From Zancudomyces culisetae HAW-14-8 (lineage: Eukaryota > Fungi > Kickxellomycota): 64,000 nucleotides of DNA. Positions 1 to 64,000 of the stretch are shown piece after piece. Both the position numbers and the translations under genes were made by a program. The notes under the pieces are model-generated. The model did no database searches, was not told where the DNA came from, and saw only the letters and a list, made by a program, of their open reading frames with translations. The DNA lies in the NCBI GenBank assembly GCA_052426225.1, contig JBNJNM010000009.1:868001-932000 (forward strand). The letters are read 5' to 3'. Position 1 is the stretch's first letter. The number at the start of each line of letters is the position of its first letter.

Positions 1-1
1 A

Positions 2-1867
2 GTGCTGTCACACCCAAAATGGGATATACCTTTCATAGTTACAACCGACGCTTCATTACAAGGTATCGGGGGTATATTAAGCCAAGTTCAGGACCAAAAA
101 GAACATCCTATAGCATATGTAAGTAGATCATTAAAAAAATCAGAAAAAAACTACTCGATAACTCACCTAGAAGGACTTGCCATAATATTCGCAGTTAACC
201 AGTTCAGAAACTACATCTGGGGAAGGCAATTTAAAATTGTAACCGATCATTCAGCGCTGGTCAGACTCTTCGACTCCAAGGAAGCATCAGGAAGGCTAGC
301 TCGATGGGCCATTATTTTGCGAGAATACGACTATACATTAGAACACCGAAAGGGAAAGAATAACCCTGCAGATCTAATATCGAGGTGTATCCCGGATTAT
401 ACTACAGACGATACAAATGAAAAAGGTTTAAAAAGTGAAGAATTAGTGTATAAGGACTTTAGTTTTATTAACTTTAAAGAAAAGAAAAATGAAGAAAAAG
501 AAATTATAGATAAAACAGAAGAAACTACAAACGATGAAGAAAATTCAAAGGCGTTGTTCTACATGGAATTTATCGATTACACAGTTATAAAAAATTATTT
601 GACTAACAACACTTACCCCTCAAATAGTGACGAAACTTACAAAAACAAATTACGAACTAAGTCTAAACGTTTCGAATTGAAGAATGATAAATTATACAAA
701 TACTCATCTAAATTTGGAATACGAGAGGTATTACACGAGTTGAATTGTAAGGAAAAAATTATCGAAATTCATAATGAAAATCACCTTGGAATTAACAATA
801 CATGGGAATTGGTTAAGAAAAAATATTATTCACCAAAATTATTCGAGATTACAAAACATGTGGTTAATTTTTGCGATATTTGTCAACGATATAAATCATC
901 AAGAATAAGAAAAAATTTAGCAAACCCAATAATTGCTACTCAACCATTCGAAATTATAGGATTAGACATAATAGGACCAATCAATCCAATCTCAACAGAA
1001 GGAAATAGATACATTATTTCCGCGATAGATTATTTAACTAAATGGCCGATTTGTCGAGCTGTTGAACAAGTTCAATCTGATACTATAATTAATTTTTTAG
1101 TTTACGACGTAATAGCCAATTATGGGATACCAAAAAAATTGATAACAGATAGAGGATCCAACTTCTTAAGTGACACAGTACTTGAATTTTATGAATTTAT
1201 GGGCATAAATCATAACCCTACTACAGCTTATAGACCACAATCAAATGGTCAAGTAGAAAGGCAAAATCAATACATAAAAAATGTCCTTTCAAAAATTTGC
1301 AAAAATGATAAAACAAATTGGGATAAATATTTATGGAAAGTTTTATTGGTTATAAGAAGTACTAAAAATAGGGTTACAAAAAAATCGCCTGCAGAGCTAT
1401 TATATGGTTTAAATATCACTACACCAGAGTCATGGAATAACATTAATACTAATGAAAACTTAGATGAGGCAATATTAGAGCGACTTGAATTTGTTAATAA
1501 AAATTTTAAAGAGTTGAGAGAGCTAGCAGTAGATAAACTAAAAACTAATAAAAAATATGAGAAATTTAGGTACGACAGCAATGTAAAAGAATACAAATTT
1601 AGTGAAGGACAGCAGGTGTTAAAGCACAATGATATTCCAGAATCGAAATTTGCAGAGAAATGGAAGGGGCCATACGAAGTAGTTAGAGTGCTAGAAAATG
1701 GAACATATATGGTACGCGATTTGAACAACAATCACGATATAATCAATGGCGATAGACTCAAGCCATATAACACGATCGGAATTCCAAATGTGATTTCGAC
1801 ACGAATAATTTCGAGTTTACGAGATCAGAGAAATAGGAGGAGGTCGATAGGGACTATCGAACCTTAA
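2..1867 (+). CDS. Pol C-terminal part (RNase H + integrase) of a Ty3/gypsy element, 5'-partial
   Basis: Motifs IVTTDASLQG, KIVTDHSAL, H..NHLG...CDICQ, GLDIIGP, ITDRGSNF, NGQVER, WKGPY. No chromodomain. Clearly homologous to the C-terminal part of ORF 55184-59965. Confidence 0.93.
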   Translation: MLSHPKWDIPFIVTTDASLQGIGGILSQVQDQKEHPIAYVSRSLKKSEKNYSITHLEGLAIIFAVNQFRNYIWGRQFKIVTDHSALVRLFDSKEASGRLARWAIILREYDYTLEHRKGKNNPADLISRCIPDYTTDDTNEKGLKSEELVYKDFSFINFKEKKNEEKEIIDKTEETTNDEENSKALFYMEFIDYTVIKNYLTNNTYPSNSDETYKNKLRTKSKRFELKNDKLYKYSSKFGIREVLHELNCKEKIIEIHNENHLGINNTWELVKKKYYSPKLFEITKHVVNFCDICQRYKSSRIRKNLANPIIATQPFEIIGLDIIGPINPISTEGNRYIISAIDYLTKWPICRAVEQVQSDTIINFLVYDVIANYGIPKKLITDRGSNFLSDTVLEFYEFMGINHNPTTAYRPQSNGQVERQNQYIKNVLSKICKNDKTNWDKYLWKVLLVIRSTKNRVTKKSPAELLYGLNITTPESWNNINTNENLDEAILERLEFVNKNFKELRELAVDKLKTNKKYEKFRYDSNVKEYKFSEGQQVLKHNDIPESKFAEKWKGPYEVVRVLENGTYMVRDLNNNHDIINGDRLKPYNTIGIPNVISTRIISSLRDQRNRRRSIGTIEP

Positions 1868-1876
1868 GGGGGGGGA

Positions 1877-2299
1877 TGTCGTATGAATATATAGATGATA
1901 ATGTATAGTAGGTTAATCTACTGTAAATCTCTATTATTCATACTGATTGTCTGATTGTTGCAGATGCTTGCACATCTGTTTTCACCATTGTGGTTTTCCT
2001 TTGTGCAGCAACAATCAGACAATGGTTTACTTTATTACTATTAGGATTTTATAATACTTTATATAACAAACTACTTAAATAGCGACGACAAGGTCTAAGG
2101 ATACCTTGTTCGGGATTTTATACTCTTTCTTCTAGCGTTTTATACCAACGATAACTAAATAAAAGATTCTTAACTACAGTTAACTAGTAATTTAGGAAGG
2201 TCCTGGACCAATTTTAAACATTAAGTAATAGTGATTACAGCTTCGTCGTACTGTAATACACTCAATATTTTTATACAATATACAATTTTTCATACGACA
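1877..2299 (+). repeat. 3' LTR (423 bp), family 1; unit 1 of LTR array A
   Basis: 11-bp terminal inverted repeat, follows the PPT, near-identical copy at 4337-4762, right flank TCGT. Confidence 0.95.
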
Positions 2300-2303
2300 T
2301 CGT

Positions 2304-2992
2304 TGTTGTAATTTTAGTTTGCATAAAATTAATCAGGAAATTTCCGCAACTAAACCTACAAAAAGTTCTGCTAATAGAGGGGGATTGTTACTGGAATAAG
2401 TTTTACTTTATTTAACCAGTCAACCCTACCTTTTTAGCTTATATTTAATTTAGTTTTATGTATTTATTACTTCATTAAATGCGATAAAACTGGGTAAAAT
2501 TACGCCCAACTCCTAAATTTTGGTGTGCAAAACAATTAATTTTGGTCCAAAAATTAGACTCTGATACCTTTCTGATACCCTTTGAAAATTGTGTTACGCT
2601 TCACTACCTATGTTTTTTTTTGGTTTTAGGTAGGTTTTTGCTCAAATCACAAATTTCAATTTTATAGAGTAAAATCAAGTATTTTAGAGCTAATTTGTAT
2701 TTTATTTAATGAATAACTTTTAAAAATAAAAAGATAAAACCACCAAACTTGTGGTGAGGTTACTAGTAATATACTAGTACCTGACTAGCTATTTTATTAG
2801 AACTTTATATAATAGAAACTTAAAATAAAATAATCAAAACTTAATATTGACTCACTTTTTGGGTGATAATTTCACCCTAGTAATCCCAGATTACTAGCTC
2901 GAACACCCGAGATAACGGTGGTTATTCGGTGTTTGAGAAGCTGTATGCTGTTTATCCAATAGTTTAGCTTGGATAGAACTAAGCATACAACA
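2304..2992. repeat. Solo LTR (~689 bp); unit 2 of array A
   Basis: TGTTGTAA...GCATACAACA termini. TCGT on both sides (the right copy uses the T of the next LTR). An internal block resembles 4068-4332 and the reverse complement of 61262-61858. Confidence 0.8.
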
Positions 2993-2995
2993 TCG

Positions 2996-3366
2996 TGTCG
3001 TGAATTTAAATCATCGCAATTTATGTTTTTTCCCAATGGGTTTTTAATAAATTGCAAAGATGGTTAAATTAAATTCACGTAACATCCTTGTAAATCTGAG
3101 AATCACACTGTCATAGATGAGTCATGGGAATCATCTATAAATGATTTACAACATCTTTTCCCATTCAACAAGGGAAACCCCCTGTTTCAATAATATTATT
3201 ATAATTCATATTTCACATGTTTAAAACAGTTATAACTTTATAATTAAATTTATTATAGTAGTAGTTCGTTAGACCCAAAAAATTATATATAGGGCAAATA
3301 ATTTCTATCTAGTTTTCGATATGACTTAAGCAAATAAAAATATAAAACTATAATATTCACACGACA
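2996..3366. repeat. Solo LTR (~371 bp); unit 3 of array A
   Basis: TGTCGTGAA...TTCACACGACA termini, followed by GTCG. Confidence 0.82.
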
Positions 3367-3372
3367 GTCGTG

Positions 3373-3828
3373 TGTTAGCGAATTCCAGGTTCCAGTTCGC
3401 TATTATATAAAAAATATATTTATTTGATAGAAAAACTATACTATGTACTAATGTTGTTAAGTTTTCATTATAGTAACTATAACTTTAATAAATAGACCAA
3501 ACTTGTATTTTACGTGTTTATTTGATGATGTTTAAACTATCTGAATAACTATCATATTTATACTTTTTTTAAAACAACTATTAAACTTAAAACCTAAATA
3601 TATTTTAAACTTAAAACTATACTAATTAAAATAATAATCTAGAATGTTGCTGTAGAAAAAATCCAGAAGGATAAAAAAAACTAGGCAACACATAATATAC
3701 TAAATAACCTATAATAAATATTAACTTATATTAAGAGATAAACCTAAATATTAATAAATAGAAATAAATATGTAATTGGTAAGTTATTATTATAAATGTC
3801 TAGAGGTAGCTCTAGCCACTATATAACA
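3373..3828. repeat. Solo LTR (~456 bp); unit 4 of array A
   Basis: TGTTAGCG...CTATATAACA termini, 4-bp TSD CGTG on both sides, diverged second copy at 5025-5484. Confidence 0.87.
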
Positions 3829-3830
3829 CG

Positions 3831-4063
3831 TGTCGTATAGTAAACTATACTGAAGAGTTGTCCCAATTTTATTGGTTAGTTTAATAGATGTATTTTATAG
3901 TAATAGTATAAATATGTTTATTGTGACTTCATTAATAAATTGTCCTTTTCCACAGATAAATAATAGTATAATAAATTTATATATATTGAAATTGACCCGT
4001 CCCGTGTAGTACTTGGTAGCGAAAGTTACCAAGTAGGACGTTAAGCATTTTCACTACACGACA
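3831..4063. repeat. Solo LTR (~233 bp); unit 5 of array A
   Basis: TGTCGTATAGTAAA...TTCACTACACGACA imperfect 14-bp TIR, followed by GTCG. Confidence 0.82.
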
Positions 4064-4067
4064 GTCG

Positions 4068-4332
4068 TGTTAGATTCAATTTATTATGAATTCTAACTGG
4101 TTCTACTAGAGGGGTGGTATCACTAGACTGGGTTTAACCCTTTTAACTAGTTACCACTTTCTAGTCATACATATAAATGGAACCGGAACATTTATATGGG
4201 TCAAAATTTGACGATTTATTTAAGATTCAAAATAATAATTTCTTAAATACTAAATTTTACTAGAAAAACTAATAAAAATACTAACTATAAAATTAACCAA
4301 TAGTATGCAAACATTCTATTTTGCATACAACA
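4068..4332. repeat. Solo LTR (~265 bp); unit 6 of array A
   Basis: TGTTAG...TTTTGCATACAACA termini with GTCG on both sides. Its right end is the reverse complement of the start of LTR 61262 (TGTTGTATGCAAAA). Confidence 0.8.
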
Positions 4333-4336
4333 GTCG

Positions 4337-4762
4337 AGTCGTATGAATATATAGATGATAATGTATAGTAGGTTAATCTACTGTAAATCTCTATTATTCA
4401 TACTGATTGTCTGATTGTTGCAGATGCTTGCACATCTGTTTTCACCATTGTGGTTTTCCTTTGTGCAGCAACAATCAGACAAAGGTTTACTTTATTACTA
4501 TTAGGATTTTATAATACTTTATATTACAAACTACTTAAATAGCGACGACAAGGTCTAAGGATACCTTGTTCGGGATTTTATACTCTTTCTTCTAGCGTTT
4601 ATTATACCAACGATAACTAAATAAAAGATTCATAACTACAGTTAACTAGTTATTTTAGGAAGGTCCTGGACCAATTTTAAACATTAAGTAATAGTGATTA
4701 CAGCTTCGTCGTACTGTAATACACTCAATATTTTTATACAATATACAATTTTTCATACGACA
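4337..4762 (+). repeat. Solo LTR (426 bp), family 1; unit 7 of array A
   Basis: Differs from 1877-2299 at only a handful of positions (first base T>A); GTCG on both sides. Confidence 0.95.
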
Positions 4763-4766
4763 GTCG

Positions 4767-5020
4767 TGTTGTGTGTTGCCATGTTTAACCTCCCATTTAG
4801 TGTTTTTTACACCAAATAACACACGGGACGGGTCATTTTACTTACCTTTTACTATATGCTGCAAATTATTATATAGTTATTTTGATTTAGCAAAAGAGGA
4901 CATTTATTTAGTTAAACAAAAATTTCAATTTTATACAATAAAATCTACAAAAAATCTAACTAAAAATTACAAAACACGTTTAACCAATGGAAATGTTTCA
5001 CCTATTGTAGGCATACAACA
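4767..5020. repeat. Solo LTR (~254 bp); unit 8 of array A
   Basis: TGTTGTGTGTTGCC...GGCATACAACA termini with GTCG on both sides; its first ~45 bp recur at 60365-60411. Confidence 0.87.
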
Positions 5021-5024
5021 GTCG

Positions 5025-5484
5025 TGTTAGCAAAACACAGGTTTACTTCGCTATTGATTATTATATATTTATTTTGATAGAAATACAATACTAAGTACTA
5101 TGTTTAAAATTGTTTTCACTATAGTAACTATGCTAAATTAAATAGACCAAACTTAAATATACTATATTTATTTGATAATGTAATACTAAATGAATATCTA
5201 GCCATATTTATACATTTTAAAAATGACTATTACAATATCCTGAAATATTTTTATACTAATTAAATAAAAATCCTATAAAATATATATTAAATTGAACTAG
5301 AGTGTTGCTGTAGAAAAAATCCAGAAGGATAAAAAAAACTAGGCAACACATATATAATAAATAACCTATAATAAATAATATCTTATATTAAATGATAAAC
5401 CTAAATATTAATATAAAAGTATATGAATAACTGGTAAGTTAAAATTATATAATGACTAGAGGTAGCTCTAGCCACTATATAATA
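5025..5484. repeat. Solo LTR (~460 bp), same family as 3373-3828; unit 9 of array A
   Basis: TGTTAGC...CTATATAATA (terminal CA mutated), GTCG on both sides, shares long blocks such as TGTTGCTGTAGAAAAAATCCAGAAGGATAAAAAAAACTAGGCAACACA with unit 4. Confidence 0.87.
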
Positions 5485-5909
5485 GTCGTTGTCAGAATTT
5501 TTTGTTCTGTTCTGGGTTTTACCCGACTTTACCGATTTTGTAAGTATAGTAGATTAAATTTACTACCTATAATCGGTAGGACACAAGTTCAATTTGTGTT
5601 TATAAGTTTGTTTATTTAAATATAATAGTAGTTATTTTCGAAAAGAAAAAGGATAATAAACTCGATATGTGGAAAAGACACCTTTTTATGTCTTTTCCTT
5701 CGCTATTTTGAAGGATTAAAAAGATGAAATACTTAAAGAATAATATAAACCTAACAATAGTAGTAATAAAAACAATGAGTAGATCACCATTGTGTGAAAA
5801 AAACCTATAAAAGGAAAAAACACAATAGTGATATTCAGTAAATCTTCATAAATGAAGATTTACCATTGTCTGTCATTGTAATATGACAGTTTCCCCCCCC
5901 CCCTCTTAG

Positions 5910-7361
5910 CTACGCTCGTATTGATCTATCTGGTACAGTTTTGTATCTTCTTAACTTGGTTTTTAAATTGTTAGTAACTTGTGGGATCATATATCTGCTG
6001 TTATGACTTGAATATTTTAAGATTATTTATTTATTACTATTATATTATTTAGAAAAATATGATATTCAATAGTGAATAAGATATTTTTCTCTGAAGTTCT
6101 CTTTCGATGGATTTCGAAAGGGTTTTTATACTTTTACTCCAGAGATTTTTCCATATAAAATTTTCTTATGTAAAGTTGCTATCAAACTATAAATTTGACT
6201 ATTAAACTTATGAGTAACTGATGTGATTAACTACCGTGAGTTTAGTGTGTCAATGATTGCGTCATTCATGTTATTCTGACGATTCTTTGAATTATTAGTT
6301 TCGGAATTCTTTCTAGGTTTCTTATTTCCTAAAATGGTCTGTGAATATTTTTATAACGGAATTTCATCGCGAAATTCATTTTTTACTTGACTTGGTTAAA
6401 TTAATTTAATAATTTGTACTTAGTTACATTATAGTAATTTGTATATGGTTACAATTTCATTTTGTAACCTTCTTGATTTGGTCATGGAGAATTATAATAA
6501 ACATGAATTTATTTAATTTATTTTTAACAATTCCTAACATCTGCTGTTATCAAATGATTTCAAACTGTCACCGTTGCATAGTTCACGATTTCCATTTTCA
6601 TCGCCAATTACGTAAGCTCCTTTAGAGAGTTTTTGTAAAATTTTGTAAGGGCCTTCCCATACCTTATCAAATTTTTCTGTGCCGCTATCTATAAATTTCA
6701 GTACTAAATCGTCAATTTTAAAGTGAAAATTTTTTACTTTTTTGTTATAAAATTTTTCGTCTTGTTTCTTAGCTTCAATATTATTTTGATGGCTTAAGTT
6801 TCTTAATTCAGGCAAGTAATCATTAATAAGCTTTATCCTATTGTAAATTAATTCTTCTTCGATGTCGATGTCTCCGTTGTAAGACCAAGTCGATACTAAC
6901 TGAGGTTGGAAGCCAAAGAGTAGCTGTGCTGGGCTGTAACCTGTAGATTTTGATACTAAGGTACGTATAATTAATAGTGTTTTCCATAGATACTTATCCC
7001 AGTTTTTTGTGTCTTCTTTGCATTGTTTTCTTAGCGTATTTTTGAGGGTCTGATTTAGGCGCTCCACTTGGCCGTTGCTTTGTGGCCGATGTGAAGTGCT
7101 CGGTGTGTGATTAACGCCTAGCCATTTAAAGACATCGCCTGTAGCGTTACTTATAAAGCACGACCCTCTGTCTGTTATGATTTGTTGAGGTACTCCAAAA
7201 TATTGTATGATATTATTCATTATAAAACTTATAATTGCTTCGCTTGTCATATTAATAGATGCCGCAGCCACGGGCCATTTAGTACAATAGTTGATGGCTG
7301 TGATAATATATCTATTTCCTACGTCGGTTACCGGAGAAATCGGACCTATGACGTCCATACC
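5910..7361 (-). pseudogene. Disrupted Ty3/gypsy integrase
   Basis: GMDVIGP, ITDRGSCF, NGQVER, WEGPY. Interrupted by solo LTR 5999-6539 and cut off at 7362. Reconstructed C-terminus ...FDNSRYMIPQVTNNLKTKLRRYKTVPDRSIRA*. Confidence 0.88.
5999..6539. repeat. Nested solo LTR (541 bp) with 5-bp TSD
   Basis: TGTTA...TAACA termini; TCTGC duplicated at 5994-5998 and 6540-6544; removing it restores the integrase frame. Confidence 0.92.
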
Positions 7362-7848
7362 TGTTAGATACCAATATTATACACAATATTATTGATATTA
7401 ACTAATTAACACACAGTTAATTTATAAAAGTTATTATTAATTATACTAGTTTAAAACACAAATTAATAATATAATATTAGTTAATAATATCTTTATTATT
7501 GTTAAACGAGATTGACAAACTTAATTGTTCATGAAAGGGATTAGTATCACCTTTTATACATTTAAGTTTGTACTAAAACTTTAATATAAACTAATACTAT
7601 TAATATAACTAATATTAATAAACAAATAAACAAATATCATTAATATACACAATATTAATGATGATTCATTATTTATTGATCATGTGTATCAATATTAATG
7701 TTTTAAACTAATTATTAAATAAAAATTAAATAATATAAACTAATAATTAATTAATATTAATGATACACATTTAATATCATTAATATTAATTAATACCATA
7801 TTGTATTTTAATATACAATATTGTTATGATACATGTGTATTCATAACA
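7362..7848. repeat. LTR-like AT-rich element truncating the integrase
   Basis: TGTTAGATAC...GTATTCATAACA termini, internal ACACAATATTA-type subrepeats, no matching TSD (ATACC vs GGACG). Confidence 0.65.
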
Positions 7849-9735
7849 GGACGTGGCCTTCAACCACAATGTTTGAGATCTACAAACTCTGCGTTTTTAT
7901 ATGAAAGATACATGTTGTTTGGAACTGCTTCACCTTTGATTTTTTGTTTGCCTTGAGTATGTTTGCGCTGGCCATTTGGAGACGCATTCAACTAAAAATT
8001 CTCAGCATTCTGAATTGAAAGACCTTCAGTGTTTTTAATTTGCTTAGCATCATTGTCTTGAAAAATGGCGGACACAGTTATAAATTTAACAAGCCACATC
8101 ACATTGAGTTTAACCATTTTCTACTATCGCTTTGACTATTCACTTGTTTTTTTTCAATACTTCTCTATACCAGGATTTTTTATCCTCTTATTCTATCTGC
8201 AAAAGATGGTATTTAGGTTATTTACGGTAAGACTACTTATTTTTAAATGTTTGATATGGATACATTATTTACTTAACTATGATGTTTTTGGAATATTCAC
8301 GTAGATATACCTGTGTTGGTTCTATTTAGGCAAAGAATAATTAACTGATTATATCTAAATTATGGCATCTTGCGGCATTATTTATATAATTTCGGATAAA
8401 CTAATATTATTACTTTTATTTAATGTAATCTTATGTTTATACAAAAATAGTTATAAATCATTAAATAAATAGTAGACTTGTATACAGCCAATTTCATCCA
8501 ATAATATTATATATTGGGTCTACACCTTTTTTCAAATATTCTAGAATTTGATACTTTATATTAATTTATTAATCTTCAAAAAGCATAAATAATGTAATTA
8601 AGAAATACTCTAGTTCTTTATCACTTTTCCTAGAGTATTAGCATATTTTCAAAATGTAATCAGCCGAAAGGTTTAAATGGCTAACCAAAACATCACTATT
8701 TCCAATCTTATCTAGTTTTGATTAAAAGTCTAGAGTGGATATAATAATTTTTTTGCATTAATCTTTTAATCTAGAAAAACTAATATGATATTATGGGTTA
8801 AGGATTTTCATATTAAACATCTATATTAGAAAATAGGTCAGTTAAAAAATAAAAATGCTTGTCAGTCACTTAGTGTATTTACAGACATGTTCTCGGTTTT
8901 TCATACATTAACTTTTTTTTATAAAGATTTAAAAGTATATTAATGATGGTCACAATTAATTTAATTTATGTTGGATTAAACTGACTAGAACTGCCTATTA
9001 ACCCAGCTTGAATCTAAACCAAACACCTTAAACTATCTTCATGTTAGTGCCTTCATAATGAAATAATGAACTCTTTAGATCTTTGAAGACTAGGCCACCC
9101 ATTATAATCGAATGAAAAGCTTATCTTCTAACTATTGTAAAATCATTATATATTATGTAGCAATGACCACTATCGAGTTTTTTTGTGTAGTATTTAAATT
9201 TTTGAAAATTGTAGTTTTTTGTCAAAAAGGATTTTTATTAGTACAAGTGTGTATGGGATTTGTAGTATATTTACCAAGTTAGCATGTAATATGGTAAAAA
9301 GAACATGTTTTTATCAGCACTTTTTGTATTGATCTCATTTGATGTAATTGTCTTAAAATAAAATGTAGATTGATAAGTATATTATCAAATATGTTATTTA
9401 TTATACTTTAAAGTATAAGCTTGACCGTAAAAAAAAGTGGATATAAACTATTTCTATATTTAAATTCATCAGCTAAAGTTGTCTGTTTCTAAACACCAAA
9501 TACTTTTGTTCATTATACAGCACAAGTCGGCCAATATCATTACATAAATGCTAATAAAGAAGAAGAATTTGGTAGGTATAATTTGAAATAACTAAATATC
9601 ATTTAACACACTATTATTACTGAACTTGACGATAAGAAAATCATACGTTTGAAACAATCTATGACCATGTATTTTTAGTCTTTAGATAGAATAAAAATTT
9701 AAATTTAATGATATTTGAAATCTTTGAATTCCTGG

Positions 9736-10485
9736 TGTCGGGTGAGGTTGGATGCAGCCTCATCCTTTGCCGGGTTCTTCAATTGCAAAAATACATGATC
9801 CATAATGTCAGCAAATGTATCACGTGATTCTTCTGGATCCATTTCCATAGAAGTGGCTCCCGAACGGTCACTATCAGATGAGTATCTGCCCTCATCTCTT
9901 TCTGACTGGATCCATCTGGGTCTTAGTTTGCTCATGAAGCCTGACATTCTTTATGTGAGATTTTAATAGTTTCTAATATGTTTTAAATCTTAATATTCAT
10001 TAACTAGCCGTACCACTATTCCTAATAAACTTCTTATTTATCCTAAACCTGGATTTTAATTCTGAATTGATATTTATTTATCTTACTTTCCTTTTTCTTA
10101 TTACAACTATTAAAAGAGCTAAGGAATCCTCAATGAGTCTTCCTTTGTTTATATATAGTATTTCAACAAAACCACTAATAGTTATATTTAATTAACCTAT
10201 GTTTAATTTTTGCTTCACTTGTACTTTCCTGTGGTTTCGTTTTGACATTCGTATTCATATTCTGTTGATTCTTGTCTTTGTGATTGACTTAATAACTAAT
10301 AACCTTTTTCATTTTGTTTTTCATATTAAGAATTTTATGTTATTATATGTAATTTTTAAATCATTAATAATCGTTGATAGTCTTAGTGAACAACTCCAAT
10401 TGAATCTATGTTGATTGTTTATGTAGTAAATAAAATATTTATTTAAAATTGGTGTATCCTGATTTAGATCTGGATACACACGACA
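9736..10485 (-). repeat. Possible solo LTR carrying a small ORF (9705-9947)
   Basis: TGTCGGGTG...CACACGACA termini. The minus strand starts TGTCGTGTGTATCC...GGATACAC hairpin, like the LTR at 54712. No TSD match. Confidence 0.45.
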
Positions 10486-12486
10486 CTTTCTAATAAGTAA
10501 CGAATATTTAATCTAAATTATGTGTGAAATATTTCATTGATGTAACCGGTATTTTCAAGAAATGTTTGATCTAGAGATAAAGTATTATTTCTAATAACAA
10601 TGAAATATATTATGCCTCGTTTTTCCGGATACTATTAATTGTGTACCAATAATTATTATATTCGAAAATGTTTCTATATTCATGTTATTATTTATTTATT
10701 CATAATCTTTAATTTAGGTGAATAAATAAATTTGATAAAAGTGAATATACATATATAAACATTATACTTAATGGTACATGTAAAAAGACAGAAAACACAA
10801 GAAATATCTTATCTTATATATAAAAGTTTACAAATAAAAATTTTTATACTGCATATAAACCGATGTCCAACTCATCTTTTCTTTTGCAATGTACTAAACC
10901 GGCTTATAATTAATTCAAAGTATTTAAAAATTAAAAGATAAATGATCGATATTGAGTCAAAATGCAAACGTTTCAGTGGAAGATTTCAGTAATTCTGTCA
11001 AAAACCCACTCCATCATCAACTGCTTGTCCAGCTCCAAAGTGTGATGTATAACTTTCACTGGCTAAGCAGTATAGAGCTAAGAATAATGAGATAATATTT
11101 GCTTTTTTTTTCAACAAAAACACTAGAAAACTGTTTTACAAGGATGATTTCAAATTGGTCAAAAATGGATGTTTATTCTGCTAAGCGCGTTATCCAGTGA
11201 GTTTGTGGATGGTGTTATTACATTAATTTGTTGTTTTCTTTTAACCATAAAATATGGTTAATGTATTTATGTAATACACAATTTACAAAAGAGCAATAAA
11301 ACGCATATTGAGTCAATTATTTTGTATGCCAAGTTTGTGATTGAAGTTAATTAGATCTTCTAATCAATAATGACTATTGATGTGTTGTAAAGCGATAGTG
11401 GTAAGAACGGGCCATGCGTTATATTTGAAATCTTCACTGTTTGATGTTAAAGAATTGGTTTTTAGAGATTACAGAATGAATTAGAATAACGGATTTACTT
11501 ATCAACACTTTGACTAATCTGGGATATGATCACAAAGCCAAACTTGGAATTAAAGTAAAAATATGAAATAGACACGAAGAAACCGCATGTAAACTATCAA
11601 GTTCATTTCTTGGCCTTTTTGATCTTCAGCCAGCAGTGTTATTGATAGATTTGAAGTTAACTAGGGTAAAATAATATAAAAATAGAATGTGAATTGGTTT
11701 TAGTTTACATGTTCTATTTTAGTGATCAAGAAAATGAACTCCGAAATGGGACCTTTCTAGTTTGATTATATTTTTTGGGCGCAGCAAGCAATCCTTTAAT
11801 GACAAAGATAAACCAACCCCGCTACTTTTTTTAGTTCTGTGTTTCAAAAATGTCAATTTTATACGTTATTACTTTGGTAATAGTGTGTTGCCCGAGGTGT
11901 TCCAAAACTATAAAAAAAATTAGTGACTCCCATAGCCTCCTCAATTTATCTAGTTAATGACCAGGTATTACGGGTTATTCGCTAACAATGTCGTGATTGT
12001 ATGGGAATGAGGTTTCCGATAATATTAAAGTTAGAGTTGCCAAAATAAATTTAGAAATTTTGTGAATGAATAACGAAATATTTGTGCAATATTGCTCATT
12101 TGATAACAGATAATCTTTAATCACAAATATCTATGAACATTTTTTTCTGTCCAATTAAGTGACATTATTTATTTATCATTTGGTAAAGTATTAATTTTTT
12201 GGATAACGTTAGTAATCAAAGTCATATCAGTGGAAAAAAAAAATAAACACACCAAAGAAAATGTGAAAAATTGAAATTGTGAAATGTGAGTGCTTAAAAG
12301 TTATTTTTAACCAAGGTACCAGTTATTTTGAATGGTATTAGCAACAGAACGGATTATGATATAAATACAGGTAATAATTCCGTTCGTAAGCAAAAGATAA
12401 GACAAAAATATTAGCAGAAGAACAAGCAATACAAGCTATCTTTATATCTGCATAGACATAAACGTAAAACACACACATGCGAAAAT

Positions 12487-13878
12487 ATGGTCGTGAATAA
12501 GCAAGCAGAAGTGGAGGAGCTTTACAAATACAACCATTTGGTTGGGCGCGTAGAAAACAGAAACACCATAATTATACCAGAGTTTGAATTGGAATGTGGT
12601 GAAACCTTATACAGTGTTCCAGTAGCATACTCAGCGTTTGGGGAACTGAATGAAGCAAAGGATAACTGCATAGTAGTCTGCCACGCGTTTTCTGGAAATA
12701 GTGATGTGTCAGAGTGGTGGGGGCCATTACTGGGAAGCGGAAAGGCATTTGATACAGATAAATTTTTTGTAATATGCTGCAATGTCTTGGGCGCACCATA
12801 CGGAACAGCGAGTCCACTAACACTGGACAAAAGAACAGGTAAAAACTATGGGCCAACATTTCCACTAACAAGTGTGCGAGATGATGTCAGACTCCACAAA
12901 CGCGTAATAGTTGACGAACTGGGTGTCAAGGAAATCGCTCTAGTAATAGGAGGTAGTATGGGTGGAATGCAAGCATTGGAGTGGGCATTTACATATAAGG
13001 ACATAGTAAAGACATTTGTGCCTATGGCCACTAGCGGACGTCATTCAGCATGGGGGATCAGCTGGGGAGAAATGCAGAGACAAGCAATTTATGGAGATCA
13101 AAACTACAACAACGGATATTACACTATGGATAAAAAACCAGACCATGGGCTCAGCACTGCACGCATTGCAGGAATGTTGACATATCGATCATTTGAGTCG
13201 GCTCACAGAAAATTCGGAAGAAAAACTCAGGGAAGACATCTGAAAAGATTAAATGCAAGAGAGACAACTAGTGAAGGTGATAAAGAAACTACCACTAAAG
13301 CCACTAATGGAACAAAAACAAATTCAAATCCAAATCCAAATCCAAACGACGATAGAGATGCACCCACAATATATTCAGCTCAGGGATATTTGAGATACCA
13401 AGGAGAAAAGTTTGTAGATCGGTATGATGCTAATTGTTTTTTAGCAATATCAAAGAAACTTGACACTCATGATTTGACATACCATCATCCAAAATTCAAC
13501 TATCTTGATGGTCAAGAGGGAACTAGTGATAACACCACATTTGGTGCAGAAGATGATGAAGAGCTAGATGAAGAGGAAATGTATAAACAGGTGTTGGCGT
13601 CAGCCCAGCAGCCTTGTATGGTAGTAGGAATAGAAAACGACGGGATATTTTCAATCAAAGAGCAATACGAGTTGGCCAAGTACATCCCAAATGCAAAGAT
13701 GGAGTTGCTATCCAGCACAGAAGGACACGATGGATTTTTGCTTGAGGTCAAACAAGTATCAAGAATGCTCAAACGGTTTATTAGAGAAAATCTACCAAAG
13801 TTCAATAGTGATGAGGACAGCGACAGCAGCATTTGTAGTGCTGAGAGCAGCATGAGCTATTTGATGTATTCTAAATAA
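12487..13878 (+). CDS. MET2: Homoserine O-acetyltransferase
   Basis: Alpha/beta-hydrolase motifs CHAFSG, WWGPLLG, GGSMGG nucleophile, YLRYQGEKFV.RYDAN, GHDGFLLE; 463 aa, intronless. Confidence 0.95.
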   Translation: MVVNKQAEVEELYKYNHLVGRVENRNTIIIPEFELECGETLYSVPVAYSAFGELNEAKDNCIVVCHAFSGNSDVSEWWGPLLGSGKAFDTDKFFVICCNVLGAPYGTASPLTLDKRTGKNYGPTFPLTSVRDDVRLHKRVIVDELGVKEIALVIGGSMGGMQALEWAFTYKDIVKTFVPMATSGRHSAWGISWGEMQRQAIYGDQNYNNGYYTMDKKPDHGLSTARIAGMLTYRSFESAHRKFGRKTQGRHLKRLNARETTSEGDKETTTKATNGTKTNSNPNPNPNDDRDAPTIYSAQGYLRYQGEKFVDRYDANCFLAISKKLDTHDLTYHHPKFNYLDGQEGTSDNTTFGAEDDEELDEEEMYKQVLASAQQPCMVVGIENDGIFSIKEQYELAKYIPNAKMELLSSTEGHDGFLLEVKQVSRMLKRFIRENLPKFNSDEDSDSSICSAESSMSYLMYSK

Positions 13879-13988
13879 TCCGGTTTTATTTCAACGCTAA
13901 TCACAAACAAACCAACTAACCAACTAACTAACAATGAAAGGAAAAAGAAAAAGAGAAAGAAAAGGAAAGGAAAACAATATTTTGATGA

Positions 13989-16628
13989 TTAGTCTTTGAT
14001 TTTCAGCTTTTTGTTTATATGAGCATCTTCAGTCTGGAAATCAACCTTGTCATTTGCATCAATATCCATTTGGTTCTCATTCTCTCCCTCAGCTGTGGTC
14101 CACTCGACAACCAACCTTCTTCCGTACAAGTGAGTCGAATCGCTAGTGCTGTTGAAGGCCTTTAGAGCTTCGTTTTTGGTAAGGAATTCCAAGAACGCAA
14201 ATCCTCTATGGCTATATCCACTGCTGTTGCTGGAATTGTAGGATGGTCTCTTTGGCAATCGGACCTTTTTCAACTGGCCGAATGTCTGGAATAGCTGGGT
14301 GATGTCCTTCTTGGTAGCTTCAAAAGGAATGTTTTTTACTATTAGTCTATTGCTAATTGCCTTTTCATTATCGGTTTCCTCCTTGGCATCTTCATTGTTT
14401 TTTGTATTTGATGTTTTTGATAATTGTAATTGTAATTTATGTCCATCTATTTTCAGCTCTTCCTTTGAAAGTTTCTTCAGTGCCCGCTTGGCCACTTTGG
14501 GGTTGGAAAACTCTGCAAATCCAAACCCTTTTCGGATCGATATTGCTTGGAATCCATCAAATGGCTTGAATAGCTTTTCAATGGTAGACTTTTTGCTGTC
14601 AAAGTTGATGTTTTTAATGAAAATAACATTACTTGCAGCATCGGCCATATCGTTATCATCGTCATTCTTACTATTATCCACATTACCGGCTTCTGCATCA
14701 GCGTCCTCGTTACTTTTTTGACCTGCAGCTTTTCCAACTGGAGTATATTCATGGCTGAACAGGTTTTCAGGTGCCCATTCTAGATACAGTGGCTTGTCAC
14801 CAACGCGCTTATATGCTAGATATTTGAATGCACTTTTTGCCTCGTTGGATTCCAAAAACTCTACTATCGCTATTGTGCCCGCCATTGGTGGTACCAACAC
14901 TCTTCCCAAAGATCCATGTGCCGAAAACATGTCTCTAATAGCCTCAACCTGTTCTTCTGTATTTTTATTAAACCCAATATTTTTGACCAAAATAACTTTG
15001 TTTGACCGTTTTTTGTTTTTGCTATTTTGAAAGTTTTTTAGCTCAATTCCGTTGTCCTCAAAGTATTTTTTGCTGCTCTCTACAATATGTGTTTCAGCTA
15101 TAGCCAGCTTTACTGCAGCTGACATTCCCCCTTTTGCCCTTTCCGATCCATCTGCTTCATCACCGTCATTATCATCGTTCATTCCTCCTCCTGCCGCCTT
15201 GTTCATCAAAATGTCGCTCTTGTCAATCTTCAATCGTTCACTAATCGATTCTGCTATCGCATCAGCAGACATGTACAAACTATTCCAGTTAAATTCATTA
15301 CTACTCATCTCCTTTAGTTTTTTTTGTAGTTTGCTTTTGTAGCTCTTGTTTTCGTTGTCATCGCCACCATCTTCCTCTTTTTTTTCTTTCTTATCCTTTG
15401 CTGGAATAATATGCAGTATTCTACCCATAAACGGCTTTCGGTCTAGTGCTATATATGCTTTAACCGCGTGCTCTGGCATCACATACATTACATAGCAATA
15501 CCCCTTCATCTGCTTCGTTTCTTTGTCTATTGGCATGTGCACCTCGGTTATTGGTCCATATCTTCCAAAGAGTTTTGTTATATCTTCTTCTGTTACAAGA
15601 TATGACAGATTTCGAACATAAAGTCTTCCATTATCTAGTATTTCTCCCTTGTTTCTTCGTCGTATATCCGCTTCACGCTCACGATTATCACCCTCATCCT
15701 CGCTTTCCTTTTCATCACTCTTTCCACCTTCACCCTCACCCTCACCCTGACCTTCCTTTTCTCCATTTTGACCCTTCACCTCATCATTTTCTTTCTTCTC
15801 TTTACCAACATTCTCACCCTTTGTATCCACATCCTCCTTTCCCACCTTCATATGTTTCTTTAACCATTCCATGTCCTCCTCAAATTCCACTTCCACTTCT
15901 TTATCATCTTTCTTCTCTTCAGTGTTTACACTTGTTTCCTCTTCATCGTCAAACTTCAAATGTGTCTTTACCAGTTTCAAGTTCTCACCTCCCATTTTTT
16001 TACTTTTTACCTGCTCAACTTTGGTGTTCTTCTTTGCCTTGATCGCCTTCATAATCACCTTTTTTTCTATTTCATTATAGCTTTCATCATTTCCCCAACT
16101 TTTGCTTTTTGCTCTTCCACCCATCACCGCCAAAAACTCTTGAAACCTTGGATCCCTCGCATATTTCTCCACTGTTTCCTCGTATAGAGTTTTCACTACA
16201 TTTTCTTCCTTCAACTGTGTGCCCTCATTCTCATTCTCATTCCCGTTTTCTTCATTCTCTCCCTCCTTTTCTTTCGCCTCTTTCTTTAGCCGCTCTTGCT
16301 CCTTTCTTTTCACCTTTTCCTCCTCTTCTTGTATCTTTCTTCTTGTAATTTTGCTTCTTGGCTGATCCAGGATCGCGTCCTCCCGGCTCTTTGCTATTTC
16401 CACAGTAACTTTGCTTGTATCTATAAATGTTCCATTAAAATACTTGACCGCTCTTTTTGCTTCCTTCTCGGTACTGTATCCTACAAATCCAAACTTTCGG
16501 CTCTCTCCTGTTTCCGAATTGTATATTATCCTGCTATCTGTAACTGTCCCCTTTTGGGAAAAGTGCTCCTTCAACCTTTCCTCTGTATACCTCTTTGGTA
16601 AGTTTTTTACTATTATTCTTGAGCTCAT
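13989..16628 (-). CDS. MRD1: Multiple-RRM nucleolar pre-rRNA processing protein (RBM19 ortholog)
   Basis: MSSRIIVKNLP start, five RRMs, FNWNSLYMS..A and AVKLAIAET motifs, THLYGRRLVVEW. Confidence 0.95.
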   Translation of the reverse strand: MSSRIIVKNLPKRYTEERLKEHFSQKGTVTDSRIIYNSETGESRKFGFVGYSTEKEAKRAVKYFNGTFIDTSKVTVEIAKSREDAILDQPRSKITRRKIQEEEEKVKRKEQERLKKEAKEKEGENEENGNENENEGTQLKEENVVKTLYEETVEKYARDPRFQEFLAVMGGRAKSKSWGNDESYNEIEKKVIMKAIKAKKNTKVEQVKSKKMGGENLKLVKTHLKFDDEEETSVNTEEKKDDKEVEVEFEEDMEWLKKHMKVGKEDVDTKGENVGKEKKENDEVKGQNGEKEGQGEGEGEGGKSDEKESEDEGDNREREADIRRRNKGEILDNGRLYVRNLSYLVTEEDITKLFGRYGPITEVHMPIDKETKQMKGYCYVMYVMPEHAVKAYIALDRKPFMGRILHIIPAKDKKEKKEEDGGDDNENKSYKSKLQKKLKEMSSNEFNWNSLYMSADAIAESISERLKIDKSDILMNKAAGGGMNDDNDGDEADGSERAKGGMSAAVKLAIAETHIVESSKKYFEDNGIELKNFQNSKNKKRSNKVILVKNIGFNKNTEEQVEAIRDMFSAHGSLGRVLVPPMAGTIAIVEFLESNEAKSAFKYLAYKRVGDKPLYLEWAPENLFSHEYTPVGKAAGQKSNEDADAEAGNVDNSKNDDDNDMADAASNVIFIKNINFDSKKSTIEKLFKPFDGFQAISIRKGFGFAEFSNPKVAKRALKKLSKEELKIDGHKLQLQLSKTSNTKNNEDAKEETDNEKAISNRLIVKNIPFEATKKDITQLFQTFGQLKKVRLPKRPSYNSSNSSGYSHRGFAFLEFLTKNEALKAFNSTSDSTHLYGRRLVVEWTTAEGENENQMDIDANDKVDFQTEDAHINKKLKIKD

Positions 16629-17027
16629 TTTCTAATCCTCTTCCACCCCTTTTCGATATATACAGTTTTATTGCTTTAGTATTGCCTCTTTTGTTTTTTT
16701 TTGACTTGATTCTATATTTTTAATATTTCCCTTAGTATCGTTATAATGCAATATTTAGCACTATTTTAAGTTCATTCAGCAAATGTAGAAAAAAAAATTT
16801 TTTTTTTTTTTTTACAACTTTGGATCAATATTCGCGATTTCTAATTTTCACATTTTTTTGTATTTCCTAATAAGCCTTTTACAAAGACAATGAAATTTAC
16901 CCAATAACAGCTTGGGCGATTTATATTTATATGTTTTTTCGCCCACGTTTTCTGTATTGAGTTTTAAGGATTCTGCTAAACCAACTAAAGCTACTAATAG
17001 AAAAGTATTTGGAATTGCTCTTTTATA

Positions 17028-18222
17028 ATGTCGCAAGTTATAAATTTCTTTAAAGAAACAAATATTAGTTTCATAAACACTGTAATTATCGCTAGCAGTG
17101 CGTTTTTTTTGGGTAGATTCACCTATTCTACCTCTCGAAAGAAAAATCTGAATAGAAACGAAAATATGTCCGACAAGCCTGAAAATGTAAGTTTTCCATG
17201 TTCGTTTTGTATAATGTTTAGAGTTATGCCATTTTAAGTCACTATTATTTTTCTGCTTTTTTTTACACCCCCTTCCTTATTTCTAGCTAAATTGTGACTT
17301 TTTTACGTAGGGAAAGCTGGATCCTGTAAAATTCGCTAACGCATTTTCACAAAACATCAAATTGGTAAGCTTTTCTTTTTTATTACCTCTAATAAACATT
17401 CATAAGGATACACTCTAACTCACTTTGTTATACACATCAATTTAACTAATAAAGGTCCTGGTAATCAGAAACGATTTGGGAATGAAAAAGGGAAAAGTTG
17501 CAGCACAGGTATGTTTTTACTTTCTAGCGTTTCATTTTCAAAGTTGGTCTGTTCAATTATCTATCTACAGGCCCAAAATTTTGCATTTCGACTAGTGCAA
17601 CTACATATACCTCTTGAAACAGGATTTTATCAGACAAAACATATAGCATCTGAATGTTAACATAACATAATATATATTTACACATATATATTCTAGTGTT
17701 CACACGCAACATTGGCCTGTTACAAGTCTATTATGAAATCAAACAAACCTGTAACCCATCTCTTTTTTTAATTCGGTTTATTGTTATATTTGCTGTAACT
17801 TTTAGACTTATTACTAAACATCATAACGATTTTCATTTTATAACTGGATACAGATGTTAAAAGCCTGGGAACTTACAGGCCAAGCCAAAGTCACCCTAAA
17901 AGTCGATAGTGAAGAAGAAATGTAACTCATTTAGATCTTTTACTTCTTATGCTTCTTTATTGTCTAGCACTATATATTATTTGTGGACGTTTTAACATAA
18001 GCACCAATTACTTTTCACAAGGTTAACGAGTTATAAACAATGTATTAACTTGAAAATAGGATGGAGATGTACAAAAAGGCAAAGAAACTAGGGTTAACTG
18101 CGGAATATATTTGCGATGCTGGACGAACCCAAATTGCTGCTGGTTCAAAGACTGTGTTAGGTGTAGGACCTTACACTGCCGATGTGATTGATCAAGTCAC
18201 AGGCCATTTAAAGCTGTATTAG
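17028..18222 (+). CDS. PTH2: Peptidyl-tRNA hydrolase 2; six exons (17028-17186, 17311-17364, 17455-17508, 17697-17750, 17854-17921, 18060-18222)
   Basis: Manual GT-AG splicing gives an N-terminal TM anchor followed by [55 protein letters not shown] and VTGHLKLY*. Confidence 0.93.
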
Positions 18223-18599
18223 AATCTCTTTTTTATCTTTGATATCACTTCAAAAGGGTTTTATATTGGTTTAGCCTTTCTGGCATCACTATTAAGCATA
18301 TCAAGGGAATAACCTCTTACTCGTTGGCTTGCCAATACAAACATAATAATGCGAATTTTCACCTCTTTTCTCTGTTTAAGATTTTTTTATTTCATAATAC
18401 TCAATTCAAAAAAGTTTAATTCGAATTAAAATAATTATAAGGTAGCTATACCAAAAAAAAGGACAACAATTTTATTGTAACTATAAAAAACAAACAAACA
18501 TCAAAATGCCGGACATATTCATTGCTCACTAGTCACTGGTCATTGCCTATTGCCCATTGCTCTTGCAACTTTTTCAGTTTTCAATTTATTGGATTAATA

Positions 18600-19463
18600 T
18601 CAATACGAGGTAAACGGCTTTCCACAAGCAATACTATTTTCACCAATAAAATGACATACACCTCCCTGATTACACTGGTTGGACACATACAGGCCAGTTG
18701 CTTGGTCACAACTAAGGTATTCCCTATAATTGAATCCTATACATTTGTAACTGTTGCCGCTACAACTATCTCCGGCCTTGAAAAAGGCGAATACTCTTTC
18801 TGGTGCTGGAAATCCTCTGTTCAACTCCAATGCTCCAATAGGGTCAGGTCCTAGAACTTTCAGCCCATCTATACCAGATGAAGCGACTGCACTTGTTTCA
18901 CTGGAGTCACTAGAATCGCTGGTGCTACTAGAATCAGTGGACTCTGAAGCATCACCAGAGCTGCTAGAATCAGTGGAATCGCTGGATTCGGTTGAATTAC
19001 TGGATTCAGTAGTTTCACTGGTCTCTGTTGAATCACTAGATTCTGATGTATCGCTTGTTGAGCTATTATCACTGCTACTGCTTTCACCTTTATCCTCACT
19101 CTTATCCTCACTATCACTATCACTATCACTATCACTATCACTATCACTATCATCATCAACGTCGTTTTTCTTTTGCTCGATATTACTCTCATTGTCGGGA
19201 TTTGTAATATCTGTCACAGTTTGTATCTCCAAATCGCTACTAACATTTAATACAGCGGAATCTTCAGCACCGTTACCTAAAAGTTGATCTATTAAGCGTG
19301 CTTTGTCTTTATTTGAGACTCCAGTCACATCTCTTTTTCCTATTGGTACAGCCGCTACACCGGTATAGCTGCCCATCAAAATGGAAAGCACCAGTAATTT
19401 GTTCAAACTGGTAGACTTCGAAATTGAAGCAAACATTTCTTTTGAAAGCCCTGAAACTCTCAT
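18600..19463 (-). CDS. Secreted Ser/Asp/Thr-rich protein with C-terminal six-Cys domain (CBM19-like, putative chitin-binding)
   Basis: Hydrophobic signal segment, KR processing site, DSDSDS and SSD/STES low-complexity linker, six-Cys C-terminal domain. The domain assignment is an inference. Confidence 0.75.
   Translation of the reverse strand: MRVSGLSKEMFASISKSTSLNKLLVLSILMGSYTGVAAVPIGKRDVTGVSNKDKARLIDQLLGNGAEDSAVLNVSSDLEIQTVTDITNPDNESNIEQKKNDVDDDSDSDSDSDSDSDSEDKSEDKGESSSSDNSSTSDTSESSDSTETSETTESSNSTESSDSTDSSSSGDASESTDSSSTSDSSDSSETSAVASSGIDGLKVLGPDPIGALELNRGFPAPERVFAFFKAGDSCSGNSYKCIGFNYREYLSCDQATGLYVSNQCNQGGVCHFIGENSIACGKPFTSY
19108..19152. repeat. (TCACTA)n coding microsatellite (Asp-Ser repeat)
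   Basis: About 7 direct hexamer copies inside the secreted-protein ORF. Confidence 0.9.
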
Positions 19464-22400
19464 TATTTTTATTTCTTTTTTTTTTAAAAAAAATTATATT
19501 CTTATTGTCGTGTCGTTGTGTTTTGGAATTTTCAAATGTATTATGATTGATTACAAAACGAAATGATACTAGATATTGATTTTTGAAAAGATTTTCGGAC
19601 GTATATTTTTATTGTTTTTTATACCAACTTTTTTTGTAGCTGTACTTATAGAACATGAGTGGGTTAACTTATTAGCAAACAGCCGACTTCATAAAGTTCA
19701 TTATACTTGTGTTCTATCTATTAAAGCTTAGTTACTAAATGTAATGTCATTCCACCTTATTTTCTTCCAAATGTATTTGCAACAATACAGTCGTGAAATA
19801 GGTGAAGGTAGGAATAGTTTTCACAGGAACTTTGCTATTCATGTGTATTTTTTATCAGGATACAGTTGTATTGTTTAACGCGTTAGCTTAGTCTTGTAAG
19901 CAACGCAGCTGTGAGTTAACTTGACCTTGAACAATATCCAATTACTATTTTCTAGTCTCATGATTCTTTTTTTCAAAAAGATGTAAACAAAAAGTTAGGG
20001 AAGGAAAAGTGAAAAGAAATAAAGAGAAACACATAAACTCGTTTCTAGGAAAAGAGATGCGCGGTTTGTGAGGATGCCTGGTTAATTCCCCTGCCTTGTA
20101 CACAGCTAAACCAGCCATGAAAAAATAAAATAATAGTATAGAACTCTGCAATAACCAATGTTTTATTTTAATTTATTTATTTTTGCACATGTGATACCCA
20201 TGATCATTATATCAAAAGTTCGCCACAGCTTGAAATACCCACTTTGAAAGAGTGATTTTTGTATATTCAACCTTGCTTGCTTATTGGCTGCATCTCTTTG
20301 TAAAATATTTCCTTGGTATTTGTGTAACAATTCAATTGCGAAAAAAAAAAACATTGCTAATCAATAACACGGCTATTTATTATTAAGGTGTGTTGTTGGA
20401 AAGAAAAAAAAGGGATCAAATAAAAGCGGAGAAAATGGTGGATACTGCCAACCACTACTGCGTGCTATTAGCCATAAATGTTCATGTGTTCAATGCACTT
20501 TAGAAGGGTTGAGCAATAGAACATCAGATTTTATAGATGTTTGACAAAAAAAAAGTAAAGACCAACTTTTGGCTTTTCGCAGCTTGGCACTGGTATTAAC
20601 TATGCTGATTTTCTTTTTTGTGTTTACAAGAAGGAAAGCGTAAAGGTCATGACCAAGAGTTTAGCCAAAAACAACAAAAAGAAACGATATACTTCTATTA
20701 GTTTCAGCGAGACAATTTCCATCTCTAATACCACCCTCTTCACTTTCACCACACGAGTTTTAATTATATGGTTTAATAGTTAAGGTTTCAAAGTTTAAAT
20801 AAAAATTTGCCCATTCATTTCTTTGTTTTAAGAGTTGAACTTGATTTGAGATATTAATTTTTTTTCGCTTAATGTATTGAACCTGTCACACAATGAAGGG
20901 TAAAAACGATTTGATTTATTGCATTTGACATAATCATATTTGTTTTACCGTCTTGTAAATTATTTTACCGGCAGCACTGACATGGAGGGGGAAGGGTGAG
21001 GGTGAGTGGATGGAGAGAAACGCAAAGCGCAAATATTGATACTGAGAGAAAAAATGACTTGTGGTCTTCGAGCTGAAGACAATTTACAGATTGTAGATTT
21101 ATTTGGTGAAGTTAATACAGATGAGAAATTCGAGAATAAAGATAGTAGAAATCAGAAAAAGAACCATTATTGTTATTAACCCAGAAAAGAAAAAAAAAAA
21201 AGAAAACGTAAAAGAGACCATATAAGCTAGGTTCACAAGCTAACCTTTTTAACTTGTATATCGCTTTGAGAAGTAATTATTTAAAATATATTTTTCCGAC
21301 ACGCACGTCTTTTTATGAGCAAATCAACGAGTGTGATAACAAAGAGATTGCTGAAAAAAATCTGTCGAGTCGGAAAAAATGAAGTTGGGAAGCAGGGTGA
21401 TGTGTGGTATGTGATGAGCTTTAGATTCATCAAAAAAATACAAGTAGAATAAAAGAATCTATTTAATAACAAACAAGTAGAGCAAAGAAAAAGAAAGAAA
21501 AGAAAAGGCAAGTTTATAGAAATGACAATAACCATCACTTGCCAAACATTTTACACGTATTCCTGCAACGCTACCTATTATTCCACCGAATAAAGTGGTG
21601 TTAGAGATATAAAAATGTTAAATAACTCTACAAACATCTTGAATTTACCTTGCACTAATGTTCTATGATAACTCAAATAGGACTTGAGAGCAAATCGGAT
21701 TTTGGTGTGTACTGTGCTAGCAGGAAAACCATCAAGATCAAGTTGAAACTAACTAAATAATAAAAGCAGATAAACCCATAGATTTCGCTCTCTCCCCCCT
21801 TTTCTCTTCATTGTTCAAATAATAATTTACTACCTCTCCCCCTCCCTTTTGAGTCATTTTAACTTTAGTACAAACTGATTTTACCTCGGCGACTAGGCGC
21901 ATGCTGCATTTGATTATTGCTGGCCGTGTAAGATTATCATTGTCTTGTTCTCACAAATAAGACAATACATCACTGGGGATATAATTATACTTGTTTATAT
22001 TAACACGAAACTCTCTTGGTAAAGATATCAATATTACTAGCTTGTTTAATAATAGCTAAAATACCCACTTAAAGGTGACTATAAAGACAGTGATACTTGT
22101 AATTGTGCGCTTTGAGGTATATATCCCATGGAATTTGTTGTAACAATGGCTAATTGCGTTAATATGAGTTTTATTTTACACGAGTATTGTTTTATATACT
22201 TTACCATTGTGCTATACAGATTAAAAGCAAAAATAAAGATTAAAGGAATACAGGTTTGTTATTTTCAGACAAGTATCAATGTGCAAACTAATAAAAACTA
22301 AGAAACAGGATCACACCCTTCCACCCTTTCCTTTTTTCATAGATTTGGGAGTATACGGTGCAGCTATTTAGTTGAAGCTGAGGGCTGATGTACTAGCTAA

Positions 22401-22845
22401 ACACAAAGACACTCTCAAATCATCTTTAAGGTTGAAAAAAAGCACAAGTTTGTACGACTAGGTACAAGAAAAAAGTATGTGTACTCAAGCGAGTTTTATG
22501 CTCTGGAAAAAAATGTTCAATTATAACTTTGTGATGGATTGAAAAGCTCAGAGGTGGTAAGGTGATGAGGAGGAGGGAAAAGAGGGAAAGGAGTTTGTTT
22601 TTTGTAAACGAGTTTGATCTTGGTTTTCCAATTATTATGTGTGCAAAAATGGATGGTGTGTTACAAATTATTGCAACTGAAAAAAAAAAGAAAACCCAAT
22701 TATATGGCGAAGTGTGGAGCAGTAGGACAAGGGGGGAAGATTTCAAACTTTCCACCAAAAAAAAAAAGTATTGTTTACTGTTTTGAAAGGTTCACCTAAA
22801 AAGATTTGATATAATAAAAATTAAAGAAAATTCAGAGAATAGACA

Positions 22846-23781
22846 ATGGTTTATAGTATACACATATACGATCGGTACTGTACGTGTATATACACACAAT
22901 ATTTTGGTACGACAATGCCCAGTTTTCCACTAGCAACCGCCAGCATGAGTATGGGCAATCTGGCCAGACAAAGTGGTAGTGGAGAGTATGTCTCAGGAAC
23001 GAGATTGGGTATGGCCGATCAAGTGCAGAGTCAAAGACAGCTTGAAACCGATTTAGACAACACACTGAAACTAATTTACGGGTGTAATATATCGATCCGC
23101 AATATGGTGACCAAACTAACCGATACAAATTCAGAGTCAAACTCCGACACAATGGCGGATGTCGGGAATGGGATGGGAAAAGTGGTGGATTGTTTTGGGT
23201 ATTCGACAAGTACATATAAATCATTTTATTATGCTGCACCATCTGGGTTCAAAATAGTCCTGTTGGTTTCCAAAATAACAGCTGCAGGAGGTGCGGGTGG
23301 GGGGAGTTATCCACAGTCATTAGGAGGTACTGGTGCCATGACCAACCCGACCATCCCCAGTATGGGTGTTAGAGGTGGTAGTGCATCTATTGATTCGTCT
23401 TTATCACCTTCGGCTACACCCACCACATTTTCTACGGTACAGACAGGTGCATTAGCCTCTGGCTCATTATCAGGAACAACAACAGGATCAGGAACAGGAA
23501 CAACAGCGGCAACAACGACGACGCCCACAAATACAGGTGTTGGCATGGCAAAGGGCAAAGGACGGCAGAACAAGGCAATAAGTTTTCAAGATGCCAAACG
23601 GATATTACGACATGTGTATTCCAACTTGTTTGTAGAATACGTGGTGAAGAATCCAATGTATAAATCTGCGAATAGTAGTAGCAAGGATCGGAATAACCAA
23701 GTAATAGGTGATAACTTGACTAGTTGTCCAAAGTTTTCGACAGAATTGGGTGCATATTTAAATTCCCAGCTTGTGAGCTAA
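22846..23781 (+). CDS. BET5: TRAPP complex subunit Bet5/TRAPPC1 with low-complexity insertions
   Basis: YSIHIYDRYCTCIY, KLIYG..SIRNMVTKL, YSTSTYK...PSGFKIVL, VYSNLFVEYVVKNP (sybindin/longin family). Confidence 0.88.
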   Translation: MVYSIHIYDRYCTCIYTQYFGTTMPSFPLATASMSMGNLARQSGSGEYVSGTRLGMADQVQSQRQLETDLDNTLKLIYGCNISIRNMVTKLTDTNSESNSDTMADVGNGMGKVVDCFGYSTSTYKSFYYAAPSGFKIVLLVSKITAAGGAGGGSYPQSLGGTGAMTNPTIPSMGVRGGSASIDSSLSPSATPTTFSTVQTGALASGSLSGTTTGSGTGTTAATTTTPTNTGVGMAKGKGRQNKAISFQDAKRILRHVYSNLFVEYVVKNPMYKSANSSSKDRNNQVIGDNLTSCPKFSTELGAYLNSQLVS

Positions 23782-23981
23782 TTAAATTTGTAAACTTTAA
23801 TTTTTCGATTATTACACAAGAAACAAAGGAATATAGGGATATTTGTAACAATATTAATAATAATAATAATAATAATAAAGAGGTGATTAAAACAATACGA
23901 GATGAAAAGATGGAGTTTGATGAAATTACGCAAAGTAAAAGAATCAAGCCTTAAAGTAGCAATATTAAGAGAGAGACATGG

Positions 23982-25442
23982 TTATAAAATATATCTAAAG
24001 TTGGGGTGGAAATCATGCATAGCACGCTGGTCTTCAGGACTTAGATGGGAAACATCACGGGGATTGGCGTCCCTAGATTTATTCATGCGATGAAGAGAAA
24101 AGGCGAGGATGGAGGTTAGAACAAAGGAGAGGGCGTAGAGGGCAAACGCAAAAGCATAGCCGGTGGTATAAGCGGGGGCAGTAGCGGTGGTGAAGAGGTA
24201 AGGGGAGACGATTCCGGCGATTGAGCCGATCATGACAAAGATTGCGGAGGAAAGAGCGCGTTTTTGGGTACTTCCGGCGTTGATAGACATCCAACTAATG
24301 GTGATGGGGATAACAGCGTACATCGGGATACCCAGGATAAAGATGAAGACGAGACGAAGAATTTTGTTTCGGGAATATGCGACAATTGCAAAACAGATTG
24401 CGGATAAGAGGTCCATAACCAGGATTCGGATGTAAAAGGGAGTAGAGTGTTGCAAGAAAAAGCCAAATACCAAAGTGCTAATAGTACCGGTTATGGCTAC
24501 AGCGCTGGACAGGAAAGTAGACGTGGAGCTGGAATATCCAAACGATTTGATGATGCTGGGCCCGACAAAGCCCATGACAATGAACGCATTGTTGCGGGAC
24601 AAATCGAGTGCGGCAAACGCCCAGACTTTCCAATCGACAACTGCATCTTTGATGGTACTTAAAGTGATAACAGAGCGTTCGGCACTTCCTTGACTAGCAT
24701 TGATTCGTTTTACCACAACTAATCGTTCAGAATCTGATAGGAAAGTAGCGTGTTCGGGGTAATCTTTGATTAAAAAAATAGCGGCAATTGCAATGAGTAG
24801 AGTGATTAATCCGCCAAAGATAAAGATGGATTGGTAGGCGATTAGATTTCCTATACGGATCAGGGCAAATGCACCATACAATAGATTGACAATTCCAGAG
24901 GCAGGAAGGGCAGAAAACATGATGGACATTCGTGGACCCAAGTCTTCCCTTGTGTACCAATAGGCCAAGTACGTAATCATTCCGGGAGTGAAGCCAGCCT
25001 CAAACACACCCAAAATCAATCTGATTAGTATAGCCTGTCCAGAATTCTGTGCAGCTGCCAAACACATACAGGTAACCGACCAACCGATGCCAATAAAGGG
25101 GAACCAAATGGAGGGCCGTGTTCTCTTTAGCAGAATATTTGCGAATGGTTCGAATAGTATATACGTAATGAAAAACAACGACCCAACACTTCCTTGCTGA
25201 GTCGGTGTCAGGTGTAGCTTTTCGACCATTCCGTTTATCATTGCCGCACCAATATTGGATCGGTCCATGGCTCCTGACAGGTACAACAGGTACATTATAG
25301 GAAGAATCCAAAAGTCGATTTTCAATATCGCTCGCCGCAGTGTCTTTTTGTCCTCCAAGCTCAGTTCTACCTCTCTATTTACGTTTTTCCTCTCTTCGTT
25401 ATCATGACTATTGAATGTTTCTTGACTAGAGTTTTTTTCCAT
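23982..25442 (-). CDS. MFS transporter, anion:cation symporter (Dal5/Tna1-like) family
   Basis: KIDFWILP, MDRSNIGAA, RLILGVFEAGFTPG, YWYTREDLGPR, ~12 hydrophobic segments, HPNFRYIL C-terminus. Confidence 0.93.
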   Translation of the reverse strand: MEKNSSQETFNSHDNEERKNVNREVELSLEDKKTLRRAILKIDFWILPIMYLLYLSGAMDRSNIGAAMINGMVEKLHLTPTQQGSVGSLFFITYILFEPFANILLKRTRPSIWFPFIGIGWSVTCMCLAAAQNSGQAILIRLILGVFEAGFTPGMITYLAYWYTREDLGPRMSIMFSALPASGIVNLLYGAFALIRIGNLIAYQSIFIFGGLITLLIAIAAIFLIKDYPEHATFLSDSERLVVVKRINASQGSAERSVITLSTIKDAVVDWKVWAFAALDLSRNNAFIVMGFVGPSIIKSFGYSSSTSTFLSSAVAITGTISTLVFGFFLQHSTPFYIRILVMDLLSAICFAIVAYSRNKILRLVFIFILGIPMYAVIPITISWMSINAGSTQKRALSSAIFVMIGSIAGIVSPYLFTTATAPAYTTGYAFAFALYALSFVLTSILAFSLHRMNKSRDANPRDVSHLSPEDQRAMHDFHPNFRYIL

Positions 25443-27394
25443 TTTTTTTCTTCTTTTAATTCTATATTAATTCTATTATACCAAAAAGAAATGTTAAAAA
25501 ATTAAAATAAAATAAAAAGTAAAAAAAAATATAAAAAACCAAGGCTGATCTTTTTTACTCCATTTTTTCATTTTATATTATTTTATACTCTTGGGTGTGT
25601 ATGAATATACACATTTCCCAAATCGGAATTTGCATCGTAAAAAGAAACGGTTTCAAATAGCCTCAGCTCCATTTTCAAAAAGGAATCACAATATTTATTC
25701 GATTTTTATCCTACTTTATCGATAAAGACAAATTCAAATTAAATTGAGTTGAATTCGATTGATTTTGATACGATGTTTTTCGATTTCGATTAGATAAATT
25801 ATGTTTAGTTTGTATTGTATTACAAATGCATATGAAAATTAAAAAAGTTTCACTATTAGTTTTGTACATTTAAAAAAAAATTTTTTTTTTTTAGTATTAT
25901 AAAGTTTCTGGAAATTTATTTCATGTACGTTTTTTCCGAAGATATATAGTAAAATTCAAAGTGTTTAAATACAGTTTTAGCTTGTGATTAAAAGATTATA
26001 ATACTTTTGTATTTTTTGACTGATTTGTAATCAATGGCTATAGATTCCACCACCCCCCCACCTCCAACATCATCTGAGGTCCGTGACTTTAAAAACTCTC
26101 AAGTTTATAATTTACCAAGTTTATTTTAAAGATAAAAACGCGACCATTTTTTATCGTTTGGATAATAGTGGCTTTTAAATGCCAAAAAAAAAAATAGATT
26201 AGAATGCTTAGTTTTATCGATGCCTTTAAAAAAATATTCGTATTTCTATAAAAAAAATACGGATTTTCCTAAAAGATTATTGATAGTCAAATACATATTA
26301 CTCAGTTTACCAGTTTGGGGCAATACCTGCTTCAAGTCACTTTTTCTCTCCTCCAACTAAAAACCGTTCGTATCTACTAGGAGAGCCACCCTTGGGGATG
26401 GTAGCCACCCATCCATCCATTCATCCGTCCATGTTGTACTCACCTAGTGTAGAAAAATGGTAAGCAGCTTACGCTTCCTGGTTCATCCTTTATCTGGTAT
26501 AAGTTATGATCGTATCAATCAACTGTGTCCCATTGGGGGGGGGGGGGGGGGGAAGGGGGCGGGTCCACTAAATCTTTGTTTGAGCTTGCTTCATAGGGTT
26601 TCTTTTCTGTATTTGTGTGTTGAAGACAGTCATTAATTTCTTTTTGTAAAATATCAAACACAACTATTAGTACTAGAACCTTTCTATCTTATTTTATATT
26701 TGACACAATAAAAGCAAAATCGTCGCCAGTAGGTGCTAACGCTAGCTTTTGTAAAAGAAAAATATCCACATCTCCATCTCCATCCACATCTCCATCCACA
26801 TCCCTGATTCCTGACTCTAGATGATCAAACTCATCACGTATAAATATTATACAAGACTTTTTTTTTTTATGCTCTCAAATGTACTTTTTTATGTGTATAA
26901 AATAAACTATTCTTGTTTGAAAATAATTCCAAAACTGAATTGTATATTTCATATACTTTGTAAGCGTCGTCGATTATTGCTATTGTACTAACTTTGAATA
27001 TAACCATGATTAGATACATTTGTTGCATCCAAAACAGGGTTTATTTTTATACCTAATCTTTGGGGGGAGGGGGGAGGGGGGGTCTATATAACATCATTAA
27101 TAAATATCCTATTGTTCGACAAGAATTGTTCAATAGTGTAAAGTAATATCTATTATAAACACAACAGGTATACTTTCTATATAAATATAAAATATATAAA
27201 TATCACTAGGACCTTGCAAATTAAATATTAACATGATGGTATTATCAAACTATTAATTAGTGGCTTTGTTTCGTAATACTGTTTTTCAATAATGAAAATA
27301 TCACAAACGTTTTTATTATTAATTTTTATTTAAAAATCCCTAATATATAATAATAATAATGTTAATAATGATAATGATAATGATAAAAGTAAAA

Positions 27395-30300
27395 TCAAGC
27401 TAAAAATGCATAACTAGCAATCATTTTCTTTGTCTTTTTCTGCCCCTCACCACCAACATCATTTCCATTTCCAGCAACAACAGCAAGCTGTTCCAATTTC
27501 CCATTCAATTCCACAATCGCCTCCTCCCTCAACTTCTCAGTTGCCAGGTAGTACGGCATCAACACGTCACGTGGAATCCGGTGCACCCACTCAAGCTGCC
27601 GCACATAGTGGACAGGCAGCGTGCGTGTACAGTATGTCAGTAACGTGGCTAGGGATATATACTCGGAGGACGAAACGAAATGCAGAGCTGCACGTTTCAC
27701 CACCTCAATATTTTGCGTGTTTGTGGAGAGCGAGATTATCAAATCGGAAAATCCCTTGGAAATGGCTAAATCCAGCCCATCATCCAACCGGCCCAATTTC
27801 CCATACAAAACTACCGCCAATCGATGGAACTGTAAATGCGTGGATTTGACTAGTAGCTTAACCAGAGCACCAAGGTCAAAGTTTTGGTGAGCAGATATGG
27901 ACTCTACAAGCTGGTCATAATTGGCTTCGGCAACTAGTAATGCATTATAAGTATCATTGACAAATCTAGCAGTTGCAGTTGCAGTAGTAGTAGTAGTTGT
28001 TGTTGTTGTAGTAGTGGTAGATGAGGAAGAAATATGGGATTGAGCAGCTTGTAAATACGGCTTGATTAATGCAAGATTATTCGAGGAAGAAAAAAAGGTA
28101 ATGGTTCTTGAATGATCAAGCTTAGGCAACAAGGAAATCAACAAGTCATTGAGAAGATCAGGGTGAGTTGCAAGGTAGAAAGGAAACGCATGCGAGTACA
28201 AAAGATCACAAGTAGTTGAAGGATCAGACGCAATCAACTTGAAGGTAATATGGTCAAAGGCAACCGGGGACGCATCAGGGTTGGACTGAAGAATCAGGGC
28301 ATTGTCGTACTGGGCATAATGCACATATAAAAAGACCAGTTCCTGCCACAAGTGCATTTGCTGACAGGCAGAAATCAACTTGGGAATGTTGATCCGGTCA
28401 GCATACAACTTGAGGTGGGCCATGACATTATCGGGATAGTACCGAACATAGAGAATAGCCAATTCAGTAAAGATTCCAATATGGGCGCGGTCAAGAGACA
28501 AACCAGATTTCAGCAGAGATACCAGATCGTCAATACGAGCAAGCTGTTCATACATGTGGATCAACGGCAACAGCTGGTCTGGATGGACTATCAGATGAAT
28601 AGCACACGAATTGGCCAAGTCAAACAACGAGTTGTCAATACACGCAATACACACCGACCGCCACACAGAAACGGAATTTGCACGACCGGCAGTCTCGACC
28701 GCAGCATGGTAGTCACTCAGCTTCAACAATGTAGCCGCCAGTTTCGACCAGTTCGATACACAGGCATACAACAACTTGGCCGAATTATACAGCTCGGCAT
28801 TAAAGCACCGGTCGCCCACCATCGCTATTTGGCTCGGTGAAAGCGTAGGACTCTTGGCTAATGCCTCCAGCTCCGCCAACTGGCCAGTACGCGCATACGC
28901 AAACAACAGCTCGGACTCGGCTAGCGGGTCACGTGTCTGCGACCGAACCATTACTAGATACGAAATCAGCAAATTGTCATACGAATCCGTCGTTATCGCA
29001 CGTCGGATCTGGCCAAAGGCAGACGGATCACGTGCGCGGATGTAGGAGTCCAGAGCCGCAGACAAGTCAGATGCGGACAGTTGGGCGCGCGCCAAAATAG
29101 ACCACACAGCCGGATCATTGATGGAAGCTGCATAGTCATGCGCACGAGACAAACTTTTTTCCGAACTGGATTTAATCAGGACGGTAACGGCATCAGTATG
29201 CAAGTTGTGGGATGAGTAAATGGTAAATGCTTCTTCGGTCAAACCATTGGTCAGACAAATCGAAGCAACATTCGGCGCATCATAGTCGGACAATTTGGCA
29301 AGATACGAAGAAACAGAAGATGGATCAGCGTTGATTGCAGTAATCAAAAGCAGGTTCTGCAGGTTTCGGTTGTTAGAAAATGTTGGATTGGTTGAAAGCA
29401 CAAACTTGTCCAAAAGCACCAACAAATCCGCAGATAAGTTGGACGCCATAAAAGCCTTGACCAACACAGACATCTGGTCAGTTGAACACGTCGCTGGAGT
29501 GACTGTCGCCAAAATGCTATCGATTACCTGTCTGTCAGGCGTAGGTTCAAAGACTGCTCGGTACAAATCCAGTTGGTTCCGCGACAAAAGATGTGTCGCC
29601 AGTTGCTTATACATTGAATGAGTAGTCGCCAATTTAACTAGCAACTCGTTTGCAAGTGGATTGTTGTTGTTGGCTTCTTTGACATAAGCTGTAAACGCCA
29701 ATGCTGGATTCAAAGATTCAATATGTTTGCCTACTGCTATTCCATCATAGAACTTATTGGTCGTCAAAAACGCCTCTGCATTCAAATTCAACTCCACATA
29801 CAACTTGGCCAACGCTGTATATATAAACGTCAGCCCCTGGTTACTGCTGCTGCCTGCCAGTGTCTCCAGCCACTGCTGCAGTATCGCCAGTCGTGAATGC
29901 TCTTCCGCCGCCTCTATAATCGCCTGAATCGACGAATGCGGTGCGTTAGGCAACAGCGACTGTATAAAGCTATCGGATACATCCACGGTCAACAACGCCG
30001 AAAAGATGGCGGCAAAGCGAGATGGATCGGAATTGATTTGTCGCACATACGTCGCTATCGCCGCATCGTTTCCGCACCGATGTAGCTGCGTCACCAGTTC
30101 GCTTATATACCCAAACCGGTCACACACATACATAAACGCCGTCACTATGCTCTCATCCCGCCCTATAATCGACAACAAATACTGCCGCACCGCCTCGCCA
30201 TCATACTTCAACCGTGGCTCTCGCACCACCCGCTCTATCTGCGCATAATGCCCCAACTCCGCTGCCACACTCACAAACTTCAAAACTGTCTCGGGCGTAC

Positions 30301-32500
30301 AGTTCGCTGAATTCGATACCAACAATGTCCCCAGATAACTATACAACCCCGCTTGGTTATCTGCCTCCTCAAACAGTCTCACCACTTGATTATATTCATA
30401 ACTCGACAAATTGCGTGTTGTTGTCTGCACAACCACATCGCTATTGCTACTATCTGCTCGCAATAACTCGGCCATCAACTCCAGCCCTTCTTCGCCCGAC
30501 TCCATCTGCCCAAGATATCGCACCAAATACTCATCGTCGACTTTTTTGGATGTCAGAATCCGAATTACTTCTGCCTTGTCCTCATACAACTCCAATGCTC
30601 GCTGCATCAACCCTGCTCGCTCGCACGCCGCTGCTATCCGCGTCCTGTCAAAATGACTAAACACTCCATTCCCCAATATCGCATCCCCAACCTGCGGCGC
30701 ATGCTCCAAATTCATTTCCAACAATCGCGTCTGCATCTCTCCCTCTGACTCCTTGTCCCCCCGCAACGCATCCAACAAAAACGTCGTTGTCTGTGCCACC
30801 AACCCGTACTCCATCAGTATCTCCGCCGCCTCCTCTATCTCCATCTCTCGTGGATTCGCTGCCACCAACTGTCGCGCCAAATCCCGTGCCTTGTCCCCCT
30901 CACTACTTGCCGCCAACCTCAATATCTCATTCCACCGCGGCTTGAATCCTGTCTTTTCACAGTACAACCACATCTTCTCAAACTCCCCAAGTTGCGCAAA
31001 ACACTTCACTGCCTTCTCATGTACCCCTGCTCGCAAATACACCGACAACGCCAACGTCACATCGTGCTCTGCCACTATATCTCCTAGCTCCTCACTACAC
31101 TGCAGCTTGTTCTCTTTCAACCAGTTCTCCAACAACTGCTTACGATTCATCGCCAGCACCGGTCGACTCAACTCTATTGCCTCCTCCACGTTCAATTCTC
31201 CCGTCTCCAGTATCGTCGCAAAGTAATGCAGAATCGGTGACAGCTGCCCCGCAATGCTCGGTAATCCCTTCAGCCGCTCGATCGTTTCCCTCGTTCGCAA
31301 CACCCCATTTCCTGCTCGTGCTGCCATCGCCGCTGCCTCCATATACCGTCCTCGCCCTATCTCCTCCTCAAACTTTTGTCGGTACAACTCCTCCGCTCCT
31401 CTCAACTCTGCTCCTCGACTCGCCATCCTGAATGCCGTATCCACACTTCCCAACTTCCCCACCACATGGCTCACCACTGTCTCTCGATTCAACCGCGTAT
31501 GTAACACTTTCCCGCGTCGGTTTATACATATCACCCCTCCTCCTTGACTCTTGGCCGTTGCAAACACTGTCTCTCCCGATATCCTTGTCGAATACACCCG
31601 TACTCCTGTCTCCACCGAGTACACATGCACAAACCCATACTTTGTCACCACAAAACTCACTCCACACTCGCTATCCGTCTGTATCCCCATCGGAAAATCA
31701 TTCACCGCCTCTGCTGGAAACAACAACTCTTCCCGTCGCTTCTCCAACACTCCTGCTCCCTCCACATGGTCTATCTCCACTATATTCACATGCCCTGCCC
31801 CACTGCTACTGTCTCGGTTCGCCAGTATCAACCCCTCACTCTCCTTCTCTGCTCCTCCTATCCGTAGCGCAAAAAACTCGGCCGCATGCGCATCAATAAT
31901 CTGACTCACTCCCTTATCCACATTGTACAACTGCGCTACTCCCGCTATCCGCCCATTCTGCTCCCGAATCCCCACCACCACCAACCAATTCCGCTTCTTA
32001 TTCGTTGTCGCCCGGATAATCTGTGTATCTTTCAACCTCTCATGCAATCCAAACTGCTTGCGTGGCTCTGAACTTCCCTCCATATTCCACAAATACACCC
32101 CCTTTTCCGTCACTATTATCAACTCCCGCTCATTTACCCAATGCCAAAACACCACCTCCTCACTCATGTTTTTCGACTTTATCTTGCTCTTTCGCTCCAA
32201 ATCAAACACTTGCAACTTGCTCTCTGTCCGCAACGCCACCACCAACTTGCTTGGATGCATTATTGCCGAATCTGCCGTAATCTGCCGCTTATACACCGAC
32301 TTTCCCCCTCCTCCTCCTCCTCCTTCTTCACTCTCCAACTCTATCACATTCACTTCTATCGCACTTCCTCCTACCTCCCGAACACATATATACTTGTCTG
32401 ACTCCACCGTCACTGTGTTGAAGTTTATTTTGTTTGTATCAATTCCAAACTCCCCAAGCTCCACCACCTCCCTCAGCTCTATTGGTATTTGTCCCTCCAT
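27395..32500 (-). CDS. CHC1: Clathrin heavy chain (divergent)
   Basis: ESDKYICVRE, ITADSAIMHP, NDFP, VTKYGFVHVY, LQCSEELGD, QTRLLEMNL, NRNLQNLLLITAI, LSLDRAHIGIFTELAILY; 1701 aa, intronless. Confidence 0.97.
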   Translation of the reverse strand: MEGQIPIELREVVELGEFGIDTNKINFNTVTVESDKYICVREVGGSAIEVNVIELESEEGGGGGGGKSVYKRQITADSAIMHPSKLVVALRTESKLQVFDLERKSKIKSKNMSEEVVFWHWVNERELIIVTEKGVYLWNMEGSSEPRKQFGLHERLKDTQIIRATTNKKRNWLVVVGIREQNGRIAGVAQLYNVDKGVSQIIDAHAAEFFALRIGGAEKESEGLILANRDSSSGAGHVNIVEIDHVEGAGVLEKRREELLFPAEAVNDFPMGIQTDSECGVSFVVTKYGFVHVYSVETGVRVYSTRISGETVFATAKSQGGGVICINRRGKVLHTRLNRETVVSHVVGKLGSVDTAFRMASRGAELRGAEELYRQKFEEEIGRGRYMEAAAMAARAGNGVLRTRETIERLKGLPSIAGQLSPILHYFATILETGELNVEEAIELSRPVLAMNRKQLLENWLKENKLQCSEELGDIVAEHDVTLALSVYLRAGVHEKAVKCFAQLGEFEKMWLYCEKTGFKPRWNEILRLAASSEGDKARDLARQLVAANPREMEIEEAAEILMEYGLVAQTTTFLLDALRGDKESEGEMQTRLLEMNLEHAPQVGDAILGNGVFSHFDRTRIAAACERAGLMQRALELYEDKAEVIRILTSKKVDDEYLVRYLGQMESGEEGLELMAELLRADSSNSDVVVQTTTRNLSSYEYNQVVRLFEEADNQAGLYSYLGTLLVSNSANCTPETVLKFVSVAAELGHYAQIERVVREPRLKYDGEAVRQYLLSIIGRDESIVTAFMYVCDRFGYISELVTQLHRCGNDAAIATYVRQINSDPSRFAAIFSALLTVDVSDSFIQSLLPNAPHSSIQAIIEAAEEHSRLAILQQWLETLAGSSSNQGLTFIYTALAKLYVELNLNAEAFLTTNKFYDGIAVGKHIESLNPALAFTAYVKEANNNNPLANELLVKLATTHSMYKQLATHLLSRNQLDLYRAVFEPTPDRQVIDSILATVTPATCSTDQMSVLVKAFMASNLSADLLVLLDKFVLSTNPTFSNNRNLQNLLLITAINADPSSVSSYLAKLSDYDAPNVASICLTNGLTEEAFTIYSSHNLHTDAVTVLIKSSSEKSLSRAHDYAASINDPAVWSILARAQLSASDLSAALDSYIRARDPSAFGQIRRAITTDSYDNLLISYLVMVRSQTRDPLAESELLFAYARTGQLAELEALAKSPTLSPSQIAMVGDRCFNAELYNSAKLLYACVSNWSKLAATLLKLSDYHAAVETAGRANSVSVWRSVCIACIDNSLFDLANSCAIHLIVHPDQLLPLIHMYEQLARIDDLVSLLKSGLSLDRAHIGIFTELAILYVRYYPDNVMAHLKLYADRINIPKLISACQQMHLWQELVFLYVHYAQYDNALILQSNPDASPVAFDHITFKLIASDPSTTCDLLYSHAFPFYLATHPDLLNDLLISLLPKLDHSRTITFFSSSNNLALIKPYLQAAQSHISSSSTTTTTTTTTTTTATATARFVNDTYNALLVAEANYDQLVESISAHQNFDLGALVKLLVKSTHLQFHRLAVVLYGKLGRLDDGLDLAISKGFSDLIISLSTNTQNIEVVKRAALHFVSSSEYISLATLLTYCTRTLPVHYVRQLEWVHRIPRDVLMPYYLATEKLREEAIVELNGKLEQLAVVAGNGNDVGGEGQKKTKKMIASYAFLA

Positions 32501-33204
32501 CCTTTATCTTTCTTTCTTTTTTTTATCTTGCTTTACTTTACTTTTCTTTCTTTCTTTATTTCTCGTATTTTATTTCCTCTTGCCCTTGTTATTTATTTTA
32601 TTTAAAACTCTTTTTACTCTTCATTCTCTTTTTCTTTTTTCCCATTTTTCCCATTTTTTTTTATACACTAATTTTGCACTTTCTCATTTAATTTTTCTAT
32701 TCTCCGCTCAAAACCCAATCACCATTAAACATTCCATCATTCCAGTTATTATCATTTCCATATTTTCATTTACTTTTTATTAATTTTTTTATTTGTTTAT
32801 TTGTTTACTTTTTATCTCTCCTCCCAAAATTCTCTCCTCCCACACTCCCGTTCTCCCACATTCCCCCAACCCCTCTACACTCCTATCTACATTTCGCTTT
32901 TACTTGTAGTTTATATTTCTTTTTACTTTATTATATACTTTAGCTTTTTTACTTTTCATTTTATTTTACTTTATTTTATTTTACCAACAATGTTTAGTCT
33001 TGGTATTAATAATATTCTTGTATCACCCGAATAATACTAATATTTATAAAAAAGCTCATTAATTATTACAAAACTATAAAACCCTTTTTTTTTGTTTTTA
33101 GTCAACACTACTTTCATTTCATCTCATTTCATCCTCATCACCACTCTTTACTTTTAGCATAAAAACTATATACATTTATCATTTAACCATCCTCCCTCTT
33201 CATT

Positions 33205-33569
33205 TTAATTCATTAAAACAGAACATGGATTGATTCTTTGTCTTTTGCCATTTGCAAGATCCATTTCTGTATCCACTGAACCATATACTCCGTTTTGATG
33301 ACATGCCACATTACTAACCCGTCCGTCCACCACAACCCCTTCATTCATTTGCATTTCAAAGTCCTCAAAGCTTCTCTTGCTCATCAGTCTTTGCTGTACG
33401 ACCCCCCCTGCTCCTGCTCCTACTCCTGCCATCACCCTTTGTCCACCATTAACTCCATTAACTCCACCAACTCCATTAGCAGAATTTATCGAATAATTGT
33501 TTAGCTGTTGTCCCATCATCTGCTCTGGTGCTTCGATGACTCCATTATTGATTTGTCCAAACACCATTC

Positions 33570-33603
<34 letters not shown>

Positions 33604-33837
33604 TTGTTGTTGTTGTTGTCGCAAATCATGGATATGTGCGTGTTGAGCTTGAGCCTGTCGGGTTTCAATTTCCGCACTCTGCATGGCATTTTGTTGCAAT
33701 AATACATTTGTCTTTTGGCATATACTAGCTCCTACCCCTCCGCTACAAGTATTGTTATTGTTGTTACTATTGTTGTCTACTATTACAGGCACATAATGAA
33801 TATGTGATAACATACTTGGGTAAAATCCTAGATCCAT
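33205..33837 (-). CDS. Hypothetical Q/N/G-rich protein with basic NLS-like motifs
   Basis: 210-aa ATG ORF, GC higher than its flanks, poly-Q tract, SKRSFEDF and KRQRI motifs; no family recognised. Confidence 0.6.
33571..33618. repeat. (CTG)n(TTG)n poly-Gln microsatellite
   Basis: Direct trinucleotide repeat within ORF 33205-33837. Confidence 0.9.
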
Positions 33838-36800
33838 CTTTTCTATTTCCTTTCCTTTCCTATCCTTTCCTATTTCCCTTGTTGGTAAGCTTCGGTATTA
33901 CTAATACGTCGATAACAAATTGTAATACAATACAAAAATAAATGTCTACAAAAGTAAAAACACAAAAATGGAAATTAATGGGTTTTGTTTTGAAAACAAA
34001 CAAAAAACAAAAAACAAAAAAAAAAGAACTATAAAAGTATTTATACTTTTAAGAATCAGTACTTGTTAAAGCTCTTCTCCCGTCTGCTAACTGACTTGTC
34101 TTGCGCAGAAATAATCACAACAAAAGATTAATCAATTCCCTTTTTTTTCTGTTTTCCCTCCTTTGTTGATGTAGATATTTCCGCTCTGTATGTCTACACA
34201 AGTACTGCTTTCTCTTGTTTTTTTTTTTGCTCCAAAGATACAACCAAAAGTGTTGGTTTTCTTTTCCTTTATCCCACTTCTCTCAAAGTTATAGACACAA
34301 GGTATGTATGTTCTTTAGCAAAAAATATAATGTGACAATTTATGTATATCTATCTGTTCTTTGATTAATGTGTTTCTTTTGTGTATATATTCTTATTCTC
34401 TCTTGAAAATAAAATAAAAACCTCCAATAATCCAAAGAAAATCGAAAAAAATTTTTTTTTGCTTACCCACTCACTTAATATACACTAAAAATAAAAAGAC
34501 ATTTTAGAGTGTTTAAACATGTGTTAATTTTACGTTATTGTAATTTTATTACTCATTTAAAAAAAAATTATAATTAAAATCCATTTCAAGTAATTTTCAA
34601 TTTTAAACCTGTAAATTACAAACTGGCGCCGCCAAAGAATAAAATATTACATTATGACCTATAAAAAAAGCATGTCAATTCATGTCGTTTTTTGCTTCAT
34701 TTTCGTATCATTTGCAATAATGTTTCACATTTTTTTTATGCATTTTGGTGTTGCGTTCTCGTTTATTTTAATTTATATTAATTCAATTTTGCGCAGTTAA
34801 ATTAATCCCTTTTTTTTATTATTCCTGCTTATCAAATTGATCTGTCCAAAACCCGTAATTATTTCGCTTGGTTTTTCAATTTCTGTCATTTACAAACGAA
34901 AAAAAAAAACATTTTATTTTTTTTTATTTGACCTTTTCCTATTTGGTATTCATTATTCCTGGAAAATCCTAGTTATACAAAATTCTTCACCTTCTTCTCC
35001 CACCCAATATCCATCCAATCACCTCTAAATGCTCATATTTTCTAGCTTTTCAAGGCCCTATTTTGCGCATTGGTGTTGCATGGTTTAGCGATTTTTCGAG
35101 ATTACAGCTACTGAAAAATATACAAACCCGCGCAAAGGCTGCACATGTGTCACGCACAATGCTCGCCTCCCTTTCTTGTTTCCAATACAATCTTCATTCT
35201 CTTGCTTTTTTGGAGGGAGGGTGTTCCATTTGCTACTGCACATCCAAAACTTGTCTTGTTATTTTTGTTAAACTTCTTTTTTTTTAAACTGCCATCCCTA
35301 CCAACAAAGAAGTAGCAAACAAATAAATATGAAATGCGAAATGCTCAGACGTATCACCGATGTTGATCTTCATGCTATGATTATGTGTTGCAACCTTCAG
35401 CCTTCAAAAGCCGACGAAAAACAAATAAAGAATTAACGCCTTTTTTTATCGCTGTTTTGATTGTGTTGATTGAATCTTGTACCCTTTATTATGTATTTGC
35501 CAGCATTTAACAAAAACAGAAAAAAACTAACTTTTAATATACTGATTCCTTCGTTTGGCTGAATTTGTTGCTAGATGGATGATTTTCCTAAATTAGGAAA
35601 ATCATCCGCCTTCCTAATTTAGCCCTGGTTCCAAAACCCATAACTGCACAGCTCAGTACTTGCATAAAAAACGGGATTTAATATTACTGGATTTGAAATT
35701 CTGTGATCAATTGTACCATCCTCCCCCCCTTAATGACTATTTTTTTTTTACGCCCTATTACTTTCTGTAACCAATAATGGACTTGTAGATCGCGTTTTGA
35801 AATGATAAAAAGTAATTTAATTCAGTCCGGTATTCATGTCGACAAGGGAAACTGTTCGAATAAACCTTGACCAAGCTAGAGACGACCCATTCACTCTTCA
35901 CTTTGACCAATTAAGGCAAATATATCTCTTGGATGCGTTATTCTTTTTTATTCTTTTTTCTTTTTCATTTGGTCATGTCGCTTGATATCACATTGTAGTA
36001 ACTAGGTATATCAACAGGTTTAAATTCCAGACCAGATAAATGAGTCAGAGATTCATTTCAACACAATTTACACGTTTGTAACCACTCTGACTTACCAACT
36101 CCAACTCATACTTTTAACCAGTGGTTTCTGGTATACACCTCCAATCCTAAACAAAAAAAAAATAAAAGACTGTGAGGTGTCAGGTTTGAAAGTCATTACA
36201 CATTTTTTAAAGCTTGGATCTAGTGATTTTGATATCAAACAAGTCTAAATCTAAAAATGCATTGATAATGAATACACACTCGGGAAATGCAAAATTACAG
36301 TGCACAAAATATTCAGTAGCGCTGTGTTTCAAGCATTATAATAAAATATCAAGTTTATGCGGTAGAATATTTTTTGCACTGGCCAATTTACAAGATATAA
36401 AAAAGACAAAGCTACGATACATATTGTGAGAGAGTTTACAATAAATATCTTTATATTTTGATAACTAGGTTGTACTATTCTTGTTTGATCAAAAATGACA
36501 AAAGATGGGTATAACAATCATTGGCTCCAAGGATGGAAAACATAGAGTTTTAAAGAAGCTTTAGTTTTAAGCATACTCTAAACGATGGATTCCGGAGTTA
36601 ATGCGGATGGGGTGCCTATAGATATTTTGTTTTCGCCTTCACTCACCACCCACAAATCATACGCCTGGTTTTCTTGATTTGCAAATTTATATCTTATTAA
36701 AAGATCAGGTCTTTTCCATGAATAAAACTAGATATTTCAAGGGTACAGAGCAGTAAAAAAATTACATTACCTTTTGAAATCAGCCAAACTAGCGGATTCT

Positions 36801-37088
36801 ATCTCGGAATTTGATATTTGTGTCTAAAAGCGAATTGGTATCGTAATTTCCAATAAATTTCGATTGTTTTATATTTGAACCAGTTTATAGAAAAATCGCG
36901 AGACCGAATATCTAGGTGCAAAATACTCAGATTTGCGGAATATAAACACACAAGTTTAACACAAATACCAATAAATAAAATTTTTTTTGGAAAAAAGTAG
37001 ATATATAATTTGAACAATCAAGTATAAAAAATAATTGAATACTCGAGGAATCCAAAAACTAACATAACGTGGATAGCAAGAGCCCAGA

Positions 37089-40000
37089 ATGAGTAAGAAA
37101 AGTAAAAAAGAAATTGAAGTAAATGGCGAAAGTGGAGGAATCCTTGCAACAACACCCATAGATGCAACGATGGAAAGTGAGGCTAGTGAGGGGGAGGAGT
37201 TTTTAAAGGAACGGCCAATAATTAAGGTCAAACAAAACAATAAGTGTAGTTATTGCGAGAAGAGTAGCGCAGAGTAAGTCTGGGATTTCCATTTTGATCG
37301 CGATCAATTGTATTCCGAACCAACTGATCCTTTAACGATTAAAATAATGTTATTGCATTATAATAGATCACTGAAAACAGTTCCGTGTCTCGCATGTGGG
37401 GCAAGATGCCATATAGGTAATTAAAAAGCATTTTCAAAAAATATATATTAACAATAAAGGTGCAACTAACGAACCAAGGTGGGGGCGGGTTGGTGTAATA
37501 ATTCATTAAAATAGATTGTATAAAGTGTATTATAAATTCGAAAATCAAAGTGAAACTTGGAGATGACTTTTATTATTTCAAATGTTACAGCTGCACAAAA
37601 GGAAAGGAGAGATTTAAGCGATACCACCTATCGTGGGTAGATGTAGTTCATATCGCATTGTTCAACTTGACGCACGAAAATTCAGGAGTTGGAGGACAGC
37701 AGGAAGAAAGCGGGAAGGCAAGCGGATGTGAGCGAGGTCCACAAACATATGAAGATGGACGGGTGTATTTTCACTACAAGGCGGACGTGGCAAAATATAT
37801 TGACAATAATTGGTCGTATTTCTGGAACAAAGCAAGGGGAGAAACATGGATCAATTCGGCTAGCTCGGCACTATCAACCAACAGCACGGAGAATGTCAGT
37901 GAGGATGGACGTTTCGAGAGTGGAAAGGCCAAGTACAACAAAAACGGAATGTGGGCACTGGCAGACGATGCGCGGTTTCCATCTTCGTACGACGTAGCAC
38001 AGCAACAACGAACAAGATCAGTGGTATACGACATATCTCAAGATGGACTGCTGATTCCGTTAATCGAGAGTCGAAACAATAGCAACTCGTTTTCTGGTAG
38101 TGGAATCACTGCTACCAACGAAATGGATGGTAGTGAGTCTGGTGTATCGACAAGCATTTCTGGGTATGATTTTGCTGCCCAGTTTGATGGCAGCAATAGC
38201 AATGCTCCAAGCCGAAAGCGAAAAAAGTCAGAAAATCTACACACAAACTCCAATCCCAACGGCAACAATAATAACTCTACTACAACCTCTTCTTTCACTT
38301 CTTCATACCGAAGCAAGAAATACAAACAACGACAGGCCACCCTGTACTCTGCTGTTCCTATAAAAATTGACACCAATATAGCAGATATCGACACTAGCCA
38401 GCAAAAAACCTCCAGCAGAAGCGAACAGCAGCCCGAATTCAACAAAGAACAGGGTCATTGTTACGTTTTCAACAACGAGTGGCGTGTTAAGATGTGGCCT
38501 GACTTGCCCAATCCTTCTGACTCGGACGTTTGCATATCCAAAGAACCTACTCATTCTGCCCCCCAAATCAAACATGCGGCTTCTTCGATTTGGAACGAAA
38601 AAGGTTACCGCATGGCCAAATCTTCTCATGGCACTTCTACCGGTTCTTACTACTTTGAGGTTTTGATCAACCCTGACGACTCTAAATCTCTCAGCTTGTC
38701 CAACCCCAACCCCAACCCCAACCCCAACCCCAACCCCAATCCTAATTCTACCTCTGCCACTGTATCTACTCCTACTCCTACTCCTACTCCTACCCATACA
38801 TCCAACTCCACCCCCAATCCCACCCCTGTATTGTCAGCAAGTAAAAAGAAAAATTGGAATCTACGTATTGGTATTTCAACCATCAGCGGTGATTTACAAG
38901 CTCCATGTGGCTATGACTGCTATTCATATTCCATGCGCTTAAACCCACCCACCAAATTCCACAAAGCCATTGGTGAGATATACGGTGATTCTCTCACTTC
39001 TGGTGATGTCCTCGGTGTGCTACTTCATCTCCCCGCCGAACTCTCTGAAAACGAATCGCGTGATTTGGAAGCAAGGCTCTGGCAACCTACTACTCCTTAC
39101 AAGCCGTTTTTCTACTCGCAACCATTTGTACCTGCTGACACTTCGTTGTCTACTATTCCACCAATTCCAATTGTCGATGGTTCAGAACTTGTCTTTTTTA
39201 AAAATGGAGTCTGTCTGGGTGTGGCATATTCTGGCTTGCACCTTGGAAAGTATTATGCGGCTATTAGTTCGTACAATGGCGGCCGCGCTGTAGCCAACTT
39301 TGGCAAACCTGTAAATTTAAATGATTCAACTAATTTGGATTTGGATTCGGATTTGGATTTGGATTTGGGTTTTAAGTACCCTCCTCCGAAATCTTGGAAA
39401 AACTCTAAAGTTCTACCCTTTTGTATGTTATCGACAAACGGCCATGTTTCCAATTTTCCCGTACCTGTGTCAAATAACATATCTCCCACACCCGTCAATC
39501 TTGATAATCAAAATTTTGTCAAAAATAATGACATTTTTCAAAATGAAAATAATGTCAGTTCACCATTGAATGAACAACAAAATCAATCGCAGCTGTCCTC
39601 CGATCCCAAAAGTCCTTCTCTAAATAGCAGTGAAAATGTAAATATCAATAACCACCCAACTCCTCAGCCGAATAACACTGACATTGAGCATACCACGAAA
39701 ACACAGGACCATGAAATCGTCACCAACTCTGATACTAACCACGTTGATAATGATGTTAATGCTCCTTTTCCAGTAAATGGCGAACCTACTATCAGAAATG
39801 CAAGTGATAATAATTCCAGTATTGGTGGTAATGAAGAAACTGACGAAAACTTGACTTTGGAACTCGAAAAGGAAATCGAAGAAGCTCTTGGGAATACCAA
39901 TAGCGAGATCAGTGCCACGCCAAGTATTGATGTGAATGAAATTGCTCAAAGCAAAGATGAAAAAATCCAAACTGAAAATAAGAGCAGTGAAATTGAAATC

Positions 40001-40141
40001 AATGAAAATACCAATATTGATAACTCTACTATAATTTCTAATACCAATACTGATACCAACAGTGGAGAAGACGAGGTCACCGGAGTGGTGTCTACAGTTG
40101 ATAAAACAGATGTTGGTGTCGATTCCCACGGAATACCTTGA
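37089..40141 (+). CDS. ASH2: COMPASS/Set1C subunit Ash2/Bre2; exons 37089-37273, 37367-37416, 37515-40141
   Basis: Splicing yields an atypical PHD finger (CSYC...CLAC....HIDC...CYSC), a winged helix (LSWVDVVHIALFNL) and a SPRY domain (KGYRMAKSSHG, LRIG...LQAPCGYD.YSY, FFKNG..LGVAY). Confidence 0.9.
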
Positions 40142-43100
40142 ACCTGTAACTGTTTGTTTTTGTTTTTATTTTTATTTTTATTTTTATTTTTATTTTTTTA
40201 CTCGATTTATTGATTCTATTCTACATGTTTCTTTGTAATACTATCCTTTTCTCTTTTCGCTTATTGCTCTAATGGTGTTTAAAACCCTTTGTTTCTTTCT
40301 TTCTTTCTCTAAATTTATGGTTTGCTCAAATGATAACACAATCTCTCACCCTTTCCATAACACTCTGGTTCTATTCTTCCTTCAGCTGTTTTTTTTTTTT
40401 ACAGATCCACAAAACAAAACTAAACAAAACTAAAATAAATCCCGCTCATTTAACCCAAATAGGAGATGTAAGAGAAGCCTGGTGCATTCATTTCCAAGTA
40501 TTCACTTTATTTTCTTTTTTATATCTACTCGAATCGTTATACCCACATACCGAAATTGAAGAATTAATCAAAATAACAATATATTTCACGCTACTCGCCA
40601 ATAATGAGATTTTGTTTGTGTTCCATGGCATTGCTGAATAAATAATACCAGAAAAAACTACAAAAAAATATAACTCTACATAATATTTATCTAGCCAATT
40701 CCTCTTAAACCTCAACTACCCCTTATGATCTGCTATAATACTTGTAGAATAATCCTACCAGTGAATCGTGAGAATAATATTTATCTGCTTATGTGTATTT
40801 CCTGGCATCATTCATCAAGTATAGAGTGAGAACATTAATTTATTCTAGTAGTAAGATTTCTATTGACCTAATATCCAAAAAAAAAAAGGTTATTTATCTC
40901 AATTACAACCAAACACAACTAATATGATCAAACAAAGCAAGTTGATAAGAGCAAAATAACGTAGCTAGGAACAAAAACATGAAATAAATATATCACAGTG
41001 ACAACAGCTGTAGATGCTATGGATTCAGTGATACACACACGCCTCATAATCATTAGATAAAAGTAGTGGGTAACTTGATAAGAAAACCATTTGTGGTGTT
41101 TTTGTCGGTGTTGTTGTAGCTGGGTATACTGTGGAGGGGTGTAGTAGTTGGAACAGTTGGAATATAAATGGTGGTGGAGTTTTTAGTATAAGTTGGGTAT
41201 CCAGTAGTTGGTGCAACGGTTGAGTATAAAGAATATGTTCTATGATGATTGTGTATTTTTTCACGCTAGTAGACCTTAAATAAAATAAAATTAAATTGCG
41301 GAGATGATCTGTTGGGTGTTGGAGTCATACGATAAATCCAGAAGGAATTGTAATCAAGCTAAATCATCCAAGTAGAGCCAAGAAATCAATCATAGACATA
41401 TCAGCTGATAGAGGAATACCAAGTAAGGCACTGAGTTCGTCCAAAGATGGTACACTTGGTACTCCGAGTCGATTCAATGCAGCCAAGAATTGACCCAGCG
41501 TCAAGACAGGAGCGGGTTTGGTTGGTGCTGAAGAGATTGTAGATGTAAATCCGTCTCTTGTTAGAACGCCTGGGATTGTCAATTCAAGAACTGTAGTTGA
41601 GTCTATTGTGTGACAGCTACTATAAATTTTGAGATTTAGGTACCAAGAATAGTTAAATTATCGACTATAAAGCCAGAGATGATTACAGTACTATCAGCAA
41701 CTTGTTTGCGAAATAGCCTTGCTGCTTCTCGTCTGCAGGGGTTATTAAATGGTATTGTTTTCTTTTTTTTCAGATCGTTTAGCTAATACTGATGAGTTTA
41801 TGAATGCAAAGGAAAAATAACTGTTAAATATGTTTATCTTCATTACATACTAGTTTTTCTTGATTATTTCTAGAATGAAATACCGAATGGGTTTTTATAA
41901 ATCTGTTTTATTTTTTCTGAGTATGTTTCTTTTCATCTCATTAATATCTGCTTATATAGAGCACCCCAAACTATTAGCTATTAAATAAACGCTTTGAGCT
42001 TTTTAAAGAGTTGTTTTTACAAGTTTTATACTTTTTATGTATATATCTACACAAAAATGATGAATAGAATACATATTTCACCATACCTTTATTTAATTCA
42101 ATAAATTAGACTTTTTTAATTTGATTAGAATGGATTTAGTTTGACATCAAATTCCAAAATTTCGATAATAAGTGCAAGTGCTCGCCAAATTCTTTACCAA
42201 TTTCTTGCATTATGCTGTATACATCATGCTATCTAGTTCTTAACATTTGCCTGTTCTTATTTCAATATTAACACAGAATATTGATCAGTATTATGTTAAT
42301 ATTATTAGAAATACGTATTTACTTGGACTAGTTTTCACCAAATTTCATATCAACAGGAAATGGAATGAAAATATGGTTAATTCAACTGATGGATTGCACT
42401 ATTTATACTTTGAATAATATTAATGTACATGTGATTAATTTCTCGGGTTTAATTACGTAAAATGAAAAATAAAAAGTATCTATTGTTGCTGGTGCTGGTT
42501 TTACAAGGATTTGCAATTTAAATGGGACTCAGTACTCAAGTGTCTATAAAATTAACTGGTGATAAAGTCCATACCTGGTATTTATATTGAAATGTTTGTT
42601 CAATGTAGTTTACTCTGTACGAGTAATTATTTCATCTACTAACGAGACGTTTGGAAAGGGTGTTGTGAGGATTAGAAAGCATAAAAAGTTGAGAATATTA
42701 CGAGGTTATTCGCTTTAATTTCTGGATTTGATGTAATTCTTTGGTTTCACATCGGATTGTATATTCTATATGAGCATCTGAATATTCTCTGTAAAGTTAT
42801 ATTATTTTTAACTTGCTAATACTTTTTGAAACATTAGTAATTAGCCAACTTACTTTTACCAATTTTTCTTTTGCTTATCGGGTTGCCCTTTGTAATCTTG
42901 TGCGCTGATACATTTCTGACTATGTTGAAAGTTGAGTTTTGGTTTACATATTAAAAATAGCTAGAGTAATAATAATTGTTCTGTTAATGCTTTCTATAAC
43001 CTGAAACGAGTTACAATGTGTGATGGGGTTATGATTTACAACAGTTTTATTTGTTTCTATGATACTTTCAATCGGAATATGGTGGGTACAAAGTTTATAG

Positions 43101-43551
43101 AGTGGTATAAGGGTGATTTTTCAGGTAGATATTTTGTAGGGTTGTTTTTTTGTAGTGTTTATTTGATAGCTCGATTGTGAATTATATCAGTAGTGCTTTT
43201 GTTTTAAAACAGTGAAAATTCATTACTACACCAATTTTTCCTAGCTAAAAACTGTAAACATTTTGCAAAATATACTTTAATAGCGAATTTAAAACAACAA
43301 TTGCCTACTGTCCATCTATCAAGAGTACTCAGCAGTGTATGAAGATGTTTGGGAGCTTAGCCTTAAATTATTTAATAACACATTTATCAATACCGAATAA
43401 TAAAATTTATCTCAACCAAAAGTACTACCTTCCTATGCATTAAAATTAAGTAAATAATATCAGCTACTTGCCATTAAAACAAGCATGACAACATTCACTA
43501 ATTACACCGAGCACGCGTCATGATTGCTTGCTATTGGCCGTTTTGGCTTGA

Positions 43552-45660
43552 TTAAACCAACTTATAGTCTTTTCCATATCCAGCTACCTCATACTCAAGA
43601 AATAACAACATAAACAAAGATTTCACTGATGCTCTAGTATTCCGCTTTGACCATGAATAATATTCTGGTGGTTTACAAACATTTAGAATATGAAAGTTAT
43701 CCGTACCAATATTGTCATATCCCCCTAATAAGATTTTGGTGTTATTTGATGGTTTGCGTTTGTCCTGGCCTTTCTTTCTCGTGTCAAGATTGGGTTTTTG
43801 ATAAATAAAATCCAAAGAAATTCTGACTGATTGCACTAAATTCAAATACTTTCCGCGTTCGCTATAATCTACAGGCATGCTAGGATAATCCATATAGTAT
43901 GTTAGCGATAATACACGTAAAATAGCAGTGACGTTTGACAAAAGACAACACCTGCTTCCCATAGTTGAATGGTGACCTAAAATAATCCAAGGATTCATAT
44001 CTTCCTCAGTGATTGCACTGTTTACAATAATGCTGGGCACAGGGCTGACCATCCTATTGGTATTGTAAAAATGCTGCTTTGTTTTATTGACCAATATAAA
44101 TATTTCTTGAAATATCCTCGTATTTGGAAATTGCGGTTCGAATTTTTGTAGCAGCATGAGAATAAAATCTCTACTTTCGAAAATATCCCCGTACTTCGAA
44201 TGATCTATTATATAGGCTGCATTAATGAGTGTCAGTGATATCCAAAAAATCAAAAAAGGAAGATTCAAATCCATGTATTGTGTTGGAATATTAGCATAAC
44301 CCCACTTCAAGACCCTTACACCTTCAAGAGAGTGATCAATACATAGCATCTTTGCCACCTGGACTCGCCAGGGTTCATTATAAAAATACTCTACGTACAG
44401 TATCTCAGTCATACACAAATGGACGGCTGCGTTTATTAAGGAGAGGCGCAGGCAGCACAATTGGAATACCAGATTCTTGACAGTAGCTTCATCGATTATA
44501 AGAAAGTTTGCGTTCTCACATAACTGGAGTTTTTGAAGTGTGTCAAATGTATATCTTCTCAGCATCTTTGAAATACCATTCAGTTGCTTTGAAAGATCCG
44601 TGTACCTTACAAAGTCGAGTTGATAGTCCCGTTTAATCGTATAGCTTCTTTGGTTTCGAAAAGCACAAATTTTGTTATGCATACCAAATACTATACATCT
44701 CATTTTTGTTATATCCGGGTTAACCCTTCTGCTTTCGCTGGTCCTGATTAATTGTCTATTTTCCACTAGTATAAGTGTTGGCGTTTTGTATTCAATTCCG
44801 TTTCTTCATTCATAATCGTTTTTTGGGAGTTTATTTGCGCTTTTAAAAAAACCATCATAAATAGCATGTTTAACAAATCCTGCTTGAACGCTGTTGTTAA
44901 GATATACCATCCAAAACATTCGTCGCCTAAACTCCATTTCAATTTGTCCCTGTGCGGACTGTTTTAACCCTAAATAAGCACTTGAATCAACTTTATGCAA
45001 TCCAAGCATGATTCATGCGCTGTAACATTTCATTTTATCTACACGTGCGGCATTGCTAAACGTATTACTGGTTTTTTGTTCAAGTAAAGCTTGGAGACAC
45101 CACAAGTGGTTCATTTTGAATTTATTTTGTCTATCTTCAAGCACTTTGCGCACATAATTCACCATTTCTCCCACTTTTTTAGCGCTCAGAAATCTTGTTA
45201 CTCTGGATTCTGGCAGTAGTTGTGTTCCAAGAATCAATATTGTGTAAATCATGTATCTAGGAAGTCTCAAATTTTTGACATTTTCTATCAGCATGGGTAC
45301 TCTAACGGGTATCATCAGATTTGGTGTTGCAAACATACAGAGTTTTGTGGTTTCTACCATTAAACTCACCAGCTTTATTATGTGTGTTTTAATGTTTTCA
45401 TCATAGTAGGCTTCATAACTAAAATCTCTGTTATCTATCTTTTTTATCAGCACGTATTCATATATTTCCTCGTAAATCTTATCAGCGTTAACCTCTGAAC
45501 TACTGTTTTCCAGCTTCAACCGTTTACTGTTGCGTAAAATTGTATGTATCTCTATGGTCTTGGTCTCTACACTAGCAACAAGGCTTGTGACCTTGTTGAT
45601 GGTTATCATTCTACCCCTTCGGGTCATTGGTTTTTCCGGAGCCACCGGACTTACTTTATT
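43552..45660 (-). pseudogene. Fungal-specific transcription factor (Fungal_trans-like) reading frame with two in-frame TGA codons
   Basis: Three ORF-track segments lie in one frame, separated only by TGA at 45013-45015 and 44806-44808; MLGLH...EMEFRRRMFW and LPKND motifs. Confidence 0.7.
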
Positions 45661-47605
45661 ATAACTATAACGTAGAATTGAATTTTTTAATATTTGAACT
45701 TGCTATAACATTATACTATTGCCGATTTTAAGAGATATAATATTATGCAGTATTTAGGAAATATCTACTAGAGGGCTTTTTATTTTAAAAAACTTTGTGT
45801 TATTTTTGATTTAATCTTATAACAGCGAATTTTCGCAAACTGATTGTAATGCTATTTCAATTATGTGGTCTAATCCTGGATCATTGTTCATGCCTCAGTT
45901 AATCTAACAATTATAAAAATTTTAACTCTAAAATATGTATTTACTGATAAACAAGTCTTACATAGAATACACGGTGGTTTTGATAGGCATTTGTTACATA
46001 ATCTACCTATGTTCGTAACATTCCAACAACGAAGGCAATATAAATCCCCAATTTCATGACAAAAAATGCAGACATTCCGGCATGGCAAGTCATTCACAAA
46101 GCTGGTGGTGATTTATTCACTTGTTTTTCATCTTGTGATGGTAATTTTTGGATTGGGAACAATATCAAGATTTGTAAAGAACCCTAGTATCAGATAAGCG
46201 ATTTGCAAATTGCAATTTAAAAGTGCTCCGCATTAAATTTATTTGTGCTCAACACTGTGCAGGTAGTTTTAGAGCTGAATGGCATTAATTTCCTTTGCGC
46301 TTGGAACTTGACCTAGATAATCCAGTTTCATTTAATTTATCATTAATAATGTAAAAATAGCTTTTGTGTCCCAGAATCAAAAATAAATGGGACAATATCT
46401 GTTTTTGCTTTTGTTTTTAGATGCCATAGATCAACCAAACTTGTTGACTCCAGTTTCCGATAACCAACCCAACGATCAAATTCATCATTTATGATGCCAA
46501 ATTTACTCGCAGATATTTGAAAAAAATTTAGGTAACTCAGTATTTTATTCACATAACCAAGTATAGAAGAATAATCACTTAATTATGTTTTAGGTATATG
46601 TTTCACCTACTACCTAGTGCACTCTTATTTGCCTATACCAACAGAATAATCAGAAACCTATTTACTTGTACTCCACACCTCTCCCTTTTATAAACTAGAC
46701 TTGAAATATGAATTCCCTCTCACCCCCTTCTTAAACCAGTACATGTATCCGTCAAGTATGATGATATTATTTAGAGAGTTTGAATTTAACCCTTTTTCCA
46801 CTGGTATTTTGTTCCATAAAGTTTTTTTAAATAATGGAGTAATCTCAAGTGCAAGAGAAACCACATTCTTCACATTGCGTGTAATTTATATAGCTAATTG
46901 AAACCTAAGTGAAGTCATAGACGCAGAAATTGTATAATTTTCTTTAAAACGACCCCTATTCTGGTACGTTTAGGAGTATGAACAGTACTTTGTTATTATT
47001 CGAATTTTTCATAGACTCTAGTTTTTTATCAACAAATCCAATACTTAATAATTGTAGTCTATATTATTTATAATAAAAGAGTTTATACTTAGAACACATA
47101 ATTAATGAAATATGTATTGTCAGATATCACTATATAGTTTTTATGTAATAAATATAACCAACTATTAAAGTTAATTTAAATCATTGTAAACCGATATACC
47201 TAGATCCTGTTTTACCTTTACCAATACTTGAGCAAGGTATTTGTGTGATTGGATGGAGCATGCTTTACCATATATTTGCATAACAATAATAATAAAAGCT
47301 TTCATTCCATTCAAATAAACATAATAAACACAAATATACATTAAAGTTATGTTAATTTCGTTCTTATTCAGCTATTAATATCATGCCAAATTTGTTAAGG
47401 GGCTTGAATGTTTTTTCTTTCAACTATTGGTCATATTCGGTTTCAAAATGGCTAGAAAACATCTACAAGATTCTATGAATCTCGAAGAAAAAAGAGCAAG
47501 CAGTAAAAAACTAATCTATATAAAGGCCTGATTATTTCCTTTCAATTATTCAAATCCAGTAGCAATACAGTTTCCAATATAATACAAATAAAATATTTTC
47601 TAAAA

Positions 47606-48190
47606 ATGTCAACATACGAACTCTTGTACTTCCCAATGAACCTTGGGAGAGCAAATATCACCAGAATAATGCTTAATTCCGCAGGTGCGACACTAAAAAG
47701 CGCATGCCCTGCATGGCCAGCAGAAAAGGAAAATATGCCTTACGGTCGTCTCCCAGTCCTAGTTGAAACCAAAGCTGATGGCTCTAAGTTCACTCTATGC
47801 GAGAGTCAAGCAATTGAGAGATATATTGCACGCAAGTACGGATTCCTTCCAGCTGACCTAGAACAGTCCGCAATCGCAGAATCTTATGTTGATAACATAG
47901 TTGACTCTATTGATCTTTTCTACAAACACCACTATGTAGAAAAGAACGATGCCAGCAAGGAAGCAGTTCAAGAAGCAGTGAAATACTTAATAAGCAGACA
48001 CGAACCCATTCTTGCTGCAAACCCAAGTGGCCACTACATTGGAAACAAGCTTAGCTACCCTGACATTTACCTTTACCACTTGTATTTCATGCTTACTGAA
48101 ACAGGATTGACTGATTTCATCAATGAATCAACTGCACCACACATGACAAAGCTTGCCAAGAGCTTGGCAGCACTCCCAGCAGTCCAATAA
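47606..48190 (+). CDS. Glutathione S-transferase (Tyr-type, sigma-like), copy 1
   Basis: YELLYF...GRA, MPYGRLPVL, ESQAIERYIA, GNKLSYPD N-capping motif. Confidence 0.93.
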   Translation: MSTYELLYFPMNLGRANITRIMLNSAGATLKSACPAWPAEKENMPYGRLPVLVETKADGSKFTLCESQAIERYIARKYGFLPADLEQSAIAESYVDNIVDSIDLFYKHHYVEKNDASKEAVQEAVKYLISRHEPILAANPSGHYIGNKLSYPDIYLYHLYFMLTETGLTDFINESTAPHMTKLAKSLAALPAVQ

Positions 48191-49501
48191 TTTGTGCCAG
48201 TACCTTTTTTTTTTGTCTAAAAAACATTTTACCCTTTTATTAATCATGGTTATGTTTTCCTTTCTAGACTTTTTTTTTTCAGAATACTCTATTATAATAA
48301 TTGATTCGAGTCTCATTCTAAGAATACGGAAAATTGTTTTTTAATGTCTTTTTTGGTTTATGGAATCTGTACCAGCACTGAAAGTCAATTTTGTTGTAAG
48401 TAATGCTATTGTTCTAATTTTTCAATTAGATGGTTACATCTGTAGCTTTTGTTTTACCATTTGTATTAATTCTAGTTCAGGTATATTCCGCTCTACCCTA
48501 ACCTCTAAACGGGAATTCCAGAGTGCCAGTTAAACTTTTAAACAAAAAAAGATAAATCAAAACAATTGAGTAAGTTTGCTGAAGTGACGCCATGATTTTG
48601 GATGGTGATAGAAACTTGGGAATTGTGGTTAATACTTCTATAGACCACTTGGTTTGACAACTGTTTATCAGCGAAATCATTTTGGTTTTAGGATTGAAGA
48701 GTTGACCTGGGTTTTAAAGATCCAATTTTGAGCGACCAAGGGAGGTAAAGTATTGGAACACTCATACAGTTATTTGATGGACAGTTTGCAAACTCCGAAA
48801 TGTCAGTGACAACAATACATCAGATCATTATCTTGAAACTTCATCGGGTTTTCTATTAAAAAGATGAGATATTATCGTTTTTCCGTGTCACATGTCGTAA
48901 CTCATAGTTGGCTGGCGGAAATATTTACATTAAAATAAATTCATGAGTTCTAGAAATTTCTAGACTTTGCATTAAGGCTCGAGAAATTGTTTTGCTTTCT
49001 TTGAAACATCAGAACTTTTATGCAAATCGTAAACTCTCCAATGGCATCATTTTTTTATGCCTAAATATTTATCATTATGCTGAAGATCAACAGTAGAGTG
49101 GTATAGTCAATGGCAAGAACTTAATTTATCTTGTTGCACTTTTTCATACGTTGGAAATGGATTATTTAGGGAACCCAACATTTGCCAGAAGTACAAGCTG
49201 CTTACTAATCGGTATATTAAAAGTAATAATATGTCATCGCTAAATTGCTTTGTATGCATATTTGGATTTGCTATACATTGTTTAGTGAGTTCTGCAATGT
49301 AAAAAAATGCCATTACTTTGCATTTGTACTTGCATCTGCTAGGTTTGTTTTAGTTGTAATGCTAAACCCCATTTTCTAGCATCTTGAACAAATATAAATA
49401 CGGCCAGATAAGCCTTTTATCTTTCCTTTTATTCTGTAGATCCATTACTTCTTTAACACAATCCAGTATTGTCAAAAGAGTACCAAGCGAAATATAAAAA
49501 A

Positions 49502-50092
49502 ATGTCATCATTCGAGCTTTTGTATTTTCCAATCAACAACGGTAGGGCTACCATCACCAAACTCATGCTGAACGTGGGTGGTGCCAAATGGAAGCTAACC
49601 ACCCCAGACTGGCCATCTGCCAAGCAAACTATGCCATATGGCCGCCTCCCAGTACTGATTGAGACATGCACAGACGGGTCCAAGTTTACATTATGCGAGA
49701 GCAAAGCCATTGAAAGATACGTTGCACACAAGTTCGGATTCCTTCCATCAGACGCTAAAGAAGCAGCCACAGCAGAGCAGTATGTCGATAACATCGCCGA
49801 CTCAATTGAAGCATACGTTGCATATAATTTTATAGAAAAATCTGATACCAGCAAAGAAAAGTTGATAAATACAGTTAAGTACTTGGTTAGCAAGCATGAG
49901 CCAATCCTAGCTGCAAATCCAAGTGGCCACTACATCGGAAATAACCTTAGTTATCCAGATTTTGCCATTTATTTATTGCACTCTGTATTAAAGCAAATTG
50001 GAATGTGTGATCTTATCTCTGATTCAACTGCTCCACATATGTACAAACTGATCAAGAAAATGAGCGAAAACCCCTCTATTGCATCGGCTTAA
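49502..50092 (+). CDS. Glutathione S-transferase (Tyr-type, sigma-like), copy 2
   Basis: Tandem paralog of 47606-48190. The ATG at 49502 (MSSFELLYF) aligns with the copy 1 start. Confidence 0.93.
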   Translation: MSSFELLYFPINNGRATITKLMLNVGGAKWKLTTPDWPSAKQTMPYGRLPVLIETCTDGSKFTLCESKAIERYVAHKFGFLPSDAKEAATAEQYVDNIADSIEAYVAYNFIEKSDTSKEKLINTVKYLVSKHEPILAANPSGHYIGNNLSYPDFAIYLLHSVLKQIGMCDLISDSTAPHMYKLIKKMSENPSIASA

Positions 50093-51364
50093 GTTTTGGA
50101 TTTTGCTTATTAATTTGTATTAAATTGAATAAACTGGTTGTTTAGTCGTAATATAATCGTTGACGAATTTTTTATGTTTGCATTGTGGAAAGTATTTATA
50201 TTTTTTTGCGTTAGTGGATTAAGGTAGGTCAGGAACTCTTTCAAAAGATATGACAAAATATTTATGTTTATTGAAGAAAAAAGGCTGTGAGACCTCAAGA
50301 GAGTAAAAAAAATTAAAAAAATTAAAACATGGTATGACGTCAAAGGTGTGAGTAAGAGAAGGGAAAAGGGGAGCATACCCAATACTGTTGGATCTATAAT
50401 ACATTGATTTTTACTGATATTTTTATTTCAATACAAAATAAAACTTGGTAAATAACACTAAAAATTGGACTTTTTGAATGTGGACATTGTTTTGTTATAT
50501 GTATGCTTAATTCATAGTTTAATAATCACTGATCACAGCATTGAGCAGTTTATTTCTGAAACGCTACGGGTGTATTAATAGTTGGAAAGTAATGTTGGGA
50601 ATTCAAAAAAAGGCTAGATGACAATTTGTTTAAAAATCGAATGAGAAAAGGTATACACAATATATTTGAAAAGGCTTGACCTAGTGTGCTTTACACACGA
50701 AAACTTTTATCATATTTATTTATGGTACTCTGATTTCTATAAATTTGTTTATTGTTAATGTATGGATTTAAAAAAAACAGTTGTGAGTACACAAAGTTGG
50801 TTGAAGCGATTGTCGTTTATGAGTTTGATCTTTTTTGTGTACTAGAGTATTATTCACCAATTCTTAAACAATAAAATGGAACTCACGTCTAAACCAAATT
50901 CTAAGTAAGGTTATGAATGTTTGTTGTTTTGTGGAGGTTATATTGTCTTATCACATATAACGACTGCCTGACAACTTGGTTTAAACAAATAATTGGTTAC
51001 AGTTCAAATAAAGTTAAAGAGCTAGTCAGAGTGCATCGGTAACATGTTGAAAAGCATGAAGCAAAATAATAATTTATTTTCCAGAAATAAGGTTTTGTAT
51101 TGTGAATTGGGACCTAAAGAATAAATTAAGCTATGAGTAACTTCTTATTTAAAGTCTTAATTAAATTATCGAAAAATGTGACATGTAATTTAAAGCTACA
51201 AGTAAAAGAGTCGAAAATCACAATTATTAGGAAATATTCGCAATTATCACCTGTGAGTACAGTTTCAACAATCTGTGATGAAATAATTAGTTTGGCTAAA
51301 TAAGAATAGTTTATATTTATGATTTAAAGCTAGAAGGAAATTGTGGAGCAAAAGTGATAAATAG

Positions 51365-52318
<954 letters not shown>

Positions 52319-52389
52319 GATAAATAGTTAAGCAGGAGTTTCTATCAATCAGAAACCCGACCAAGGAACGTGAACTACCCGGTCACGTC

Positions 52390-53850
52390 TGACAGTACTC
52401 ATTAAGATATGGCTATTTTATTTGTACGAAATAAAAACTCAACAAATCACACAATAGTTCAACATCAAAAATAGTAAAGTATATTTAATATTAGAAATTA
52501 TAGTGCATACAAACTTATACGAACTTACATTAAAATAAGCGGGATATAAGTAAGAATTGTATTTAATACTGAAATATAACAACTACATCGTTTTTAATAA
52601 CGAAAAAATTAGATTCCTTAGCAGAATACAGCTACCAGTGAACGCATAAGAGAAAAACATTAAAATAATTAAGCTAGAAAGTTAGAGTTTCCGAACTATC
52701 AGTTAATATAACGAGGTATGACATTAAAAAATACTTTGAGGCTTTCTATATTGAATATACTTTACATTGCGTTTTATACATATTAAATACGTCTAGACTT
52801 TATAATTAATATAGTTTTCATAGTGAAATTTTATATAAATAATAGTAAATACAATTCAAATATTCTTTTAACGGATATCATAACTAACAACTGTCAGAGA
52901 CCTGAGTATAATTTCATAATCAGTGCGTTACAATCGAGGTCTTTGCATTAGCTATAAAGATACAAGATAACTTTTAACATATCCTAAATGTTAAATACAA
53001 AGTATTGTAGTATAACAGTTACATACTTTTTGCAAGCGAATCAATATCGATTACAAGAATATAATCACCAATGAGGGCAAAAAAATTTATGGTTAAAACG
53101 ATCTATGAATTAAAGTGAATAGCAAACCGATAAAACGAGATGGGATAACTAAAAGAAGCATATTTAGCATTTCTTAAGAAAATATACTTCACATATACAT
53201 TATAAACGAATTAGATACAATTAGTACTTAATAACTAATAATGTTTTAATTAAAGTTTTATTAATATTATAACAGTTATAAAAGATATTAAAAACATTCC
53301 TATTGTAATAAATTGTAGATATTATAAGTTATCTGTTATATTTTTTTAGCTAATGTGATAGCTGAGTTTAGTATAGCACTGATTATGTCAGTTATACTCA
53401 GGTTGCGGATCACTTCACTGGTTCAGATTGCCGTAATATGAATGTTTTTAATACCTTTTATTATTGTTATGATAATAATAAAACACTAAGTAAACTATAT
53501 CAGTATCAATTGTTATTTGCTATTTGTAAGTATATAAAAACATATATGTAAAGTATTATCTGTTAAAAAAAGATAAAAATGCTATTTTCGTTGTCCCCTT
53601 CGTTATATTCGGTTTGTTATTCACTTTACTATCTTAGATTATTTTTACTATATATTCTGCTAGCTATCATTGGTAGTTATCTTCTACTAAGGAATCGCAA
53701 TTGATTCGCTAACAAAAAGTGTGTAGCCGTTATACTACACTATTTGAGCAATCAGAACCAGTGGCGAGATCTGCAAACTGAGTAGTACTGACATTATCAG
53801 TGCTATGCCAAACTCAGCCATCACATTAGCTGAAAAATAATCAGATATAT
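52390..53850. repeat. Cluster of abutting MITE-like units with terminal inverted repeats and a shared ~300-bp core
   Basis: Units 52917-53385 (TAATCAGTGC...GCACTGATTA) and 53386-53793 (TGTCAGT...ACTGACA, ~45-bp imperfect TIR). Cores 53000-53305 and 53432-53747 are inverted homologs; a third degenerate core lies near 52590-52800. Confidence 0.65.
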
Positions 53851-53891
53851 AAAAACATAAATTAAAATAAGCTTGAACAAATTATACAATT

Positions 53892-53896
53892 AAAAA
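53892..53896 (-). terminator. Pol III oligo(T) terminator of tRNA-Ile
   Basis: T5 on the minus strand, 3 nt after the discriminator base. Confidence 0.75.
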
Positions 53897-53899
53897 GTA

Positions 53900-53973
53900 T
53901 GCTCTGTACAGGGGTCGAACCTGTGACCTTGGCGTTATTAGCACCACGCTCTAACCAACTGAGCTAACAGAGC
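53900..53973 (-). tRNA. tRNA-Ile (anticodon AAT)
   Basis: Reverse complement GCTCTGT TA GCTC AGTTGGTTA GAGC G TGGTG CT AAT AA CGCCA AGGTC ACAGG TTCGACC CCTGT ACAGAGC A folds into a complete cloverleaf with A and B boxes. Confidence 0.97.
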
Positions 53974-53980
53974 TGCTTTT

Positions 53981-54314
53981 TGTTGTAGAATCTATAAAAC
54001 TCTAATGTTTGTTTATTATTTATCTTTTTTATAAGTATGGTTTGTGTATTTTCTTATTTGTTTAATACTATTATAACTTATTATTATATTATGTGATTAA
54101 AAAGATTATTTTATTCATTTTTTGTTGAGGGCATTCTCCTATACCCTGAATTATCTTCGATAATAAAACTAAATGTTATTCTACTTAATGACTAAAAATA
54201 TTGATTGACAAAAACCACAAGGGGAAAAAGGTACAATCTCAGTTAACTATACTAATATTAATAAAACTCAATAATTTAAATTAAAAATAACTATCGTCGT
54301 ATTCTCATACGACA
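53981..54314 (-). repeat. Solo LTR (334 bp), 7 bp upstream of tRNA-Ile; unit 1 of array B
   Basis: TGTTGTAGAA...TCTCATACGACA termini, TTTT on both sides; its reverse complement is homologous to 61862-62197. Confidence 0.88.
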
Positions 54315-54319
54315 TTTTT

Positions 54320-54708
54320 TGTTATATTTTTATTTTAACTTAAACTTTTATTAACTTAAAATATACTTGAACTTTATCCTATTCTCTTACTATACCAAAT
54401 ATCCGTTAATATTGTTATTATTAACTATTGAATATTAGTATACTGAATAAAAGAACTTATTACTACTATTTATTTGGATTAAAGATGTGTTTTATTTAGT
54501 GCTATTTCCCTGCACTTATATACTTTTACTGCTAACTTAAAAAATACTATTAAAACTATACAAAGATACATAAACTTTACTACTGAAAGTTAAAGCATAA
54601 ATTTGTATAAACTGTTTAAAACTTGTAATAAAAATAATAATACTAATTAAAAACATATGATTACTAAACTAAACTGTTTCAAGGAATGTCTTGGTTTACT
54701 ATATGACA
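54320..54708. repeat. Solo LTR (389 bp); unit 2 of array B
   Basis: TGTTATAT...ATATGACA termini; TTTT TSD (the right copy uses the T of the next LTR). Confidence 0.78.
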
Positions 54709-55101
54709 TTTTGTCGTGTGTGTTTATAATACTTACACACACGCTAAGAAAGGACCAACGTTGAACCATTGTCCTAAAGTGGCCTTTTCACCATTGTGGT
54801 TTTTGCTACAATTAGTGGTTCAACGTTGTCTATATTTTATATTTTATTACTATGTTTATATATTAATACTTTCATAATAGTATAAACTATTTTAGGAAAA
54901 AACCTTTAAATACGACGAAACAAGATTCTAAGGAATCTTGTTCGAAATTCACTCAAAATCATAGCGTTTATATATTATTAAATAAAACAATTTATACTAA
55001 AAGACTATAAAAGAGTACCGAGCCAAAATTAATTATACTCAGCCTCGTCGTACTGTAGTATATAAATTATAATAAAAGTTTTAAAAACATACGACAGAAT
55101 A

Positions 55102-55120
55102 TGGTGATCCAGCCAGGACT
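55102..55120 (+). other. Primer-binding site, probably tRNA-Val(TAC)
   Basis: TGGTGATCCAGCCAGGACT is complementary to a tRNA 3' end ...AGTCCTGGCTGGATCA-CCA. The Val assignment is recalled from fungal tRNA-Val(UAC) acceptor stems. Confidence 0.7.
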
Positions 55121-55183
55121 ATTATATTGGTCTAAAGGATAAATAATAAAATTAAATCTTAGTTTAAATTACTATAACATAAT

Positions 55184-58100
55184 ATGACAATACCAGAACC
55201 CAAGGCAAAGCCTAGAATGGCTATTTCTGAAGAAAAAAAAAGTATGGACAACATGATATTACAGCAACTCTGTAACATGCAAAGAGTGACTATGGAGCCA
55301 GAGAAGTTTAACCCGCTCGAAGAACTTGAACCTAAAAAGTGGTTAAAAAGATATGAGATGGCAGCAATAAACAATGGATGGAGTGATGGAAATAAGATTG
55401 AAAAGCTTGAGAATTACGTAGTCGGAAAAGCAAGAACATGGTATGATAGAATGTATACATCCTTTGCATCATGGGAGGATACTAAGCAGAAGTTTAATGA
55501 GAAGTTCGCAGGTGAGGAAGAAGAGTACAAAGCATGGAATGAAATGCAGGAGATAAGACAGGAGGAAGGTGAAGACGTAGAATCCTTATCTATTAGAATA
55601 GATGTAACGGCAAGACGCGCAAACATTTGTGGCGATAAAGAAAAAATTAAATATTTAAGGAAAGCAGTAGCACCTAACCAAAGAAAACTAGTAATGAAAA
55701 GTAAAGTAAAAATATATGAAGAAGCAGTCAACTTACTAATTGAGGAAGAACTCGTGGATAACATATGCTTCGATAACAGACCCCAAACTAGTAGTAAGAA
55801 GATTGAAGACAATGGAAGGGACAGACTGAACATACAGCCTTCTGATATTGAAACTCTAATTGACAAATTTAATCAGATTAGTTCTTTTATGTTAAAAGAA
55901 ATGAACGGATCCAGATTTAGATCATCACATACTTACAACCCACAGGAGAAGCGAGAATACCAAAAATCTAGACCACACTATAATGGTAAAAACAGATCTT
56001 ATGGTGATAGTCATAGAAATAATAATTGGGAACCAAAGGACCAACCACAAACTGAGATGAGCCAAGGGAATGCTAAAGGACAAGCCCGAGGTATTACAGT
56101 AGCCGAGAAAGAGATCAATTGTCTGGAAGTTGAATCGTTTAGATCTAATCCAAATAGTATAGATAATGAGGTTTATATCACAGAAAAAAGAAAAATTAAC
56201 AAAAATACTGACTCAATAGTTGAAGAAACAAACCGTAGGAGAAAAAGGCCAAACCAACGAATTGAAGCAGACTTGAGCGAAGAAGCTAATGAGGTACAAC
56301 CAAGTCAGACCGTTGCAGAAACAGAGCCACAACAACATTTGAATTTATCACCAGGTACAAATAGGTTGGGACAAGAACAAAACAGAGCAAACTATTCAAA
56401 TAATAATTCTGTAATTAAACCTTACTCAATAATGGAAGACCTAGCAAAAGTGAAAGCCTCAATCAGTATTCCACAGTTAATCAATATCGCCCCTATAGTA
56501 CAGACACAACTGGAAAGATTCAACAATAGGATTAACAACGAAAGGACTGTTGGCACAATATCAAATCAAAAGACTACCAATTGCAAAACAAACGTACACA
56601 TATATGGAAAATCAGTACCTACGGTTATTGACACGGGTGCAGCTTGTAGTGTGCTTGCAACGGCAATGGCAGATAAGCTTGGTATTTTTCCAGATATGGA
56701 TCCTAACGAATACATAATAACAGCTGATGGTAGTAGACATATGACATTAGGAAAAGTCAGTAAATTACCGATAAGACTAGCAAATGTAGAGTTTGAAACT
56801 GAGGCTCTAATAATGGACTTACCAAATAACGTTCTTATACTGGGAATGGATTGGTTGTCTAAATTTACAGCACAAGTAGATTTGAGAACAAATAGTTTGA
56901 CTATAACTAAAAACAATAACAAAGTTATGTTACCCCTACTAGTTAGCAAAGAGCTAAACGCGCAAACTTGGGACAATGAATCTGAGGACTTGAAGCTATT
57001 CGGTATAGGAAAAGAAACTAAAGTTATCAAGGAAATATCAACAAAGATTGACGAGATATTAGAAGACGTTATACATAAATACGCGGATCAGTTAGTAGAG
57101 GAATATACTGAACTTACAGTGACTAATGTTTTAGAACATTCAATAGACACTGGAGATGCTGCACCCATCAAACTAAAACCTTATCGGATCCCTAATGCAA
57201 TGAAAGAATTAGTTCGAAAAGAAATAGAGTTAATGAAAAAGAAAAACATAATTGAACCGTGTTATTCAGATTGGAGTGCTCCCGTTGTCACAGTTTGGAA
57301 AAAGAATGGATCTTTACGAATATGTTCAGACTATAGAAAGTTAAATGCAGTTACTAAAAAAGATAATTACCCATTACCAGATATAAACGATATATTTGAA
57401 GCACTCACAGGTTCAAAAATTTTCAGTACACTGGACGCACTTTCAGGATTCTGGCAAGTCAAATTAAAGGAGGGGGATAAGCATAAAACCGCGTTCAGCA
57501 TTCCAGGCGAAGGTTTATACTGTTACAATGTAATGCCCTTCGGTCTTTGCAACAGCCCTCCAACCTTTCAACGGCTGATGGAACGAGTCTTAGGTCCAGT
57601 TCTATGGAAGTGTGCAGTAGTATATGTTGATGACATTATTATATACTCCAAAGATATATACTCACATGCCAATGATCTTGCCAGAGTATTTGAACTTCTT
57701 AAAGTTAATAGAATTAAATTAAACAAGAATAAGTGCACATTCGGACAAAGAAGATTAGAATATTTAGGTCATGTCATAACTGAGGAAGGATTCTCTACAA
57801 ACCCAGAAAAAGTTATCGCTATGACTAATCTTCCTAATCCTAACAATGTTAAACAACTACAATGTTTCTTAGGGACGTTTAATTATTACAGAAAATTTAT
57901 TGAGAATTACACCAAAATAACTAAACCTCTAACATACTTACTAAGAAAAGACGTAGAATGGGCATGGACGGTTGAATGTGAACAAGCAGTAAACCTCATA
58001 AAACAAAAACTTACCACTGCACCAATATTAGTTCACCCGAATTGGGACTTACCTTTTATTATTACTACGGATGCATCTATTACCGGGATAGGAGCTATTT

Positions 58101-59965
58101 TAAGTCAAGAACAAAATGGTAACGAACACCCAATAGAGTTCAGAAGTAGAGGACTATCTAAAAGCGAAAGAAATTATTCGATTACTCACCTTGAAGGACT
58201 GGCAGTGATCTATGCAGTCAAACAGTTTAGGAATTATGTCTGGGGACATAAGTTTAAAATCGTTACAGACCACTCTGCTCTTATCCGTTTATTTGATTCA
58301 AAGGAAGCTACTGGGCGTCTAGCCAGATGGGCAGTTATTTTAAAGGAGTATGATTACACCCTTGAACACCGCAAAGGCAAAGACAACCCAGCTGACCTTC
58401 TATCAAGATGTCTTCCAACAGCCGGAGTAAGCAATAGTACATTTTTATTATATAAGGAGGAAGATAATAATTTAAAAATAAATAATGCAGATATTGAAGT
58501 AAAAGAACTAGATGTAGTCAAAAGCGAAAACGAAAACGAAAACGAAAACAAAAACGAAAACATCAACGAAAAAAAAAACGAAATCGAAAATAATGACAAG
58601 GTTAAAAAGAACAACAAAATACTAATGAATAAATACAAAGAGAATGCTCTCTTCACAATGGATATTCTAAAATATACGGCAATCAAAAATTTACTAACAA
58701 ATAATACTTATCCCAATAATGCCGACGAGTTGTTTAGAAAAAAACTACGAATGCAAGCGAATAGATACAAGTTGATAAATAACGAATTGTTTAAGTTTTC
58801 AAGTAAATTTGGAAATAGACAAGTTTTGAACGAGTTAAATTCTAAAGAAACAATCAAAAAATACCATGAAGAAGACCATCTAGGAATTAATAACACTTGG
58901 GAAAAAATAAAACAGAAATTTACTGGTCCTAATTTATTTGAAATCACGAAATTGGTCGTGAATTATTGCGATTTATGTCAAAGATACAAAGGATCATCTT
59001 CAAATAACAACTTTTTCACACCCATTATTGCAAAAAATCCATTCGAAATTTTTGGACTTGATGTTATTGGACCAATCAACCCAATTTCAAAACAAGGAAA
59101 TCGATATATAATAACTGCTGTGGATTATTTGACCAAATGGCCAATTGCGAAAGCTGTGGATAATATAAAATCAAATATTATTGTAGATTTCTTAGTATCA
59201 GAAATTGTATCACATTACGGAGTACCCAAACAACTAATTACCGACAGAGGCTCTAATTTCTTGAGTGATGTGTCTACCGAATTTTATAAGTTTTTAGGAA
59301 TAAATCATACTCCAACAACTTCGTATAGACCGAAATCAAATGGACAAGTTGAACGATACAACCAGTCGATAAAAAATGTTTTGTCTAAAATATGTAAAAA
59401 TGATAAAAGGAATTGGGACAAATATTTGTGGAAGACTTTACTAATTTTGCGAACTACCAAAAATAGATCAACTAACAAATCCCCTTCTGAACTATTATAT
59501 GGAACATCTTTAACTACACCCATTACTTTTAACACTATAGATACGAATGTAGATTTAGAAGAATCTATTATAGAACGAACAAAAATTACCGAAAACGAAC
59601 TTCCTTACCTAAGAGATATAGCAGTCGATAAAGTTACTAAAAACAAAGAGTATGAAAAGCGTAATTACGACAAGAAGGTTGTTGAAAAGATATTCGAATC
59701 GGGGAATTTAGTTTTAAAATTTAACGAAGTAGTAAATTCGAAATTTGACGAAAGATGGAGTGGACCATATCTTATAATACGACCAAATGGAAAGGGGACA
59801 TACATAATAAAGGACACTGATGATAACTACGACATTGTCAACGGTGATCGACTAAAAATTTATAACAACGAAAACGGAATTCCTATAGTTAGTTCTAGCA
59901 ATTTACAATCTTCCATAGGCGACCAACGAGGTATGAAAAATTTGACCGGTACGATCATTCCTTGA
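55184..59965 (+). CDS. Gag-Pol polyprotein (capsid, aspartic protease, RT, RNase H, integrase)
   Basis: VIDTGA protease; DYRKLN, MPFGL, YVDD RT; TDAS RNase H; HHCC-DDE-GPY integrase. PR-RT-RH-IN order; no CCHC knuckle or chromodomain seen. Confidence 0.97.
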   Translation: MTIPEPKAKPRMAISEEKKSMDNMILQQLCNMQRVTMEPEKFNPLEELEPKKWLKRYEMAAINNGWSDGNKIEKLENYVVGKARTWYDRMYTSFASWEDTKQKFNEKFAGEEEEYKAWNEMQEIRQEEGEDVESLSIRIDVTARRANICGDKEKIKYLRKAVAPNQRKLVMKSKVKIYEEAVNLLIEEELVDNICFDNRPQTSSKKIEDNGRDRLNIQPSDIETLIDKFNQISSFMLKEMNGSRFRSSHTYNPQEKREYQKSRPHYNGKNRSYGDSHRNNNWEPKDQPQTEMSQGNAKGQARGITVAEKEINCLEVESFRSNPNSIDNEVYITEKRKINKNTDSIVEETNRRRKRPNQRIEADLSEEANEVQPSQTVAETEPQQHLNLSPGTNRLGQEQNRANYSNNNSVIKPYSIMEDLAKVKASISIPQLINIAPIVQTQLERFNNRINNERTVGTISNQKTTNCKTNVHIYGKSVPTVIDTGAACSVLATAMADKLGIFPDMDPNEYIITADGSRHMTLGKVSKLPIRLANVEFETEALIMDLPNNVLILGMDWLSKFTAQVDLRTNSLTITKNNNKVMLPLLVSKELNAQTWDNESEDLKLFGIGKETKVIKEISTKIDEILEDVIHKYADQLVEEYTELTVTNVLEHSIDTGDAAPIKLKPYRIPNAMKELVRKEIELMKKKNIIEPCYSDWSAPVVTVWKKNGSLRICSDYRKLNAVTKKDNYPLPDINDIFEALTGSKIFSTLDALSGFWQVKLKEGDKHKTAFSIPGEGLYCYNVMPFGLCNSPPTFQRLMERVLGPVLWKCAVVYVDDIIIYSKDIYSHANDLARVFELLKVNRIKLNKNKCTFGQRRLEYLGHVITEEGFSTNPEKVIAMTNLPNPNNVKQLQCFLGTFNYYRKFIENYTKITKPLTYLLRKDVEWAWTVECEQAVNLIKQKLTTAPILVHPNWDLPFIITTDASITGIGAILSQEQNGNEHPIEFRSRGLSKSERNYSITHLEGLAVIYAVKQFRNYVWGHKFKIVTDHSALIRLFDSKEATGRLARWAVILKEYDYTLEHRKGKDNPADLLSRCLPTAGVSNSTFLLYKEEDNNLKINNADIEVKELDVVKSENENENENKNENINEKKNEIENNDKVKKNNKILMNKYKENALFTMDILKYTAIKNLLTNNTYPNNADELFRKKLRMQANRYKLINNELFKFSSKFGNRQVLNELNSKETIKKYHEEDHLGINNTWEKIKQKFTGPNLFEITKLVVNYCDLCQRYKGSSSNNNFFTPIIAKNPFEIFGLDVIGPINPISKQGNRYIITAVDYLTKWPIAKAVDNIKSNIIVDFLVSEIVSHYGVPKQLITDRGSNFLSDVSTEFYKFLGINHTPTTSYRPKSNGQVERYNQSIKNVLSKICKNDKRNWDKYLWKTLLILRTTKNRSTNKSPSELLYGTSLTTPITFNTIDTNVDLEESIIERTKITENELPYLRDIAVDKVTKNKEYEKRNYDKKVVEKIFESGNLVLKFNEVVNSKFDERWSGPYLIIRPNGKGTYIIKDTDDNYDIVNGDRLKIYNNENGIPIVSSSNLQSSIGDQRGMKNLTGTIIP

Positions 59966-60364
59966 GGAGGGGGTTGTCGTGTGTGTTTATAATACTTACA
60001 CACACGCTAAGAAAGGACCAACGTTGAACCATTGTCCTAAAGTGGCCTTTTCACCATTGTGGTTTTTGCTACAATTAGTGGTTCAACGTTGTCTATATTT
60101 TATATTTTATTACTATGTTTATATATTAATACTTTCATAATAGTATAAACTATTTTAGGAAAAAACCTTTAAATACGACGAAACAAGATTCTAAGGAATC
60201 TTGTTCGAAATTCACTCAAAATCATAGCGTTTATATATTATTAAATAAAACAATTTATACTAAAAGACTATAAAAGAGTACCGAGCCAAAATTAATTATA
60301 CTCAGCCTCGTCGTACTGTAGTATATAAATTATAATAAAAGTTTTAAAAACATACGACATTTTT

Positions 60365-60411
60365 TGTTGTGTGTTGCCATGTTTAAAGTCCCATTTAGTG
60401 TTTTTTACATC
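60365..60411. repeat. Truncated LTR, same family as 4767-5020; unit 4 of array B
   Basis: TGTTGTGTGTTGCCATGTTTAA..TCCCATTTAGTGTTTTTTACA matches the start of 4767; cut at 60412 by another LTR. Confidence 0.85.
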
Positions 60412-61257
60412 TGTCGCAATAAGCCGAATTGTAATGCAAATCCGAATAGTGTACAAGAAATTTTGTTGTACACTCATTGCGGAATACCAATTTTTATAAT
60501 TTTTATTGTCGTTTAAATTTTTGTTCAAATTAATTTCGACTCAGCATGAAATAAATTCTACATGCTGAGTCCATTCAATAATGATGATTCTAGTACGAAA
60601 TATGTTTTCATACTGAACATCAAATAATTTTAATGATTATGTGTTCCCACACATAATCTTAATTGCACGTATGCTGCAATTATGAAACAAAACTATTAGT
60701 ATACTTAACAGCATAATAATAGTGTATAGTTAATTTATTATTTGAAAAAACTAGGTTAGCATTTAAGTTTTTAATCATATATATAATTGATAGAGTAGTC
60801 TATTAGGTAACTTTATCCATGTCCTACTTTACGGATTAAATAGTATAGTTAATAAACTCAATAAAACAAACTTTAAAAGTATATACATATAATAAATAAC
60901 CAAACATCATGAACTATTTCTTTTATACCAAAAGTAAATCCAAGAGGGATTCTGAAACTAGCTCCAGCCTGAGCACGGCTAGTAGCATGGACCAAGAGAC
61001 TGGGGTTTTAAGTCCTCGGACTCTTGGGGAGTTGACAGAAAGTGTCCGTCAACTCCAAATCCGTAGGAGCCCAGAACCAATGTCCGTGAGCAGTATCTCA
61101 CCGACATTGTATAGGGGAAACAGCTCACCCGAGCACCCTATTATGCACATCACACTACGGGGTAGTGGTGCATCTTCATCAAGTGGTCATACCCAAACTG
61201 GTATGACACATGATGAACTTAATAATCATGGTTAGAGAAATTATGATTATTACGACA
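60412..61257 (+). repeat. Long hairpin-rich LTR-like unit (846 bp) containing ORF 60909-61235; leftmost unit of array C
   Basis: TGTCGCAATAA...TTATTACGACA TIR; flanks CATC and AAAC do not match. Confidence 0.7.
60909..61235 (+). CDS. Small Ser-rich ORF inside an LTR-like unit, function unknown
   Basis: 108-aa ATG ORF forming a GC-richer island in AT-rich LTR sequence. Confidence 0.4.
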   Translation: MNYFFYTKSKSKRDSETSSSLSTASSMDQETGVLSPRTLGELTESVRQLQIRRSPEPMSVSSISPTLYRGNSSPEHPIMHITLRGSGASSSSGHTQTGMTHDELNNHG

Positions 61258-61261
61258 AAAC

Positions 61262-61858
61262 TGTTGTATGCAAAAGCATCAACTTAAATTTACCGCTTTC
61301 ATTGCAGCAAAATAGCAGAGAAATCAATTTTGAAAAAATTGTTTCCTGCGCAATTCAATTTAGATTACAAATATTATGACCATGTCATAAATTTTTGTCA
61401 ATTTTACAGTCAATTTAATAGTACAAATCGATTTATTTTTTAATCGAATCGATTTTATACTTTATTAGTGGATTTATTTTTAATCAATTTTATTAGTAAA
61501 TTATTAGTATAAATTGAAAAAATTTGTAAATCCGACCAAAACCACACTAAAAGTAAAAATAAACATATATAGAGAGGCGTAATACTATTTTTTTAGTGTA
61601 AGGAAAGGGCCATTTTGGATATATTTTCCAGGTTTTGGGAGGAATTCTTTTAAATAAAATTATTTTTACCAAAAATTGTGGAAATTGTCCAGTTGTGTTC
61701 TTTCCGAGGGGGTTTTATAGATAGTGGTTAACTGGCTAGAAATGGTAAATCCTGTGTCAGTAATAACCACCCTTCTAGGGAACCGTGATTGATATTAGTG
61801 GAAGTTTTTTGGGAAAATCCTATTGGACTAGTACTAAAAAATGAAAACAAATTCAACA
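61262..61858 (+). repeat. Solo LTR (~597 bp); array C
   Basis: TGTTGTATGC...ATTCAACA termini, left flank AAAC, related in reverse complement to 4068-4332 and 2304-2992. Confidence 0.8.
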
Positions 61859-61861
61859 AAA

Positions 61862-62197
61862 TGTCGTATGAGAAATACGATGGAACGATTTATCTACCTA
61901 TTTTATATTTTATATAATTAGCAGTATTTTTAGATTGAACTTTTTCTCCCCTCGTGGTTTTTGTTCAACATTCATTATTAGGATAGTTTAAAATTAGATT
62001 ATAGTTAACACAAAATTATAGGACATATTTGGGGGTTAATACAATCGCCCACAACTTAATTGAATAAAATAACTCTTAACCACATTTAAAATTAGTTAAA
62101 TATAGTATAAACATATAAAAAATAATACATAATATTATACTACACGGATAGAGAAATACATTAAGAAATAATATTAGAACTAGTAAGTTCTACATCA
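61862..62197 (+). repeat. Solo LTR (336 bp); array C
   Basis: TGTCGTATGAGAA...TTCTACATCA termini, AAAA TSD, same family as the reverse complement of 53981-54314. Confidence 0.85.
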
Positions 62198-62203
62198 AAA
62201 ACA

Positions 62204-64000
62204 TGTCGTATGAATTATTGGAAATTACGAGTTTCGTATTCCATTTTTTTCCCCTTGTGGTTTTTGGGAATATGATAAGGAATAGTTTTCAATAGTTATC
62301 AATTTTATTTCTTATCTATAATTATTTTTAGTCAAGATTTCTTGGCAATTCATCAAAATAGTTTTTATTTAAATACATTTAAGTAGTAATATTTGAATCT
62401 GCGTCCTCAAAAATAGTAAATAAAGATACGCTAATAAACAAATTTTTGCAGCGTACCAGTATAGTTAGTTTTATAACAAATATATTAAATAATTATCATA
62501 ACAAATTTAGTAAACGTTGGTAGAAGTAAATTCCACCACATTTGGCGCTCCCAGCTAGGCTGAAACAATTATTAATTCGAATTATCTATATATAAACAAA
62601 ATATCTTTTATTATATCATTACAACAATTTATATTAAACATCAAGAAAAATAATATAAAAATAAATATAAATATAACAAAATAATAATATAAAAATAAGA
62701 ACTCATAACAAAACGAAATGAAAAAACAAAATTATAAAGTACTGGAACCTACAGAGTTCAACGGATCACTATGGCAGGACCCCGAAAATTGGGTAAAAAG
62801 GTTTGAGATTTACATGAAAAAGAACGATTTCGAAGAAGCAGAGTACGTGGATTGTGTGGAGTCTTATCTAGGTGGTAAAGCAAAACAATGGTACATAATT
62901 TATCAAGACAAATTCAAGGATTGGACAAAGTGCAAGGAGTTATTCTTGAAACAGTTTAAAAGCAAAGAAAGGGAGTTAGCTTCATGGGAAGAGCTCCAGG
63001 GATTCAAACAGGATAGCATGGATATTCTAGAGACTGCATCTAAACTGCAAGTACTGTTCAAAGCCGCAAGTTAACAGAAGAAAAAGATAAATTACGTTAC
63101 CTAACCGCTTGCTTAAGACCAACATTTAAAAAGCTTATTTTTGAAAAAGGTACTGAATCATGGGAAGAAGCAATAAATCATTTAGTTAGACATGAACAAC
63201 TAGAAAGTATGTGCAACGATACTTCAACGGGTAGCGGAGGAAATCTTTTTGAAAATGTTACTAAGGAAAGGCTAATACAAGAAGCTAGGTCTATAAAAGA
63301 TGATCCAGAAGTTATGTATGAAAAGATAGTCAAAAAGTTTGACGAACTCAGTATCAACATTATCAATAGTATTAAGGCAGGCAACAGCAGACCACCACCA
63401 AAAAGTCCTTTCTGTTTCGAGTGTAGGGAGCCGGGACACTGGCCATACCAATGTCCTAGGAGGGAAGCTAATCCAAGAACCGGACCAAGTGTAGCATCGG
63501 GAAGTAATGCAATGCCTGTGAATACTAACAAGAGGGAAGTAAATTTTTTGGAAGTTGAAAATGATATCGTAGTCAGTCAAGTTTTTGAGTGTGAAGCAAA
63601 TGAAGCTGAAATCTATGCAGCAGAAAAGAGAAAGAATGAATTACAATCAGAAAAAGAAGCTAAAAAAAGAAGAGAAGGCGAGTCAACAATAGAAGTTAAG
63701 CCTAATAGGGACATCCTGAAACCTAGAATTCAGCGGAAGAAAGCAGTACCTATTAAATTTACAACTGACAAAGATGAATATTCAATCAAGAAAGAGCTAC
63801 AAGGCATACAAGCTAATATAAATTTGGCCCAGCTTCTAGAAGCTTCACCACAGGTGCGAAAGGAGCTAATTAGTTACGTTAGAAGGGGTGAGGAGTATGA
63901 AATTAAAGAGGTGAACAGCATTGAAAATGTAAGTTCAAACTGCAAGGCTATAATAAGTATATTTGGAAGAAACTACTGGGCTATATTGGACACAGGCGCT
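62204..64000 (+). mobile_element. Ty3/gypsy element, 5' part (5' LTR 62204-62540, PBS 62543-62560, gag-protease); runs off the window
   Basis: TGTCGTATGAA...CCACCACA LTR, PBS TGGCGCTCCCAGCTAGGC, gag from 62718. Confidence 0.92.
62718..64000 (+). pseudogene. Gag-protease with a 1-nt frameshift near 63068, 3'-partial
   Basis: The capsid frame stops at 63072-63074. The -1 frame is open from 63068 (KLTEEKDKLRYL...) through a CCHC knuckle CFECREPGHWPYQC to the protease motif ILDTGA at the window end. Confidence 0.85.

Follow-up and report, generated by a model that had tools for sequence, protein, structure and literature searches.

Stacked Ty3/gypsy LTRs upstream of tRNA genes in Zancudomyces culisetae, a probable record of successive integrations

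The window analysed here is a 64,000-nt stretch of the genome of the fungus Zancudomyces culisetae HAW-14-8. Its left part holds array A, a stack of ten long terminal repeats (LTRs) at 1877-5888, bounded by part of one element (element A) and the remnant of another (element C). The features are as follows (TSD, target-site duplication).

1-1876, plus strand: 3' internal part of element A, with RNase H, integrase and a polypurine tract at 1866-1876; the element starts at G000:C9:864656
1877-2299, plus strand: unit 1, 3' LTR of element A, 423 nt, 100% identical to the 5' LTR; TSD TCGT at 2300-2303 and left of the 5' LTR
2304-2992, plus strand: unit 2, solo LTR, 689 nt; TSD TCGT, the right copy taking the first T of unit 3
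2996-3366, plus strand: unit 3, solo LTR, 371 nt; TSD GTCG
3373-3828, plus strand: unit 4, solo LTR, 456 nt; TSD CGTG, the right copy taking the TG of unit 5
3831-4063, plus strand: unit 5, solo LTR, 233 nt; TSD GTCG; closest other copy 93% identical
4068-4332, plus strand: unit 6, solo LTR, 265 nt; TSD GTCG; 35 copies in the genome
4337-4762, plus strand: unit 7, solo LTR of the unit 1 family, 426 nt; first base mutated (AG for TG); TSD GTCG
4767-5020, plus strand: unit 8, solo LTR, 254 nt; TSD GTCG
5025-5484, plus strand: unit 9, solo LTR related to unit 4, 460 nt; end dinucleotide mutated (TA); TSD GTCG
5490-5888, minus strand: unit 10, 3' LTR of element C and probably the oldest unit, 399 nt; one close copy elsewhere (94%)
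5889-7361, minus strand: remnant of element C, comprising the 3' internal region and the C-terminal half of the integrase; ends abruptly at 7361
7362-7848, no strand assigned: further TG..CA repeat, 487 nt, 92% identical to a unit in locus L019; abuts and truncates element C

Re-inspection of the sequence agrees exactly with the preliminary description of ten units separated by nothing but short junctions, which are 2-6 nt long and read, in order, TCGT, TCG, GTCGTG, CG, GTCG, GTCG, GTCG, GTCG and GTCGT. Eight of the ten units have the termini TGTYR...YRACA; the exceptions are unit 7, which starts with AG, and unit 9, which ends with TA. The reading of the array as solo LTRs stands for units 2-9 but not for unit 10, which belongs, as 3' LTR, to a truncated element on the minus strand. 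In this element C, unit 10 is followed at 5892-5903 by a C-run complementary to a polypurine tract. Element C also has an integrase ORF at 6534-7358 on the minus strand (Pfam rve), and its remnant is 47% identical (blastx) to residues 1291-1562 of the element B polyprotein described below. The flanks of the repeat at 7362-7848 do not match, and it is therefore placed outside the ordered stack.

Units 1 and 7 belong to the same family (98.4% identity), units 4 and 9 are related (79%) and the remaining units are distinct, the array being drawn from about eight LTR families. These are genuine LTR families of which full-length copies exist, as had been proposed: for units 1, 2 and 3 and for the unit 9 family, LTRs were found in pairs with the 4.9-5.7 kb spacing of full-length elements. 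The unit 2 family has at least 42 copies, several of them in pairs spaced 5.7 kb, and the unit 3 LTR forms a 99%-identical pair on contig C21 with a spacing of 4.9 kb. The 10-mer ACAGTCGTGT, allowing at most one mismatch, occurs eight times in the 64-kb window, seven of them within array A, compared with a mean of 1.95 in shuffled sequence, where eight occurrences were reached in 0 of 100 shuffles.

From the window alone it had been predicted that GTCGT would precede the first 5' LTR and that, after zero or more further LTRs, a minus-strand tRNA or other Pol III gene would lie roughly 7-10 bp away. Both are present. A minus-strand tRNA-Pro(TGG) gene lies left of the window at G000:C9:864576-864647 (L002:6576-6647), and between its 5' end and the 5' LTR of element A are the 8 nt gttgtcgt, the last five of which are GTCGT. 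Element A measures 5,644 bp; its two 423-bp LTRs are identical, and it has an ORF of 1,570 amino acids and TCGT at both flanks. Its Pfam domains within the window are RT_RNaseH, Integrase_H2C2 and rve. Seven copies of the identical tRNA-Pro gene, including that of array A, are occupied by an LTR, and the flank before the LTR varies by locus: at the six others it is GACTTTTT, GTGTGTTT, GATGTTTT, TGTGTCA and, at two copies that are duplicates of each other, GTTGTTAT.

A second stack, array B, lies at the other end of the window beside a tRNA-Ile gene:

53900-53973, minus strand: tRNA-Ile(AAT), the anchor of array B
53981-60409, plus strand: array B, consisting of two solo LTRs, the full-length element B and an LTR piece
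53981-54314 and 54320-54708, plus strand: the two solo LTRs
54712-60359, plus strand: element B, full-length, with identical 385-bp LTRs and an ORF of 1,593 amino acids
60365-60409: LTR piece of the unit 8 family, 45 nt

Here the junctions are TTTTT, TTT and TTTTT, and their source is the tRNA-Ile flank tgcTTTT. All in-window matches to the ten units of array A fall inside these two tRNA-anchored clusters.

Element B allows the elements to be classified. Its polyprotein has Pfam matches to Retrotrans_gag (residues 80-157), a protease (469-579), RVT_1 (706-865), RT_RNaseH (955-1056), Integrase_H2C2 (1221-1270) and rve (1287-1383), an order of gag, protease, RT, RNase H and integrase in which the integrase is downstream of RT, and its best match among solved structures in the PDB is the polyprotein of Ty3 (7q5b, E=3e-97). 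By these predicted domains the array elements are Ty3/gypsy retrotransposons (Metaviridae). The C-terminus of the integrase gives a weak Pfam match to Integrase_p58_C (26.2 bits in element A, where the cut-off is 27, and 12.7 bits in element B), the sole hint of possible contacts with TFIIIB/TFIIIC. Elements A and B both have identical LTR pairs, and in each the 5' LTR is followed by GAATA and then the primer-binding site TGGTGATCCAGCCAGGAC; the polypurine tracts ahead of their 3' LTRs are AAGGGGGGGGA and GAGGAGGGGGT. When the sampled loci were searched for the primer tRNA, nothing matched but the primer-binding sites of other elements. Altogether, the same site is used by eight or more LTR families and by three or more autonomous lineages (at most 51% amino-acid identity).

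The preliminary description explained every junction by successive integrations with a 4-bp TSD, and this model does reproduce all of them. We took off the tRNA-proximal unit together with one 4-bp duplication and repeated the procedure outward, using strict TGTYR/YRACA termini and checks for solo or full-length status. (An earlier automatic removal with loose termini was dropped because it produced many false units in AT-rich DNA, and outside arrays A and B results that tolerated one mismatch were not relied on.) A perfect 4-bp TSD was recovered nine times out of nine in array A (TCGT, TCGT, GTCG, CGTG and five times GTCG), and three times in array B (TTTT). The TSD is thus of fixed length, 4 bp in every one of the 12 units of the two arrays that could be tested, and five-base flanks fail to match. 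Each of the solo LTR units 2-9 has a matching 4-bp duplication once the younger units have been removed. The junction motif alone is 2.4-fold enriched (81 against 33.8 in shuffles) and was used only jointly with consistency of the duplicated word.

The stack has a direction. Unit 4 had been said to have arrived after its right neighbour because its duplication CGTG includes the TG of that neighbour; this overlap argument holds, the duplication being CG plus the TG of unit 5, and it applies likewise to unit 2, which duplicated TCG plus the T of unit 3. Wherever a junction is shorter than 4 nt the missing bases are borrowed from the start of the distal neighbour (6/6) and never from the CA end of the proximal one (0/6; sign test p=0.03; loci L040 and L037, where the neighbouring LTR start is ambiguous, were left out of the count), which indicates that the proximal unit is the younger. 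Age proxies run the same way: the element with identical LTRs and an intact ORF is proximal, and the truncated element, like the mutated termini of units 7 and 9, lies on the distal side. The best identity to another copy drops with rank in array A (Spearman -0.63, p=0.05), a marginal correlation with a crude proxy of age. Stepwise removal, the six polar overlaps and the proximal position of the intact element A all bear out the order first suggested, with the newest insertion on the left and the oldest on the right.

The arrangement is general in this genome. An LTR start supported by homology lies 3-10 nt from tRNA +1 at 29 of 47 sampled non-redundant tRNA loci, at 24 of these at 7-9 nt, and a TGTYR sequence occupies the 3-10 nt position at five further loci. 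Other multi-unit stacks carry words of their own, TGTT/TTTT at L004, GGCT/TGGC at L019 and CCGT, GTGT and GTTG at L040. Since the duplicated word varies between loci, the target is a position and not a sequence, as for the Ty3-like elements that target Pol III start sites (Ty3, Tj1, Tyl3 and Tca8). No LTR was found upstream of any of six 5S genes, all with identical upstream sequence, or upstream of the single U6 gene; five of the six 5S genes, on C1 and C4, recur at intervals of about 13.2 kb, taken as rDNA units, and selection or repeat homogenisation could account for these LTR-free upstream regions. The targeting is accordingly shown for tRNA genes only.

We conclude that array A is very probably a cumulative record of at least ten separate Ty3/gypsy integrations upstream of tRNA-Pro, the youngest nearest the gene. 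[quoted passage not shown] In Saccharomyces cerevisiae the Metaviridae element Ty3 integrates at Pol III transcription start sites via contacts between its integrase and TFIIIB. By analogy with Ty3 and Tj1, the integrase here would be tethered to the RNA polymerase III initiation complex. Because that complex would be placed by the promoter within the tRNA gene, the cut site would be measured from the gene, independently of the sequence upstream. On this reading each insertion duplicates 4 bp and leaves the tRNA-side copy again at the correct distance, so that the following element inserts at that point, re-duplicates it and displaces the earlier insertions outward. A cut moved 1-3 nt outward takes the first bases of the previous LTR into the duplication and gives a junction shorter than 4 nt. 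Most elements were later reduced to solo LTRs, presumably by LTR-LTR recombination, and the outcome is an ordered stack with the youngest insertion beside the tRNA gene and the oldest most distant.

The order might be a less faithful chronology than this, if integration was directed by the tRNA gene and units were later reshuffled or deleted by unequal or ectopic recombination of same-family LTRs, gene conversion or block duplication, with rank tracking age only loosely. Some arrays do bear such traces. Flanks fail to reconcile at L004 (units 4 and 5), L019 (unit 1) and L035, indicating that secondary recombination blurs the record in places; arrays have been duplicated as blocks (L041=L042, L055=L056); the order U2-U6-U1 recurs with the same gaps on both C12 and C10; and in array A unit 6, 99% identical to other copies, lies distal to unit 5, at 93%. 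However, ectopic recombination between different insertions would usually destroy the duplications, which are perfect and mutually consistent in 9/9 testable units of array A, and all six polar overlaps point in one direction. We therefore regard loose chronology as an unlikely account of this stack. Assembly error, with LTR pieces wrongly joined by the assembler, is far less probable still: the units are mostly of different families, so no long repeat-driven collapse would join them, the TSD arithmetic at the junctions is exact, and stacks built in this way are found at many loci elsewhere in the assembly, on other contigs. In a contig from an independent rhizosphere metagenome, moreover, a unit-9-like LTR end is joined through CATTTTT to a unit-2-like LTR start. 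Among the sequencing runs searched for the array A locus, none covers it and two contain pieces of related LTRs only.

The remaining alternatives concern the target. Five array A junctions are exactly GTCG, as would be expected of sequence-specific integration at a word containing it, but array B uses TTTT and other arrays TGTT, GGCT, GTAT and CCGT. These words contradict a GTCG-specific target, which we consider scarcely credible; GTCG recurs in array A because one locus-specific word has been re-duplicated. It is also possible in principle that the integrase recognises chromosomal LTR ends (TGTYR/YRACA), the tRNA gene having seeded only the first insertion. The junction word GTCG(T) is indeed similar to the LTR start TGTCGT, and TGTCGT stands immediately ahead of a unit-1-family LTR in array A and at L035. 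Against this, the first LTR keeps a constant 7-9 nt from the tRNA gene whatever its family, the flank before it varies among the seven occupied tRNA-Pro copies, and the CA end of the proximal unit takes part in none of the six overlaps. Moreover, the junction words match the tRNA flank (TTTT, GGCT, GTAT, TGTT) and not LTR sequence, and the in-window matches to array A units are confined to the two tRNA-anchored clusters. LTR-end targeting is accordingly very improbable, and targeting from the tRNA gene is preferred.

The likeness to Ty3 drawn in the preliminary description is apt, and extends to the Ty3/gypsy domain order, to position-specific, sequence-independent insertion just upstream of tRNA genes and to the solo LTRs (sigma) that remain there. 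Ty3 differs in duplicating 5 bp at a distance of about 15 nt from the mature tRNA 5' end (PMC5006619, PMC5911963), against 4 bp at 4-9 nt here, in having GAG3 and POL3 in separate frames joined by a frameshift where the elements here have one ORF, and in being one family of few copies in yeast, whereas many families and lineages share the site here. Tj1 of Schizosaccharomyces japonicus, also Ty3/gypsy, has nearly the same insertion window, 5-11 bp upstream of the mature tRNA 5' end (PMC4600332), and the many families Tj1-Tj10 likewise gather around tRNA genes. However, Tj1 makes a 5-bp duplication and reads through a Gag stop codon, its tested inserts were all oriented with the tRNA gene whereas elements A and B point away from it (element C points with it), and the S. 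japonicus clusters lie at centromeres; the Tj1 paper (PMC4600332) does not describe exact stacks in which a target word has been re-duplicated. DGLT-A of dictyostelids, which have further tRNA-targeted retroelements as well, resembles the present elements in its single gag-pol ORF, lack of a detected chromodomain, position upstream of tRNA genes and many solo LTRs, but it inserts 13-33 bp upstream, its host is an amoebozoan and its targeting is considered convergent (PMC5006619). The 'repeat-spacer-like' comparison with CRISPR arrays is sound as a likeness of form (polar addition beside a fixed anchor, a short re-duplicated word, order equal to time) and goes no further: here acquisition has no machinery dedicated to it, the stack has no known function for the host, and the 'spacers' are the invaders' own terminal repeats.

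The closest named relatives of polyprotein B are Ty3-like elements of Harpellales, from Z. culisetae and Smittium culicis (58% and 47% identity). In S. culicis the copy sits a short way upstream of a tRNA-Pro-Val-Glu-Met cluster, the junction itself falling within an assembly gap, and a Calcarisporiella element, 39% identical, has no clear tRNA neighbour. We found no published description of targeting by Harpellales Ty3-like elements.

The novelty first claimed for these stacks was overstated, since the mechanism is the known Pol III-directed targeting; what is unusual is how clean and legible a record it has left here. With these stacks, exact targeting of Pol III start sites by Ty3/gypsy elements comes to include a lineage of early-diverging fungi, in which many diverged families have a common target and a common primer-binding site. 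As the same 4 bp are re-duplicated at each insertion, each tRNA gene retains the succession of earlier invasions in readable order. The list can serve as a simple internal clock for following how element families turn over, compete and give rise to solo LTRs, and it provides a natural test of whether tRNA genes tolerate full replacement of their upstream DNA. More tentatively, and we think on balance doubtfully, the stacks might form a strictly polar archive throughout the genome, the youngest unit in every case beside the tRNA gene, in which the relative timing of activity of at least eight competing LTR families would be readable at well over 100 loci. The Pol III-targeting module might also be common by descent to these Kickxellomycotina-like elements and the ascomycete Ty3/Tj1 lineage, in which case start-site targeting would be an ancient fungal trait instead of a repeated convergence. 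Elsewhere, the unit 8 family also forms LTR pairs just 734 bp apart, that is, miniature elements.

The ten TG...CA units of array A, the LTR stack at window 1877-5888, were all present at exactly the positions given in the preliminary description, and range from 233 to 689 nt in length. Eight of the ten have termini of the form TGTYR...YRACA, the exceptions being unit 7, which starts with AG, and unit 9, which ends in TA. Units 1 and 7 share a family at 98.4% identity, units 4 and 9 show a more distant relationship (79%) and the remainder are distinct; LTR pairs 4.9-5.7 kb apart occur elsewhere in the genome for units 1, 2 and 3 and for the unit-9 family. From unit 1 outward, the junctions are TCGT, TCG, GTCGTG, CG, GTCG (four times) and GTCGT, with no other sequence between units. 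With one mismatch allowed, ACAGTCGTGT occurs eight times in the window, seven of them in array A, against an average of 1.95 in shuffles.

It had been predicted that GTCGT would precede the 5′ LTR of the first element and that a minus-strand Pol III gene would lie 7-10 bp away. The 20 kb to the left of the window (G000:C9:868001-932000) was taken and searched with ARAGORN, and a tRNA gene was found there, in locus L002; a second tRNA anchors array B, another LTR stack (window 53981-60409).

Anchoring tRNA genes
L002:6576-6647, minus strand, tRNA-Pro(TGG), found by ARAGORN
window 53900-53973, minus strand, tRNA-Ile(AAT), anchor of array B

Outward of the tRNA-Pro 5′ end the sequence reads gttgtcgt, which contains the predicted GTCGT and places the gene 8 nt away, and then an LTR starting TGTCGTATGAAT from L002:6656. 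This is the 5′ LTR of element A, whose 3′ LTR is unit 1. Element A is 5,644 bp of natural contiguous sequence with identical 423-bp LTRs, one 1,570-aa ORF and a TCGT flank on either side; its five-base flanks differ (GTCGT vs TCGTT), indicating that the duplication is 4 bp. When the proximal unit and one copy of its 4-bp flank were taken out and the step was repeated on the remainder, nine rounds on array A returned the perfect duplications TCGT, TCGT, GTCG, CGTG and then GTCG five times, as expected from the proposed successive integrations with a 4-bp duplication. The sole mismatches required were the mutated termini of two units. A tenth 'unit' returned by the script was judged false, since it required one mismatch and overlapped into the tRNA. 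We consider the ten-unit observation confirmed, and the reading of array A as tRNA-anchored successive insertions supported.

Array B lies at an equal distance from its tRNA but has a different word, the short locus-specific sequence that is re-duplicated. Next to the tRNA-Ile come tgcTTTT, a pair of solo LTRs, the full-length element B (54712-60359; identical 385-bp LTRs, 1,593-aa ORF) and a unit-8-family LTR fragment. Its junctions read TTTTT, TTT and TTTTT, and stepwise removal recovered three perfect TTTT duplications. Past array B (window 60410-64000) LTR pieces are still abundant, with LTR starts at 61863 and 62204, one family that also adjoins a tRNA in another fetched locus (L040), and a further element with a gag ORF from 62718 and an in-frame stop near 63073. 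Junctions here are AAA/AAAAC, as if from a stack whose anchor is a plus-strand tRNA past the end of the window.

To assess targeting across the genome, loci were drawn from 63 picked by score from Rfam tRNA matches, regardless of repeat content. The 5 kb upstream was taken for 40 of them, one mitochondrial; ten further copies of the identical tRNA-Pro gene were added and duplicates removed, leaving 47 nuclear loci. An LTR start was counted when homologues elsewhere begin at the same base. Such a start lies 3-10 nt from tRNA +1 at 29 of the 47, with offsets of +3 (2 loci), +6 (2), +7 (10), +8 (11), +9 (3) and +10 (1), those at array A, L055, L022 and L019 having been corrected by eye; a further five loci show TGTYR at +6 to +8, for which the sample has no homologue. 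At six other occupied copies of tRNA-Pro the LTR is preceded by GACTTTTT, GTGTGTTT, GATGTTTT, TGTGTCA or GTTGTTAT (two copies, duplicates of each other), and at array A by GTTGTCGT. Since identical tRNA genes carry different words, the target is a position. Stacks of at least three units with locus-specific words occur at L004, L019 and L040, and shorter ones at L008, L020, L031, L032 and L037; LTR-match coordinates give more with 1-5 nt gaps (e.g. C12:965472-966855). No LTR insertions were seen upstream of the 5S and U6 genes located in the genome. A unit-6-family LTR split at about position 115 by ~5.7 kb (G000:C6:373293-373444 and 379160-379275) indicates a nested insertion within an LTR, and therefore that integrations are not all tRNA-proximal.

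Five of the six 5S genes located are spaced at ~13.2 kb on C1 and C4, as if inside rDNA repeats, and contig C18 (61 kb), with 12 clustered tRNA genes, is probably the mitochondrial genome. Nuclear tRNA genes often form head-to-tail pairs 1-6 nt apart (L013-L019, L031-L042; e.g. G000:C11:79082-79232), namely Thr(AGT)-Thr(TGT) and Ala(AGC or TGC)-Lys(CTT). Such pairs are probably transcribed by Pol III as polycistronic units, and LTRs are present only upstream of the first gene. At unoccupied-looking tRNAs (L006, L007, L013, L014, L021, L027), positions -12 to -1 of the tRNA-sense strand read (A/T)ACA or GCA and then an A-run that stops 2-3 nt before the gene, a layout matching that of an LTR end (...ACA) with a TTTT duplication. 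These sites are either decayed insertions of great age or native start-site contexts that the LTR end mimics.

When a junction is shorter than 4 nt, one neighbour's duplication takes in bases of the other. The count of polarity was restricted to such junctions with unambiguous LTR boundaries (n=6).

Short junctions
array A: TCG, CG
array B: TTT
L004: T, TTT
L019: GGC

At all six the proximal unit's duplication is intact and extends into the TG... start of the distal unit, and at none does the distal unit's duplication extend into the ...CA end of the proximal one (sign test, p=0.03), indicating that the proximal unit arrived later. These overlaps, and the identical LTRs of the proximal element A, agree with the earlier claim that the newest insertions lie on the left. 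Distal of unit 10 come the complement of a polypurine tract and then, on the minus strand, the C-terminal half of an integrase, which makes unit 10 the 3′ LTR of an element (C) that is truncated and oriented toward tRNA-Pro. Element C ends at 7361, interrupted by another LTR-like repeat (7362-7848), and its distal duplication is no longer readable; this truncated element is the most distal, where the oldest had been placed. Unit 7, a relative of unit 1 within one family, has diverged and bears a mutated end. Best identity to another genomic copy is, for units 1-10, 99, 99, 99, 97, 93, 99, 98, 98, 96 and 94% (Spearman -0.63 with rank, p=0.05). Flanks could not be reconciled in L004 (units 4 and 5), L019 (unit 1) and L035, presumably through loss of material by later recombination. 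Some arrays are duplicated as blocks, and tRNA genes with their arrays occur as inverted duplicates tens of kilobases apart.

Duplicate blocks
L041 vs L042, C21:2944540-2949786 and 2979671-2984917
L055 vs L056, C9:574515 and 534732
C13:1484246-1486270 vs 1500978-1502581

By analogy with what is established for Ty3 and Tj1 (PMC5911963, PMC4600332, PMC5006619), the integrase may be tethered to the Pol III initiation complex. The promoter inside the tRNA gene would place this complex, and hence the cut site, at a constant distance, independent of the upstream sequence, including any earlier LTR. A cut site so fixed would lead to repeated duplication of one 4-bp word and to outward growth of the stack. 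For Tj1 the insertion distance is 5-11 bp from the mature tRNA 5′ end (PMC4600332), nearly that of the array elements, whereas Ty3 (about 15 bp from the mature 5′ end; PMC5006619, PMC5911963) and DGLT-A (13-33 bp upstream; PMC5006619) insert farther away. The duplication is 5 bp in Ty3 and Tj1, in contrast to 4 bp here. Full-text searches of literature outside subscription journals did not reveal any account of precise stacks from several families with a re-duplicated target word, or of tRNA targeting by elements in Zoopagomycota. The mechanism is of a known kind, seen here in a new lineage and with an unusually legible record.

The array elements are Ty3/gypsy, with the order gag, protease, RT, RNase H, integrase, and the best solved relative of the polyprotein is that of Ty3 (E=3e-97). 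Elements A and B share 51% protein identity, and the element C integrase is 43-47% identical to theirs, so that at least three autonomous lineages have a common target. The primer-binding site TGGTGATCCAGCCAGGAC is common to A, B and elements at five other loci (L009, L016, L026, L030, L034), and is thus shared by elements with only about half of their protein sequence in common; another family has TGGCGCTCCCAGCTAGGC (window ~62541, L020).

Positions of TGGTGATCCAGCCAGGAC
window 54712+385, element B
L002:7079, element A

At three places the unit-8 family is present as a pair of 254-bp LTRs with starts separated by 734 bp, making each element only ~990 bp long; it is a miniature LTR element, presumably non-autonomous, aimed at the same target.

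Paired unit-8-family LTRs
G000:C6:1404352-1405339
C6:1398275-1399262
C21:1075703-1076692

The host fungus has an AT-rich genome of 27 Mb, with few introns within the window; the best matches to its clathrin heavy chain come from Harpellales and Kickxellales and share only 43-46% identity. Among named sequences, those nearest to polyprotein B come from Zancudomyces culisetae (58%) and Smittium culicis (47%), the latter copy lying directly upstream of a tRNA-Pro-Val-Glu-Met cluster (run at L061:6383-6673), with the junction within an assembly gap. No sequencing run contained the array A locus. Rhizosphere metagenome contigs (run X2) carry LTRs 90-99% like units 2, 5, 8 and 9, and in one contig a unit-9-like LTR end is joined via CATTTTT to a unit-2-like LTR start. 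The assembly of array A has only indirect support, of which this independent LTR-LTR junction is one instance, and together with the metagenome LTRs it indicates that a close relative of the host, with the same kind of stacks, lives in rhizosphere soil.
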